Assembly (NCBI GenBank): GCA_036630325.1
Contig: CP142728.1
Location: forward strand, 496,001-560,000
DNA length: 64,000 nucleotides
Origin: Vairimorpha necatrix
Lineage: Eukaryota
Reading direction: 5' to 3'
The position numbers were made by a program, and so were the translations under genes. Below are positions 1-64,000 of the stretch, one piece after another. The notes under the pieces are model-generated. The model made no database searches. It was not told where the DNA came from and saw nothing but the letters and a program-made list of their open reading frames with translations. Every line of letters begins with the position of its first letter. Positions within the stretch are counted from its first letter, which is position 1.

Positions 1-1
1 A

Positions 2-1105
2 CCAGATTTAGAAAAAATAAGAAGATATATTGAAAAAAATGTAAGTCAAAGATCAAGTCCTGAGATGCTACATTTAAAGCTACAGGCATGTAAACAAATT
101 AATTTCAGATACATTAAAGAATATTTGTTTGAAATAAAGAATCTAGTAGATCAGTATGCTAGACTAGAAAACTTAACGAGAAAAGAATACGAAAGAAAGT
201 TAAGAGAGAGTTTTTTCTTGGGATTAGGTTTTTCCACTCGTCTTAAGATATTAGAGCTTGGAAAAAATAACGTCGAAGAAACCATGACGTATTTAGAAAC
301 AGTGGAAGAGTGTTTGATTTTTGAAGGAAAAAGGCGTGAAATAACATATGAATCAGTTCATAATGATAGATTCAAGTTTGAGACCGAAAAGGACGGTTAC
401 AAGAACAATAAATGGTGCCGCCTCCATAAAAACAGTACGCACAATACAGAGGATTGCTTTAGACTAAACAATACCTCAGAGCAGCTTAAGAAAAATTTAG
501 AAAACATAAAAATGTCGAATATTGTTCCAGAAAAATTATTTACAATTAGAGAAATAAAGAAAAATAACATACCAGAAGAGGTAGTATTTAATAGAGAAAA
601 TAAAGTCGAGAACATTAAAATAAAAAATCAAGAAGTAACTAATAAAGAAAATTCAAAAGAAGTGAAAACAAAACATGAAACATCGAAAAATGATGAAATA
701 ATAGCGAAAACGCTTAGCCATGAGAAACTACAGAATGTAGTTGGAACAAATATATTAAAAGAGAAGGATTTAATTGTCAAAAGAAATACAGATATTGACA
801 AGAAGCTTAACAATCCGATGAAAAATATAGAAAAAGAAAATAAAAAAGATGATAATAAAAGAAATCGAGGTAATAAATTAATAAAAATAAAATACCGTGA
901 TAAATATAAACAAAAGAAGACATATAAAATAAGAAAGAAAAAAAATGAAATATTAGAAAGTATAAACACGAAGAAAAAGCAAAAAATGTTAAGTAGTGTT
1001 ATAGATAAAGCAATAGTAGACCCGCCGAATATAATATCTAAACATGAAGGGTGGTCAGCAACATGCAACAATGAATGGAGAACTTTAAAAAATTTAAAGC
1101 TTTAG
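2..1105 (+). CDS. Gag-like protein of an LTR retroelement (5'-partial; frame is open back to the window edge)
   Basis: Zinc-knuckle-like WCRLHKNSTHNTEDC. Frame has no stop from nt 2. The stop codon runs directly into a polypurine tract and LTR. No PR/RT/RH/IN motifs. Confidence 0.65.
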   Translation, partial: PDLEKIRRYIEKNVSQRSSPEMLHLKLQACKQINFRYIKEYLFEIKNLVDQYARLENLTRKEYERKLRESFFLGLGFSTRLKILELGKNNVEETMTYLETVEECLIFEGKRREITYESVHNDRFKFETEKDGYKNNKWCRLHKNSTHNTEDCFRLNNTSEQLKKNLENIKMSNIVPEKLFTIREIKKNNIPEEVVFNRENKVENIKIKNQEVTNKENSKEVKTKHETSKNDEIIAKTLSHEKLQNVVGTNILKEKDLIVKRNTDIDKKLNNPMKNIEKENKKDDNKRNRGNKLIKIKYRDKYKQKKTYKIRKKKNEILESINTKKKQKMLSSVIDKAIVDPPNIISKHEGWSATCNNEWRTLKNLKL

Positions 1106-1117
1106 GAGAGGGCAGAA

Positions 1118-1469
1118 TGTGATGTACATTGCTACATCACATGAGCAGATGTCAAATATGTCATCTGTCACCGATGTCCAAAGACATGTCAAGCATTTCA
1201 AGTTACATGTCAAGATGAGTCACACAAACAAACAAACAAACGAAAGTTGCATGGTCGTTACTACATTCGTAAGTACGCCAATGTTTGTAGTTTAGTGTTG
1301 ACAAGAATCTTTAAATTAAAAATAAACTATAAAAGAAAGTCTGTCTGTGAAGGGTATGGAATATATAGAATCCAAGAGAGAGAGACTAAAACCATCAATA
1401 AACATATTTACATTAAAAACTATTTAGAGAGATATTATAAAAATGGCCATGTACCCCGGATACATGACA
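1118..1469 (+). mobile_element. Probable 3' LTR (~352 bp) of the gag-only element
   Basis: Preceded by purine tract GGAGAGGGCAGAA (1105-1117). Starts TGTGATGTA and ends TACATGACA (imperfect terminal IR, TG...CA). Contains TATAAAA and AATAAA. The partner LTR would lie outside the window. Confidence 0.6.
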
Positions 1470-2115
1470 GGTTCTATTGCCGAATACAAATAATTTATTA
1501 TTTTATAAGATATAATAAAAAAGTTTAAACAGGATTGCAGAGTTTTTTAAAAACGAATTAAAAGAAACAAGGAGTGGTGGGATGCATATTGGCATTGAAA
1601 TAATACGGTATGTATAACAAGTTTGCAGTTACAAATATTTGTTTATCTACAGTTACTTGATATAATAAAATCAAAATTTTCAACCAAGTCAAAGTTTTCA
1701 AGAGCTTTTTTGTGGATAAAATTCAAGATATATACATCTTTCATATTGTTTTACTTCAATAGTATTCTATTTTGATTTTCTATGCATGATCAAAGAGGAG
1801 AAGAATGATAATAAAATATGACAATTATAATGCAGTATTTTACCCTCGTAAAAGCTTTAAACGTGTCTGTACTTTTTGTATACTAAAGTTTTATTAATCT
1901 TTGCCTAAAATTGGCGTTTTTAATGTATCAAAAGTAAAGTTTATAAATACGTGTAAAAAAACAACGTATAGATATGCACAAACCTCGGGGTTCATATCTA
2001 ATGACGAATTTTTACATTTTACATATTATTGAAACTAAAACCTAAAAAATAACTTAAAAAAGTCCACTATGTTTAAATTTCTTTAATATCATTTATTAAA
2101 TATATTTTTATTATA

Positions 2116-3153
2116 TTACTTATTGAAATTTTTTCGTAATTTTGATAATAACTCAGAAAATGTATTATTTTTAATATCTAATAACTCAAATATCATTTTA
2201 GTGATCTGCCTTGAACTTTTTTCTTGAAAAAAACTTGCCAATTCCTTCAATTCGCTATATTTCATTTCATAGTTTATCAAAAGCCCATTTCTCATGAGAT
2301 CATCAAAGATATTTCGTAAGATAATTACTATATTTTCATATTTGGGAATGTCAATTAACATTTTTATATCACACCGATCTAAAAACGCAGTATCCAGCTT
2401 CCCATAATTATTTGAAGTAAAGATTATAAAAATTTTTGGATTAGATTTTAACTCATCTAAAAAAATTAAAAAGCAATTTACAACTCTCATACTTTCTAAG
2501 GGTTCATTATGACTTAAAATAATATCTCTAGAAATTAAAATACTCTCAATCTCATCAAATAAAATTAATATAAATTTTTCTTTACTCAAATTAATAAGTT
2601 CTTCTTTTAATTTTTGAAATGAATTTAATGTTCCCCCGTAAAATCTGCTAAAAAATTTGTTACATGATATTTCTATAAAATATGACTTGTTTTTTAGTCG
2701 TATACTAAATCTATTAAATATAGCTTTAGCTAATGTGGTTTTACCTGTGCCCGGGGGACCAAATATTAGAGCAGTTTTATTAATATCAAAGATTGATATA
2801 TTAATCTTCTTTTTATGATATTCTTGAATTTTATAAAAATGTTTAAGAATTCTTAATTTAACTTCTTCGTCTAAAACAAGTTGGTCATATAAATTTCTGA
2901 ACTTAAACGCTGGTAAACTTACCAAGGTAAAAAATTCACATTGCATGACTTCTTTACTAAATTTAAAATATATAAATTTAAACTTAATATTATTTTGATG
3001 ATTAAATATTCCCGAGTAAACAATTTTCTTGGAAGAAATTAGCTCGCAAATTCTTATATTTTTTATTCTTTCTTGTAAATGATGAAAGTTTATCAAAAAA
3101 TCCTCATTTTTATCAAACTTTTTGTCTTGGTTAATTTCTACAACAAGTCGCAT
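2116..3153 (-). CDS. PCH2: Pachytene checkpoint protein 2 / TRIP13-like AAA+ ATPase
   Basis: Walker A GPPGTGKTT, Walker B ILFDEIES, and family-typical segments EISCNKFFSRFYG, EPLESMRVVN, TSN and LDTAFLDRCD. Confidence 0.85.
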   Translation of the reverse strand: MRLVVEINQDKKFDKNEDFLINFHHLQERIKNIRICELISSKKIVYSGIFNHQNNIKFKFIYFKFSKEVMQCEFFTLVSLPAFKFRNLYDQLVLDEEVKLRILKHFYKIQEYHKKKINISIFDINKTALIFGPPGTGKTTLAKAIFNRFSIRLKNKSYFIEISCNKFFSRFYGGTLNSFQKLKEELINLSKEKFILILFDEIESILISRDIILSHNEPLESMRVVNCFLIFLDELKSNPKIFIIFTSNNYGKLDTAFLDRCDIKMLIDIPKYENIVIILRNIFDDLMRNGLLINYEMKYSELKELASFFQEKSSRQITKMIFELLDIKNNTFSELLSKLRKNFNK

Positions 3154-4549
3154 AAGAATGACTTTACAAAAAAAAAATATAAATAAATTTTGCAGTTATT
3201 AGAAATTACAAATTAAAACAAAAATTACTATTTATTATGTTATAGTTCTACAATCATTTAAAAAATAAAACCAACTATTTTTTATAAAATAAAATAAAGT
3301 TAATCATCTTTATAGCAATCTAACTTCGTGTTCTAAATTAATGCAGCATGAAATCTTTTCTAAGACCGCTTTGAGACGGGGGTTAAGAGACAATTAAATG
3401 CCCATAGATCTTATGAGTCGATTATATAGTTTCGTCTATTCGACTTATAGTCTGCATTGCATTTAATTATATGGAAAACAATATAATTATACTATTTGTA
3501 AAATTATTTTGCACAAACTGAGCGAGTACCCGGAGAAACTTTTATTGTTTATTTATAAACAGTTTATATATTTTTTTCTTTTCGTGCTGTCAAAGTTTTA
3601 TCTTACTTTATTTAACGTAAGTTACATGACCGGTAAAACTAAGCGCTTTTTATTATATATGTCTTCCTTTACTTTCTTGCTTCTTTTTTAGTTCGTTTGG
3701 ACTAAATCATCAAGCAAAAGCTTTTTTTCTTCTTGGCTTTTTAATTTGAACCAAGAAAGTTGAAGTTTTTGCATTTTGAAGCTTTCCAGATCGTGAGATC
3801 TGGAGCTTTTAATTATCATAACTCTTTAAATGAAATGATTATTTGAAAGCTTTTTTGACAAAGATAATTTTTTGGCTGACATATATATGCTCATCAATGT
3901 TAGTATACATTTTACAAAGGTAAAATGAAACCAGTTTTTAATATTAATAATGCAATATATTTGCCTACCCTAATAATTTTTGGGTATAAAATGCAGACCA
4001 TTACAATATAGTTAAAATTTTAGTCTATAGATTCTGACTTTTATGTCTGTTTATTTGATATTACAACATTTATTTAAGTAAATTAATAAATAATAAAGTT
4101 TTTAGGTTTAAAATATTTTTTTATTATGCTGCTAGTGAATTTATGTTTTTTATCAAAAATTTACTATTTAGTAAAACTTTTCATTCAACTGTTTGAAATT
4201 TTATAACCTTTATCTATAATTTATTGTTAATAATTCCGCGTAAGAATTATTATGTACAATGATGATTGCAAATAAAAGAAAACAAAAACTTTTTAGTAAA
4301 TGTATTTTTTCAAAACCCTTTTTAATATATTTAAAATCGGATCTGAGCGATTATAAGACGCAAAAAATTTACAAATTAGCAAATAAGGCGAACTAGAAAA
4401 TCAAATTAATTGGTCGTCTACAATATATGACCAAATTCTGTCCTTATTTTTTTCAGGTTATATTTTATTTTTGTAAATAAAAAAAAAATCAAGAAACATT
4501 GTTTTTATTTTATTCATCACCAAACTTCGTTAAATCTCTATTTAATATT

Positions 4550-5850
4550 TTTTTTTAATTTTTTCAAATCGCATTCTATGCTTTTTTTCTTAATTGAATC
4601 GTATTATGTCCGCTACAATATAGAATTCTGTATTCGCTGTAGAACAAATGTCTTCTGGTATTTATTTTGTTATCTAAATTGGGTCTTATGATGGACTTCC
4701 TCCTGTTTTATGCCCTAAAAAACCATTTCTCCACATTGGTCTGCGTATCATTTCATCTGCAACAGTTTGTGAACGGATATGCGCTCCATCGTGATAAGTT
4801 TCGAATAGAATCCTTTTTTTCTATTTACAGATATGTTTGTTGAATTTATTTGGAAGTATGCGCGTCTAACATCAAATAATCCTTCTTTTGTTCATTATTC
4901 GTCCTCATATTGCTAGTAGTTGTTTTTTTATTGCTCAAATCATAAGTATTAGTGATTCTAGACTTTTAATCATTTCTCTAATAACCCTACCACATCAGAA
5001 CGGAAAATGTACATTTCGTATTTTTTGTCATAATTTGTTTATAGCTATAGAAGTCTTCTCGTACCCAAGGACATGATCCAAGCATTTTTGACCTCAAAAT
5101 GGACGAACTTGTTCATTTTATCGTTTTCTTGCATTGTTCTATCTGTATTTGTATCCGTATACATATAGCCCTCCTCTTTACGTGTCTTTTTTTTCTCTTC
5201 TGACAAAATCGAAAAGTACTTGGTTTACAAAGTCTCTGCCATTGTCAGTAGAAAGTATATTACATTAAAAAAAAAACATTTTAAACGAGTTAGAAGCACA
5301 TACTACATTGCTTCTTGTTTTCTTACATGCGTTATTGTCCAAAAAACAGTAAATGAATTACAATATTCAATAATTATTGGTATACTTGCTTGAGTTCTGT
5401 TATAGTCGGAGATCAATATTTCCAGACACATATCTAACATAAGGAAATTCTGCAACAATTTATCTAATAAACTGGTCTGGTTACAAGATTTCGTTTTTGA
5501 TGACAAATATCACACTATTTAATACTTTTTAAAAATATTTTTGAGTTGAATTGAAAACTTTTTTAGCAACATTTTTAAAATTTCTTGTCCCATGTGATAT
5601 TCAATATGTATATCGATTTTTTTTCCTATTTCTTAAAATGCTACTCATTGATTGTAAAAAAATCTTAATGATTATATAGACCTCTCTACAATTCATCTTA
5701 TTTCTCTGGTTACACTACCTAATTCCTCAAACAGGATAATTTTTTCTGCTTTGGCCATAAAAACAATTATTTTTTTGGCTTTCTACCAACCTTGTCGAAA
5801 GAAGACCAGTCTGTAAAAATACAAGATTTTTTTGGTTTTCATCATTAATA
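4550..5850 (-). pseudogene. Degraded Ginger-like integrase (DDE) transposon relic
   Basis: Minus-strand fragments HIEYHMGQE, CDICHQK, ILSTDNGRDFVNQV, IRPNLDNKINTRR and terminal DLKKL parallel the element at 38656-40576. Many stops and frameshifts; boundaries approximate. Confidence 0.6.
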
Positions 5851-8529
5851 ATTTTTTTTCTAAACTCTAAAATTATGGTAATTAACATATAAAATAAAGA
5901 TAACTAATTACGATCTTTTTTACTTCTTTCGAGTTAGCAATTTATCAATCAATCTAAAGTGTTCTATCATATTTTCATCGACCTCTTTGATCATTTATAT
6001 ATATATTCGGCTTATAGATTTTTTTTCTTCCATCTCTCCGTTTGATATTAGCGTATGTATACAACACGAGGCTATATTCAGTAAATAGATATGTATATAG
6101 GTAAGTCAATATGTCCAAAAGGCAGTTGATTCGTGGATGCTCTACGTTTCATTAGTACTAAATTTGTATGGTTAGTATTGGCATGCAAGCCTTGGTGAAT
6201 TAAGTTAATTCGAGATTATTAGCTTCTCTTCTCTTTGAAAAATTTTCAATGTTATCGCATTGAGAAATCCAAAAGACTTAAAATTAATACAGTTTTATTC
6301 ACGCTATAATCAACACTTAAGATTAATTTAATTAAATTGGAGTAACTTAACCCTTTTATGAATTCAGTAAGAATTACAATACGACTTTACATAAAAATTT
6401 GCAAGAAAAGTAATTTATATGCGTAAAAATTTGGTGAACATAGATAGCATAGTTTTAAATAACGATCCTTATAAGGTTCAACTGATTTAAAATCCATTAT
6501 GTTTCAGTCAAAAAGATTTTTTAGTGTTTGAGTTAAATCAGAAAAACTTATGGTAATTTTAGAAAATATATTATGCGCATAGAATTTTGCACTAATTATA
6601 TTTTTTTTCAATTTTTTTTTGAAAGAGTGCTTCCATCATAGAAAAAATATTGGGAGTTTTTTAAAAAATTAACTTTATTTAAAAAACCCGATAAATAAAA
6701 GAAATTGAAATCTGTATATAAAAGCATAACTTTTATAAAAACATCATAAATTTTTTGATTATTACGTAAAATAGGAAAAGTAGCAAATAAAAAGAATAAA
6801 AGCGTTTATAATTCACAATTAAATTGTATATTATATAAGTTAATGTGCGATTGTTTTCATTTTATGTTTAAAAAATCACGGCTCTAAATAAGATTTAACT
6901 TTTTTTTTTAAAGATGCATAATGTTTATGCTCGTATGCTTCAGAATCCCAGAACTCTAGTTTTAAAAGTAAATCCTTTTATAACTAGCTTTCATTATCTT
7001 TACTTATATTTGTAGCTTCGTTTTCTCTTCAAAAATTTTCTGATAATTTATTTTTTTCGATAAAACGATATAGACTCTGGATTTTTCTTTGGCGAAATAA
7101 ATTAATGTATACATTAAAAAACTATTAGATTTTCGGATGTCTTATGTATTTTTATTTGTATCTTGTCATCACAATAGCAAATGCAGAGCAAAATGCTACT
7201 ATTTTTGTCCGACATACTACATTGATACCGTATATATTAAAGATTGGTTTTCAATTTTTTTAATTTGATACTCGTGTTTTTGTAAATTTTCTCTCTTAGT
7301 ATTTCTATTCTATATATGTCAATTATATGAATAAGTCTTCTTTGTTGTTTATTTTATATCTGTAGATATTATAGTTTTACTAGCATTTATGTCAACATGA
7401 TCATAATAACTTAATCAGAGTGTATACATGTCTTTATAACTTATTGGAGGCATATTAAATTCATAAGAAGCTGTAAATATATATGACTTCTAGTTACGAT
7501 GATTATGTAATCTTAAAAGCAGCCAAACACACGGCAGCTAATAGTGCAAGTTTTTTCTTAATTTCAAACTGAGGACATCGCTACTTCTCCATAGGATATA
7601 TTTTTAGTCTGAAAAAAAATGTTTAATATAACCATGTGTTTTCTTTGCTCAATAAAATAAATGTGATGAAAATGCTCTAGAGCTCATTCCCTATAATTTA
7701 TAATAACTTCTAAAGTTTATAATTTATGCTTTTATGTTGATGGGCGATTTTTTGTGCTATCAATAAACATCTTATGGAGGTATACTGCTATAATTCCATA
7801 GAAAAGACCCAAATACTAAAATACAGTACAAAAATGTGATTTTTCACTTTTTTGGTAATCGCACTCGTCTTACTGTGTTATTATATTTACACAAGTCTAA
7901 AAAATAGCAAAAGCATGTGTAAAATTCTATATAACCCCTTATAAGATAATCTTCCATTTCTGGTAGGTAGGTATTTTCTTCTTTGGGCGTACTACTTTAG
8001 AAATTTGATACGTAGTAAGTACCCTTCGAATTATAAATCAGGGATCACAAATTTAAAAATTTTAATTCAATGCCCATACTTAATAGTTTATGACTTGCCT
8101 TGTATCTTGTAAATAGCTCGAATCATATTCTTATCGTTTTGTTGCGCTTTGTATAGCTTTGGAACCTCTTTGGTATATCGCTGTTTTTCCATAAAAAAAA
8201 TCATTTTTTGATATCAATAAAACGTCATAAATTAGTTCAATATATAATTCAGAGACAATAAAGAATCGTCAAATCATAACTTCAGTACTTTAAAATTGTT
8301 TTTTCCCTTTTCAGTATTTGAAATATATCGAAGAAGAATCTCTATTTACTCATTAATCGGGTTAAAACATTTAAGTCATTCTTATATAGATCGCATATGT
8401 ATATAAATAGAAGAAATTACGTTGTATATACTTTTCATACGTGTATTATTTACTTTTGATCAGGTTAAATGAAGTTTTGCTGCGCATTAAATACAAGATA
8501 AAAAACAAAGAGCTGACATTGTGCTCACA

Positions 8530-9400
8530 TGTTGTATATATGGATGTGCTAAATTTTAACCTTAGACTGTACAAATAATCTTATCCTGCAAAGAGATTTT
8601 CCATACCAACCTATGTTAATAGTTTATAATGATTTACGAATATAAAGGCCGAACTATTCAATCCAACATGTTCATAAGCTTGTTGCTTTATTCATTGGCT
8701 CTATATATATATATATATATCATAGCTTGTCTTTGCTTCTATAATTTGTCTAACTATCTCTATTTGGTTCTTTTCAAGTGGTCCATTACTTGTCACAATT
8801 TCTGCTATATTATAAGTGTGTATTTTGTTGTGAGGATATAGAAATTTGACTTATGGGCAAAGGCCTTAAAGTTTTACTTTGGTTTGGCTATCTTTCGAAA
8901 TAGACAGCAAACAATTTAAGAAGACAAGCATCGTTTTTTTACTATCTATTTTCCTTCATCATTGTCATCATATAACGTATGTATATATGATTGCATAATT
9001 ACAGAAAAGAAATATGAAGAGCAATATAGACTTGTGTTTTTGCAGCTTCATAAATTCATAATGAAATCCTCGAATTAAAAAAACAATGTAAAAATTTAAT
9101 GTTCTTGACTTTCGTAGAACACTCTAGATAGTTTATAAAACTATCGTATTCTTTGTTTCTTCTTTCTACTACTCGGTAGACCAAATTAACTATATGTACT
9201 TTGTTTACGTTTATGTGATCTCGAGCACATTTCTGTAGCCGGGTTCAATCGGATTTATAATGCTCAAAGTTATGATTTTTATGCCTATACTATATGTTTC
9301 GGTTAGCATTTTGGACACACTTCTTATAGAATTTCTCTTATTAAATCAAAATAGCCTTCGGATGATATCGCTTCAAACATATTAAGTTCACACACTAGCT
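8530..9400 (-). pseudogene. Degraded non-LTR retrotransposon RT fragment
   Basis: Fragments LRPL..SNFYILTTK, EIVTSNGPLEKNQ, QAM...AMNKA and TCWIE resemble the RT N-terminal blocks RPI..SNLYKL.TK, ENQ.G, EQA and WID of REL-clade elements. Boundaries approximate. Confidence 0.55.
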
Positions 9401-10178
9401 TTATTTATAAGAATTTTTCTTGAATCGAAAGTTCAAAAAGCATTGACATTTTAAAGAGCAACATAAATTTAATAATAGCAATGTTTTATAAGCTTTCTTA
9501 AAGCTTAAGATGTTATACTCTTTTTCTCTTTTGCTAAATAGAACTGAGAAGCTTGAAACATCCAAAACCTCGACCTGCTATAAAGATGAATCTAACACCA
9601 TTTCTTCTGCCATCACTGTGGCATTGTTTTCCAAAAGAATACAAAGGAAAAAAATTTTAACGTACTCTCTACCTCGCCTAAAAGGTGCTTGGGATCAAAC
9701 TAAGTTCTTAGAAATATATTTTTTTAATTGTTTTTTAAAATAATCTTCTCTCCGTTTGAGGATTGTTCATATTTTGTTTTTTTTTTTAGAATACACTATT
9801 ATATACAAGCTTTCATTTTTCTTCCGCTATTACTAGAGCTGGCTTTCTTTGCTTTGCCACTGTATTCTGATAACCTCAATGTGGTCCTACTTTTTTCAAG
9901 AAGAACTCAGTGGCTTTCTTTCTTTCCCGCCTGGCATTCTTAAAAATCTATTTATTAATGAAAGAATTTTTTATAGGGTAAGTCTTTGCCAGCTATGATG
10001 CTCTAATGAACTACTGTAAAATTCTCGCGAGTGAAATGGGTTTATAACAATTGTAATTTGGCTTCTGACTACATTTCTGCCTTTTTTTCTTCAGTGTACA
10101 AAAGATTGCCTTTTCTCCCAGTTATCTTTTTATACTCTATAAATAAATAGTAAAAACAATAAATTTAAAAACTATTTT

Positions 10179-10874
10179 TTATTTACAAATAACTCCTATA
10201 CAATCCCAAATGTCTAAACCTCCCATAAATACTTTTTTAACATCATCACGAACAATATCTTGTCTAGGTGTTGTCGTATGAGAAGGAGCATATCTCTTAC
10301 TTCTTATTATATGTTCATTGGTATTCACGTCTTTCGGCAATAAAAATATCTTATTATATTCGTCGTTATTAAACAATTGCTCAATTTTTCTCTCACAATC
10401 ATGATTTACTTTCAAATCAACGCTATTAATAATTAGATCCTTGGTTATTTTGTACTCATTAGAGTCCGTTATACTTGCCAGTTTAATTATTGACTTATAA
10501 CTAAGATAAGACAAAGATTCGATGAAAGATAAACGTTTTACACAACTTGTATCATATGGCATTCCCAAATAAAACTGCTGTAAATATTGTTTAAAAATGA
10601 GAAATAAATAAATAATGTCAATGTCGAGGTTACTAGACAATAAATCACTAATTTTCTTGTTAACTTCGGGATTTTTCCTAATACTTGAGAGGAAGTCTTT
10701 AACCACCTTATTATAATGATGAAGTTTTATGTCTTGATATTCTTGTTGCGGAAAGTCCTGATAATTTACTTGTAGATTAGTTTCATATTTAAAAAGGTTT
10801 TCTTGTTTAGTTTTCATTCCTCTTTCATTCACCAAAGAGCAGAAATCGAGAGTTAAATATTGGAATATATACAT
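10179..10874 (-). CDS. Putative secreted protein, family A (RSKR cleavage site)
   Basis: ATG at 10874 follows ACCCCA. Short hydrophobic N-terminus ending in CS. Aligns along its length with 20072-20803. Confidence 0.75.
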   Translation of the reverse strand: MYIFQYLTLDFCSLVNERGMKTKQENLFKYETNLQVNYQDFPQQEYQDIKLHHYNKVVKDFLSSIRKNPEVNKKISDLLSSNLDIDIIYLFLIFKQYLQQFYLGMPYDTSCVKRLSFIESLSYLSYKSIIKLASITDSNEYKITKDLIINSVDLKVNHDCERKIEQLFNNDEYNKIFLLPKDVNTNEHIIRSKRYAPSHTTTPRQDIVRDDVKKVFMGGLDIWDCIGVICK

Positions 10875-12303
10875 TGGGGTAGAAATATATTCTGGTTTAA
10901 ATATATTATCATTTTCTAAAAACAATTAAGTTGCCATTAATTTATTTGGTAATACTTGATGTTTAAAATGATAAAAGATTGCTTTTAATGAAACAAAGTT
11001 AAATTTTTTTTCACAGATTTTGACAAATTTCTAATTTAGGCATGAATGAATCGATTTTAGTATGCCAGTATCTCATAAAAATTTGTTTTTAAAATATATT
11101 ATATTCAGAAATATAAATTAAAAAAAGTAATAATATTTTTAAATAAAGCTAAGATAATAATAAATCAAAAAAAATAAAATTTTATAAATCATTAGGCGAT
11201 GACGTGGATGGTTGATCTATGACAATTCACATAGTATAATTTAACAAATGGCGATTTATGCTAACCAAGAATCATTTAGATGGTTTTTTATAATTTAATT
11301 GTATATTTTGATACAATAGGATGATAGCAAAATTTTTGACGTTTTTGCAGCACAAAAATTTAGTAATAATTTGATTTCAAATAAGCTTTGTTGACTCAGA
11401 CTAGTTCCTTGGCATGTATAATACGTTTGTTAGTGTCATTAAAGCATCAAAAAAAATAGTCCTGTTTATTTTATCTATATATATATATATATATATATAT
11501 AAATATATATTCAATCTAATCATAATACTTATTTTTTTAATTTACTACCATTATTATAATCTTTTTATGTGTAATATTCATGATGTAAGTTATTTCAATA
11601 TTTTTTTTGCATTTTCAATCTAAAAATTTTGAAACGATGAAGTACTATCAACTTGGGGAAAGGCCTCTAAATACATAGTAAAATATCTGTATATATACAT
11701 TTTGTAGTATGTTTTGTGGTATTACTTTTAGGCTTTATTCTGTAAATGATTAATTTATAATGTTTTATTTTATACTTAAATATAGGATAATCAGACTGTA
11801 CTAGTGTCAAGACGAATTAAAATTATCTAAGAAACAAATAATTTAACTTTAAAATTACTAATAAAATATTATATCTTTGTGAAAATAGATTGATTAACAT
11901 ATCAAAAACCGTCGCAAGTGTATATTAAAGTTCATAAAAAATAAAAAAACTCAATAATGCGACAGACATCAACATTGATACTAATTTGAATGTAGATGCG
12001 TTGATTTTATTATATATAATTAAAAAGTTATGTGTCTTTTAAATTGGTAAATGCTTGATCTGAGATTATGATTTAATCTTCATATGCAGAATACTTGCAT
12101 AATTGATTGTAAACCTTCTTCTATTTAATCAATTAGTAGAATGCTTTATGTGATAACAGATAATAGTTTTTAATTTACTTAATGATAATATTAATAATTT
12201 AAATAGATATATCGTATAAAGTATGATAAGGCCATAACGGTTATTTAGTCAAATGTCATAAATCTTTTTGTCGCAGATTTTACACAATATTATAATAATT
12301 ACA

Positions 12304-13113
12304 TTTTTTTTTTTTTTTTTTTTTTTTTTCTTTGCAAGTAAGAGGTAGGGAGAAACCTTACATAGGGACCAGAGGGATTTGGGTGTGATCCTTCTCCAAC
12401 TGGTACTGTGAGATTCTTACTCACTAAAACTCCCTCCGTATAACTTGCCGGTGCAGCAAGCTCCGCCGTATCCATTGGACTTTGGCTCCAGGAGAACACT
12501 TTCCATTTATACCTCAAATCGCGTCCAGAGTGACCTCACAGCGGATATACTTAACGGGCATGGTTATCTATAACCCGAGGAGAGACATCATCGTACTGAC
12601 TCAAAGGTCCCTACAATCATCTGTATCGCACACACGGCTCCTTACACGACCACATCCCCAGCCCGGCATTTTTATTGGACTGCGTTGACCACCAGTCTCC
12701 CACTAGTTTCGGCCACCGTGTTACAGAATCATGTAGGATAGGGTCCACGAGACCTTCTATTGCCCTACTTCGTCTAGTCTCTTAGTTAGCTCTAGGATCC
12801 CACTCTAGAGTGCACCAGCCATGGGCTCCAACTAGGCCGTACCCATTAGATACTTTTATGTATCATTAAGTCACCAAAGGGCGATACACTGCTTTTTGGC
12901 CTTGAGGTGCGTTTCTACACTAGATGCTAATCCCCTTGTGGCTGGACACACACAAGTTTCATTGAATCAACTTAATGATTACCGTGGACATTTTCATCAT
13001 CTGAGTTGTTCCAACTGCATCATAGAAAGTAGAAACAATTTGGTGCCCCTGGGACTCGAACCCAGCCCATTGGTCAATGAGAACATTTCTTCGACCACTC
13101 GGCCAAGGGCACC
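12304..13113 (-). mobile_element. tRNA-derived SINE, young copy 1 (~810 bp)
   Basis: Head GGTGCCC...GGGCACCA with A-box TGGCCGAGTGG and B-box GGTTCGAGTCC. Poly(A) tail of ~25 nt. 14-bp TSD TTATAATAATTACA at 12290-12303 and 13114-13127. Near-identical to 52266-53054. Confidence 0.9.
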
Positions 13114-13767
13114 TTATAATAATTACAACTATTATACATATTTTTTTAATAAATAATACTTTTCTCTTTATAGTATTTTAGAACCTCTGAATTAATTACG
13201 CGCAGTAAAACAACGATCGTAGGTGTTTTAAACGAGAATTATGCTATAAATTTTAATTGAAATGTTTTTTAAGGCCATTGACGACAAATATATGTTTGGT
13301 TGTATTTGTATAATCGTTAGTTGAAAACTACCCAAGGGTTTATTGTATGAATTTATGATAGATAACTTTCATTTTACTTTTGACACTCAATTGTTTATAA
13401 ATCTAATCCTGTGTATGCAATTGATCGTGCAAATCAATGTATAACTAAGCTAGGACATGCGTAAATAAATAATATATTAATTATATCTTAAAATAATGCC
13501 ATTTAATTATTATCACAGACTACGAAGAAGTGAACTCTGAAAAAAATTACTAATTTTACAATAAATAATATTATAGAATAAAAACAAGTCATCTTTACAA
13601 AAAGATTGATTTTTCCACATATTTTTTCCTACACAGATTATTGTAGATATCTTTTAAGACATAGAATTCAGGCCGCTTACCATTTATACACAAATAAATA
13701 ATATTTATTTAACGATAAAATAAGATTTTTAAATAAAAAAGGAAAGTTGTTGATAATCAAAAATTTA

Positions 13768-14467
13768 TTAAGGAATAACCTTAAGAACTCTTTTGATCGG
13801 CCGTTTACCTAGAAATTCTATTTTAACATCATCAGGTATAAATGGTTTTACTGTTGTAGTAGTATAATATGGAGCAAATCTTCGACTGCTATAAGAAATT
13901 CCTTAGTATTTGCTTTGTTTAATGCAATATCTAGCTTAACGCGTTTGTTTGCGTTAAATAATTGTGTGATTCCTATGGCACATTTCCATCAAATTTTAAG
14001 TCAATGCTCTTAATTATCTAGTTTTTATACTTAACAATATCCTTATTAAAAAATTTTAATAAAAACTTATGGCCAAGATAAGCGAGAGATTCAATAAAAT
14101 ATGTTCCATATGATCATTCTGGAACATAAGGCTCTCCTAAATTAAAATTTTGCGTGTAATGTTCAAATTCTGAAAAAATCTTTAACGATCTGTTTATTTT
14201 TAGATAATAATCGTTTATTTTCTCTTTTTAATCTCAGGATGCTCAGTAATAATTATAAAATAATTTCTAGCTACCTTGTAATACTGATCAAGATAAATAT
14301 TAGAAAAGTCATTCTTGAAAAATCATCAGTGGTAGTTTCTTGAGAAACAAGTTTTGAGGAAATGTTTATTTCATTGTTGTTCTCGGTATTGTTCAATGTG
14401 TAAATATTGTTTTCATATGCACCAATTTCGGATCAGAGATGTACAACAAAATACGAAAAAAAATCAT
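13768..14467 (-). pseudogene. Family A paralog, disrupted
   Basis: Starts CCCCATG. C-terminus SSRRFAPYYTTTTVKPFIPDDVKIEFLG matches 20072-20803. In-frame TGA replaces the conserved Cys of the N-terminal CS motif; also frameshifted. Confidence 0.75.
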
Positions 14468-14987
14468 GGGGTTGAATCCACATTATTAAATTTATAATGC
14501 CTGAGTTTTTATGATTCAATGAAAAACAAAGAGAAAATTTTATGTAAACTAACAGTTTAAGCTATAACGCAAAAATAAAGCAGAATTTTACTATTTTCTT
14601 TGTTGTTTAAACAAACAAATTGTAGATTTAGAAGATAACTAAAAATTTATATATTTACTGTTATATATTTTGATAATTTTTACCCATCATTATGATAAAT
14701 AATTACATGGGGGCGATACCAAATCGAGAGTCAACAAGTGATGGCTGTGGTCAAGAGGCCCGAATAATGTTACAAGAAATCAAAAGAATAGTTTATAAGC
14801 TAGAGTTGGATGGATAGATGAGTCTATATGGAAGGCAAGAATTTATGAAATGGGTTCGGAAGAAGTAAAGAACTTTATGGTAGAAAGAATTATATAAGAA
14901 GATAATTGGTCCTTAATTATTAAAGAAATAGAAAAGGAGGTTAGAAAGGACGAATTAAAAAAGAAGGAAGAAGAAGACGAAAGTAAG

Positions 14988-16753
14988 ATGATGGAAATAA
15001 TTGCAGAGTCGGTTAGAGGAACAGTTCGAGAGGAGCTGGCAAATAGAGGAGCATTAGGAAAAATAAGGGAAGAAACTACGAGAGTAAGAAGTAGAGATTG
15101 TTTTTACTGTGGTAGATTCGGGTACATGGCAAGAGATTGCTTCGTAAGGAAGAGGAAAGAAGAAGATAATGAAAATAAACATTTTAACAAGTATTTGAGG
15201 GTTCATGAAGAGAGTGGATCTGCAAGCACAGAACTTAGAGCACAAGAATATAGGAAATGCGGAGAAGCAAAACGTAAACTAAATTTAAAAAGGAGAGGAA
15301 TGAGAGAGGATAGAATAGAGGGGGGTCTTGTCATTGAAGATATAAAAGCGAAGTTTAGAGAAATTTTTGACCCACGGCAGGAAGAGATCGTACACTGTAA
15401 GATAGAGAAATGTAAAATTGAGACGCCACCAGGGAAAAAAGTAGTTAAAAGAGGACAAACTATCCCACAGGCGTTGATGGAAAATACTGAAAAATATATA
15501 AAAGGTTTGGAAGAAAGAAAGATTATAAGAAGATCAACATCCGAGTGGAGGAACCCAATTAGAGCTATAGTAAAACCTAACGGAGGAGTAAGGCTTGTAA
15601 GTAATCTAATGAGTTTAAATGACTTAGTTGAAAAAGATCCGTATGAGTTGTCAAATATTAGGGACATCGTTAGAGCCACACAGGGGTCTAAATGGTTTAC
15701 CGTTATAGATCTGAAGGAAGGGTTTTACCACGTAGAGATTGAAGAAGAGGATAAGCACAAAACGGCCTTTGAATTTAACAGAAAGGTATATGAATGGAAT
15801 AGTATGGTAATGGGATATAAAAATTCCCCGCAGATATTACAACGAATAATGAACCAAATATTTGAAGATTTACAAGGAGAAGGGGTGGAGGTATATATGG
15901 ACGACATCGTTATACACGCTAGAACTAAAAGAAGGCATGACAAGCTAGTTATAGAAGCATTGGAAAGATTAAAAAGACATAAAATGAGATTGAATATTGA
16001 GAAGATACAGTTTAGCCAACAGTTAGTTAAGCTCTTAGGAGTCACATTGAATGGTACAGATATTGAAGCGAATGAAATAAAGAAGAACGAGGCGTCGGAA
16101 TTCCCGCAGCCGACAAGTGTAAGTGAAACACGAAGATTCCTAGGAATGACAGGATGGTTTAGGAACTTTATAAAGAATTACGCGGGATTAACTATTCATC
16201 TGACAGATAGCTTGAGAGGTAAAGATAAGAAGTGGGAATGGACGATTGAAATGAATAGAGATTTTTAGAGTTGAAAGAAGTTTTGAGAGCGATGGGGAAA
16301 CTTAGATTGCCTGATTATAGGAAGGAATTTATATTGAGAACGGACGCGAGCAATGTAGGGATAGGAGCCGTATTACTTCGGAAGAACGATAAAGATAAAT
16401 GGGTAGCAATCCAATGGAGTTCAAAAAAGTTAACTCCTACAGAGACCAGATATACTATATCGGAGAAAGAAATGTACGCGGTATTTTGGGGGATAAAAAG
16501 ATTTGAATACGAGTTGCGCGGTAGGAAGTTTAAAATCGAGACGGACCATAAAGCCTTGAATGAGATTAGAAAAAAGCCGTGTTTTAATAACAATAGAATA
16601 AATAGACGGATTGAAAAGATCCAGGAATTTGACTTCACCATAGCATATAAAAAACCAGAGGAAATGGTGGTGGCTGACGCGTTAAGCAGGATACATATGG
16701 AAGACGATGAAAAGAAAAAGAAAATCAGAGAAAGGACCGCCAAGCAGATATAG
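14988..16753 (+). pseudogene. Gag-RT-RNaseH portion of gypsy element 1 (frameshift near 16268)
   Basis: CFYCGRFGYMARDC knuckle; RT motifs IDLKEGFYH, MGYKNSP and YMDD; RNase H motifs LRTDAS, EKEMYA, TDHKAL and ADALSR. Confidence 0.9.
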
Positions 16754-17046
16754 GGTAAATGGAAAGCGCACGTCGATGACGCAGAAGAAAAAAAATATTT
16801 GAGATTTGATTCGGGGCGGAAAGTCGAGATACCACCAGAAGAGTCAAGGGAAAGTATGATGCAGGAATACCACTAAAAAGTTGGACATATATGTATGACA
16901 AGTGTATATTACGCGATGCGGGAAAGATTTTATTGGCCTGGAATAAAGAAAGACATAAATGAGACAATTCGAAAGTGTGTACAATGTCAAATATATAATA
17001 GAAAAAGACTTGGTGGATGTGAGTTTGTAGACACTACACGTTATTT

Positions 17047-18158
17047 GGTGCATCTTTAGTAACGTGCCGGAAGGTAACACCCCCCCTTACAGACAAAAAT
17101 TTAACAAAATTTTGAAAAAAAATAAGAAAACGATATAAAAATGCTTATTTAATTCAGTAGTTTAGATAAAAGATCAACAAAACCCTTATAGAAGTCTCCC
17201 ATATCATCTTCTCGAAGCATAAATTTCCTATACATAAATTCATCGAGCCATGTATCTATCTCCGACCGTTTTACTCCATGTTCTTTGGTCATTTCAGACT
17301 TAAGTTGAGACCATACGTTCTCAATATTATTTGTATGAATACCATCAGGAGATAAAAAACCTATAGAATGATTAACAACTTGATGACTTAGACATAAATT
17401 TTCTGCCACCCCAGGATAACTAGGATGACCATCGCTATGTAAAACCGAACCTACACAAATTCTTCCCTCTAGAGCAGCAGTAAGGCACTCAATGGTTCTA
17501 TTCTCTACCCTCGTAATGTAGAAGTTTGAAGGATTTTGAGCATCTATTATGCCCAAAATCCAAACGGTGTCCCTTATAAAGTCGTCCGAAGAGGTAGGAG
17601 ATCTTATTTTACCCCTTCTGCATATAACAGACTCATCTACTTGAACGACTTGCCCGGGTCCTCCGATTATAATTCTATTCTTTAGCAAATCTTTATAGAT
17701 CTTTCTGAGGCTGCTTTTTACGGCAGAGATTGTAGCTGTTGAAACGCCCAATCTTGCCATCAACTGAAAGTAAGAATATCTGCATAATATTCCAAATACA
17801 AGGTCACAGAATGTATGAAGAGGAACCTTGCAGCCTTTATTCACAACCAACCGCGCACTGCATTTGTAGTTCGAACAGCGATATGCTACTCTTGTAACGA
17901 TTTCTTCCTTGACAGGACCCAATCTCATGTTACATCCACATTTGGAACATGATTTTTGCTCCTTCAGCACTTCTAAGTCAATTAAAGCTTCTAAACAAGT
18001 GTCAACGTTATAAAAAAGCCTTTGTATATTCACAAGTTTAATTTTTGTGCTTTTCTTTAGTAACGTGCCGGAGTTTTCTAAATCGATGTTGTCCATTTTA
18101 GGGGTAAAAAAATATTTTTTAAAAAAACAAAATCCCGGCACGTTACTAAAGATGCACC
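17047..18158 (-). mobile_element. Merlin (IS1595/ISXO2-like) DNA transposon, apparently intact, nested in the gypsy integrase
   Basis: Perfect 24-bp TIR GGTGCATCTTTAGTAACGTGCCGG. 8-bp TSD CGTTATTT (17039-17046, 18159-18166). Removing the insertion restores integrase TTRYL-EKVALDL. Confidence 0.95.
17149..18096 (-). CDS. Merlin transposase (315 aa)
   Basis: ATG follows CCCCTAAA. Zn-ribbon CSKC...CSNYKC; GGPGQVVQVDES, WILG, LHSDGHPSY, VNHS and HTNNIENVWSQLK. Confidence 0.92.
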   Translation of the reverse strand: MDNIDLENSGTLLKKSTKIKLVNIQRLFYNVDTCLEALIDLEVLKEQKSCSKCGCNMRLGPVKEEIVTRVAYRCSNYKCSARLVVNKGCKVPLHTFCDLVFGILCRYSYFQLMARLGVSTATISAVKSSLRKIYKDLLKNRIIIGGPGQVVQVDESVICRRGKIRSPTSSDDFIRDTVWILGIIDAQNPSNFYITRVENRTIECLTAALEGRICVGSVLHSDGHPSYPGVAENLCLSHQVVNHSIGFLSPDGIHTNNIENVWSQLKSEMTKEHGVKRSEIDTWLDEFMYRKFMLREDDMGDFYKGFVDLLSKLLN

Positions 18159-18166
18159 CGTTATTT

Positions 18167-18881
18167 AGAAAAGGTTGCTTTGGATCTCATTGATTTTAGA
18201 GACGCAGGTAAATATGTATTGGTTGCGATAGATTATTTCACTCGAAGAGTATGGGGCACGGTAATGGAGAACAAAACTGGAATGAATGTGACAGAATTTT
18301 TAAGTAAGTTGTGTGAACAAGGAAAAAAGCCCGAAGAGATTATAACGGATAATGGGCGAGAATTTTATAATGAGGGGTTTAGAGAGTTGTGCAACAGACT
18401 AGAAATTAAACATAGGAAAGTAAGTGTCGAATCGCACAGGAGTAATGGCAGAGCTGAGAGGGTTATAGGTACGCTGCGAGAGAGCATTCTGAAGACCTAA
18501 GAAGGTACATTTGCAGAGAAGGTCATGGGAAGCATTGAAAAATATAATATGAGTTATTACACGGCACTAAAATGTACACCAATAGAAGCGACAGAGGATA
18601 AAACTGGACATGTAATGATTGAAAATAGCCCACAGGGGAAATATGGAAAACTGTTTAACGAGGGGAAACGGTAAAAATTTAAAGTAGGTGAGTACGTGAG
18701 AGTAGCTAAGAAGGAAAACTTGAAAGGTGCGGATAAATATTTGAAAGGTAGGTTTTTAGAGAGTGGGAAAGTTATAGAGAGATGTGGCAATGATTCTTAT
18801 ATAGTTAAGTTAGTAAATGGAAGATATATAAAGAAAAGGCACTATAATCTAAAAAGTCTGCTTGGGTTAAGGATAAAGTGA
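18167..18881 (+). pseudogene. Integrase core and C-terminus of gypsy element 1
   Basis: LDLID, IITDNGREF, SNGRAER; internal stops; homologous to 50892-51896. Confidence 0.88.
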
Positions 18882-20071
18882 CTAACCGTCTTGGAGGGGG
18901 GATGTTATATATTTTGATAATTTTTACCCATCATTATGATAAATAAATACATTTACTATACATCCATCATAGAGCCTCTGGCTAATTATTGTTTCCTTTA
19001 AATATAATCTTTTTGTAAATAATTATCATTCCTTCCAAACGTTTGGTCGCAAAATATAATTATTATTTTTGTTTTTAGACTTTGGGATTATCATATTTAC
19101 TCGTTGTATGCTACTGTACCGCTGTGTTTTATAATATTTATGTTTTTATATCGTATTTCAAACGGATTTGTGCCTTCGTCGTAAATTTTTACTTAATATT
19201 AATGAATTAGTTTGACTCATTCAGCCATCAGATTTTTCTTTAGAACATTCCCAAAAAAAGAAGACTTCTATTGTTGTGGTTGCTAAATGCAAAAGAATTA
19301 GTTACAAAAAAAAAGTGTTCATTACATGAGACATTTAATTATATTGTTGATTTTTTTTCGTTTTACTCAAATTAATATAAAACATAATATTTTGTAGAAA
19401 GCTACTCGATTAACAGTAGTTTTCATATTTCGATTTGGTTTATGCAATTCGTCTAAAAGTAATTTTCCATAAAAATGTGTATCTGCGGGGGAAAATATAT
19501 TTGTAATATACTAAATTTTACTAATTTCTTTTCCTATTTATAAATTAATTTTATTTCTTCAAATAAAAGGTTTACATGTAAATAAGTGTTTAAATTTTAA
19601 TATTTAATAATCAAATTTTTAGAAATGTTTTACCTTTGTCGATTCTTGAAAACAATATTTCGTCTTGCTGCGGTTCCATATTAGAGATTGCACGATCTGT
19701 GAACATATTCGTTGCTTAAATGTTGTTTATAATCAAGATTTTTAAGTCATCTTAATCATTTTAAAATGGATATATTTACACAATTCATTATGTATTCTAT
19801 CATATATATATTGTCTAGGGGTTGTTACTTCACAATATAACTTTACCTGTATATAATCACCCTTGTCTTGTCTTTACAAATTATAAACGACATTAGAAAA
19901 TATATATCATAAGAAAAAAAAATTTAAGAAATAATTTAACTAAAAACTATTAAAGAATCTGCTAAAGATGTATATTTTGTTTAAATAATCGTCGTCTAAA
20001 ATATTATTAAGTGATAAATTTTTTTCTAAACTATTTTATAATCTGTATATAAAAAACTAAAGAAAACTTTA

Positions 20072-20803
20072 TTATACTCCTACTACTCTAAGTGAAAACT
20101 TTTTCTTGGAATCCGAAGGGAGTTCTCCTATGTAGACCTTTTTAACATCATCTGGTATAAATGGCTTGACTGTAGTGGTTGAATAAAATACAACAAATCT
20201 TCGACTTCGTGATACGTATTCTTTATTGTTCAATTCGTGCAAGAATGTATATAGTTTATTGTATTTCTCTTGATTGAATAACTGTCTGATCGTGTTGGGA
20301 AAATTTTCATCAAAAAATAGTTGAATGCTATTGTAAATTTTTTGAAGAATATTTTCAGATTCTTTGCAATGTTTCATACTTAATAATCTTAAAATCAACT
20401 CATAACTATGATAAGCTAACGAATTGATAAAAGATAAATCATTTAAACGGTTAGAATCGTACGAAGTTCTTAGATAAATATGCCTCAAACAACGTTCAAA
20501 TTCCGATAATAATTTAGGCTTTATCATCACATTATTTTTAAATCTTAATTTTTCAATCTTTTTCTTAATTTCTGGATGCTTTATAATAGTCTTAAAGTAA
20601 TTACTTACTATTTTATAGTATTGATCAAGATCAATATTGGAATATTCCCCCTTTAAAGAATTTACAAAATTTAGGTCTTGAGATATATCTTTCCAATTAT
20701 CGATTTTTCCATCAATGTTGAAACTGTTTAATGCATTTATACTTTCCTCAGAACCATTTATTTCGGAACAAGATTGTAGTATGAAATGCGGAAAGGATAT
20801 CAT
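20072..20803 (-). CDS. Putative secreted protein, family A (RSRR cleavage site)
   Basis: Starts GCCCTTATG. Shares LSFI.SL.Y.SY, I.QLFN...YNK, RSxR and DDVKKV with 10179-10874. Confidence 0.8.
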   Translation of the reverse strand: MISFPHFILQSCSEINGSEESINALNSFNIDGKIDNWKDISQDLNFVNSLKGEYSNIDLDQYYKIVSNYFKTIIKHPEIKKKIEKLRFKNNVMIKPKLLSEFERCLRHIYLRTSYDSNRLNDLSFINSLAYHSYELILRLLSMKHCKESENILQKIYNSIQLFFDENFPNTIRQLFNQEKYNKLYTFLHELNNKEYVSRSRRFVVFYSTTTVKPFIPDDVKKVYIGELPSDSKKKFSLRVVGV

Positions 20804-21659
20804 AAGGGCAGGTGGAAATTTGTTTGATTTTTGAAATTAACACAGTAAAACGTAATATATTTAAACAATGTAGGTATTATGAAAGAGAAGATAATGAACG
20901 CAAAATACTAAAAAATGTTTATTTTAATGTATAATAATTTCTTAAGTGATGATGTGGATATGCGTAGTCGCTCCATCACCAGGCACAGAATAAATTGGAC
21001 ACGTCTATCCATCTGTAGTCTATATTTTATATATATCTCAGAAAAAGACGCTTAAACTACAATCTGAACAACATACAACAAATCATATAGAGAGAATTCT
21101 ACATAAAAGAGTTTTAAAGACTTAGACCAATTATACACGGCGAGTCATCTACGTATTTGTTACTGATATCAAATTTATCAAAAAAGTCTCACTTTATATC
21201 CGTTTTTTCATAAAAAAAAATGAAAATAGTATTTAACAAAAATGGCGAAGGAAACTTATTGTTAATGATAGTTAAATCATGTCTCATATATATAAATATT
21301 TGTTATTTTTTTGCTTTCGTTTTTCTCTTCGCCATATACACATCTACCTTAGCCAATCTCAACATCCTTCCAGTGGCTTGATCTAAAGAATTTCGCCCCG
21401 TCTTCGCCGCATAGACCAATGATATCTTATGATGTTTTTCTTTGGTTTTGAATTTGATATAATTTTCGTACTAAAAAAAGGCCTTTTAAATATTCTAAGG
21501 ATATGAAAAAATGTATCTTCCATGTTTTAACATATATTAGAATCCAATTAGTGATTAGTTTTTAAGTATTTAAAATTTTTTTATTTAAAAATAAAAAAAA
21601 ATGCCTTCTTTGGCATAATATGATATCTTACTTACTAATTACTTTATACAGGATACGCT

Positions 21660-22080
21660 TACAATTTCTTTTGACAGTTCCAGAGTTCCTTTTGTAATCC
21701 ACGCATTGGACTCATAAGTATCCCTTTCTGATCTAGATCAAGCTCATGTTTGACTGACATAGTAAGCCTTTCTAACGTCATTTTAAAAACTTTTGTTTGT
21801 ATGTATGCATTAGTTTTAAATTCTAATCGGAGCTCTTTGATATGCAAGCGGTGGAAATAAGTTACTATTCCTTCCCAAATCATCACTTTAGGTATAAATT
21901 TAGGTTTATATTTATATAAAAAGCCACATGATTTGCAAGCAAGTCGTATTTATGTTTCTTTTCTGTTTCTACCGCAGGAAGGTCGTTAAAGCTTTTATCA
22001 ACTTCAACAACGATCACTCTTTCCTCGACTTGTCAACAAATTGTATATCAGACTGGTTACACTTTATTTTTATACTGCAA
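21660..22080 (-). pseudogene. 3' fragment of a REL-endonuclease non-LTR retrotransposon
   Basis: KYDLLAN, IWEGIVTYFH and AYIQTKVFKMTLE match the C-terminal blocks of the relic at 23240-25025. Confidence 0.7.
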
Positions 22081-23239
22081 TGTAGCAGAAATATATAATA
22101 TTTTATGGTCAACCCCCTGAAATTAAAACTATATTTTTATAGATTAAAATCCAAGAAAATTCCAAAATATAAAGCCATAATATAATCCAAACAAATATAA
22201 TAACATGAAAAGTATACTTCCTTGTGTGTGCACATCTTAGGATAAACATAATTTGCAGATGTTTCAATGTTATTGGTTCTTTATTTATTTTAAACTGCAA
22301 TTTTTGAGAAAATAAAGCTTTTTTCTGCTCAAGAAATGTTCTTAAATGTTTGTTATATCTAATATTGAACTCATCGGCGTATATTTCTTAGCATTGGATT
22401 ATTGTTAAATTCTCTTTTTACATCTATCATTCATAATTGTAACTGTACTCTCAATATCTTATGATTACTTTTGTTTTATATTAATATATTCCCATTTATA
22501 TTGTGCTAGATAATTTTATTATTGTTTGTATTTAGATTGTCTTAAAGCTTTTTGGAGGAATATTATGACAACTACCACGTACTTGTCCTTTAATAAACTT
22601 ATGTAATTATTGTTTATATGGAAAAATTAAATCTCTAACAATATCATGATTTTTTAATAAGAAAAAAATATCAACCCTATACTTATTCTCTAAATTTTGA
22701 CTATTAGATGAATAATAATTCTTAACTGTCGATTTTTGAATATTATAGTTAATATATACATAACCATTTCGAGGTACACTTTTTGAAATATACTTTTGGA
22801 TAGTTATCAGTATTATATTTTTCAATGGTTCGCAAAATTTTTTCCAAATTGAATTATACTCAACAAAAATAGTTAATCAAGATCTGCTACCAAACAAACA
22901 TGAAAATAGTGGGAATAAAAAATGATTCCTAATGAAATATACGTATAAGTATACTAGACGCAATCCAAACAATCCCTTTTGTGAAAATTCGTTGTAAATT
23001 AGTTTATGAAATGTGAATATTTTTCAATTACATTTAATTTTTTTTTGTTGTAACTGAAAAATTTTTTATTTATATTAAGATAAAACACCCGCTAATAAAT
23101 ATAACACAGAAGTTAAATCTTGGTTTTTATTTCAGCATTTATAGAAGGTTTATACATATCTAAAGCAAGTTGTAATCGAACTAACTGATTTTTTATAAAG
23201 AAATGAAGTCTCTAATTTCTTTTAAAAAATTATTTTTAG

Positions 23240-25025
23240 ATATAAATATTTTTGAAAAAGATCTTAGAAGGGCTGAAATGGAAAGTTGGATAATCAAATA
23301 TATACCAAATATTATGAACAGCTGGGAGATAGATATTCTTGTGAATAAAAGAAAATTATGAAAAAGGAATCCTTCAAGGAGCCATTCCATTGCCCTTACT
23401 TTTCGTATTGGCAATGAAACCGTTATCTAAAAAACTGAATGCTACTTATCCTAAGGTAGTTATAAACCTAGAAAAGATGGAATCCTACTGAACAACCCAC
23501 TTTCTCTTTATAAAAGATTTAAAATTAGTAGCGTAAAAAGAAGAAAAGCTAGCAGTAATGATATCAGAAATAATAAAATTTTTTAAAGCAGTCGGCTAGA
23601 AATGAATTAAAAAAAAATCTGCGATGAATTGCGATAAAATCAGCACGAAAATGTCTATTATAGCCCGTGATGATGAATATAAATACCTAGGAGTTCTAGA
23701 AACCAAAGAAAACAAACTAAGTAATATTACAATTGAACTCATTCAGGAAAAAATAAAATCACGAGTAAGAATGATTTAAAATACAAAACTTAACGCCAAG
23801 AACACTTTTAAATCACATATTGAATATGATATTTGACTTATAAATTATTATGTTGGAGTATTAAATTTAGAACCAAGATATTTGAAAAGATAGACTCTAA
23901 TATTAGAATATCATTAACCATACATAGAGTCCATTCACAGCCGGCATGCAAAGAAAAGCTATACTTTTTCCTGATGCGCTAGGAAGAGGACTAATAAGTG
24001 CAGTATTTAAAAGTGAAAGCACGCTTCTCAAACTAAGGTCGGGCTTCGAACAACCGGTCAATATCTACCCCGAAAGACGAGCTCTTATATTAAAGCAAAC
24101 AAAGAAAACTCACTTTTTCTTATTAAAGCACGTATACGTCCAGGAAAAATATAAGCTAAAGATGTGTAACAGAAACCATTAGCGTAGGCTCACCAAACAA
24201 ACCTATACAATAACATAAATAATAAACAGAACATAAAAAGTTGTTTAGTGCGTAGAAAATGAAATATTTAACATTAAAAATTCATCACTATGGCTCAAAG
24301 TAGGTAACACTAATACCAGGACAGAAAGTAAGTTATGTGCCTCTTAAGACCGAAATATTATATGGAGATTGGAAGCTGCCACCATTGTATTAAATCAGTA
24401 AAGTCCGTGGATCATCTAGCTACAAGGTGCAAAAATGTTAAGACACGATTATATGAAAAAGCATAATTAAATTGTTAAATGCATTCACCTACTAAGTTGG
24501 GAAAAATATAAAGTGCAGCCTAAGAAGAGATTAAGAAACCACTCAGTACAACATATAGTTGCTAACAAAGATGTGGAAATAAGAATAGACACGACGTTAA
24601 AAAAAGACATAAAGATCAAATATAACAAACCAGACATATCGTAGTAGATAAAAAGAACAAATTATTCAGAATAATCGAAATAGGTGTCACATCACAAGAA
24701 CATCTAAGCATAAAAACTATAAGTTAAGAAAATATGATGTCCTTGCGAACGAACTGGGCTTAATATATGGTTTTAAAAAAGAAATAATTTCCTACGTAAT
24801 CACAAGGAACGGTATAGTGACTAAGTTTCACAAATCTTATACCACAAAATTTGAAATCTTCAAAAAGGTAGAAGCGACATCCAGATGACCACGCCAAAGA
24901 AGACGCTAGAATTCAATTATCTGGACTACCGAAGGAGAGGAGACGAAGTCGATGTGGAAAGGACTATGGAGCAGGAAGCTACCTACAAGCAAGAGGCGCT
25001 AAAGCGGGACCTATCCTTGTTAAAT
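23240..25025 (+). pseudogene. Degraded non-LTR retrotransposon (RT + CCHC + restriction-like endonuclease)
   Basis: KGILQG..PLLFVLAM.PLS, YKYLGVLE, CHHC...VDHLATRC, KKHN, NKPDI, IIEIG and KYDVLANELG, read across frameshifts. Confidence 0.85.
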
Positions 25026-25139
25026 TAGAAGCATAAACTACACTAAGCATACCCTAATTAAATTCATTTATTTATAAGGAAAAAATTAACAGAGGCAAAA
25101 AATGATTAGAAATTTAAAAAAATATTGAATTTTTATTTT

Positions 25140-25550
25140 TACAACTTTTTTATAGCATAAGACATAACTATGAAATGACCTAGGAAGTTAAATCGTAGCC
25201 TATTGTTTTAATCTATCTATTGGGTCATGTAACCTCATTAGGCTCCCTACGTGGTTATTGAAACAAGCCCCTCTATATCCATTATACTTTGCCCCAATAA
25301 AGCTGGAAAACATTTATATTCGAATAAATTTAGAATTTATTCGCGGAATATATTTTTCAAGTACAACAAATGATTAGAGAAAAATATCGTCGTATTGAAC
25401 TTCTACAAAGTTTTCTTGATGAGCTCAGCAAAAAAATCGGCTTTACCTACCATGACTCCTTGTAAGTTGTATCTCGCAATTCAACAACAAGGACAATGAT
25501 TGAGGTTGGGTAAAAATTTCTTACGTCTCTACTTCATTTAGCCTTCATAA
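25140..25550 (-). mobile_element. Old diverged relative of the tRNA-SINE (3' half)
   Basis: Colinear blocks versus 12420-12780, e.g. CAAGCCCCTCTATATCCATTATACTTTG vs CAAGCTCCGCCGTATCCATTGGACTTTG, and CTACTTCATTTAG vs CTACTTCGTCTAG. Confidence 0.55.
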
Positions 25551-26105
25551 TTATCAAAAAATTTTAACATAGAAATGTTAGTTTAAAATTATTCTCATAC
25601 AAATATGTATATTGTAAATGAATTACAACCAGAGGGCCGGGGTAAGTGTCTTAAGATTTGTGATAAAGATAGAAATAAAATATATTGCGAACGGAATTGC
25701 ACTGTTTTTATAGGCCTAATCGACCACCCTGAACACATTTAAGCGACCTATATATTATCCATTTTTCTCCGAAATACAACCACACTACGTGCTGTTTAGA
25801 AAACTGACTAAATTTTTGCATCAATACATACCTCGTCAGTTTGTCATGTGCACATTAATTATTTTGAATAGCAAAGATAATTAACAATAAATACAAAGAA
25901 TATAAAGATATAATACTTGTCAAATTCTATTTACAACGGATTAATATTTTGCAGAAAACCACATATGTGGCAGACTAGAGAATCTTGGTGAGATAATAAA
26001 ACTAAAGAATTATAATCGGGAATTAAAAATACAATATAAAATCTTCAATGTTAAAAACAATATACATTTTTATCTTTAATTTAAATTAAATTCGAAAATA
26101 CCCCA

Positions 26106-27293
26106 ATGTTGCCATTTATTTTGTTATTAAAATGTTCAAATACAATATTTAAAGACTACGATACAAAATTGTCAAATCAATCACAACTTAAAAATGCTGC
26201 TAATGGTTGCGAATATTTTGATTTCGAGGCGATTTTGAGAGAAGGCAAAAATGAAACCTTAGATTTTGAAATTGTCGAGGATATTATGGAATTTTATAAA
26301 AATTATAACCATTTCTCCGAAAATATCAAATTAAATCAAGAAAATAATAAAACTACGAAAGAAGAGCCGGTAAATTATACAACCAATTGTCCGAAAATTG
26401 GGGAGTGTATGAATACAAACAATATGATTCTTCAACATAACAATGAAACTTTTCAGAAAAATATGCAGGACAAAGATGAAATTATGAAAAACGAAGAGAA
26501 TTTTGAACAAATACATGTCATTTCCCAAGTAAATAACATAACGAAACAAGTAAACTTGGATACACCAATGAATATATTTTTGCCTTTCACAAGTGGAACT
26601 AATTTAGAAAACGATAGAGACAATATTCTTTTTGTAAATCAACAATCTCCATATCACGTAATCGATAAAAACAAAACAAACAACATGAATGATAATATGT
26701 CGTTATATTATCAATACACAGAAATGAAAAATAGTCTCCAAACAGTTAAACAACAAGCTGAAAGGTACTTATTATCTAGACCTACTCAAAAAATCCATAT
26801 TCATAATATTAGAAAATATTATGAAAAAATCGAAGCCAAGAGGCGATCTATAAGAAATAAAAATTGTTGTTATAGAGAAAAATTAATGGATCCAATAACA
26901 TATATGCTCAGTACGCTTCATCACCTCGATTTATCAGATAAAGACATAATAAACGATTCTTTGAATTTCGTTATGAACATTATCAATTTTTTAATGCCTA
27001 AATTGTATTATTTGACTATAGAAACTGATTCCCTACAATTGAAATATTTATTATATTTAGCCATTTGGAAAATAGAAATAGTGACACAAACTTTAAATTT
27101 ACCAAAATTTATTGAAAAAATTTCCAAACATTTTAATATTAACATACAAAATAAAGGTGAAAATGAAAAACAAATAATTTACTATTTGGAGATTCTAAAA
27201 AGGAGATTTGTCGGCTTTTATAAAGATAAGCTGTGTTTGCATATGTATGAATTATGTGATTTAATCACAGAAATGCATGTGTCGAATGAATAA
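26106..27293 (+). CDS. Putative secreted protein, family B
   Basis: Starts ACCCCAATG. Signal-like MLPFILLLKCS. FDF...VEDIME.Y.N motif shared with 47629-48827. Confidence 0.8.
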   Translation: MLPFILLLKCSNTIFKDYDTKLSNQSQLKNAANGCEYFDFEAILREGKNETLDFEIVEDIMEFYKNYNHFSENIKLNQENNKTTKEEPVNYTTNCPKIGECMNTNNMILQHNNETFQKNMQDKDEIMKNEENFEQIHVISQVNNITKQVNLDTPMNIFLPFTSGTNLENDRDNILFVNQQSPYHVIDKNKTNNMNDNMSLYYQYTEMKNSLQTVKQQAERYLLSRPTQKIHIHNIRKYYEKIEAKRRSIRNKNCCYREKLMDPITYMLSTLHHLDLSDKDIINDSLNFVMNIINFLMPKLYYLTIETDSLQLKYLLYLAIWKIEIVTQTLNLPKFIEKISKHFNINIQNKGENEKQIIYYLEILKRRFVGFYKDKLCLHMYELCDLITEMHVSNE

Positions 27294-29262
27294 TTTGTGC
27301 AATAATATTTTTAATAAACTGGATTTATTATATTTTTTTTTAAATCAATAGTGTAAAAAAAAACTTACGGATTTATTTTATACTCAGAAAAAACAAAATT
27401 TTGTTTTATAGTTAGTTTAATAGTTGTTTGTTTTAAAAAGAATTACGATATTAGTCCATTTAAATTATCTCGAGGAAATTAGTAAAAACATAGTAAGTTA
27501 TTTAGTCTAATCTATTTCAGACTCATAAAGGTATATCTTGCTAATCGTACACTTTATGCGTACATTTGCATTAAACCCAATTTTTAGATTTATTATTATT
27601 GCAATATATTATTTGATCTCATTTATGTTCAAAAATTATGAATTTAAAGCTGTACGTGGTCATTAATACCAGGAAATTTACAAAAATTTACTATATAAGA
27701 AATTTTTAAGTTGATATTATTACCTAGTTTATTTAGCACTTTATCTAATATTCATTCGACTAAGTTTACAGCAAAAAAGACACAAGTATTCATAACATAT
27801 CATTAGACTTAATGTTTCTGTGCTATAAGCCTATATATAAACGACAAATTGACTTATATTGTTTGTTAAAAATATAAAAATCGTAAAATGACATATTCAT
27901 ACAGTCCTCTATAAATGATAAAGTAATATATAAAATTATCTATAAATATAATGAAAATGTTTGAAGTATGTATAATGCTTTGAAACGAAATTGAGAGTTG
28001 GATTAAGAATGATACTTAAGCACATAGAGAAGTTATGATGAACTGTGGAAATTTAATAAATTAAAACGAGAACCTTAAATACCATAAGACTTAAAATTAT
28101 TGATACATAACTGACCTTATTTGAATAAAAAGTTTCGGCACACCAATAAGCTTTTTTTTTGAAACTATTCTTCTTATAAGATAGACATGAAATTTTTAAT
28201 GTTTTGCTATAAATATATAGAAAAGTCGATGATCATATAAAAACTCGGAAATTTAATGTGTAAAACACTTTTTGATATGTCAATAATGTGATTTTTGAAT
28301 TTCAATGTATCTTTTTGTATCAAAAAAGAGACCAAAGAAAATATCTACGTGTCTGGTGGCTTCGGTACTAATTTTAAAATCTTGATGTTAAGATTATATT
28401 TTAGTTTCCCGTAGACCTAATTAGCACAAATGCTAAAAACGAATGATAATCTAGAAACATGGGATTTTTCAAACGAGTATTGCAGAGGAAATATGTGGTT
28501 CTGTTTTTAATTTGCATTTATTTATACAAAACATGTAGCTCGATTCAATCATACCTAGTAATTGAACGAAAACACTAACCGTCTTTTCGTTTCTTTAAAT
28601 TGCCCAGTAACGCGTTACGGTTATTGGCAAGCCGAGGAACTCTAATTTTAATCATATGTCCACAACCTAAAATATAAAGTTTTCATTGAAATTTTAAACA
28701 AAAAATACACCCGAAAATCTATATATGAGAGCCGAAAAGGAGAGATTAGAGCATTTTTCTTTAGCAATTAATACGAAATCAATTTGTCAATGTTTTTATT
28801 TAAATCAATATAATGGTATATGAGTTATTAGGAGAATGAAAAATCCATTTAGTCCCTTACTAGTATAAATACAATAAATTTTTAATTTAGCTTTGTTTAA
28901 TGATTCGAGGCGGAAAAAATGCGGAGGAGCAAAAAACAAAAAATAGAGTCAAATTTAATAGCACATTTACTAAATATAAATATACAATTTTAGTCTTTTT
29001 TTGAATTTTTAAATTTCTTTTTTTACTTATTTAATCAAAACATATCTTTTAATACATTCCAATGCATAAAAGATGAGTCTTGATCATCTTTATATAAGCA
29101 ATATTTTTTAAGTAAATTACATTGTTATAGACGGTATTGAGGAAGAAAAAACAACATTTAAATAGATAATATTTTTCTTCACAAAAGAGAATAGACATAT
29201 CTTATAAAATGGATATAAAGTATGATGGAAAATCTTAAAGCGGCATATACATTCCAAATTTC

Positions 29263-30275
29263 GGCTAAAGTGAGCATTAGCTACAAAAAATCGATATAGG
29301 GTTTTTTTGTTTTTTTTTGCCCCTTTTTTTTAAAAATGGAAGAAAGAAAATGATGAGGAAGGAACAAAAATAAAAACTAGAATTAATATTTTAATAAAGC
29401 TTCAAACACTGAAGTTGTGGAGTTTATTTGGATCATATATCTAAATAAATAAAGTTTAGTGCTATTCGATGATCTGTTTCTATTTGGTATAGAATGGTTT
29501 TGAGATAACCAATTGCCTTCTATGGTATTGGTATGTACTCCTGTATTCGAATCTCTAAATGTAATGTATGATTAACCATATGATGTTGGTTAAATATTGT
29601 ATTTAAAGAATAATACGCTCTCCACATATCGCTATATATAATACTGCTTCTACTTACATATTTTAAAAGAAGTTCAGTAAGTGTTCTTTTGTCTCTTTTC
29701 TTGATATATACTACTATGATTCTACGTTGGATGGTATGTTCAACCATTCCAAAACACCAAAATCCTTTTACTAACTTCCCCCTATTGTATTTATTCTTCC
29801 CAATCTTAGTCTCATCAATTTCCACTATAGTATTATCGCCTCCATTAGTCCCTATACTAGATAAATACTTATCATAAAGACTCATTTCTTTTAACTTTTT
29901 TAGCACGGAAGATATTGAAGGTTTAGTACAACCTAAGACTTGAGAAATGGACTTACGTGTATAACCTAGAATCCATAAATTTAGTATTTGTAATATTTTG
30001 ATGTGATTTAGCCTAGAATCCTGAAATAAAGTTTCATTCCAAATTGAAATTGTGTTTTTACATGAGCTTAATGGACACCTTATGAGACTTCTTTGCTTCA
30101 TTTTTTTTGATTACAGACGCTACATTTTTTATTTTTTTTCTTAATTATTAGATCATTATATATGATCTCCAATTCTTCTCTTGTCCGAATTCTTTCTTCC
30201 ATTTTTAAAAAAAAGGGGCAAAAAAAAACAAAAAAACCCTATATCGATTTTTTGTAGCTAATGCTTACTTTAGCC
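29263..30275 (-). mobile_element. Merlin DNA transposon 2 with ~85-bp TIRs
   Basis: TIR begins GGCTAAAGT(G/A)AGCATTAGCTACAAAAAATCGATATAGGG. 8-bp TSD CAAATTTC (29255-29262, 30276-30283). Confidence 0.93.
29383..30202 (-). pseudogene. Merlin transposase with two frameshifts
   Basis: MEERIRTREE...CSVC, then VEIDETK, KYNRG, WCFGMVE, IYSDMWRAY, VNH, and GVHTNTIEGNW in another frame. Confidence 0.85.
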
Positions 30276-30581
30276 CAAATTTCTTATTCGCTTAAAAATG
30301 AAGATAAACTAAAAAAGACCAAATAATATACATATCACAAATAGTGTATACGAGGCCTAAAATATATTTTAAAAAACACAAAACAAATGAAAACATGTCT
30401 AATATAATAAAGTATATCTATAGTAATAAAAGAATAAAAAATAAAACAGATTTTTACAAATATAGACTTCCATTAAACACATCTTTTATGGTTTATACAA
30501 TTTTAAATTAGTTTTATTGTTATGTTTATATATCCATAAAGCAAATTTTATCTTTATTAGACCAATTTTTCATTTTGTAAA

Positions 30582-31205
30582 GGTACATGACCGTTTGGAA
30601 CCCGCTTTGGGAAAATAACCCCGCTTTGAAATTTTAAAGGACCCCCTTTAAAAAATTGGCAAAAACATTTTTTGTTGAAGCAGATGAGGTTTTTAGTAAT
30701 GAAATGTATTTATACATGGAATATAAAGAAAAGTTTATTTTGAAAACATTTAATGCTGAATCGGCGTGCGCCTTGCTCGTTTCTGTAACTAGTAGAAATA
30801 CTGCTTTTTCCTTGAGGCAATACAAGAAAATGTATAACCTGTTTCTATTATGATCTCTAATCAATGGGTAGCATATGATGCCACATTAGCTAAGCAAAGC
30901 GATGGAGCACAGTACTAAGAATCACTCCATAAATGCTGTAACCTCTAGCGATTCTACGTCACAATACCATATAATTTAGTTGGTTTGGGCTCATTTCTAT
31001 AAGAGATATTCGATCTAGATACAAACAAAGAAGAACACTATGAGTACCTTTTATAGTTCCACTGAGCTTTTCAAATTCCCAAAAATCACCGGATAAGTTG
31101 TCTTCTGTCATTATTAAAAATAAATCATCAAATCCCTTTTTTATAATTTTTTTTAATTTTCCCTTTTTTGAATTTTTCAAAGCGGGTTCAAAACGGTCAT
31201 GTACC
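30582..31205 (+). mobile_element. Non-autonomous Merlin-type element, copy 1 (624 bp)
   Basis: TIR GGTACATGACCGTTT(G/T)GAACCCGCTTTG. 8-bp TSD TTTGTAAA/TATGTAAA (1 mismatch). Highly similar to 62073-62723. Confidence 0.85.
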
Positions 31206-32346
31206 TATGTAAATTTTTGTTTGTTTTTTTTGCGCTCTGTACGCTTCGATTTCGAAACAGATATAAAATAAAAAATTCAATATTTATGATATTAAGGAAG
31301 CTAAAGTAGAAATTAGCCTTAGCATTTACTAAATGTTGCTCTTTATGCATTATTTATGTTTTAAAATCGTTCTAAAACGAGACTTTTTTGCTATTTTGTT
31401 TCTAACGATTAAAGTCATAATTAAAAAAATGAGTTTTCGTGACAATAATAAAAATGCAAAGTTTTATATTTTACATGTTGATGTTTTGAAAGACAAATGT
31501 TTAACAATGACAAACATAAAATATTAAATCCCAACTTTAAAATTTATGCGTTCAAAGAAATATGTGATTTATCAATATTTTCAATCAAGTTTTAACTTGA
31601 ACACGTGCTTTGATAAAAAAGTATATCAGAATATTTTGTTTTGTCGCTTTGCACCATTAATATTATGTGCAAAGAATAAATAAATATTTTATTGAACTTT
31701 CCGTAGTCCTCTATAAATTGTTTTACATATCATATATATAAAAGAATTTTATTTAATTTTTTACCCCTAAAACTCAAAAAAAGAGAAAATTTAAAATGGT
31801 AAAATTTTTGTTTTAAAACAAAATTAAATGCTTTCACTGTATTTTATAGACAATTTTAGACCAGATACGTTATTTACATTTTATTTATAAATCATTTTTG
31901 AAATGCTTAGAAATATGATTTTCTCCTTTTTAATTTCTTCCTTTTAGAGAATGAAAACAAAAACAATATGAAACAAAATGTAGAAAAAATTTGTTACTAA
32001 TGTGTGAAATTAACTCAATTGGATTAAAATTTGTTACTGAATTAACGTTACCACTGCTATGTTGATTCAATAATAATACTTAACTTCTAAAAATCACATT
32101 TGCTCCTTTTTAATTCTTCCTACCAGAAATGGAAAATCAAAAATCAAAAATCAAAACAAGAAACAAACATTAAAAGGATGATTTACAAACATTAGAAATT
32201 TATCAACTGACTTAAAAACTCAATTAATTAATATTTAGACTAATATCAATGCTATTTATTAAAAAATCATAGTCTCATTTTTGTTTTCTTCTTTCCCAAA
32301 ATGGAATTTCAAAAACTATAAATACTTTTTTTTTTTTACCCCCATT

Positions 32347-35300
32347 ATGTTTACGAAAAATCAAACAAATTGCGATTTTAGTGAACAACCAAAAGCAACT
32401 ATCACTATCTCTCAGGAGATAAGTTATAATACAGAAAATGACAATGTTATTTTCTATGGGGCCAATGCCTCTGTACATAACACAAAAAATAAAAAAACAA
32501 ATGTCGGAGAAACAAAAAAAAGGAATTTTATATTCAGTTTCTCTGGCGAAAACAAAATACCATCCAACCCAACAAACAACACAGAAAAAACAGCTAGATT
32601 AACTGATAACACAAATATGGAAACTTTGACGGAGATTCTAGATATAGCTTGCAGAATCAGTACTAGAAACCATGCCGAACATTATTGTGGAGATCTCAAA
32701 GAAGAATGTGGCTTTTGTGGTGCATTACATTTTGCAGGAGAAGCAAGCAGTAATGGATTATACAAAAGCTGCTGTCATTTTGGGAAAGTTAAATTACAAA
32801 GAACAAGAGACTTCCCAGATGACATTAAGAATTTATTTATTGGGAAAGACAAAAACGCAAAGAACTTTAAAGAAAATATTAGATCCTACAATGCTGCTCT
32901 TTCTTTTGCTTCTCTTGGTGCTCAAATAGAAACTGTATTCAATGGACCATATGTATTCAAAATACATGGACAAGTGTATCATAACACTTATAATATAAAT
33001 AATATGGAATCTAATACACCAAAGAAATATGCCCAATTATATGTAGTGGATAGTGATATGGCAAACTCCCAAAGAATGCAAAATCCATCTAATAGAAATT
33101 GTGATATTAATATCATGAGCAAATTAGATGGATTTATAAGATCAGCCAATCCATATTCCAATGCGTATAAAAATATGTCTGAAATAATAAAGGAGCAAAA
33201 GGAAATGGGGAAAGAAGTTAAAGACATTTCTATGGTCTTTAATAAAAATTTAGAAAGAGATCAGAGAAGGTATAATGCTCCCTCTACAAGTGAAATCGCA
33301 ATGATTTTCACTGATCCAAATGGAGAACCCCCATTTGAGAGGGACATTAAAGTATATAGCAAGGGTTTTAATTCTGATAATTTACACTTGGATATTGTAA
33401 GTCCCCATCTAGATCCAATGACATATACTCTCTTCTATCCACATGGGGAAGCTGGATGGAATGCAAATTTGAGGCTAAAGTCTTATCTAGGAGAGGCACA
33501 GAAGATATCTTTGTTACAATACAAAGTAGCACAGATATCCATAAGAAAAGATAGTTTCAACCCTTTGCTTTATGGAGGAAAGTTGTTTCAACAATGGATT
33601 GTAGATTCATATCTACAAGTAGAAGCAAATAATTTAAACTTCATAAAATTAAATCAAAAGAAGTTGAGGGTAGATCTTTACAAAGGTTTGGTAGATTATG
33701 TAAATAATGGGTCAGAAAGTTCTGCCAAGCCCGTGATCTTACCATCAAGTTTTCAAGGATCTCCAAGAAATATGAGAGAGAGATACCATGATGCAATGTC
33801 AATTGTAAGAAATTTCGGCAAGCCCGATCTTTTTATAACTATGACTTGCAATCCCAAATGGAAGGAGATTAATGAGAATCTATTTGAGGGACAGACAGCA
33901 GTTGATAGACCAGATTTGGTAGCAAAGGTCTTTAACTTAAAGTTGAAAAGTATGATGGAAGAGATTTTGGCAGGAAGAGTGTTTGGGGAAGTCGTGGCTC
34001 ATCTCTATTCTATTGAGTTTCAAAAACGTGGACTTCCTCATGCACATATATTGATAATGTTAAAGGACAAGATTCGGGATGAAAATATGATAGATAAGTT
34101 TGTAAGTGCAGAAATACCATCGCCCATGGAAAATGAAGTGTTACACACCTGTGTAACAAAACATATGATTCATGGACCATGTGGACTAAGTAACTTGACA
34201 AGTCCATGTATGGAAAATGGTCTCTGCACTAAGGAATATCCTAAGGAACATAATACTGAAACAAGGATCAATAAAGACGGATATCCTGAGTACAGACGAT
34301 CTAGAGGGGCCGAGTACAATGTAAGGGGCAACATTGTTACTAATGCTAACGTGGTCCCTTATAATGCTTATCTTCTTGAAAAATACAATTGTCATATCAA
34401 TGTAGAAGTTTGTACTTCTATCAAGTCAGTAAAGTATATTTTTAAGTATATTTACAAGGGATTTGATTGTGCTGAAATGAGAATAACTGACAACAATGAA
34501 ATTGATCATTTTGTGAATTCCAGATATGTCTCAGCACCAGAGGCTACCTGGAGATTAATGGAATACAAGATGCATGGAAGATCTCATAAGATCCATAGAC
34601 TTCCTGTGCATCTTCCACAAGAACAATTGATCACTTTCGAAGAAGGCAGAGAAGAGGAAGCCGTTAGATTGTCCGATCTTAGACAGACTCCTCTTTTAGC
34701 CTACTTCAAATTGAATGAAGTTGATGAAGGAGCACATCGATTTTCGTATAGTGAGATACCCTATCACTATACATATAAAAGGGGAGAATGGATTAGGAGA
34801 AAGAATAAGTATAGTAAGATAATTACTAGACTTTATTCTGTATCTCCAATAGAGAAGGAAAGATTTAGCCTCAGAGTTCTATTGATCAATGTAAAGGGGG
34901 TTAAGTCATATGAGGATTTGAGAACTGTAAATGGTGTAGTTTACAGTTCTTTCGCAGAGGCGGTGGAAGAAAGAGGACTTCTTCAAGATGATAAAGAATG
35001 GGAAAGGGCTTTGGATGAGGCTGTATCAACCGAGTCCCCATCAATAATAAGAGCATTGTTTGGATATATTTGTGCTTTCAATAAGCCTAAAAATACCAAA
35101 GAACTCTTTGAGAAGTATCTTGGAGATATGTCTGAAGATCTAGATCAGAATAGTAGAGACGAAATATTAAGTAGATTAAAAGATATAGTTAATGCTCATG
35201 GATGGAGCTTAAATGCTCTGGGTTTAGATGAGCCGATTAACTATATCAAGAATGAAAGAGCCGTCTTTGATAATGAACAAGATCTAGATCAGATGATATC

Positions 35301-36651
35301 CTCTTTGAATGAAAACCAGAGAAATGCCTTTGATATAATTACAGATAATATAGATAAAAGAGGCAATTTATTCTTTTTAGATGGACCAGCTGGATCAGGA
35401 AAGACATATTTATATAATGTCCTGATCGAGTATCTAAGTAAGAGTAAAAAATCTTCAATACAGATGGCAACCACAGGTATTGCTGCAGATTTATTAAAGG
35501 ATGGAAGAACAATGCATAGTTGTATAAAACTTCCTGTTCCTTTGACAGAGACCAGCGTATCTAGACTAAAGCAAAATACTCCAGAAGCAGAGAGAATAAT
35601 AAAGGCCTCATTATTGCTGATAGATGAAGTTTCGATGATGTCAAAACATGCATTGGACGCAATAGATGAGGTGCTTAAAAGACTCTGTAATAATAATGAT
35701 ATCTTTGGAGGGAAGACCTTATTGTTGGGTGGTGACTTTAGACAGACATCAACCATTGTAATGAAGGGTACTCCAAATGATATCATCGAGAACTCATTAA
35801 TTAGTTCAAGACTTTGGGTACATGTCTGTGTACTAAAGCTTGAAACGAACATGAGATCTTATAATCAATTGGAGTTTAATAAGTGGTTGTTAGATATAGG
35901 TGAGGGGCGTACTAGAGATAGTAAAGGATGTGTGGAGATACCCAAAGAATATCTTGAAGAAGGGGACATAGTCGATAGCATTTTTGGAACAAACAAAATT
36001 GAAGCAGGTGATGATTCTTTGTTTGATAAGATTATCTTAACGAGCAAAAATGAACATGCAAATGAATTGAATGCCAAAGTGTTAAACCTTCTCAAAGGAC
36101 CTTCGAGGGTATATGTGAGTTCTGATGCTATAGAATCAGAGGATATCGAAGAACAACTTAGATTTCCTCTTGAGTTCTTGAACATGCAACAGCCATCAGG
36201 ACTTCCTCCACATAAGTTAGTATTGAAGATAGGGGCAATAGTGATGTTGTTACGCAATATTGATCCTAAGAATGGATTATTAAATGGGACCAGATTGAAA
36301 ATAAAAGGTCTTAAAGATAATTACATCTTAGGTGAAATAATAACAGGAAGGGGAAGGGGCACCCTTGCTGTTATACCAAAGATAGACATGATGCCAAGTG
36401 ACACTCTTCTTCCGTTTGTACTTAAAAGAAGACAGTTTCCTGCGGTATTGTCATATGCGATGACAATACATAAAGCACAGGGACAGTCTTTTGACAAAGT
36501 GGGAGTGTATTTGCCTGAGGATGTATTTTCTCATGGTCAATTATACGTAGCTTTGTCAAGAGTGAAGAAGAGTGAAAACTTGAGAGTCAAGTTGGGGGGA
36601 AACAGGGGCAATGTCAAAAATGTAGTTCTACGTGAACTAATTGGCCCATAA
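32347..36651 (+). CDS. Helitron Rep/PIF1 helicase transposase (1434 aa from the first ATG)
   Basis: Starts CCCCCATTATG. Rep motifs FITMTCNP, EFQKRGLPHAH and KYIFKYIYKG. SF1 helicase motifs GPAGSGKT, DEVSM, GDFRQ, TIHKAQGQS and HGQLYVALSRV. Confidence 0.96.
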   Translation: MFTKNQTNCDFSEQPKATITISQEISYNTENDNVIFYGANASVHNTKNKKTNVGETKKRNFIFSFSGENKIPSNPTNNTEKTARLTDNTNMETLTEILDIACRISTRNHAEHYCGDLKEECGFCGALHFAGEASSNGLYKSCCHFGKVKLQRTRDFPDDIKNLFIGKDKNAKNFKENIRSYNAALSFASLGAQIETVFNGPYVFKIHGQVYHNTYNINNMESNTPKKYAQLYVVDSDMANSQRMQNPSNRNCDINIMSKLDGFIRSANPYSNAYKNMSEIIKEQKEMGKEVKDISMVFNKNLERDQRRYNAPSTSEIAMIFTDPNGEPPFERDIKVYSKGFNSDNLHLDIVSPHLDPMTYTLFYPHGEAGWNANLRLKSYLGEAQKISLLQYKVAQISIRKDSFNPLLYGGKLFQQWIVDSYLQVEANNLNFIKLNQKKLRVDLYKGLVDYVNNGSESSAKPVILPSSFQGSPRNMRERYHDAMSIVRNFGKPDLFITMTCNPKWKEINENLFEGQTAVDRPDLVAKVFNLKLKSMMEEILAGRVFGEVVAHLYSIEFQKRGLPHAHILIMLKDKIRDENMIDKFVSAEIPSPMENEVLHTCVTKHMIHGPCGLSNLTSPCMENGLCTKEYPKEHNTETRINKDGYPEYRRSRGAEYNVRGNIVTNANVVPYNAYLLEKYNCHINVEVCTSIKSVKYIFKYIYKGFDCAEMRITDNNEIDHFVNSRYVSAPEATWRLMEYKMHGRSHKIHRLPVHLPQEQLITFEEGREEEAVRLSDLRQTPLLAYFKLNEVDEGAHRFSYSEIPYHYTYKRGEWIRRKNKYSKIITRLYSVSPIEKERFSLRVLLINVKGVKSYEDLRTVNGVVYSSFAEAVEERGLLQDDKEWERALDEAVSTESPSIIRALFGYICAFNKPKNTKELFEKYLGDMSEDLDQNSRDEILSRLKDIVNAHGWSLNALGLDEPINYIKNERAVFDNEQDLDQMISSLNENQRNAFDIITDNIDKRGNLFFLDGPAGSGKTYLYNVLIEYLSKSKKSSIQMATTGIAADLLKDGRTMHSCIKLPVPLTETSVSRLKQNTPEAERIIKASLLLIDEVSMMSKHALDAIDEVLKRLCNNNDIFGGKTLLLGGDFRQTSTIVMKGTPNDIIENSLISSRLWVHVCVLKLETNMRSYNQLEFNKWLLDIGEGRTRDSKGCVEIPKEYLEEGDIVDSIFGTNKIEAGDDSLFDKIILTSKNEHANELNAKVLNLLKGPSRVYVSSDAIESEDIEEQLRFPLEFLNMQQPSGLPPHKLVLKIGAIVMLLRNIDPKNGLLNGTRLKIKGLKDNYILGEIITGRGRGTLAVIPKIDMMPSDTLLPFVLKRRQFPAVLSYAMTIHKAQGQSFDKVGVYLPEDVFSHGQLYVALSRVKKSENLRVKLGGNRGNVKNVVLRELIGP

Positions 36652-36667
36652 GAGCCAAGAGATGAAG

Positions 36668-36771
36668 AAATGCGCCGTGAGCGTACAAGCACTATGCCAT
36701 TTTTCTTCCAATAAGGATGAGATAAAAGATGATAAAATGCGCCGTGAGCGTACAAAAACTATGCCATTTTT
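36668..36771. repeat. Two-copy ~37-bp direct repeat in the Helitron 3' region
   Basis: AAATGCGCCGTGAGCGTACAA(GC/AA)ACTATGCCATTTTT at 36668 and 36735. Confidence 0.85.
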
Positions 36772-36860
36772 TTAAAGAATAAATATAATGTGATAAAATT
36801 AAAACATGTACCCATGCAAACACAAACAACCCGTTCTCAGAACGGGTGTGCATACGCTAG

Positions 36861-37382
36861 TCATATATATAAAAGAATTTTATTTAATTTTTTACCCCTC
36901 TTTTTTGTGACTTTGGAATTTCTAAACTATATATATTAGGCTTTCTATGTTATTTAAATAGCATATTTAGATTAGATGTTACAATTTGATAATTTTAAGT
37001 GTGTATACTATATATTAATGCATTTTTATTTTTTTTATTATTTTTTTAAAACTCAGTTCCAAAATATCGTCAGAATCGTTTTTTAGAATTTATTTAACCC
37101 TTCTACGAAAAATTGTAAAAATAATTGCCAAATAAAGATTTTGAATATAAGTGTCAAAAATTGAGCTTATAAGTCCCCAAAATTATTTCAATATGACTCA
37201 TAAGTGTTTTTAACTCAACTTTACTCCTTATATGTTACTAAAAAGTATTTTCGAAAAAGATGTCTTCATCCTGTCAAATTCAATCATCCCAAAATGGAAA
37301 CTTAAAAAAATTAAAAGAGGAAATACATATTTAAAAACTAAACATCTTCATCCCGTTTTTAAAACGGGAAAGCATACGCTAG
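36861..37382 (+). mobile_element. Non-autonomous Helitron unit 1 (522 bp)
   Basis: First 39 nt identical to the autonomous 5' end. Hairpin TCCCGTTTTTAAAACGGGA. Ends GCATACGCTAG. Confidence 0.9.
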
Positions 37383-37903
37383 TCATATATATAAAAGAAT
37401 TTTATTTAATTTTTTACCCCTCTTTTTTTGTCAATTTGAAATTTCCACACTATATATTCTAGGCTTTCTATGTTATTTAAATATAAAATATAGATTTATT
37501 GCTTTAATTTGATTATTCTAAGTGTGTATATTATTAGTTAATACTTTTTAATTTTTATTATTATTTTTGTAAAACTTAGTTCCAAAATATCGTCAGAATC
37601 GTTTTTTAGAATTTATTTGACCCTTCTAGAAAAAATTCACAAAAACATTAACCAAAAAAAAAGTTGAATATAAGTGTCAAAAATTGAGCATAGAAGTTCC
37701 CAAAATTATCTCATTATAATTATTAAATGTTTATAGCTCAACTTTACTCCTTATAGGTTACTAAAAAGTATTTTTAAAAAACATTTTTTCTTATTTTAAA
37801 TTCATTATCTTAGAATGGAAACTTAACAAAATTTACCGAAGAGGGACATATCATGAAACAAAACATTTAGATCCCGTTTTCAAAACGGGAAAGCATACGC
37901 TAG
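37383..37903 (+). mobile_element. Non-autonomous Helitron unit 2 (521 bp)
   Basis: Diverged colinear copy of unit 1. Hairpin TCCCGTTTTCAAAACGGGA. Ends CTAG, followed by T. Confidence 0.9.
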
Positions 37904-38667
37904 TCAATAAATAAATTAAAATAATGTGGTTTTTTTCTGACAAACATTATTAGTCCTAAAATGATTTTTATACTAAATTTTATGAGGTGTGTGCGAGATA
38001 ATACGAATAAATACATAGTGAGTAATAATAATGAGATCAAAATAATAATTACCTATAATAACTCCTTCTCTAGCCAAAGTACAACAAAGTCTTGTGATAA
38101 ACATATTGAAAATATTCGACATACTAGAATTTCTTGTGATGCTATAGAATGATGCATTAAAATGAAATTTAAGGTAGAAAACAATACACAAAATATCCAA
38201 CTTATAATTTATGAGATAAAAAAGTATATATCCGCATGTGGAAATATAAGTTTGCAATTTATTGTCGTGATATCACTAAAATCAATTACAAAAAGTAAAT
38301 TGGTCAAATATATGAACAAAGACAAAAAATTGATGTACACATTACTAAATAACATATCCGAATAACACGAATAAAATGCACAAACCTATAATACTTATCT
38401 AAACAAAGGTCGACAAGAATAAAAGCAAAATTGAAGATTAAAAAGCATACAACGAGCTTTAGGACGTTTTTTTTTGATTTTAAAGAGCATTTTCGGCCTT
38501 TTCTATCGATTTATGAATCGAAAAAAATTTTTACTAATGAAAAAAATAGAAATTATAATATAAATGTAAATATTTTCTATGTTCAAGTATATATCAATTT
38601 TAGAGACATTGGGAAACCCCCGCTTTGCGTTATATAATCTTAAGTATATATTTATTGTGGCGCGCGA

Positions 38668-38977
38668 GCGTTGACCCCTAGGATTTCCAGCTTGTGCAAG
38701 CATTAAGCATTGATCCTCAATGAAACTTCATCCCGTGCAAGCATTGACCCCTAGTAAATGCAACACCGTGCAGGCGTTGGCCCTCAAGATTTACAACCCG
38801 TGCAGGCGTTGACCCCTAGGATTTACAACCCGTGCAGGCGTTAACCCCTAGGATTTGCATCCCGTGCAGGCGTTGACCCCTAGGATTTACAACCCGTGCA
38901 GGCGTTGTCCCCTAGGATTTACAACCCGTGCAGGCGTTGTCCCCTAGGATTCACAACACGTGCAGGCGTTGACCCCT
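38668..38977. repeat. Subterminal tandem array, ~10 x 32 bp
   Basis: Consensus GCGTTGACCCCTAGGATTTACAACCCGTGCAG; the first unit overlaps the left TIR. Confidence 0.92.
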
Positions 38978-39180
38978 CCTTTTGGAAAGCCCAGTCTAAG
39001 TTAAATCTTTTTTAAATAAATAAACGCACTTGTTTGGATTCAAACCTACGGACCATGTGAAAGAATCAAGCAAGCATACCACTCGACCATGGCATACTAG
39101 ATAAAACGAAATAAAAAATAAGAAAATACTTACATAATGACAATTGATAAATAAAAAGATTTTTTTTTATCCCCTTAAAA

Positions 39181-40479
39181 ATGATTCTTCCTCCCAGAAA
39201 TGCTAGTGAATACAGTAATTTAAAATTAGTTTTACTAGGCAGGGACAATGAAGTTGTTTTAGAAAAGCAACAAAAAAAACGGTTGAAACAAAAAGCTGGT
39301 AATTACCTTCTTATAGATGGGGCGCTATATTTAAGGGACGAGGCTAATGGGAACCACCTCAAGGTTTTTCATAGTGACCAGCTTGAGGCCATGGAAGTGG
39401 AATGTAGAGCTTTCCACCAGTTTCATCACAGGGGCGTTAACCTATTCGAAGCATCATGCAATAAGGTTTTTTTTAAAATTCCTAGGGACATTATAAGAAA
39501 AATCGTTTCCGAATGCATCACATGTGGACAATCACAACCGTTAAAAAATAAAGAGCGCCAAGTACATATTACGGCCTCTAAACCGATGGAACGAATTATG
39601 ATCGATTTAATAGATATTACACGCTATAAAAGGTTTAACGATGGGTATTGTTGGATTTTAACAATAATAGATGTGTATTCTAAGTTTGCCTGGGCCTTTC
39701 CATTGAAAAGTAAAACAGGTGATGAGGTTACAAAAAACCTTAAATTTTTATTTTACAATATGACTGGTCCGCCCAAGATCCTTCAAAGCGATAATGGAAA
39801 GTAATTCTGCAATTCCTATATAAAAACTTTTGTTCCGACCTTTTTATTGTTCGAAAACATAGTAGGCCCCGTCACCCACAATCAAACGGGCAAATAGAAA
39901 GGTTTAACCAAACTTTAACGCGAACAATACAAAAACATGTATTTGAAGAAAGCTTGTTAGCCGTTGACCATGCTAAAACCGAAGAAGAAAAGGAATGGCT
40001 TAAACATCTAGATAAAGTAGTTTACAACTACAATTTGGCCAAACATAGTGCGACAAAGCAGGTCCCGTTTAGTTTATTCTTAAAAATACCAGGATTTAAT
40101 TCTGTTTATACGCAAGATGAGATTGAGTCTATAGATGATAGCTTAAAAGAAATTGAAATGATACTCGAGACAAAAAATAAAAGAGATTTGTCGAATAGTG
40201 TTTTTAATGAGCAAACTGAAACTGGTTCAGTTGATCCAAATTACCTTGCAAGAATGGATCGTCATTCATTAGTTCATATCAAAATATACTTTTGAAATTG
40301 GTGACAAAGTCATTGTAGCTAAAGACTTTGATAATAATATCAAAACAAAAAAACTAAAATTATCTTCATTTTTTTCTAAAGAAGTTAAGATTATAGAAAT
40401 TCTCTCAAACAACAGAGTGAAATGTGAAACTGAAGAAGGAACTCAAATTTTCCCTATGTCGAGGCTTAAAAAACTTTAA
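39181..40479 (+). pseudogene. Ginger-like integrase/transposase, disrupted
   Basis: Starts CCCCTTAAAAATG. HHCC motif (H...HRG...CITC), MIDLID, IIDVYSKF, LQSDNGK*F (TAA in place of E) and RPRHPQSNGQIERFNQT. Frameshifts near 39830 and 40290. Confidence 0.88.
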
Positions 40480-41269
40480 TTAAAATTCAATTTTAAAATT
40501 TTTTTGTGTTCTTTTTATTTCTTATTTTTTTTACGTTTTTTTTTTTTGGGGTGGGGGTCAACGCTCGCGCGCCACATTTATTAAATGTAGAGTACAAACA
40601 TTTTCATTTCAATGAAGCATAAATTATTCTTCTGGCAAGAAAATCTGAGAAGCCGAAAAAAATTATAAAAACTTGAATCAGATATATAAATTGCGGTAAC
40701 CTAACTCTGCCTATTTTAATCAATTTGATGAAAATTCAACAAATGTTATTAAAATTTATTAGATTTTAGACATTTTTTGTTTTATTTAAAATAAATATTT
40801 AACATGAAAGGTATTTCCTACTAATAACATACTTTATTCAGAACCAAATACATTAAATTATTTTCAAATATTTTGAGAAAAAATCTAAAGTTTAATTCCG
40901 TGCTGTATATGTTTTTTTCTTGATAAAATATTTAGATAGGATCTACGATAAATTAATACAATTTTTGTGTATGATGATACATTTAGCATTTTTTTTATGA
41001 CCATCTTCCGCGGGGTTATTACTCATTAATTCGGCAATAAAAAAAAGCTATATAATATACATAAAACTCATATTATATATCTATAACAATAATCACAATT
41101 GTTCGTGGACAGAACAAGTCAAAGTAGATAAAATCCTCAATTAGTGTTTAGAAGATCTAAGAACACGCGTCTTATTGTATTAAAATGCCTTTTTATCATC
41201 TATATCTCACACATGCCAGTCTAAATCGAGAAATCTCAGGCATGATTAATATGTTTTGACTACACTTCC

Positions 41270-41570
41270 TTCTTGTTTATCGGCCAGTTGTTTTGATAGC
41301 TTATAAATATGAATCTTTCTAGCCCAAAAGTTCTACTTCAATTCATCTTCTGAGTTACTCGACGGACCTCATGCCAGAGAGGAACACTCAAAGGGGGAAC
41401 TTGCAAACTACCTACTTTAGATGAGTTCATATCCTTCGGAGGCTAAGTGAAATTTTGGATTTCTTACTTAGTTATCAAATTTAGAGTCAATCTCTTTTGT
41501 ATATATAATGCACAGCTTCATGGATCGACTAATGATCCTCTGATATATTTCACCACATTAAACTGATCAA
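41270..41570 (-). mobile_element. Old diverged relative of the tRNA-SINE (central part)
   Basis: GCACAGCTTCATGGATCGACTAATGATCCTCTGATATATTTTCACCAC aligns with ACACAAGTTTCATTGAATCAACTTAATGATTACCGTGGACATTTTCATCATC (12950-13001). Further colinear blocks on the left. Confidence 0.5.
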
Positions 41571-41836
41571 CCATTTTTTTTAAGAAAATATAACGCTTCT
41601 ATGAGTCGAATTGGAGCTAAATTATCAACATTAACCCTATCAACTATGAGTATATTTAAATTGTCATCTTTTCAATATATTTTTTTATGGATTTTTTTAC
41701 AAAAAATATTAACCAATTTTATGAAAGCAAATTTTTATAACATAATTAAAACAAACAAATTAGCTTGCGTTTTTAAAAAAATCACAAAATTTTTAATTGA
41801 AATACAAATTTATGAAAACATTGACCCCGAACTTAG

Positions 41837-42130
41837 ATGGATAGTAAAAAAAGATACAATGAAAAAAACATAACAAAAAACTTTCTAACTTCTAAAGATG
41901 GAATTTCTTTTTTATCAGAGCACATTAAAGATTCAAATAAAGGTGAAATTGATACTTGGGACAATTTAGAAAAAGAAATTGATAATATAATTGACTATTT
42001 TAGTGCTTGGTCTATTAAATTTCCTCTAAAAAGGGTAGACAAATGTTCTAAATATGAATTTATAAAATTCATAGAAGAGTGGTGTGATAAAAATGATATG
42101 CTTGAAGTATTTTCATATTTATATAAATAA
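41837..42130 (+). CDS. Small protein, probable Swi3/Csm3/Tipin replication-fork protection factor
   Basis: CCCC motif upstream. FLTSKDGISFL, EIDNIIDYFSAWSIKFP and EFIKFIEEW resemble the Swi3 domain pattern; recognised by eye only. Confidence 0.5.
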   Translation: MDSKKRYNEKNITKNFLTSKDGISFLSEHIKDSNKGEIDTWDNLEKEIDNIIDYFSAWSIKFPLKRVDKCSKYEFIKFIEEWCDKNDMLEVFSYLYK

Positions 42131-42226
42131 ACAAAACATTATTATTATTAATTTAGAAATCCAATTCTACAAATTTTACTAATATTAAAAAGACTCATTT
42201 AAAACTTCATTTCTTTTATACCCCAA

Positions 42227-43638
42227 ATGTTAAAGATCTTTAACTCTTTGACTAAAAAATTGGAAGAATTTAAACCACGAGATCCACACAATGTAAAAAT
42301 TTACATTTGTGGGCCAACTGTCTATGACCACAGTCACATTGGTCATGCCCGTACTTACGTGTCCTTTGATGTGATAAGAAACATTTTAGAAAAATATTAC
42401 AATTATAATGTGACATTTGTAATGAATATTACAGATATAGATGATAAAATAATCAATAAAAGTAAAGAAGACGGTGTTTCTATAAGTGAAATTACTACCA
42501 AATATACAAAACTGTTTTTAGACGATATGTCTCTACTTAATGTAAGAAGACCTACAGTCTTAACAAAAGTAACTGAATACATTGAAAAAATTAAAGAATA
42601 TGTTCAAGTCTTGGTAGACAACAAATACGCCTACGAAAGTAACGGGAGTATTTATTTTGATGTGAACGAATACAAGAAAAATTTTCAATATCCCATTTTT
42701 AGAGACGAGTCTGCTAATAATAGCGTCGACGAAAAAAATCTTGTAGATAAGAAATCTCATATGGATTTTGCCTTATGGAAAAAAGGAAGCGGGACAGATT
42801 TAAATGACGAAGGCAGACCAGGTTGGCATATCGAATGTAGTGTTATGTCTAATGATGTACTTGGCGATTTTATTGATATTCACGCGGGAGGCGTAGATTT
42901 AAAATTTCCACATCATGAAAATGAAATAGCGCAATGTCAAGCTCGGCATCAGAAAGAACCCTGGGTCGCGTATTTTATGCATACTGGTCATTTAAATATT
43001 AACGGTCTAAAAATGTCAAAATCTCTTAAAAATTTTACAACTATAAAATCAATTTTAGAAAGATGCACTCCGATTCAACTTAGAATTCTCTTTTTACATC
43101 ATCAGTGGAATAAAGATATGAACTACGAAGAGAGTCAATTAAAATTTGCAGAAAATGTAGAGAAAAAGTTATATAATTTTTTAATGTATGTAGAAAGTAG
43201 CACAGATACTACAAGTAAATACACCGAAATAGACAATGAGGTACTAAGTTTTATTAGTAAAACAAATAAAATAGTAGATGAATCTTTTTCTAATAACTTT
43301 GATACGCCGTCAGTCATAAGGCTTTATTAGAATTAGTTACATTTACGAATACAAGAAGCGGATTGATAAACATTTACACTCTTTATCAAGTTAGAGATTT
43401 CCTAAGGAGAATTATGGATATTTTAGGAATTAGTAAGAAAGAGAAAACTAGAGACGATGATAGTAAAAAGTTAGCCGAACTAATTAACAATTTCAGAAAT
43501 GATGTAAGAAAGGCAGCGAAAAACAATGAGAATAAAAAGAAATTATTCGAAATATGTGATGACGTGAGGGATAAACTAAAAGATATTGGATATATAATTG
43601 AGGATTGTAATTTAGAGTCAATGATTAAGAAATTATAA
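42227..43638 (+). CDS. CARS: Cysteine--tRNA ligase (one-base frameshift near 43319)
   Basis: CGPTVYDHSHIGHAR, GRPGWHIECS, DIHAGGVDLKFPHHENE and KMSKS. The anticodon-binding tail CDDVRDKL is in the second frame. Confidence 0.95.
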
Positions 43639-43787
43639 AATAAAATTTAAATAAATTTTTCATTTTTTTGCGAACATGCTCCTTTAAATAGACGAATTGT
43701 TTGGCTACGAAAATGTTTAAATCATTTTAGTTTTGAAAATTCGAAAATTTTACTAAATTAATTTCTTACAAATATAAGGCATGAACA

Positions 43788-44532
43788 GGTATCCTTAGCC
43801 CAGTGGTCGAGCGATGCTTCCATTGAGCAAAGGTGGGTTACAAAATTGTTTCTACTTTCTATGATGCATTAGAACAACTCAGATGATGAAAATGTTCACG
43901 ATAATCATTAAGTTGATTCAATGAAACTTGTGTGTGTCCGGCCGCAGGGAAATTAGCTTCTAGTGTATAAACACACCTCAAGTCCTAAAAACAGTACCAC
44001 TTTTGTGATGATTTAATTATACATTAAGTATCTAATTGGTACAGCCTAGTTGGGGCCCATGGCTGGTGCACTTTAGAGTGAGATCCTAGAGCTAACTAAG
44101 AGACTAGACGAAGTAGAGCAATAGAAGGTCTCGTCTACCCTATCCTAGAAGATTCTATAACACAGTGGCCGAAACTAGTGTGAGACTTGTGGTCAACTCA
44201 GTCCAATAAATGCCGAGCTGGTGATGTGGCGGAGTAAAAGCTGTGTGTACTATACAGATGATCATAGAGGCCTTTTTGCACTTATATTAATGTATCTCTC
44301 TGGTTTATAAAAACCATGCTCGTTTTGTATATCCGCCGTGAGGTCACTCTGGAAGTGATATGAGGTATAGACGTTAGTGGTCCCCGGGTGCCATATTTGT
44401 ATTATAAGACAAGTCTAAGGTGAGAATTTTTGTGATTTAAATCTTACATTAAAAATTGGATAAGGATTACACCCGAATCCTTTTTCCTTTAAATGTAAGA
44501 TTTCTTTCTGCTTCTTTCATGCAAGAAAAAAA
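43788..44532 (+). mobile_element. tRNA-derived SINE, degraded copy 3
   Basis: Colinear with 52266-53054 from the head to the GCAAGAAAAAAA tail. B-box partly deleted. No TSD recognisable. Confidence 0.85.
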
Positions 44533-45462
44533 TCTTCTCAACTAATGCACCGGCCAGGGCTGCTTATGATCCATTTAGATTATTTTGTCTTTTTTATACT
44601 CTGGGCTCAATATAAAAATGAAGGTTAGATGTATTGCCTTTGCAAATAAAAGCGCCATAGAAAATAGTCGGATTCAACTAAAAAAATAACGTGCACAACT
44701 TTCGTCATTTGGAATGATTAAACATATTTTGGAAGTATAGTCAAATTTGTGCTTGCCAGTCATAATACTCGGTTTGCTATGCATCCTCAGGATGCTTTCA
44801 ATTGATGAACAACGAAATCAATATATTGATGCGTTCTTTGTGTCTTACACAAAGCCGTTCTTTTCTCAATCATTATAAATCGTTATAAGCAAGACATCAC
44901 ATGATGTCTTGCTTATGGCAATCAGATCGATCTTAAAAATATTCTAATGTTAACCCCGACAGAATGCCGAGTTTTTTTACATGTTTCTTTTGTTTAACAT
45001 ACGATAATGTTCTATCGTCATTTTTTATGCTTTACCGTGCCATGAAAAAACTTTACGTTTTTGTTTAAGTAGGGCAAATGTTTCTATTGATCTTGGTGAC
45101 ATTTCGTGCCCCTTTTTAAGATGTTATATTCATATTCTATATTTTCAACTATAATTACATTACCATACATGTTAACTATAAATTTTGAAATCTAAATTGA
45201 CTCGGTGTTGATCTGCTTGGCCTTAACAAACTTAAGCTTAAATACTGTTAGTTCAAAAAGAAACCAATAAAAATACTCTTTGTTGCGCCCTTGGTTATAT
45301 GTCCACGGCAATAATAATATTCTACTTATCATCTTTGCGATTATTACATTTCTTTACGCATTATTTTTGCCTTTCTAAGTTTTTTCTAAATTTTGAATTC
45401 TAGCCGTAATTTCTTTGTTTATGCAGAAATAATTTTTAAAAATTTATAAAATGACTGCCCAT

Positions 45463-46749
45463 ATGAAGAACTCAGCCCAGAAAAAATTAATTCAACAAAA
45501 GGAAAAGTTTGGTCTTTTAATTACAATTATACAACAAATCTTTATAACCTGCTTATTTAGTAAAATTGTAAATTCGCATGTCAAAATTTTATTCAATCCC
45601 TTCTCGTTAGTTCAAATATTATTTAAAAAGTCTACTTTCATTTTTATGTTATCATTTTTTATTCCTATATTATTGAAATTCTATTCGAGATCAAACCACA
45701 TAAACTTTATGTGTCTTTTATTTGGTTATACATTTTCTTCTTTAATATTTTATATTAATTTCCCAGTCAAGACTAATATATTAGAAATGGCTGATAATAA
45801 TATCGTTTTTATATTTAAAAAGATACTAATTAATCTTAATTTTACCATCACTTGTGTCGTATCACTCATCTCTGGTTTAATTTTATCTTTTGATATCAGA
45901 AACAATATATTGGAATTTGCAGAAATCGAAGGTATATTTAAATATTATGCGCTCAGCACTAAAAGAATGATAAACAGAATCTTGAACATGTGGTTTGTCA
46001 ATTTAATATTTTCTTGTGGCTTCTTAATTTCATATGTCTTATTTATTAGTTTTTTCGTAAATATTTTGCTAATGTTTTTAAGGTGCGATTTGGTTTATAA
46101 TGGCAGAATAATTAATCATATGATATTATTATATATTTCTGTCTTGATACATTTATCTATGACTGAGTTTTTTAATAGACTTCTAATATATAATTTAAGT
46201 ATTAAAGATAAAAAATTTACAAATTTTATAAAAGATAATGATTTAAACTATGTCAGATATGTTTTTTATCGTGTTTCTAACATGTCTTATAAATATAACT
46301 ATCTATTAAACCAAATATGTAGAAATAAACAAGACTTATGTGATCTATTAGAATATGTAGAAAAAGAGTGCGATAATGTCAAAAACATATGTAAAAATAT
46401 ATTAGAAGAATATAAAATACTTGATAATAAGTTATATATGACTGTTCCACAAATAAAACCTAATGGAAGTATGTTAGTTAAAAAATATAAAAATTATAAT
46501 TTTATTGATAAATGGACATCCAAGATTATTTATAAGCTAAAAATATACATGCTAAAAAATGACTTTAATAACAGTATCAAATATATGGAGAATATTAATA
46601 AATATATTAACTTTCTACTTAAGCAAAGAGATCAATTTATGTTACTAGTTGATTTAGATAAAAGATACACATATATTTATAAAGATCTAATTGATGAAAT
46701 CAGACAGGTAGAAGAACAGTGCAACATTGATCTAAAAGTCCTAATCTAA
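45463..46749 (+). CDS. Multi-pass membrane protein, possibly Ndc1-like nucleoporin
   Basis: GCCCATATG start (alternative ATG at 45451). About six hydrophobic segments in the N-terminal half, then a soluble helical C-terminal domain. The CDS is well supported; the Ndc1 identity rests on architecture only. Confidence 0.45.
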   Translation: MKNSAQKKLIQQKEKFGLLITIIQQIFITCLFSKIVNSHVKILFNPFSLVQILFKKSTFIFMLSFFIPILLKFYSRSNHINFMCLLFGYTFSSLIFYINFPVKTNILEMADNNIVFIFKKILINLNFTITCVVSLISGLILSFDIRNNILEFAEIEGIFKYYALSTKRMINRILNMWFVNLIFSCGFLISYVLFISFFVNILLMFLRCDLVYNGRIINHMILLYISVLIHLSMTEFFNRLLIYNLSIKDKKFTNFIKDNDLNYVRYVFYRVSNMSYKYNYLLNQICRNKQDLCDLLEYVEKECDNVKNICKNILEEYKILDNKLYMTVPQIKPNGSMLVKKYKNYNFIDKWTSKIIYKLKIYMLKNDFNNSIKYMENINKYINFLLKQRDQFMLLVDLDKRYTYIYKDLIDEIRQVEEQCNIDLKVLI

Positions 46750-47628
46750 TTAATAAATGTTTAAGTAATACAATATGTATTTATAATTTTCTATATAAAA
46801 AATTTTTAATGCAAAATTTTAAGAAAAAATTATTGTATAAGTACATGTTATAAAAAAATTAAACTCTAATGTATAAATATCGTCGTCAATTGAAGTTAAT
46901 GCATGTTTCTTTTGTCTTTATATTTTTGAATATTTTTTCGTTAAATTTTGTAATATAATTTAGTTAATACATTATTTCTATAATAAATACGTAAATTTTT
47001 GTATATAAATACTATGTAGCAAATTACATTTTATAAATAAGAAATTTTTAAATAAAATACATAAGTCAAGTACAACATAAAAACATTTTTTATCGATCGA
47101 AAGTGAATATTATAGTCATATTTATAAAAATGCTTCGAACAATTTTATGTTTCAAAAAAAACGAATTAATTATATGGGAAATAAATTTCATGATATTCTG
47201 GATGCTAAAATTGAATTTCTTGATAATTTCAAAATTAAAACTCTTCATTTTAAGTTATAAAACGAACATTTATAGATAATAAATATCCATTTTTCTAATA
47301 TATATATGTGTAAAAGGAAGTAAATGGCAATAAAAACTATGTCAGTAATTTTATCGTATCAGGGCGATAAATAAACATAAGAATTTTTCATTAACTTATT
47401 TTATCATAAAAAACACAGCTATAATCCCCTGGTATATTTAATTTTTTTGCTCCTTTATATGTCTGTAAAAGTATTTAATGGTGTATTATAAGGAGAAAAA
47501 AATTAACGATAAAACCAGATAACCTTATAGATCTTTTAGAATTTATCCATCAATTAAATCAAAAAAAAACCGTCAATTTATGTTAAATGATTTTTTTATC
47601 ATAATAAAAAATTTTTATGATTTATCCC

Positions 47629-48827
47629 ATGTTTTTATATATTTTTCTGCTAAAATGTTCAAACGACATATTTAATACATATAATACTAAAATATTTCAA
47701 CAATCACTTAACTATAATCAAATGGATATCAGCACAGAGTTTGATTTTGATACAATTATGGCAGAGAATTATAATGAAAATGAAGAGAATGAGCATGTTG
47801 AGGATATAATGGAATACTATGAAAATCATAAGAGATTAACTATTAACGAAAGTTGCTATTATGAAAACAAAACAACTACAGAAGAATTGCAAATAAAAAA
47901 CTTAGTTAATTCTTTGAAATGCGGAGAGAACTTTCCACAAAACAAAATATCTCAAACAAATGAAAAATTAATGCTTAAAGTTTCTGAGGATATGTCGGAA
48001 ATTTGTAAAAATGAAGAGAATTCTCATCAGGACAGATCTACTTTTATATGCAATAATGAAATTATACAGCAAAATGCAGAGGAAACGGATAATGACAATG
48101 AAAATTTTATAGATAAAAGTATTTTAACAAATGATAAATCTTTTTATGACAACAATTTTCAACAACTTCTTAGGAACGAATGCAATCAAAACAATACAGG
48201 TGAAAAAGATTATAATTCATTACTAGAAAAAAAATAATGGAAATAGAACGAAAATTTAGCGAAATTAAGCAACAAGAACAGGAATATCTATCACGTAATC
48301 TTATACCAACTAGAAATTTAGGTTGTTATTTTTTTAATGCTAATAAGGAAATATTACAAATAAGAAAATCTATTTCTAATTTTAATTCAAGGTACAAAAG
48401 GGATATGATAGAAAAGACAAAATCAATTGTAGAAAAAATCGAAAAAATCAATTTTATTGGTAATTATGGTATTATTGATGCTCTAAAATTTATTGGAGAA
48501 GTAAGCGAATATATCTCACTGAAAAAAATAAACTTACACATAAAGTATGATTTTTTACAGGTAAAATATGATTTGGAGCTATTAAATTGGAAAATTATCA
48601 AAATAACAGATACTATCAATGTGCCAGATTTAATCGAATTAATATATAGGATTTTTTATTACAAATTTGAAAATCACAGACCCGCTATATACGAAATTTT
48701 AAATGACATATATACTCTAGGAAATAAATTAATTGTCTTTTATAATAAAGGCAAAGATAATGCGTGTAAACGTATAAAGAAATTATGTGATTGTATCACA
48801 AAAATGGACAGAAATGCCAATAAATAG
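47629..48827 (+). CDS. Putative secreted protein, family B paralog (frameshift in an A-run near 48230)
   Basis: TCCCATG start; MFLYIFLLKCSN. The two track ORFs align with the N- and C-halves of 26106-27293 (LQVKYDLELLNWKI vs LQLKYLLYLAIWKI). Confidence 0.75.
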
Positions 48828-49360
48828 TTTTTCATCCTTCGTTTCATTTTATTTTAAAGTTTATAATTGCCAATGATTAATCTTTATCGCAATTTTGTTA
48901 AAGGCAATTGTTTATCTATAGAAATTGAAATTTGTTCTAATATTTTATTCCAGCAATGTAGTTGTTCAAATAAATTCTTAGATAATATTTTATATGCACA
49001 AACAAACATTGGTTTTAACAAAATTAGTTAAATATTTGGATATAAATTTTAACTTTATGTCTTCGTTGTAAAAAATTGCATTTTTTTTGTAGACATTACA
49101 ACACTAGTTCAGTCCAGCAATCGTGTAAGCTGAAAACGCCGTCTCGATATTTGTATTCAAACGAAAATTCATCCAAAAGGCCGTAGAAGTATGAAGCTTA
49201 GGAATTTAGTATTAGACGTGGAATGCTTTTATTCTTCGTAAGTTTGGTTTAGTCGCTTTAAAATTGATATCCAATTCTTTTTTGTTGAATGTTTTTGATG
49301 TTGTTATTTTATCAACGCACTTAAATTTCATTTCCATGAATTCTTTTGAATTTAATATTA

Positions 49361-51977
49361 TGTTATATTCTGTAATATGATTGACCCCAATTTATGATAA
49401 ATAAAGACATGGCGAACACAAGAAACAAAAAGTCAGCAAGTGAGGACTGTGGTCAGGTGATCAGAATGATATGGAATGAGTTTAGTATTATTATGTATGG
49501 ATTGAGAGAACAGGAAGGGATTGAATTGAAAGATATTTATAGTTTGGGTTCAGAGGATCTGAGAAATGTAAGATAAAAACACAAGAGGGTGCTAAAGTAG
49601 TGAAGAAAGGACAGTGCATACCTCAAGCATTAATGGAGGATACTGAAAATTTTATTAAAGGACTGGAAAAGAGGAAGGTAATAAGAAGGTCGAATTCTAA
49701 ATGGAGAAATCCAATAAGAGCGTTATGAAAGCCAGATGGCGGAATAAGGCTAGTGAGTAATTTGATGGCCTTGAATGATTTGGTTAAAAAAGATTTTTAT
49801 GAGTTAGTTAATATAAGAGACATAATTAAGAAAACACAGGGTTCAGAATATTTTACGGTAATTGACTTAAAGGAAGGATTTTAAAGTATTGAGATCGACG
49901 AGGCAGATGAACATAAAACTGCATTTAAATTTAATAGAAGGGTTTATGAATGGAATAGTATGGTTATGGGATACAAGAATTCCCCGCAGATTTTACAAAG
50001 AATAATAAATAAATTGTTTGAGAGACACTTGGGAAAAGGAATAGAAGTGTATATGGATGATATTGTTATACATGCAGCGACGAGAGGGAAGCACGATATA
50101 TTGTTAGGAGAAGCACTTAGGAAGTTGGAAGATAATAAGATGAGGATTAATATTAATAAGGTACAGTTATGCTTGAAGGAGGTAAAGCTATTTGGGGTTA
50201 CACTGAATGATTTAGAGATAACACCGTCTGAAATAAAACAAAACGAAGCGTTAGAATTCCCAGAGCCACAAAACGTGTCAGAAGTAAGGAGATTTTTAGG
50301 ATTAACAGGATGTTATAGAAGCTTTATAAAAAATTATGCGAATTTAACGGTACATTTGACCGACAGTTTGAAGGGTAAGAACGAATGGAAATGGACAGAA
50401 AATATGAAAGTTGAATTGTTAAGTTGAAAAGAAAGAGTACAGACAATGGGAAAGTTGAAGATAGTTAATTATGAAAAGGAGTTTTTATTGAGAACAGATG
50501 CGTCAGACATAGGAACGGGCGCGGTATTAATGCAAAAGAATGACGAAGAATAGTGGGTGCCGGTACATTGGGCTTTGTAAAAGTTTACTCCCACGGAATC
50601 AAGATACGGAATAAGCGAGAAAGAGATGTATGCGGTCTACTGGGGAATCAAAAAGTTCGAATATGAATTAAAAGGTCGTAAATTTAAAGTTGAAACAGAC
50701 CATAAAGCTTTGATAGAAATCAGGAGAAAGCCACGATTCGATATAATAGGATTAATAGGTGGATAGAAAAGATTTAAGAGTTCGATTTTTACAATTGAGT
50801 ACATGAAGCTAGATATAATGGTAGTGGCCGATGCGTTAAGTAGAGCGCCTGTTGAAGAGACTGAGAAAGAGGAAATATAAAGAAAAGAACAGTGAAACAA
50901 ATTGAAGGAAAAGAGAAGAAACATACAGTATATGAAGATGGAAAGGAATACTGGGTCTTTGATAGTGGTATAAGAGCAGAGATACCAAAGGAGGAAAATA
51001 GGGCAAAGTTAATAATGGAATATCACGAAAATGGAGGTCATCGTAGTGTTGGAAGTGTTTATTATGCGATGAAGAAGCTTTACTATTGGTTAGGGATGAA
51101 GTCAGAGATTTATAATGAGTTATTGAAGTGTGAAAGATGCCAAATTTATGATAGGAAGAAGTCGGGCGGATGTGATTTTATTAGTACCAGTAGATATTTA
51201 GAGAAAGTAGCTTTTGATTTGATTGAATTTCGCGACGAATGTAGGTACGTTTTGATTGGTGTTGATTACCATACTAGACTGATTTGGGGAATGAGCATGA
51301 AGGAAAAAAAGTCTCAGAATGTTGCTTGGTTTATAGAAAGTTTATGTAGGAACGGAAACCGACCAGAGGAAATAATAACCGATATTGGCAAGGAATTTGT
51401 TAACGAGGATCTTAGAATATTATGTAGAAGATTAGATATTGCTCACAGGAAGATAAGCATAGAAAGCCACCGTAGTAATGGACGTGTAGAGAGAGTAATA
51501 GGAACATTGAGAGAAGCTATTTTGAAAATCAAAGGCGATGATTTTGACGATAAGGTTATGAGAGCGATTGATTTGTATAAAAATAGTTATCACAGTGGGA
51601 TAGATTGTACACCTAAAGAGGCAATTATAGATACTAGTGGAAAAGTTATGATAGAAAATGATCCTGAAGGAAGATACAGTAAGAAGTTTGTTAAATGGAA
51701 GAGAGAAAGGTTTTACGGGAATCAGCAAGTACGAGTAGCGAAAAAAGAAAATTTGAAGGGATGTACTAAATATGAAAAAGGACGATTTCTGGAGAGGGGG
51801 AAAATTTACGCGATTTGTGGAGGAGATTCTTATATTGTACGATTGGAAACAGGACGGCTGGTGAAGAAAAGACATTATGATTTAAAGGGGGGTTGAGTAA
51901 GTATGAGATTAACCGTCTTGGAGGGGGATGTTATATTTTGTGATATGATTGGCCCCAATTTATGATAAATAAAGACA
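49361..51977 (+). mobile_element. Ty3/gypsy LTR retrotransposon 2 with 49-bp LTRs (gag internally deleted, degenerate)
   Basis: LTRs 49361-49409 and 51929-51977 (3 mismatches). TSD TATTA. PBS-like TGGCG. PPT GGAGGGGGA. YMDD, LRTDAS and integrase SNGRVER. Several stops. Confidence 0.93.
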
Positions 51978-52265
51978 TATTATGTTTTTTGTGACGATTG
52001 AAATAGAAGCGTATCAATATAATTATGTTTAAGCTTTGATTGAATATTTTTAATTGCAAACAAAGGCTTATGTGCTTAAGAAAAACAGTTAATTTTGTAA
52101 TTGCCTTATAATCAATGTATTTGTATGATCTTACCTTTCGCTTTTAGATCCCGTTATTATTTACCTTATTTAGTCCCATTGAAAATAAGGTTTCTACTTT
52201 ACATGAAATGTCTTAAAGAATATCTTGGCTTATTGATAAAACAGGTATAAACATATAGCGCATGA

Positions 52266-53054
52266 GGTGCCCTTAGCCCAGTGGTAGAATGCTATGCTTC
52301 CATTGAGCAATGGCTGGGTTCGATTCCCAGGGGCACCAAAATTGTTTCCACTTTCTATGATGCAGTTGGAACAACTCAGATGATGAAAATGTCCACGATA
52401 ATCATTAAGTTGATATAATGAAACTTGTGTGTGTCCAGCCACAAGGGGGTTAGCATCTAGTGTAGAAACGCACCTCAAGGCCAAAAAGCAGTATCGCCCT
52501 TTGGTGACTTAATGATACATAAAAGTATCTAATGGGTATGGCCTAGTTGGAGCCCATGGCTGGTGCACTCTAGAGTGGGATTCTAGAGCTAACTAGAGAC
52601 TAGACGAAGTAGGGCAATAGAAGGTCTCGTTGACCCTATCCTACAAGATTCTGTAACGCGGTGGCCGAAACTAGTGGGATACTGGTGGTCAACGCAGCCC
52701 ATTAAAAACGGCAGGCTGAGGATGTGGTCGTGTAAGGAGCCGTGTGTGCAATACAGATGATTGTAGGGACCTTTGAGTCAGTACGATGATGTCTCTCCTC
52801 GGGTTATAGATAACCATGCCCGTTAAGTATATCCGCTGTGAGGTCACTCTGGACGCGATTTGGGGTATAAATGGAAAGTGTTCTCCTGGAGCCAAAGTCC
52901 AATGGATACGGCGGAGCTTGCTGCACCGGCAAGTTGTATGGAGGGAGTTTCAGTGAGTAAGAATCTCACAGTACCAGTTGGATGAGGATCACACCCAAAT
53001 CCCTTTGGTCCCTATGTAAGGTTTCTCCCTACCTCTTACTTGCAAGAAAAAAAA
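52266..53054 (+). mobile_element. tRNA-derived SINE, young copy 2
   Basis: A-box TAGCCCAGTGG, B-box GGTTCGATTCC, A-tail. 17-bp TSD AAACATATAGCGCATGA (52249-52265, 53053-53069). Confidence 0.92.
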
Positions 53055-53799
53055 ACATATAGCGCATGAGATCATAATTTAAAAATTGATGCGACGTGTA
53101 AAATCTTCAGGTATATATTTTTACATTTATTTTTAAAGGTACAATGATTTTTGATATTCCAATACTGTAAAGTAAAAAATTTTGATTAATGAAATAGAAT
53201 ACATGAAAATACGAATAGTATAATAGTATCATGTGTAGTGATTGCATACAAATTTTTTTTTAATATTGTATCATAAAGGAAGATTAAAAGCCCCAATGAA
53301 AGTATACTAATATCACTAAGGAAGAATATTAAAATAAAATGTATATTTTATGAAATAGTACCGATGTTGATGTCTACGCCTACACTGTCACGAGAGTGAT
53401 TATACATCCAAGCAGGAAAGGTTCTGACTCCTATCTGGCAATTCAATTTTTCTAAAGTTGTATTTATACCTGAGAATTATAGAACAAGAAATGTTCAAAG
53501 ATCTAATTACTTTTGTAAAACAACACCTCATAATAGGCGCTTTATTAACTTTGGTTTATTTGTTATTGTTTTTAAGGTATTATTATAGCATATTTAGTCA
53601 ATGATCTAATGCCAATAGTTATACATTTGTGATACTTTAAATTATATGGTTCAAATTCCTTATATGTCTTCCTAAAACGTGCTAGTTTTACGCGATATTA
53701 AATGTAAATGATAGAAAAATGGTTACTTGAGTTAATTTTTCGTTTGTTCTAGATTTTTGTTCACAATTTTCGTGGTACGCACATGGATTTCAGCTCTTA

Positions 53800-54630
53800 A
53801 ATGACTATGGATTCTGTGGAATTATTTTCGTCGGTCAACTTCGGGGGTTCAGCTTTATTCTCCATCAACAACAACATTTCTTAAACAGTCGCCATATTTG
53901 CTAGTGTGCTTACTGGTCTAGCCCTTCTTTATCGCCTGAGTCTTCTTGATCGTATCCTCGTCGTCGTTACAAAGAGAGAAACTCAGTAATCTTCTTCAAC
54001 ACAGAGGGCTGAATTTCCAGCTCCCTAATGTACTTTCTGTGATATTTGGTCACCATCCCACCCATGTCATTACATAAGGAACTAATCTTGTCATAGATTT
54101 ATGTATTGGTCCCAGTTTATTTGCAAAAGGGTCATGTTTTCTTAGTTTTTCATTTTTGACTATATTAAGTCGATCCTGGGGGTTATATCAACTTTAACTA
54201 TTAAAATTATTTCCTCCTTCTTAACAAACAATAAAATATCAGGCTTATTATGTTAACCTCTATATATGTAAATATCCTCGTAGCTACTCTACTTTCCTTT
54301 TGATCATTCTCCGTGATCTCTTGTACTAAGTGCCCACGTATTTTCTTTATCTTCTTAAACCAATATTTAATAAATAGTAAAAGATAGATGCATCTAACTA
54401 CCTCGTTGTGTCTTCTCATATAATCAAAATCAATATTCAATCACATTTGGTAGCATAATGATCCATGGTATTCCTGTGAGATCCACAATTCGGACATTGT
54501 GACTCTTGTCCCCAGAAAATATTTCTATCTGTAGAAAGCAGTAAAATACTTCTGATCTCTCCTGATTGTTTCCTTTGACCGACCAGGGTGAAGAGTCCTT
54601 AATGCTTACTAAATTATAATTCAAGCTTAA
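53800..54630 (-). pseudogene. 3' fragment of a REL-endonuclease non-LTR retrotransposon
   Basis: SSPWSVKGN, CPNC...DHYATKC, DYMRRHNEVVRCI, KPD and LVPYVMT. Confidence 0.8.
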
Positions 54631-56706
54631 AACAACTTTGATAATACTAAAAATATATCTTTTGTAAAAGGTTATTTTCTTTCTTATCTAGTCTACGTAA
54701 AGACCTATAATGCTGAATACTTGATAGATTTTTTCAAATTTAAACAACAGATTTAAGAATTAAATATCTACCGCAAAAATAAAATTCTTTTATGAATATT
54801 AAACTAGTGATAAATTGATAAAAGGGAATTTTTTCGTTACATTTATATAAATTTCTAAGGTCTACATTGTACAAAAAAAATATTTGTTAGTAACAATTGA
54901 ATATTGTAAATGTCAAAAATATTTACAAATACTACAATATATTACCAATGTAGATCAATGCTTTGTAAATAAACCAAAAATATATGTTGAAATCTAATAT
55001 GATGCAGCACATACATTGAAATTCCTTTATAAATATGATTTTATTGCTACATAAAAATTAAAAAAAATTACAAAATTAATTATATAAAAGTAAAAAAAAT
55101 GAATAATCGAATAGATCACAACAAGAATGTAAAGTGATGCATACCTAAAATATCAAAATTGCATATAAAGACCTACAAGTAAAGTATATCAAGAATAAAT
55201 ATCAAAATCAAAGATATATGTAAAAAAAAAGAAAAATACTTGTTATTACAATCGAAATCGAATAATCTAGTACTTGTCAGACATATACACAAATCTGAAA
55301 TTGATTACATGCTTGGGTATGTTTAAATTAATGGGCGAAACCTGCGCAAACTGAATTATATAACAGCATAATTTCAATAATTTGCATAAGATATGCTATT
55401 AAGATTGCCAAGGCTGAAAGGGCATTAGAAAGATAGGCACAATTGACAAAAAAATGTAATACTAAGCCATAAACTGTAGTTTTTATTATGTATTTATATC
55501 TTTATAATATGATTATAGATACACCTGCTATGATCAAGCGAAATGGCATATTATACAATATAATATTAAAAAGGCAGTCCACTGTTGATGAAGAGACAAT
55601 AAATAAAAGCCTTTATGTTTAGATCTTCTAAAAAAAAATCATTTAGAAATCAAATAGGTAAGCAAAACAACACAATATCTTGTACAATAAAAGGCAAACA
55701 ATAAATTGTAAAAATGTACTTGTACAGCCCCATGAAACATCTCCTAAATATATTTATTACATAAAAAAGATTTTTTAATTATATATAATTAAACAATAAA
55801 GTAATGGGGAAGATTGGGGATGTCAAATATAATTGAATGATCTCTGCTTATAAATGGATTATACTTAAATAAGCCACGACACTCCATCTCCTCAAAAGTT
55901 GTTTACTAATTTTTTAAACAGTGTTAACTGTTATCTCGAGTACCTGTTACGAATCCTTTCTTACTCTCTCTTCAACGAAATTTACTTACAAAGTTTAAAG
56001 GTAAGAATTTTATCAATATGGTTAATGCACTGTGTTACGTCTCTTGGCAACTCAGAATGTTTTGAGTCAAAAATAGTATAAAACTTATAGGCATAAAAAA
56101 TAATAGAAACTTCTGCCGATTATCTGAATAAGATTATTTGGAGTAATTTCAGAGCAATTAATGACTAAATATAAATTAAAACATATCTAAGCTTCGAGTC
56201 CGCCCAAAATATAGAAAATATCAACGTAGTAAGTATAAAGAGACCCATAGAAGCCATTTTAAACTATGAAGATAGATATTTTTAAAACGAATATCGCAAC
56301 AGCAAAATACTGTTGGTCTCTAAAAAAAAACTAAAAAACTTTTATTATGATTAAAGAAAAGCCTCCCAGCAAATAAAAACTTCAACAGCCAATAACTTGT
56401 GATACACACCAGCATACCATAAAGGTCTTACTTGCAGGAGAAAAACTATCTCTTGGGATTAGAACCACAAACATTCCTGTCTGTGACCTGCGTTGAGCAG
56501 AGTTCTAAGAGAATAACACGTCTGGCCCACTCGTCATTTTAGTTCCTACCTAGTTCAACGTAAATGCTACGGCATCGGCAGCTTGCCATACTGTTGGTCC
56601 CTGGTAAAATATAGCATGAAATAAAAATGATATTATTTACAACATAAAAAACGGGCGTATAATATTTAAGAAGAATCTTTTTTAATAATAAAATATTTAT
56701 TAGTCT

Positions 56707-58164
56707 TTATTTTCTCAAATATAAACATTCAAGTATGTTTTTTAGATTGTTACAAGTATTAAATTCTATTTTATCGACTGGCTGATATTTCTTTAAAATT
56801 TCTTCTATTGTTGACTTACTTGGAATGTAAAATGTATCATTTTTCTGGTAAAAAATTTTCAAATTTACCAGTATAAACTCTCCCCCATTTAATGTTCCAA
56901 TCTTTTGCTTCATTGGAGACAAAATAATTTTTCTTTTTAATTCGTCAATTAGATGAGAATCTCCATCTCCTCTAACTTCTAAATTAAAATTTCTGTTACG
57001 CTCCAACAAACTATTTTCTAGTTCTTTAAGCTTTTTTAGCTCATTAATTAAATTGGCCTTGAATTTTTTAGTCGCCATATTACATTTAATTAAAAATAAA
57101 GTTAAAAAAACTCTCAACACAAACGTCTCATTTGGGTTGAAAGGACTCTTTTTATTAAGAGCATTGTAAAAGCTTAAAATTTTCTTATTTTTTGTTATTT
57201 TATATATATCGAGTAAAAAACTTCTAGTTTTTAATTTCCACCCTCTCAAACCCACTTCATTTCCGACAATTACCTCATTACTCAAGATATTGACATTTAT
57301 ATTATCTATCAAATTCTTGTTTACCGTGATAATACCAGATAAACCTATATTGTTTTTTTCTTCATAGAGATTATCTATGAGGATTCCATGAATAATACCT
57401 ATAATTTCTGAATCATAGGCATATTCTTTGTATAATTTTATTAGCTTAACTATTGAAGTGTTTAATAAAATTTTATTGTTGTAGAAGTTTGTAATATGCG
57501 AATAAACTGTTATTATCGCATTAACAATCTTAAATTCCAAATTTTCTGCTTTAAATATTTCTGAAGAGGGGACAAATGAAGTAATATCCAAAAAATGTAC
57601 TTCAGCATCTTCTATATATTCATTAATTATTTTATCCCCTCTTTTTTCATCTTCAATTATATTATAAATTTTTTTTTTCTCATCGATTAATTCTTTTGCT
57701 TCATCATTTGTCGCCTTTTCTTTATTTATATTAAAAAGTTCTATGTTTGTTGTTTTTATTTTGTCATCTTTTTTCTTTAAAAAATTTAAGTATTTAATTA
57801 TACTTTTTTTTTCATGACAGAATTCATAAATATTTTTTCTTAAGAGGCGCACCCCAAATGGACTTTCATAAGTTATAAAATATAAAGTTTCAACGATTTC
57901 TTTGATATTAAATTTGTTTTTTCTCGTAAGATCATTATAATCACATTTATTTATTCTAAAATCATTCTTCGTTAGTATATAAAATTTACCTTTGAAAATT
58001 TTTACCACTAGCCCCTCTTGAAGATTTACTAAAACTTCTTCCTTTAGTAAAAATTTATCTTGTAAGAATAAAAATATTTCTCTAGCCATCTCGTCGATTT
58101 CTTTTTTGACATTTTTGCAAAAAAATTTAAATATATAATATCTTATAGCATAATCTTTAATCAT
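56707..58164 (-). CDS. Hypothetical protein (~485 aa)
   Basis: Long ORF; ATG at 58164 follows GCCCTTC. No motif recognised. Confidence 0.75.
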   Translation of the reverse strand: MIKDYAIRYYIFKFFCKNVKKEIDEMAREIFLFLQDKFLLKEEVLVNLQEGLVVKIFKGKFYILTKNDFRINKCDYNDLTRKNKFNIKEIVETLYFITYESPFGVRLLRKNIYEFCHEKKSIIKYLNFLKKKDDKIKTTNIELFNINKEKATNDEAKELIDEKKKIYNIIEDEKRGDKIINEYIEDAEVHFLDITSFVPSSEIFKAENLEFKIVNAIITVYSHITNFYNNKILLNTSIVKLIKLYKEYAYDSEIIGIIHGILIDNLYEEKNNIGLSGIITVNKNLIDNINVNILSNEVIVGNEVGLRGWKLKTRSFLLDIYKITKNKKILSFYNALNKKSPFNPNETFVLRVFLTLFLIKCNMATKKFKANLINELKKLKELENSLLERNRNFNLEVRGDGDSHLIDELKRKIILSPMKQKIGTLNGGEFILVNLKIFYQKNDTFYIPSKSTIEEILKKYQPVDKIEFNTCNNLKNILECLYLRK

Positions 58165-60044
58165 GAAGGGCAATTTAAAAAATTATTTATTTATACAAAC
58201 AAAATTAATTAATGAGTAATATTTACAAAAATTTGTCAACATATAAACTATAAACAAATCAAAAATAAACAAAAAACAATAAAAGAAAGTGTTTACTTTT
58301 TAGAATATTTTTTGTTTATATTTTCATTCCAGAATAAATTTGACATCTAAAAACCATTATTCATAGATAAAAAAATTTACAGCTAAAACAAGTAAATTTA
58401 AAAAATAAGCGACCATTGTGTTAATATATGTATTATACAAATATAAGGAATTAATTTGAAATGTATGAATTTTTTAAAAAATAATATTATTTTGTTGGAG
58501 TATAAGACAATGATAAATATTCTAAAATAAGAAAATTTGATTATTATGTATATTTTTAATGTATATTAATTATCGTTCTAAATGAAAAATTTAATAATTG
58601 ATAGCTGACAATCGAAAAATAAACAAATTTTTTTCTTAGTATTATTCATGTGAAATTTATAAAAACCAAGTTAGCTAATTTTTTGCAGCCACTAAAACAT
58701 TGAAAAACTACATTGACATCTTTCAAAAACCAAAACAGCGTGACGTTTATTGTTCAAATTAATTAATTTTTGCATTTCCAGTTAGATGTCTAAAAAATGA
58801 AATGAAAATTTTTTATGGTAAAGATAATGAATCGTTTAATTGATATAAATTAAATCGAATAACAGTTTAAATAAACGTATAGATAGCTTTACTTCATTAT
58901 GCAGAATGCATATTATATCTTACATGCATATGTATTCATTATATTATAGAATAGTTGTTGGTGCGATAATTTTTTCTTAGAAGAGATAAAGTAATTAAAA
59001 TTTGACTTTATAAATTTCAGTAATTAGAAATTTTTATCTGCTTGAGAAGTTTAGATTCTCAATTTAAAAATTTTCGGATTTTTTGTAACAAAATACCACA
59101 AAAAGCTTCGTTTTGTTTTAAATACAATTCATTGTGTTGATTTCAGATTTTAATAGGCGGTGAAAAGATTCTACCAAGAAAGAGACGAAGCGGATTTTAG
59201 ACATTTATGTATAAATCTAATGATTTAGATTCATCAAACAACGATATTTTTCAGGTGGCACACTGTCCACTTGGTTTTTAGAATTGTATCTGAGCAAGAT
59301 TGCAAAATGCCACACTTTTCCCCGTCCTTGAGCAGATCAACACCAACAAGATACTTAAATAGGTCCATAATGTTCTTCAATCATTTGATGACACAAAGAG
59401 CCAATCTATATTTAGCTAACTGGTAAAAATATTTTTACATTTTTAACTCAAAAATTTTTAAACATATCGTATTGGTACAATTAATGCATATTATTAATTT
59501 TAAAGTGCAGATTTATTGGATCATATATTTTTGCGCGTTCTAGATTTCGATTAACACGAAGTTTTCTTCTTTTTATATCTATTCTAGTTTTGAAATCATC
59601 GTAAGATTTATTTTTAACTTTTCATATGAAACAATTAAATTACATCAGTGACACACTAAATTGTTTGTTTGAAATGTTTAATGTAGAAAAAATGTACATT
59701 ATTGAATCATCTACAGAAGAAGTTTTAAAAATCTCATACATATTCTTCGTCGTACCAACTAGTATTTCTTTGTCTTATCTGACTGTAAAAATGCTTACGA
59801 TATAACTGTCCAAATTATTGTTTTATGATATTTATTATGACAAGTTTTATATTTTGACTTTACTATTTTGATTGTTATAGGCTATATGGCAATTGTTAAA
59901 ATAAAATTTTTTTTTACATATTTAATTTTGACAAATTTTTTCATTCAAATTAAAAATTAGATATTTTTTAACAAATTTTATGATTTTTTTTTAAAATGTT
60001 AAATATTTTTTTATATGAGATAAAAACACAAAATTAATTTATTT

Positions 60045-61799
60045 TTATGGTTTGTAGAGTACTTCTTCATTTTTAACATGACAATATCCTTTTTTCTCTA
60101 GTATTTCCAATCTCTGTATTATTTCAGATTTACTTGAAATATTTAATAAATCGATAATTTCCAATTTTTTATATTTTTTCAATCTTGACATTATTTTACT
60201 GTCCAACACTTCCGATTGATGTTTTTTATTTTTACTTGCCTCATGAGATAAGTTAATTTCTAATAATTCCCTTTCTTTAGTATTAAAATTTTTGCATTCA
60301 AAATCCTTATTTATATAAAAATTTTCATTCTCAATTATTAATAATCCGTTATCTTGTAATATTTTAATATTTAAAATTTTTTCTTGATCTTTATTTTCAT
60401 TTAAAATTTTTACAAGATCAAGATTATTAATATTTAATAAAATATCATATTGTACCAAATTTAAGACAGCTTCTTTCCCATAAATTTCTACTTCTACTGT
60501 ACTCAGAGAATCCATCCAACATATTTTTTTTCTTTCAAATTTCGCAATTTGATTTTCATATTTATTTTTTAATTTTGAAAGGTCGGAATTGAAAATTTCC
60601 ACATTTTTAAATTCTGCCCATTGAAATTTCCTCATCATCATAATTTCGCAATTATGAAAAAAAATTCTATTTTTAAAATCTTCAATACAATCTACCATTT
60701 TATAAACATAAATGTCTTTTGTGAATGTTTTATAAATACTTATGAAATATTCCTCTTCTTCAATTGTACTTAAATTGTTTATTAATCTGTAACATAATTT
60801 TGTCCTTAAAGATTTTTCATATGCTTCTTTTTCTGTAATAAAATTATATAAAATACCCGAAAATTCAAATAATTCGGTAGATTTTCCTTCTCCAGAATTC
60901 AAAACATTTACAAATTTATCAAAATTTATATTTAAATTTTTCAACCAATTAAATATCACAGATTTTACAAAATCGTCAAATTTTTTATATTCCAGATATA
61001 TTTTTAAAATATTATTAACATATTCTATATCCATCTTGTTATCATTAAATTTATTATTTAAATAAAAAATAATGTATTCTTTATATTTATCTTTTGCGTT
61101 TTCAAACAAACTTGCAATAAATTCAAGGCAATCTTTGTTTTCTAAACATTTTAAAATTTTGTTTTTATTTATTTCTTTTGCAACTTCATTAAAAATCCTG
61201 TTTTTAATATTTAAAAAATCGTCATTAATGTTTTCTAAAAATATTTTCATCTTATTTATATCGCATTCTATTATTTTATTTACAAATCTTTTTATTATTA
61301 AGTTTTTCAAATCTTCCACAAAATTTAAGTTATAAAATTCATTTACCATATAAAATTTTTCGATTTCTTTATTCGCTTCTATATTATTTTTTATTTCTTC
61401 GTTCGCTTCTAACTTTTTATTAGTTTTTTTATAATTATCCATTAAAAATTCTGTAGCTGTTTTAAAAATGAATTCATTTTTTAATGTTTCAAGTTTTTTC
61501 TTAACTAAAAATTTTAAATATTTTTCAATTTTGTGCATCTTTTTGGTATCTCTGAAGATTTTATTAAACAAATCAATCATTTTTGTAAACCAAACATGTT
61601 CGTCATAGATATTTTTTGTATCGATTTTGTTTACACGGGGGATAAGCAATTTTTTCATTTTATACTTTAAAAATCTATAAAATTTTATAGATTTCGAATG
61701 TTTTCTAGATATTTCGTAGATTTTGTAAAGTACTAAATCTACTCTATGATTGAAATATGAAGTTAGAAAGTTCTCGATTTCTTCCAAATCTGTGGACAT
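60045..61799 (-). CDS. Cullin-family protein
   Basis: EKEAYEKSLRTKLCYRLI, RKKICWMDSLSTVEV, LNLVQYDILL, and winged-helix-like LDSKIMSRLKK...LEILEKKGY. TCCC motif upstream. Confidence 0.8.
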   Translation of the reverse strand: MSTDLEEIENFLTSYFNHRVDLVLYKIYEISRKHSKSIKFYRFLKYKMKKLLIPRVNKIDTKNIYDEHVWFTKMIDLFNKIFRDTKKMHKIEKYLKFLVKKKLETLKNEFIFKTATEFLMDNYKKTNKKLEANEEIKNNIEANKEIEKFYMVNEFYNLNFVEDLKNLIIKRFVNKIIECDINKMKIFLENINDDFLNIKNRIFNEVAKEINKNKILKCLENKDCLEFIASLFENAKDKYKEYIIFYLNNKFNDNKMDIEYVNNILKIYLEYKKFDDFVKSVIFNWLKNLNINFDKFVNVLNSGEGKSTELFEFSGILYNFITEKEAYEKSLRTKLCYRLINNLSTIEEEEYFISIYKTFTKDIYVYKMVDCIEDFKNRIFFHNCEIMMMRKFQWAEFKNVEIFNSDLSKLKNKYENQIAKFERKKICWMDSLSTVEVEIYGKEAVLNLVQYDILLNINNLDLVKILNENKDQEKILNIKILQDNGLLIIENENFYINKDFECKNFNTKERELLEINLSHEASKNKKHQSEVLDSKIMSRLKKYKKLEIIDLLNISSKSEIIQRLEILEKKGYCHVKNEEVLYKP

Positions 61800-61849
61800 C
61801 TAAGGGATAAAATTTCAAAATATTCTAAAACATTGTAAAATTATATGAA

Positions 61850-62941
61850 AATGTAGCTTAGTGGTCGAAAGCTTTGTGTTGATACATAAAGAACCGAGTT
61901 AGATTCCGAAGAAATACTATATATTATTATTTCGGTTATAATTTTAATTTTATGAAAATTTTGAAATCTGTAAACGATATTTTTTCTAAAACTCATCAAA
62001 TTTGTGTGCTGTGTCGCAACAAAGAAGATTTTATGCCTGTTTTTAAACGCATTTAGGCCAGAAATAATGTTGGGTACATGACCGTTTGGAACCCGCTTTG
62101 GAAATGAACCCGCAATGAAATTTTAAAAGACCCCCCTTAAAAAATGGCAAAATTGGCAAAAACAATGTTTGTTGAAGCAGATGAGGTTTTTAGTGATGAA
62201 ATGTATTCATACATGGAATATAAAGAAAAGATTATTTTGGAAACATTTGATGCTGAATCGGCGTGCGCCTTGCTCGTTTCTGTAAGTAGTAGAAATACTG
62301 CTTTTTCCTTGAGGTAATACAAGAAAATGTATAACCTGTTTCTATTATGATCTCTAATCAATGGATAGCATATGATGCCACATTAGCTAAGCAAAGGGAT
62401 GGAGCACAGTACTAAGAATCACTCCATAAATGCTATAACCTCTAGCGATTCCGAGTCACAACACCATATAATTTAGTTGGTTTTGGCTCATTTTATAAGA
62501 GTTATTCGATCTTAACAAAAACAAAGAAGAACACTATGAGTGCCTTTTACAGTTTCACTGAGCTTTCCAAATTCTTAAAAATCACCGGAAAAATTGTCTT
62601 CTGTCATTATTTAAAATAAATCGTTAAGTCCCTTTTTTATAATTTTTTTTTATTTTTCCCTTTTTTCGAATTTTTTCAATGCGGGTTCATTTTCCAAAAG
62701 CGGGTTCCAAACGTACATGTACCTAATGTTGGCTTATTTGTTTTTTCAACGTAGGTAAAGTACTTAGAGGATCATAAAAATAATATTTCTCTACATTTTA
62801 GAGCAAATCTTTCAGGTAATTTAAAGACTAGACGAAGTAGAGCTAAATGCTTGTGTATTTGAAATTTCTGGATTATAAGCACGTGGCTAAACTTGTAAAA
62901 GACAAAAAAATTAACCATTGTCACAAAATGCAGGCTTGATG
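61850..62941 (+). mobile_element. Old SINE relative with a different tRNA-like head, split by a Merlin-type element
   Basis: Head TAGCTTAGTGGTCGAAAGC...TTGATA...GAGTTAGATTCC. Body blocks are colinear with the young SINE on both sides of the insertion. Exact 19-nt match AGACTAGACGAAGTAGAGC (62825-62843 = 44101-44119). Confidence 0.6.
62073..62723 (+). mobile_element. Non-autonomous Merlin-type element, copy 2 (651 bp)
   Basis: TIR GGTACATGACCGTTTGGAACCCGCTTT (2 mismatches). Perfect 8-bp TSD TAATGTTG (62065-62072, 62724-62731). Confidence 0.88.
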
Positions 62942-63780
62942 ACGAGTAGAAGCAACGCCGCAAATGAGATAAAGTTGGACTTATAAAGAGATCGAGGATT
63001 TTTATTAGGTCTATTATTATATACGCATCAAGTCATTTTGTTCGTATAGATATAAAGATACTTATTATTATGTATCAAGTCAAATTAATACGAAATGGGT
63101 TGCTATTTTTACCATTTAAAAGGTAAAAAATTTGACATGACAGATCTCGCGTCTCAGGCCTGTTATTTTTTGAAAGGCTTCTACTGCATTTTAAGAGGTT
63201 TTGAGTAAATTGATACGATTTTAATACATCAATACAATGTCTACCTAGTTCTCTCATGTTTTCGTAAGTTTGCTTATTTTAGCATTATAAAATAAACATA
63301 AAAACATCGAATAAGTTACAATATTGAAGTATGTGTTTAATATCTATTTGTAATATTTTTGAATTTAAAAACATTATTCTTATTTTTTAAATTAAGCCAG
63401 ACACATTGTAATCTTACAGCATAGATATTATGCCGAGGTGTTTTTTATGCTTATTCAATTATTTGATTGTCTTTTAAAATCGTACAATTTAGAATAAATC
63501 TTATTTTATTAAAAAAATTACATCTGTTAAATTATTTTACTAAGACTTATACAGCTTTTCAAGCCATTCTATTTTTTAAATTTGTTCGCCTAATAACTAC
63601 CAGAAAAGTTTCTTTATTTTATTAAAATTAATTTTAAAATATTAAGATATTTACTAAAAATAGTAAATGTTTTTTATTATTTTTTATTTATTTTACTTTA
63701 TGCTTAAATCGTTTGACTTTGTTTGTAAACAAACAAAATGCCAAAATTTTCTATTTAAGTAATTTTTCTTGCCCATAAAA

Positions 63781-64000
63781 ATGAAATTCGCTTTCTTCAT
63801 ACTGACATGTTTATGTGAAAGATCTGTTGTCTTAAATGTCGAAGACAAAAGACAATTTGATAATCTTAAAGTCAATTATGATAGTAATATTGAAAATGGT
63901 AAAGGACAAGGAATACTTGAAGATCTAAAAATTGATCTTTCTAATGAGGAAGACATGAAAAAATTCCAAACTATTATTTCAATTCCTGATGTACCAGAAG
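63781..64000 (+). CDS. Putative secreted protein, 3'-partial (not in the ORF track)
   Basis: GCCCATAAAAATG start; MKFAFFILTCLC signal-like N-terminus; frame open to the window end. Confidence 0.65.
   Translation, partial: MKFAFFILTCLCERSVVLNVEDKRQFDNLKVNYDSNIENGKGQGILEDLKIDLSNEEDMKKFQTIISIPDVPE

Follow-up and report, generated by a model that had tools for sequence, protein, structure and literature searches.

We report that two LTR retrotransposons, E1 and E2, in a window of 64,000 nucleotides of the Vairimorpha necatrix genome (contig CP142728.1, positions 496,001 to 560,000) belong to an old microsporidian lineage, which is gypsy by descent and has shrunk to about 3.1 kb with LTRs of about 38-49 bp. 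The lineage carries one ~1000-aa ORF comprising a mini-Gag, a zinc knuckle, reverse transcriptase (RT), RNase H (RH) and integrase (IN). As an explanation of the sequences as a whole, we lean towards a shrunken lineage without protease that has a tiny LTR lacking U5 and would make Gag by internal polyadenylation. More tentatively, and at somewhat less than even confidence, we suggest a widespread microsporidian lineage that replicates with LTRs of 38-49 bp, lacks U5 and protease and has only part of a capsid, in which a Gag stop codon written by the poly(A) tail would set the Gag:Pol ratio and an uncut Gag-RT-RNase H-integrase fusion would be used.

An earlier sequence-only reading had described two elements with 49-bp LTRs, matching ends, target site duplications (TSDs) and homologous frames, and our analysis confirmed this description overall (Table 1). 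All four LTRs run from TG to CA, and their similarity ends exactly at the borders given, lone extra matching bases being due to chance. The 5-bp TSDs are not accidental, since a random pair of 5-mers in the window is identical with P=0.0026. TGG directly follows each 5' LTR, a purine tract (PPT) directly precedes each 3' LTR, and the ATGs inside the 5' LTRs start homologous reading frames; the PBS-like TGG stretch had no match to the two tRNA-Met-like heads within the window. The E1 LTR pair differs at a single position (base 45, T/A), as previously noted, which leaves the 5' LTR without AATAAA, while the three transitions in the E2 pair (bases 10, 14 and 24) had not been recorded. E1 and E2 are only 65-70% identical and therefore represent separate subfamilies. 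Both are decayed, dead copies, and lesions had been overlooked in each: E1 (about 3.17 kb without the insertion) carries a Merlin transposon, stops and frameshifts, and the E2 gag lacks about 500-550 bp, corresponding to residues 61-227 of the relative P0001.

Table 1. Features of E1, E2 and the DNA transposon inserted in E1 (position 1 is the first nucleotide of the window).
Feature	Position	Strand	Basis
E1 5' TSD TTTAC	14654..14658	+	sequence
E1 5' LTR, 49 bp: AT tract, AATTTTT-A-CCC (CCC 14683-14685), ATG 14692, hexamer mutated	14659..14707	+	
E1 PBS-like TGGGGGCG..., within ORF; LTR-end CA + TGG give second in-frame ATG	14708..14720	+	
E1 mini-Gag: small helical domain, coiled coil, zinc knuckle 15099-15140	14692..15194	+	family models
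E1 mini-Gag breaks: stop and frameshift	near 14815-14870	+	
E1 candidate internal poly(A) site: in-frame AATAAA (N-K), 12 nt, TAT (Y); tail would give UAA stop	15174..15194	+	
E1 RT and RNase H, right after charged linker, without protease; frameshift near 16262	15399..16750	+	
E1 integrase (HHCC, core, C-terminal beta domain), stops, interrupted by Merlin	16751..18881	+	
Merlin (IS1595-like) DNA transposon within E1; TIRs, 8-bp TSD CGTTATTT	17047..18158	-	
Merlin ORF	17149-18096	-	PF12762, E 1.9e-12
E1 conserved 3' motif (GAC-TAACC-GTCT) and PPT	18880..18902	+	
E1 3' LTR, 49 bp; AATAAA 18942-18947	18903..18951	+	
E1 3' TSD TTTAC	18952..18956	+	
E2 5' TSD TATTA	49356..49360	+	
E2 5' LTR, 49 bp: CCCC 49385-49388, ATG 49394, AATAAA 49400-49405	49361..49409	+	
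E2 PBS-like TGGCGAAC..., within ORF	49410..49422	+	
E2 gag start; remaining gag, knuckle and internal hexamer deleted (about 500-550 bp)	49394..49564	+	
E2 RT, RNase H, integrase; stops and frameshifts; small indels relative to other copies	49561..51896	+	
E2 conserved 3' motif and PPT	51907..51928	+	
E2 3' LTR, 49 bp; AATAAA 51968-51973	51929..51977	+	
E2 3' TSD TATTA	51978..51982	+	

Among 59 matches, 34 form a discrete group (E≤2e-79; next best 6e-45), with named members in V. necatrix, V. apis, Nosema granulosis, Enteropsectra breve and Pseudoloma neurophilia. The protein start M-x(2-6)-[YHDN]-M-[AG], which reflects the LTR ATG and the CA|TGG junction, is present in 14/34 members; the catalytic residues of RT, RH and IN are conserved, and the clade sits nested among protease-bearing relatives. 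Several textbook Ty3/gypsy features are present in E1 and E2 (direct TG..CA LTRs with a 4-6-bp TSD, a PPT 5' of the 3' LTR, the order RT-RNase H-integrase and a gypsy-type RT), but the aspartic protease between Gag and RT is absent, and we file the family as gypsy by descent and not as a textbook member.

The closest described counterpart is 'retro L' of Anncaliia algerae, listed in the Parisot 2014 supplement (PMC4202319) with an LTR of 50 bp (49 bp at both ends by our own reading), an ORF at 32-3049 and a length of 3127 bp. E1 likewise combines an LTR of about 50 bp, an ORF start within it and a total of about 3.1 kb. As compared by eye, retro L also shares the TG..CA LTR, the CCC-ATG, the in-frame CA|TGG junction, the motif before the PPT, and a knuckle followed by AATAAA, 12 nt and TAT, and then directly by RT; it differs in that its LTR hexamer lies upstream of CCC (bases 20-25, compared with 40-45 in E1/E2). 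The supplement places it in Group 1 next to N. bombycis Nbr5, which probably belongs to the E1/E2 clade. According to PMC2474625, Nbr1-8 (of Xu et al. 2006) are single-ORF microsporidian Ty3/gypsy elements, and 'nearly all' of them are said to have Gag, protease, RT, RH and IN. The portions of the Parisot 2014 main text considered here mention neither 'protease' nor 'retro L' and do not comment on short LTRs. The short-LTR family had already been tabulated, unremarked, in 2014, and the short LTR alone is modest news.

That tiny LTRs are a genuine family trait, as the sequence-only reading proposed, is supported by retro L and by five further single LTRs (49, 49, 47, 46 and about 38 bp). In most other gypsy elements of microsporidia the LTR measures 105-272 bp (PMC4202319), and E1 and E2 are both decayed, which could suggest that longer LTRs were cut down to the 49-bp repeats by deletion. 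This we regard as extremely improbable, and on the sequences it appears largely refuted already: TG..CA, TSDs, PBS and PPT are all in place at both ends, the length is the same in retro L, L003 and L037, the L006/L045 family has 46-47 bp at either end, and one run X2 contig meets the LTR from another flank at the identical border.

The contents of the LTR were partly as first described. An AT tract, CCC, ATG and AATAAA do occur, but CCC (bases 25-27/28) is not adjacent to ATG (base 34), being 5-6 nt upstream of it, and AATAAA (bases 40-45) is missing from the 5' LTR of E1. Nor is their order a family constant: retro L, L003, L006/L045 and L037 have the hexamer ahead of CCC. The hexamer was found in 7/7 LTR families (shuffle P 0.03-0.13 each for those tested); in the window it adjoins 9 of the 13 ORF ends checked, and CCC is upstream of 9 of the 15 ORF starts checked. 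Transcript starts close to CCC-ATG would agree with the microsporidian promoter as given in PMC2803860, i.e. CCC and an AT/AAATTT-like tract with 5' UTRs under 7 nt, but according to PMC2474625 E. aedis has long 5' UTRs, so that not all microsporidian transcripts begin close to their ATG. By our count by eye, the Parisot table lists an ATG within the LTR in 43/50 complete A. algerae families; the in-LTR ATG is thus ordinary in microsporidian gypsy elements, which weakens the sequence-only reading on this point.

The proposal of a compressed U3-R-U5 unit with a strong-stop DNA of 15-25 nt holds in part: about 17-22 nt would be expected, with putative U3, R and U5 borders, but cleavage within the LTR is not supported for E1 and E2. 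AAUAAA is usually about 20 nt upstream of the cut (PMC2803860) and their hexamer is 4 nt from the LTR end, and therefore the RNA probably ends beyond the LTR, leaving no U5. We consider it unlikely that promoter, start codon and poly(A) site are all functional within 49 bp, R being short and U5 reduced to a few bases. The presence of a hexamer in every LTR family examined is consistent with such an arrangement, and a hexamer at bases 15-25 would place cleavage in the LTR with about 10-15 nt of U5 left; this upstream hexamer would, however, give an R of under about 10 nt.

In the preferred model, the LTR would contain little beyond a host-type core promoter (AT tract, CCC), with transcription starting about 1-6 nt ahead of the base-34 ATG, and a tRNA would prime at TGG to give the 17-22-nt strong-stop DNA. 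The E1/E2 RNA would end about 10 nt into host DNA, in which case the whole strong-stop DNA would be R; where a relative has its hexamer upstream, the same homology would come from leaky read-through.

A protease was searched for with an HMM, which gave no match above 10 bits in 61 clade proteins (fragments included) compared with 12/13 held-out controls; neither E1 nor E2 has one, and no aspartic-protease family is among the matches listed (25 of 55 Pfam families). The linker between knuckle and RT (median 77.5 aa, charged) is disordered in the AlphaFold model (144-200, pLDDT<50), which argues that it is too short and disordered for a protease. The zinc knuckle (CCHC) is present in 21/30 clade proteins, with only about 100-180 aa upstream of it in full-length members. 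The mini-Gag shows weak homology to the front part of the relatives' Gag; a capsid origin appears in 1 of 21 profile matches and at an HHalign probability of 17%, Atlas leads stand at 0.85-0.87, and fold searches with the mini-Gag gave no capsid match. Probably, the polyprotein has only the front part of a capsid. The sequence-only reading had passed over the missing protease, the shortened Gag and an internal signal resembling a poly(A) site.

This internal signal follows the zinc knuckle as an in-frame AATAAA or ATTAAA with TA 12 nt further on, read as N/I-K-x4-Y. A hexamer is not enough to define a poly(A) site, as 73 more were counted at other places in the ORFs. N-K-x4-Y is present in 18/43 knuckle-bearing clade proteins and in 18/27 proteins with NK at this place, compared with 5/145 NK elsewhere, and at the DNA level hexamer, 12 nt and in-frame TA occur at 6/8 Gag-end hexamers compared with 5/73 elsewhere; P values for the motif overstate the support, because the sequences compared are relatives of one another and the discovery set included E1 and L002. 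The motif is absent from 25 of the 43, including one entire subclade, P0001, L004 and L006; clade proteins with the motif are 40-61% identical to P0001. The prediction was recorded before the protease-bearing group was examined, and there an NK 17 residues before the catalytic Asp is accompanied by Tyr 11 residues before it in 6/6 cases, compared with 0/16 without NK (three more rows outside the pattern agree by eye). Unrelated gypsy proteins lack N-K-x4-Y (0/37).

Polyadenylation at this signal would yield an mRNA for Gag alone, with UAA as its newly made stop. Specifically, excess Gag is probably produced through the hexamer just past the knuckle, where cleavage at UA 13-14 nt downstream (an assumed distance) would turn the Tyr codon into UAA and give a Gag-only protein of ~150-190 aa, while read-through would give genomic RNA and a Gag-RT-RH-IN fusion working largely uncut. 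This route appears to be present already in the protease-bearing relatives and may have rendered the protease dispensable.

Alternatively, N-K-x4-Y could be a Gag/Pol cleavage site and not an RNA signal, the polyprotein being cut by a host protease or by that of a co-resident gypsy family. Protease-bearing families share species and contig sets with the clade (P0144 and P0147 in V. necatrix) so that the cut could be made in trans; moreover, the linker around the motif is disordered and exposed, and in some relatives the motif is about 30 residues before the catalytic Asp, the expected NC/PR cut position. Yet nine protease-bearing proteins have the Tyr 11 residues ahead of the catalytic Asp, within strands of the protease itself, which cleavage at that point would destroy, and the four middle residues are free to vary. 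In L037 a radical change of N to I keeps the signal (ATTAAA), and the motif copies read as DNA spell N-K as AATAAA (retro L by eye), for which codon use would predict about 0.42 per NK. We therefore rate this reading as rather unlikely. It is quite unlikely that the motif is left over from a protease N-terminus, or is a by-product of AT-rich composition, in elements that make one polyprotein and need no excess Gag. Its overlap with the protease start in relatives and its absence from over half of the clade would fit, but the N-to-Y spacing is fixed despite a variable distance from the knuckle (2-18 aa) and an otherwise unalignable linker, and the background and outgroup counts given above (5/145 and 0/37) argue against it.

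Compact protease-bearing gypsy elements of the microsporidian type share short LTRs, CCC, the in-frame CA|TGG junction and, in many, N-K-x4-Y (L030, L040, L060, L056 and L036, with LTRs of 58, 75, 75, 69 and about 172 bp; also P0130-P0150), but have kept the protease (8/9 scanned) and have a longer Gag with Retrotrans_gag similarity in 3/9. Yeast Ty3 and Ty1 have LTRs of about 340 bp, a protease, a full capsid and frameshift control of Gag:Pol, and the LTRs of Bombyx Mag are 77 bp. As in E1/E2, the gag start of Ty1 lies within the LTR and its PBS in coding sequence. The family RT fold matches that of Ty3 (4ol8, E 1e-32). SMART elements also have unusually short LTRs (85 bp; PMC3281118) but are non-coding, whereas the LTRs here are about half as long and the relatives have intact ~1000-aa ORFs with conserved catalytic residues for RT, RH and IN, which argues against a TRIM/SMART assignment. 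The plant Ty1/copia element EVD makes a subgenomic Gag-only RNA through early termination, but according to PMC5580714 requires alternative splicing and keeps its protease; in Blastocystis the tail completes UAA stops in nuclear mRNAs, there of host genes (PMC4159000). Our literature search found no gypsy element combining Gag-only early termination with a tail-made stop.

How single-ORF elements obtain excess Gag is a standing question, and a stop codon supplied by the poly(A) tail would answer it in a new way. LTR finders run with a minimum LTR length near 100 bp, a default value, would overlook these families, and microsporidian TE counts are therefore probably biased. The lineage would mark a natural lower bound for an LTR retrotransposon, which would then get by with about 20 nt of strong-stop DNA, an LTR hardly more than a core promoter and probably half a capsid, and without a protease. 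If the tentative reading is true, its expression strategy would be new and the element perhaps the smallest of the LTR elements that are self-sufficient.

The two Ty3/gypsy-type elements, E1 and E2, are bounded as the sequence-only reading had proposed: E1 by 49-bp LTRs with one mismatch between the copies and a TTTAC target duplication, E2 by 49-bp LTRs separated by three transitions and a TATTA duplication (5-mer identity of the duplications by chance, P = 0.0026). TG..CA termini are present on all LTRs, and in both elements the 5' copy is followed by TGG and the 3' copy preceded by a purine tract. The LTR motif set stands with respect to CCC (from base 25), ATG (at 34) and AATAAA (at 40-45), except that AATAAA is absent from the E1 5' LTR. 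E1 and E2 are only 65-70% identical to each other and both are dead copies; E1 carries a Merlin insertion plus several breaks (≈3.17 kb without Merlin) and E2 has lost ≈500-550 bp of gag. P0071, a V. necatrix protein at NCBI, shares 99.8% identity with E1 across 445 residues and has the same start at the LTR ATG. No solo LTR was found within the 64-kb window.

Among the other features of the window, the second and third SINE copies share 95% and 76% identity with the first; two of the three copies end in A tails, are flanked by target duplications of 14-15 bp and have heads that ARAGORN predicts as tRNA-Met. The Helitron ORF appears intact and has a CCC promoter. The integrase-only (rve) element, which we take to be Ginger/TDD-like, has terminal inverted repeats (TIRs), a 32-bp tandem array on the left and a broken ORF. 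The host gene is a homologue of the meiotic checkpoint ATPase Pch2/TRIP13 (E = 3e-36).

Positions of features in the window, and LTRs at loci of relatives where one LTR is seen
Feature	Position (strand)	Remarks
E1	14659-18951	gypsy type
E1 candidate internal poly(A) site	15174-15194	AATAAA, 12 nt, TAT
E1 pre-PPT motif	18880-18891	12 nt
E2	49361-51977	gypsy type
E2 pre-PPT motif	51907-51918	12 nt
Merlin (PF12762)	17047-18158	nested in E1
Merlin (PF12762)	29256-30282	93-bp TIRs
tRNA-derived SINE, first copy	52266-~53055 (+)	~790 bp
tRNA-derived SINE, second copy	13113-12321 (-)
tRNA-derived SINE, third copy	43772-44532 (+)
Helitron Rep-helicase ORF	32347-36651	1434 aa
39-nt sequence near Helitron ORF	31730	recurs at 36861 and 37383
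Integrase-only element	38646-40586
MITE-like element, two copies	30574-31213, 62070-62726	~650 bp, shared TIRs
Pch2/TRIP13 homologue	2116-3153 (-)	host gene
L003 LTR		49 bp, 3' copy, seen singly in DNA
L037 LTR		49 bp, 5' copy, seen singly in DNA
L006/L045 LTR (one family)		L006 5' 47 bp, L045 3' 46 bp, seen singly in DNA
L004 LTR		about 38 bp, 3' copy, border inferred

The longest E1 ORF as query gave 59 matches; 34 of these stand apart as a group with full-length proteins of ≈1000-1050 aa and named members in V. necatrix, V. apis, Nosema granulosis, Enteropsectra breve and Pseudoloma neurophilia. In a quick RT tree a long branch (SH-aLRT 100) separates all group rows (57/57) from the rest. 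Among viral contigs no relative turned up, and the integrase matches there, at 19 loci, were weak. The start M-x(2-6)-[YHDN]-M-[AG], present in 14 of the 34 group proteins, corresponds to the LTR ATG followed by a Met from the LTR CA and the PBS TGG. The loci with a single LTR are metagenome contigs and eukaryote-type contigs in bacterial MAGs, for which the host is assumed. Moreover, among contigs of four of the six runs, one of run X2 has a different flank joined to the E2 LTR at the same border. This border, together with LTRs of the same or similar length in relatives, largely rules out that the 49-bp repeats are remnants of longer LTRs. Protease-bearing relatives have short LTRs at both ends as well (58 bp in L030, 75 bp in L040), so a short LTR does not depend on the loss of the protease. 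Retro S, with a listed LTR of 45 bp but consensus repeats of ~80 nt, was left out of the counts. Two bacteria-labelled MAGs, G001 and G002 (L004-L006, L028-L061), contain numerous gypsy contigs of eukaryote type (50 and 16 matches), which marks them as contaminated; a microsporidian is the probable source.

The short LTR has already been published, as one row of Table S1 in Parisot et al. 2014 (PMC4202319), where the Anncaliia algerae gypsy family retro L is given as complete, with an LTR of 50 bp, an ORF at 32-3049 and a length of 3127 bp; the paper also places it beside Nbr5 of N. bombycis. By eye, the retro L consensus is like E1/E2 in its 49-bp TG..CA LTR, CCC-ATG, junction and pre-PPT motif, and its RT follows almost directly after the CCHC zinc knuckle, as in E1-type elements. 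A term search of the main text of that paper gave no remark on the short LTR. For 43 of the 50 complete families in that table the LTR contains the ORF start, which makes this an ordinary feature. Searches of an open-access library turned up no paper that treats short LTRs in microsporidian elements, and none that describes the absent protease, the reduced Gag or the candidate tail-made stop; term searches of PMC13174016, PMC7313128 and PMC3614468 yielded nothing more on these points. Xu 2006, the Mag paper and Repbase may bear on novelty.

A protease profile built from outgroup matches detects 0 of 61 clade proteins versus 12 of 13 held-out controls. Likewise, no aspartic protease is among the 25 of 55 Pfam families listed for 30 clade members, and the Pfam aspartic protease is found in 8/9 relatives. 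The linker between knuckle and RT, 49-188 aa long (median 77.5), is charged and disordered in AlphaFold. In a quick tree with 28 of the 55 clade rows, the clade nests among protease-bearing relatives (46-row group, support 97), so the protease loss is derived; the 28 protease-less rows have a support of only 34, since P0073 and the protease-bearing P0150 are not resolved at the base, and the core 27 have 99. P0073 is a basal relative seemingly without protease and knuckle that has kept a longer Gag, and it is a possible intermediate or separate loss.

Upstream of the knuckle, structure models give a small helical domain and a coiled coil (pLDDT 91 for this mini-Gag). The mini-Gag had no Foldseek match at E<=0.001, no hit below E 0.6 against PDB sequences and no match to 16 outgroup Gag regions; its best VIA hits (Z 6.3) are generic helical bundles. 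A profile of the helical domain matches the front part of the Gag of one relative (1/21, 17.2 bits, HHalign probability 17%). Gag families are the Atlas neighbours (0.85-0.87), which is no more than a lead. The element has most likely kept the capsid's front part and lost the rest; neither fold nor sequence searches settle a capsid origin.

In the window, CCC lies <=15 nt from the start in 9 of 15 ORFs checked and AATAAA/ATTAAA near the end in 9 of 13, in line with what PMC2803860 describes for microsporidia: 5' UTRs <7 nt, motifs resembling CCC and AAATTT, and leaky recognition of AAUAAA. Such a hexamer is present in all LTR families seen (7/7) at variable positions, and the order CCC-ATG-AATAAA is not constant: CCC comes after the hexamer in retro L, L003, L006/L045 and L037, and before it in E1, E2 and L004. 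A start between CCC and ATG would give strong-stop DNA of 17-22 nt. In E1 and E2 a cut 13-20 nt past the hexamer would fall in host DNA; the strong-stop would then consist entirely of R, leaving no U5. In the other families R would be shorter than ~10 nt unless the element uses read-through RNA.

The PBS classes TGGGGGCG, TGGCGAAC, TGGCGAC, TGGTGGAGA and TGGCA differ among E1, E2, L030, L036, L037, L040, L058, L006 and L056, which suggests several primer tRNAs; TGGGGGCG presumably resembles a tRNA-Pro site and TGGTGGAGA a tRNA-Ala site. The tRNA-Met-like heads in the window match neither the E1 nor the E2 PBS, and by eye only 3-5 nt of PBS-LTR complementarity is available for self-priming of the Tf1 type. 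The pre-PPT motif, just upstream of the PPT, is kept across subfamilies (L003, L004, L045) and in retro L. Neither a stable hairpin (z 0.55 to -1.7, four copies folded) nor a duplex with the 5' end (pairing no better than shuffles, 44 and 237 of 300) accounts for it.

Finally, the motif N-K-x4-Y, an in-frame hexamer followed by 12 nt and TA, recurs 2-18 residues past the knuckle in the unalignable linker and is a candidate internal poly(A) site. Among rows that share kinship, it is present in 18 of 43 knuckle-bearing proteins (absent from 25), and in 18 of the 27 with NK there versus 5 of 145 NK elsewhere; unrelated gypsy proteins have none (0/37). The poly(A) idea was set down before L037 and further data were retrieved, and L037 has ATTAAA (I-K) with the spacing unchanged. 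An in-frame TA at that spacing follows 6/8 Gag-end hexamers, two being discovery cases and two from one locus, versus 5/73 elsewhere. In protease-bearing relatives, Tyr stands 11 residues before the catalytic Asp in 6/6 with NK 17 before it, versus 0/16 without NK; of four informative rows that the search pattern passed over, three have both NK and Tyr and one has neither. That the motif is a protease cleavage site is less likely, because this Tyr falls inside the protease fold. At the candidate poly(A) site, a cut at UA with addition of the tail would create a UAA stop and a Gag of ~150-190 aa (eight proteins measured). Partial precedents are Gag-only RNA in plant copia elements (PMC5580714) and tail-made stops in Blastocystis (PMC4159000). 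The feature in the window is real: these elements are gypsy by descent, depart from the textbook definition in having no protease, and match retro L in type.

Follow-up and report, generated by a model that had tools for sequence, protein, structure and literature searches.

Helitrons that abut one another have been described in maize and in bats. In maize, according to the available part of a 2008 report (PMC2267711), unlike Helitrons abut at a CTAG|TC 'G/T junction' and were judged to be consecutive insertions rather than tandem repeats. The same part of the report describes maize lines with both, one or neither of the two elements, showing independent insertion, and offers two routes by which such pairs may form, namely insertion at the A|T at the 5' end of a resident element and insertion at the G|T at its 3' end. 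Abutting Helitrons are also described in the sections available to us of two studies on bats (PMC4778049; PMC5876387). For Nosema and other microsporidia, Helitron ORFs and Lep1-like non-autonomous Helitrons with their nearest relatives in arthropods are reported in the accessible parts of three papers (PMC4202319, PMC4038834, PMC5012567). Here we analysed a block of three Helitrons in a further microsporidian, Vairimorpha necatrix, whose published assembly is composed of four diverged pseudo-haplotypes (PMC10759460).

Three units joined head to tail

The window, by which we mean the whole 64-kb stretch of DNA that was analysed, contains three complete units on its + strand. Its host genes assign it to V. 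necatrix or to a very closely related species. Unit A (31730..36860, +) is an autonomous canonical Helitron of 5,131 bp that begins with 5'-TC, ends with CTAG-3' and contains the RepHel ORF, and it is followed by two non-autonomous Helitrons, unit B (36861..37382, +; 522 bp) and unit C (37383..37903, +; 521 bp). The 39-nt left terminal sequence of A (31730..31768, +) has the same letters in B and C. Across the 64 kb it matches three times (31730, 36861 and 37383), each time on the + strand and with 0 mismatches, while 0 were expected from 100 shuffles of the window, and a search of the window allowing up to 3 mismatches added no match beyond these three. At the right end, GCATACGCTAG occurs three times in the window (0.15 expected), ending at 36860, 37382 and 37903. 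The copy that terminates A (36850..36860, +) abuts the TC of B directly, and both internal junctions read ...GCATACGCTAG|TCATATAT... with zero bases between the units. The block is bordered by a host A on its 5' side (31729, +) and a host T on its 3' side (37904, +; host flank TCAATAAAT...), which together make up the A|T target and were read both from the sequence and from an empty-site contig described below.

Each unit has its own 3' hairpin, with an 8-bp stem, a 3-nt loop and the stem end 13 nt before the terminus. The hairpins are located at 36829..36847 (+) in A, where the sequence is ACCCGTTC-TCA-GAACGGGT, at 37351-37369 in B and at 37872-37890 in C. Their free energies were -8.6, -9.3 and -9.3 kcal/mol for A, B and C (z -3.4, -6.0 and -6.0), and an equally stable fold was found in 0 of 200 shuffles for all three. 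The inner stem pair is C-G in A and T-A in B and C, a compensatory change that had been pointed out in the first-pass annotation. We found a second one in the outer stem pair, which is A-T in A and T-A in both small units. The compensatory changes are suggestive support for the hairpin, of a kind that compares two hairpin types and is not statistical.

When the units were compared with each other, B and C were 82.8% identical over 523 columns and collinear over their full length with a period of 521-523 nt. Both are non-coding, with interiors unrelated to A. The match between A and B is confined to nt 1-39, and that between A and C is confined to nt 1-39 and the last 31 nt (84%). These results agree with what had been claimed from the letters of this DNA, that three units with a common 39-nt start, their own hairpins and GCATACGCTAG ends are joined without gaps at CTAG|TC between a host A and T, and that the small units have diverged from each other and resemble A only at their ends. 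Because B and C are only 82.8% identical and the interior of A is unrelated to them, the array is no plain concatemer of a single element. A homogeneous rolling-circle concatemer was accordingly rejected, and the earlier view that simple rolling-circle overrun does not explain the locus holds for this heterogeneous array. The array instead combines the features of the maize type: unlike units, a CTAG|TC joint and zero host bases.

The RepHel transposase and the class of the elements

The RepHel gene of unit A (32347..36651, +) has 1,434 codons from its first ATG, with no stop and no intron, and lies within an open frame (32263-36651) that spans 1,462 codons. TTTTTTTTTTTTACCCCCATT precedes the ATG, and right after the stop, in the 3' untranslated part of A, are two 53-nt imperfect direct repeats (36652..36771, +; 87%). 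Pfam analysis of RepHel revealed Helitron_like_N (2.3e-61), PIF1 (1.7e-55) and Pif1_2B (2.1e-17), and comparison with bat Helraiser (7LCC) gave E = 0 and 1237 bits, aligning residues 138-1447 of the query with 114-1471 of the chain and so covering nearly all of the protein. The motifs GLPHAHI, KYIFKYIYKG and GPAGSGKT were located at frame residues 590, 724 and 1041, respectively. The HUH motif GLPHAHIL is the same in RepHel and Helraiser, the two RepHel tyrosines fall opposite Helraiser Y727 and Y731, and its Walker A lysine occupies the position mutated in Helraiser K1068Q; the roles of Y727, Y731 and K1068 are described in the available part of PMC5876387. The intact frame with its Rep and Pif1 domains supports the proposal that A is autonomous. 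Judged from its sequence, A is apparently a functional autonomous element.

Features of both the protein and the ends place A, B and C among the canonical Helitrons (Helitron1 group). The protein has an HUH nuclease, two catalytic tyrosines and a Pif1-like SF1B helicase; the units start with TC at 31730, 36861 and 37383 and end with CTAG at 36860, 37382 and 37903; a 3' hairpin is present in three of three units; and insertion occurred at A|T without target-site duplication, as seen for the whole block and not for each unit. Helentron or Helitron2 elements have an endonuclease domain after the helicase as well as terminal inverted repeats. This class was considered for unit A and rejected: no endonuclease domain was present among the 11 Pfam families matched by the RepHel search, and the ends are TC...CTAG at A|T. 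Terminal inverted repeats were also looked for in the inverted-repeat list, where the two Helitron ends were never paired.

The empty site and the origin of the array

A 513-nt contig from the public run X1 joins position 31732 to 37913 and skips 6,180 nt. Of its two flanks, one has a single mismatch to the window over 118 nt and the other has 10 mismatches and 2 gaps over 388 nt, a divergence of ~2-3%. The empty site reads ...ACATA|TCAATAAAT... with nothing duplicated. Since the contig joins the flanks precisely, all 6,174 bp of the block were inserted, and the locus shows an insertion polymorphism of a microsporidian Helitron block. The TCA right after the block resembles another 5' start; a fourth, truncated unit beginning at 37904 was considered and rejected, as these bases are host sequence in the empty site and the 5' end has no further match. 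Among the contigs of three runs the fully empty site was the sole alternative state seen, and neither C alone nor B and C without A was observed; these contigs are built from short words and cannot span the ends that the units have in common.

Either of the two origins suggested in the first-pass annotation, end-targeted joining or a composite moving as one unit, may apply. At about even confidence, we prefer the explanation that the array grew stepwise, each insertion being targeted to an end of a Helitron already in place. Every resident Helitron re-creates an A|T where its 5' T meets the host A, and a newcomer integrating canonically at this A|T would bring its CTAG into contact with the resident TC without a gap. 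On this 5'-end route we infer that C arrived before B and B before A, while entry at the 3' CTAG|T of the resident would reverse the order of arrival. The targeting, like the order, is our reading of the array, and RepHel of A or of sister copies would mobilise the B-type and C-type elements. A|T accounts for 11.9% of window positions, which extrapolates to roughly 1.8 million sites per haplotype, the V. necatrix haplotype being 15 Mb (PMC10759460). An exact same-orientation hit on a resident end would then occur in roughly 1-in-1,000 insertions, even with thousands of copies, and since two such rare events are needed, chance abutment appears very unlikely. What counts against stepwise growth is that three separate insertions at one site within about 3% flank divergence are demanding. 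We met no demonstration that a Helitron transposase targets resident ends in the available portions of the Helitron literature. In a contig of run X2 we also observed a 3' end, TCA TCATCATC A and a 5' end in succession. Two elements pointing the same way lie 12 nt apart there, both flanked by the canonical A and T, which is a weak hint in favour of stepwise growth.

Because the empty site is the only other state seen, a single ready-made composite insertion fits equally well. It is possible, if somewhat doubtful, that A, B and C had been joined at a donor locus and that the 6,174-bp unit entered ACATA|TCAAT in one step, the transposase having started at the 5' end of A, run past the ends of A and B without terminating, and halted at the terminator of C. 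In keeping with this, the one alternative allele observed is missing exactly this block, and the block borders are canonical, with TC...CTAG between A and T. The available part of PMC4778049 describes terminator bypass by Helraiser, as well as abutting bat Helitrons that transposed as composites and have empty sites. However, the hairpins of both terminators to be bypassed are intact and stable and their CTAG ends are perfect, and bypass by Helraiser increases when the hairpin is absent, as reported in the same part of that source (PMC4778049). Moreover, an abutting event would still have had to take place earlier, so that the question is moved and not answered.

The internal CTAG|TC has the form of a Helitron circle joint and, judging by its letters, could in principle act as both a terminator and a start. 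Joining might thus have preceded integration, the 3' CTAG of one excised strand being linked to the 5' TC of another to give a multimeric circle of mixed units, which then opened at one of its joints and inserted. The internal joints match the circle-joint form exactly, Helraiser forms and cleaves such joints precisely in the parts available of PMC4778049 and PMC5876387, and one enzyme could serve all three units, as their ends are identical. We nevertheless regard this route as improbable: mixed circles are unreported in those portions of the Helraiser literature that were examined, and three different elements would have to excise together in one nucleus.

The full-length collinearity of B and C and their common period of 521-523 nt would also be expected if the pair arose by rolling-circle over-replication or local tandem duplication and then diverged in place, and tandem Helitron arrays are credited to rolling-circle replication in the accessible text of PMC5876387 and PMC12001565. 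We give this origin very little credence. B and C are 17% apart, whereas divergence between the flanks and the empty allele is about 2-3%, which argues that the pair is not a local duplication whose copies diverged at this site, and the interior of A is unrelated. In addition, single B/C-like units are very abundant in X1 and X2, as far as summed word depth, which is not copy number, can tell, so that two different family members were readily at hand. The summed contig depth, again not a copy number, was about 24,000-60,000 for B/C and 0-410 for the RepHel body in X2, and about 300-980 and 48-184, respectively, in X1, a hint that B/C-type units are abundant.

Mis-joining of repeats at the junctions during assembly was considered as well. 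Both junctions carry the same stretch of about 57 nt, and no read or contig bridging the internal junctions was present among the pieces listed for the three runs. On the other side, the units are distinct enough for long reads to separate them (17% divergence between B and C, and a unique A), the empty-site contig independently confirms the block borders, and the window is without any N. An artefact is very hard to credit.

Returning to the preferred reading of insertion at resident ends, we put forward, as a tentative and rather unlikely extension, that such ends are sequence-specific integration hot spots, at which the circle-closing and circle-opening reaction of the transposase, acting in trans on ends in the chromosome, would give mixed arrays of shared-end elements. 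If this were true, hot-spot arrays would physically link an autonomous element with the non-autonomous ones that depend on it, would present several starts and terminators and up to six nested mobile units in the present case, and would open a path by which composite Helitrons could newly arise in the compact genome of a parasite.

Comparison with known systems

The ends were also looked for outside V. necatrix. The hairpin-plus-terminus pattern was found at 23 loci in metagenome contigs, and 0 of the 23 were Helitron ends; these loci lay in GC-rich or unrelated contexts, with the 5' end downstream in none. The same pattern had 0 matches in viral contigs, and the 38-nt 5' end was absent from prokaryote genome contigs and viral contigs alike (0 matches in each).

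Within the microsporidia, Helitron-type genes and small non-autonomous Helitrons are known from close relatives of V. necatrix in the available parts of the earlier reports. As far as those parts go, the reports catalogued Helitron-like ORFs only and remained at the catalogue level, without complete elements with ends or arrays. Unit A, with its ends, hairpin, open transposase gene and host-type start signal, in a block for which an empty site is known, is in contrast a complete and apparently still functional microsporidian Helitron.

The Helibat/Helraiser elements of vespertilionid bats resemble the V. necatrix units in transposase architecture, with about 1,300 residues aligned and the catalytic residues conserved (7LCC). 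As described in the available sections of PMC4778049 and PMC5876387, they also share the TC...hairpin...CTAG ends and the A|T target, and they include abutting copies and head-to-tail junctions; terminator bypass is described as well. They differ in that the bat elements, in the same sections, are reconstructed fossils, whereas the V. necatrix copy has an open frame, is polymorphic and is known from sequence; the terminal sequences of the two are unrelated. Homogeneous tandem arrays, cited in the accessible part of PMC5876387 and described for Xenopus in that of PMC12001565, are likewise head to tail with precise joints. In those arrays one monomer is repeated, while the units here are 83% alike or unrelated.

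The maize pairs, as presented in the available part of that report, come closest at the joint itself, a CTAG|TC between unlike elements with no host base between them. Compared with that part of the report (PMC2267711), the V. necatrix array counts three units, includes an intact autonomous element and lies in a microsporidian host; lines with one, both or neither element are described in maize, whereas the full and empty states alone were seen here. Abutting mixed Helitrons are thus already known, and the array is a real further case of them that reveals neither a novel mechanism nor a novel type of element. As a three-unit mixed array, it is a clean case for the old question of how head-to-tail Helitrons originate.

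Three Helitrons joined end to end

By reading 31600-32000 and 36700-38050 of the sequence we found three complete Helitrons on the forward strand, namely unit A (31730-36860, 5,131 bp), unit B (36861-37382, 522 bp) and unit C (37383-37903, 521 bp), joined head-to-tail into a block of 6,174 bp. All three begin with an identical 39-nt start (TCATATAT...ACCCCT; three matches in the window, no mismatches), and no further copy was found in the window with up to three mismatches allowed (0 expected from 100 shuffles). Each unit terminates in GCATACGCTAG, which matched three times in the window against 0.15 expected. Folding of the last 40 nt of A, B and C revealed in each an 8-bp stem with a 3-nt loop that stops 13 nt short of the terminus (-8.6, -9.3 and -9.3 kcal/mol), and equally good folds occurred in 0 of 200 shuffles. 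Both internal joints read CTAG|TC with zero bases between units, and the block is bordered by A at 31729 and T at 37904. Matching, folding and sequence reading thus confirmed the first-pass annotation, which had described three complete units with a common 5' end and their own hairpins and termini, joined at CTAG|TC between A and T. The compensatory inner stem pair that it had claimed (C-G in A versus T-A in the B/C type, both sides changed) was present, and the outer pair was found to be a second such case (A-T versus T-A, both sides changed).

Unit A is autonomous. It contains one open frame, 1,462 codons long (32263-36651), whose first ATG, at 32347, leaves 1,434 codons for the RepHel transposase. 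Pfam matches were Helitron_like_N (2.3e-61), PIF1 (1.7e-55) and the Pif1 2B domain. The top solved-structure match was Helraiser, a bat Helitron (7LCC; E = 0, 1,237 bits, query 138-1447 on chain 114-1471). In this alignment GLPHAHIL is shared letter for letter, KYIFKYIYKG pairs with KYLFKYIYKG such that both tyrosines align with Y727 and Y731, and GPAGSGKT falls on the Walker A site, where the mutant that was crystallised has K1068Q. PMC5876387 gives the roles of the HUH, tyrosine and Walker A residues. Because these domains are present and the Helraiser residues aligned, the enzyme looks intact. A search of a protein collection yielded metagenome proteins and animal Helitron proteins as closest relatives (42-65% identity; best named, Papilio xuthus, 65% over 75% of the query part), and no close copy was found in that collection. 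Immediately past the RepHel stop codon is a pair of 53-nt direct repeats (36652-36771) that are 87% alike and 67 nt apart.

Directly upstream of the RepHel start codon lie a run of T and a run of C (TTTTTTTTTTTTACCCCCATT ATG; 32326-32349). Inspection of the 45 nt upstream of the first ATG in RepHel and in 10 other long window ORFs showed CCC within the last 15 nt in 8 of the 11, RepHel included. This matches a motif of a T run plus CCC that is associated with starts in Nosema ceranae (PMC2685015). The RepHel gene bears the host's own expression signal. The end part of the 39-nt start (TTTTTTACCCCT; 31752-31768, 36883-36899 and 37405-37421) resembles the same motif; it may act as a promoter-like signal or as a transposase-binding site, or the likeness may be due to chance.

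Units B and C are non-coding and share 82.8% identity over 523 columns. Each aligns with A only over nt 1-39, and C additionally over its last 31 nt, as is usual between non-autonomous Helitrons and their autonomous partner. B and C had a much greater summed contig depth than the RepHel body, a quantity that does not measure copy number.

The window (25-34% G+C) contains intron-less host genes amid retrotransposon and DDE-transposase remnants. A cysteinyl-tRNA synthetase ORF (42203-43330) is 99% identical to that of Vairimorpha necatrix, followed by V. ceranae (79%) and other microsporidia, which places the window in V. necatrix or a species very close to it. In PMC10759460 the V. necatrix genome is described as tetraploid; its four pseudo-haplotypes are 96% alike, its G+C is 28.3% and repeats account for about 50%. 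Pfam identified retrotransposon remnants at 14898-16753 (RVT_1 plus RNase H), 39151-40295 (split integrase) and 49885-51896 (RVT_1 plus integrase), and ISXO2-like DDE transposase ORFs on the minus strand at 17149-18186 and at 29520-30110, the latter 1.6 kb upstream of the block. Two ORF pairs lacking Pfam matches look paralogous by eye, 10179-10925 with 20072-20836 (both minus) and 26085-27293 with 47608-48827 (both plus): lengths are similar within each pair and motifs recur, for example LLLKCSN.IF close to the start in the second pair.

An empty site and related copies in other runs

Contigs of three public sequencing runs (X1, X2 and X3), none of them from RNA, were placed on 31400-38300. 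One 513-nt X1 contig covers 31615-31732, then has 7 letters and resumes at 37913-38300. Since the block and the downstream host flank both begin with TCA, it reads ...ACATA|TCAATAAATA..., that is, the site lacking the block with one additional A in an A/T run. Compared with the window, its left flank has 1 differing letter over 118 nt and its right flank has 10, along with 2 gaps, over 388 nt. This contig is an empty site. It confirms both ends of the block and A|T as the target, and shows that the whole 6,174 bp is an insertion relative to the X1 allele or isolate. No piece spanning the internal junctions was among those listed from X1-X3; that the array is an assembly error we consider very improbable.

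Pieces of the RepHel gene on 32000-36650 were present in X2, which derives from another organism and leaves the flanks without cover, and a few (102-225 nt, 0-2 differences) in X3, a freshwater metagenome. The Helitron family of A therefore exists beyond the present locus and possibly beyond the host species. Scans of public contig collections for the ends recovered no member of the family, with 0 of 23 metagenome loci, 0 viral loci and 0 prokaryote-genome loci belonging to it. X2 depth over the 5' non-coding 600 nt of A (31631-32323) was about 4,300-7,300, against 0-410 over the coding body; depth is not copy number, and the excess hints at abundant other non-autonomous derivatives retaining this part. 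One X2 contig (joint 37906 to 31729) runs from a Helitron 3' end through TCA TCATCATC A into a 5' end, and thus holds two same-orientation elements separated by 12 nt of TCA repeats, each with canonical neighbours. The insertion site in the window is likewise A|TCA.

Formation of the array

An over-replication concatemer would repeat one monomer. The units here are unlike, with B and C 82.8% identical and A unrelated to them internally, so the array is not such a concatemer, which bears out the earlier statement that it is not simple rolling-circle overrun. Chance abutment is not credible by our estimate either. With A|T at 11.9% of window positions, a 15-Mb haplotype has about 1.8 million such sites; even if residents numbered in the thousands, an insertion exactly at a resident end and in the same orientation would seldom occur, and the array requires two. 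Duplication in place seems still less plausible than the joined-strand route considered below and is given little weight: B and C are 17% apart but the flanks only 2-3%, and B and C were therefore already unlike on arrival.

With neither concatemer nor chance, what remains is insertion aimed at resident ends, or units joined elsewhere that arrived as one piece. To the first, as stepwise insertion, we assign about even confidence. Its chemistry would come naturally: the 5' border of every resident Helitron would provide A|T followed by the sequence that the enzyme recognises and nicks, and an incoming strand at this A|T would give host-A|TC...CTAG|TC-resident. One-step insertion of a ready-made A-B-C composite is a tentative second choice. 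The alleles seen are all-or-none, which favours it, and none with only some units occurred in the X1-X3 contigs, although contigs built from 31-letter words could hardly cross shared ends of 39-57 nt; it would, however, need bypass of two intact hairpin terminators and still require an earlier joining event. That excised strands were linked to one another before they integrated we regard as improbable.

Comparison with known Helitrons

Every defining feature of canonical Helitrons that we tested was present, and the Helentron features tested were absent from the block. A literature search on adjacent Helitrons led to a maize paper alone (PMC2267711), searches on Helitrons in microsporidia and in Vairimorpha gave only catalogue-level mentions among the papers listed, and the word Helitron is absent from the main text of the V. 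necatrix genome paper (PMC10759460). Two routes were proposed for the abutting maize Helitrons, as here, and polymorphism between lines showed that the two elements had inserted separately. For bat Helitrons, PMC4778049 describes copies inserted against one another and bypass of terminators, with empty sites, and Helraiser makes and cuts precise CTAG|TC joints in circles (PMC4778049, PMC5876387). The first-pass proposal of end-targeted joining or a composite moving as one unit was partly supported, but not as a novelty in kind, given the maize and bat precedents. In summary, the three units are a further case of abutting heterologous Helitrons, a class already known. The novelty lies in the instance itself, an array of three in a microsporidian host that includes an autonomous and apparently active element.
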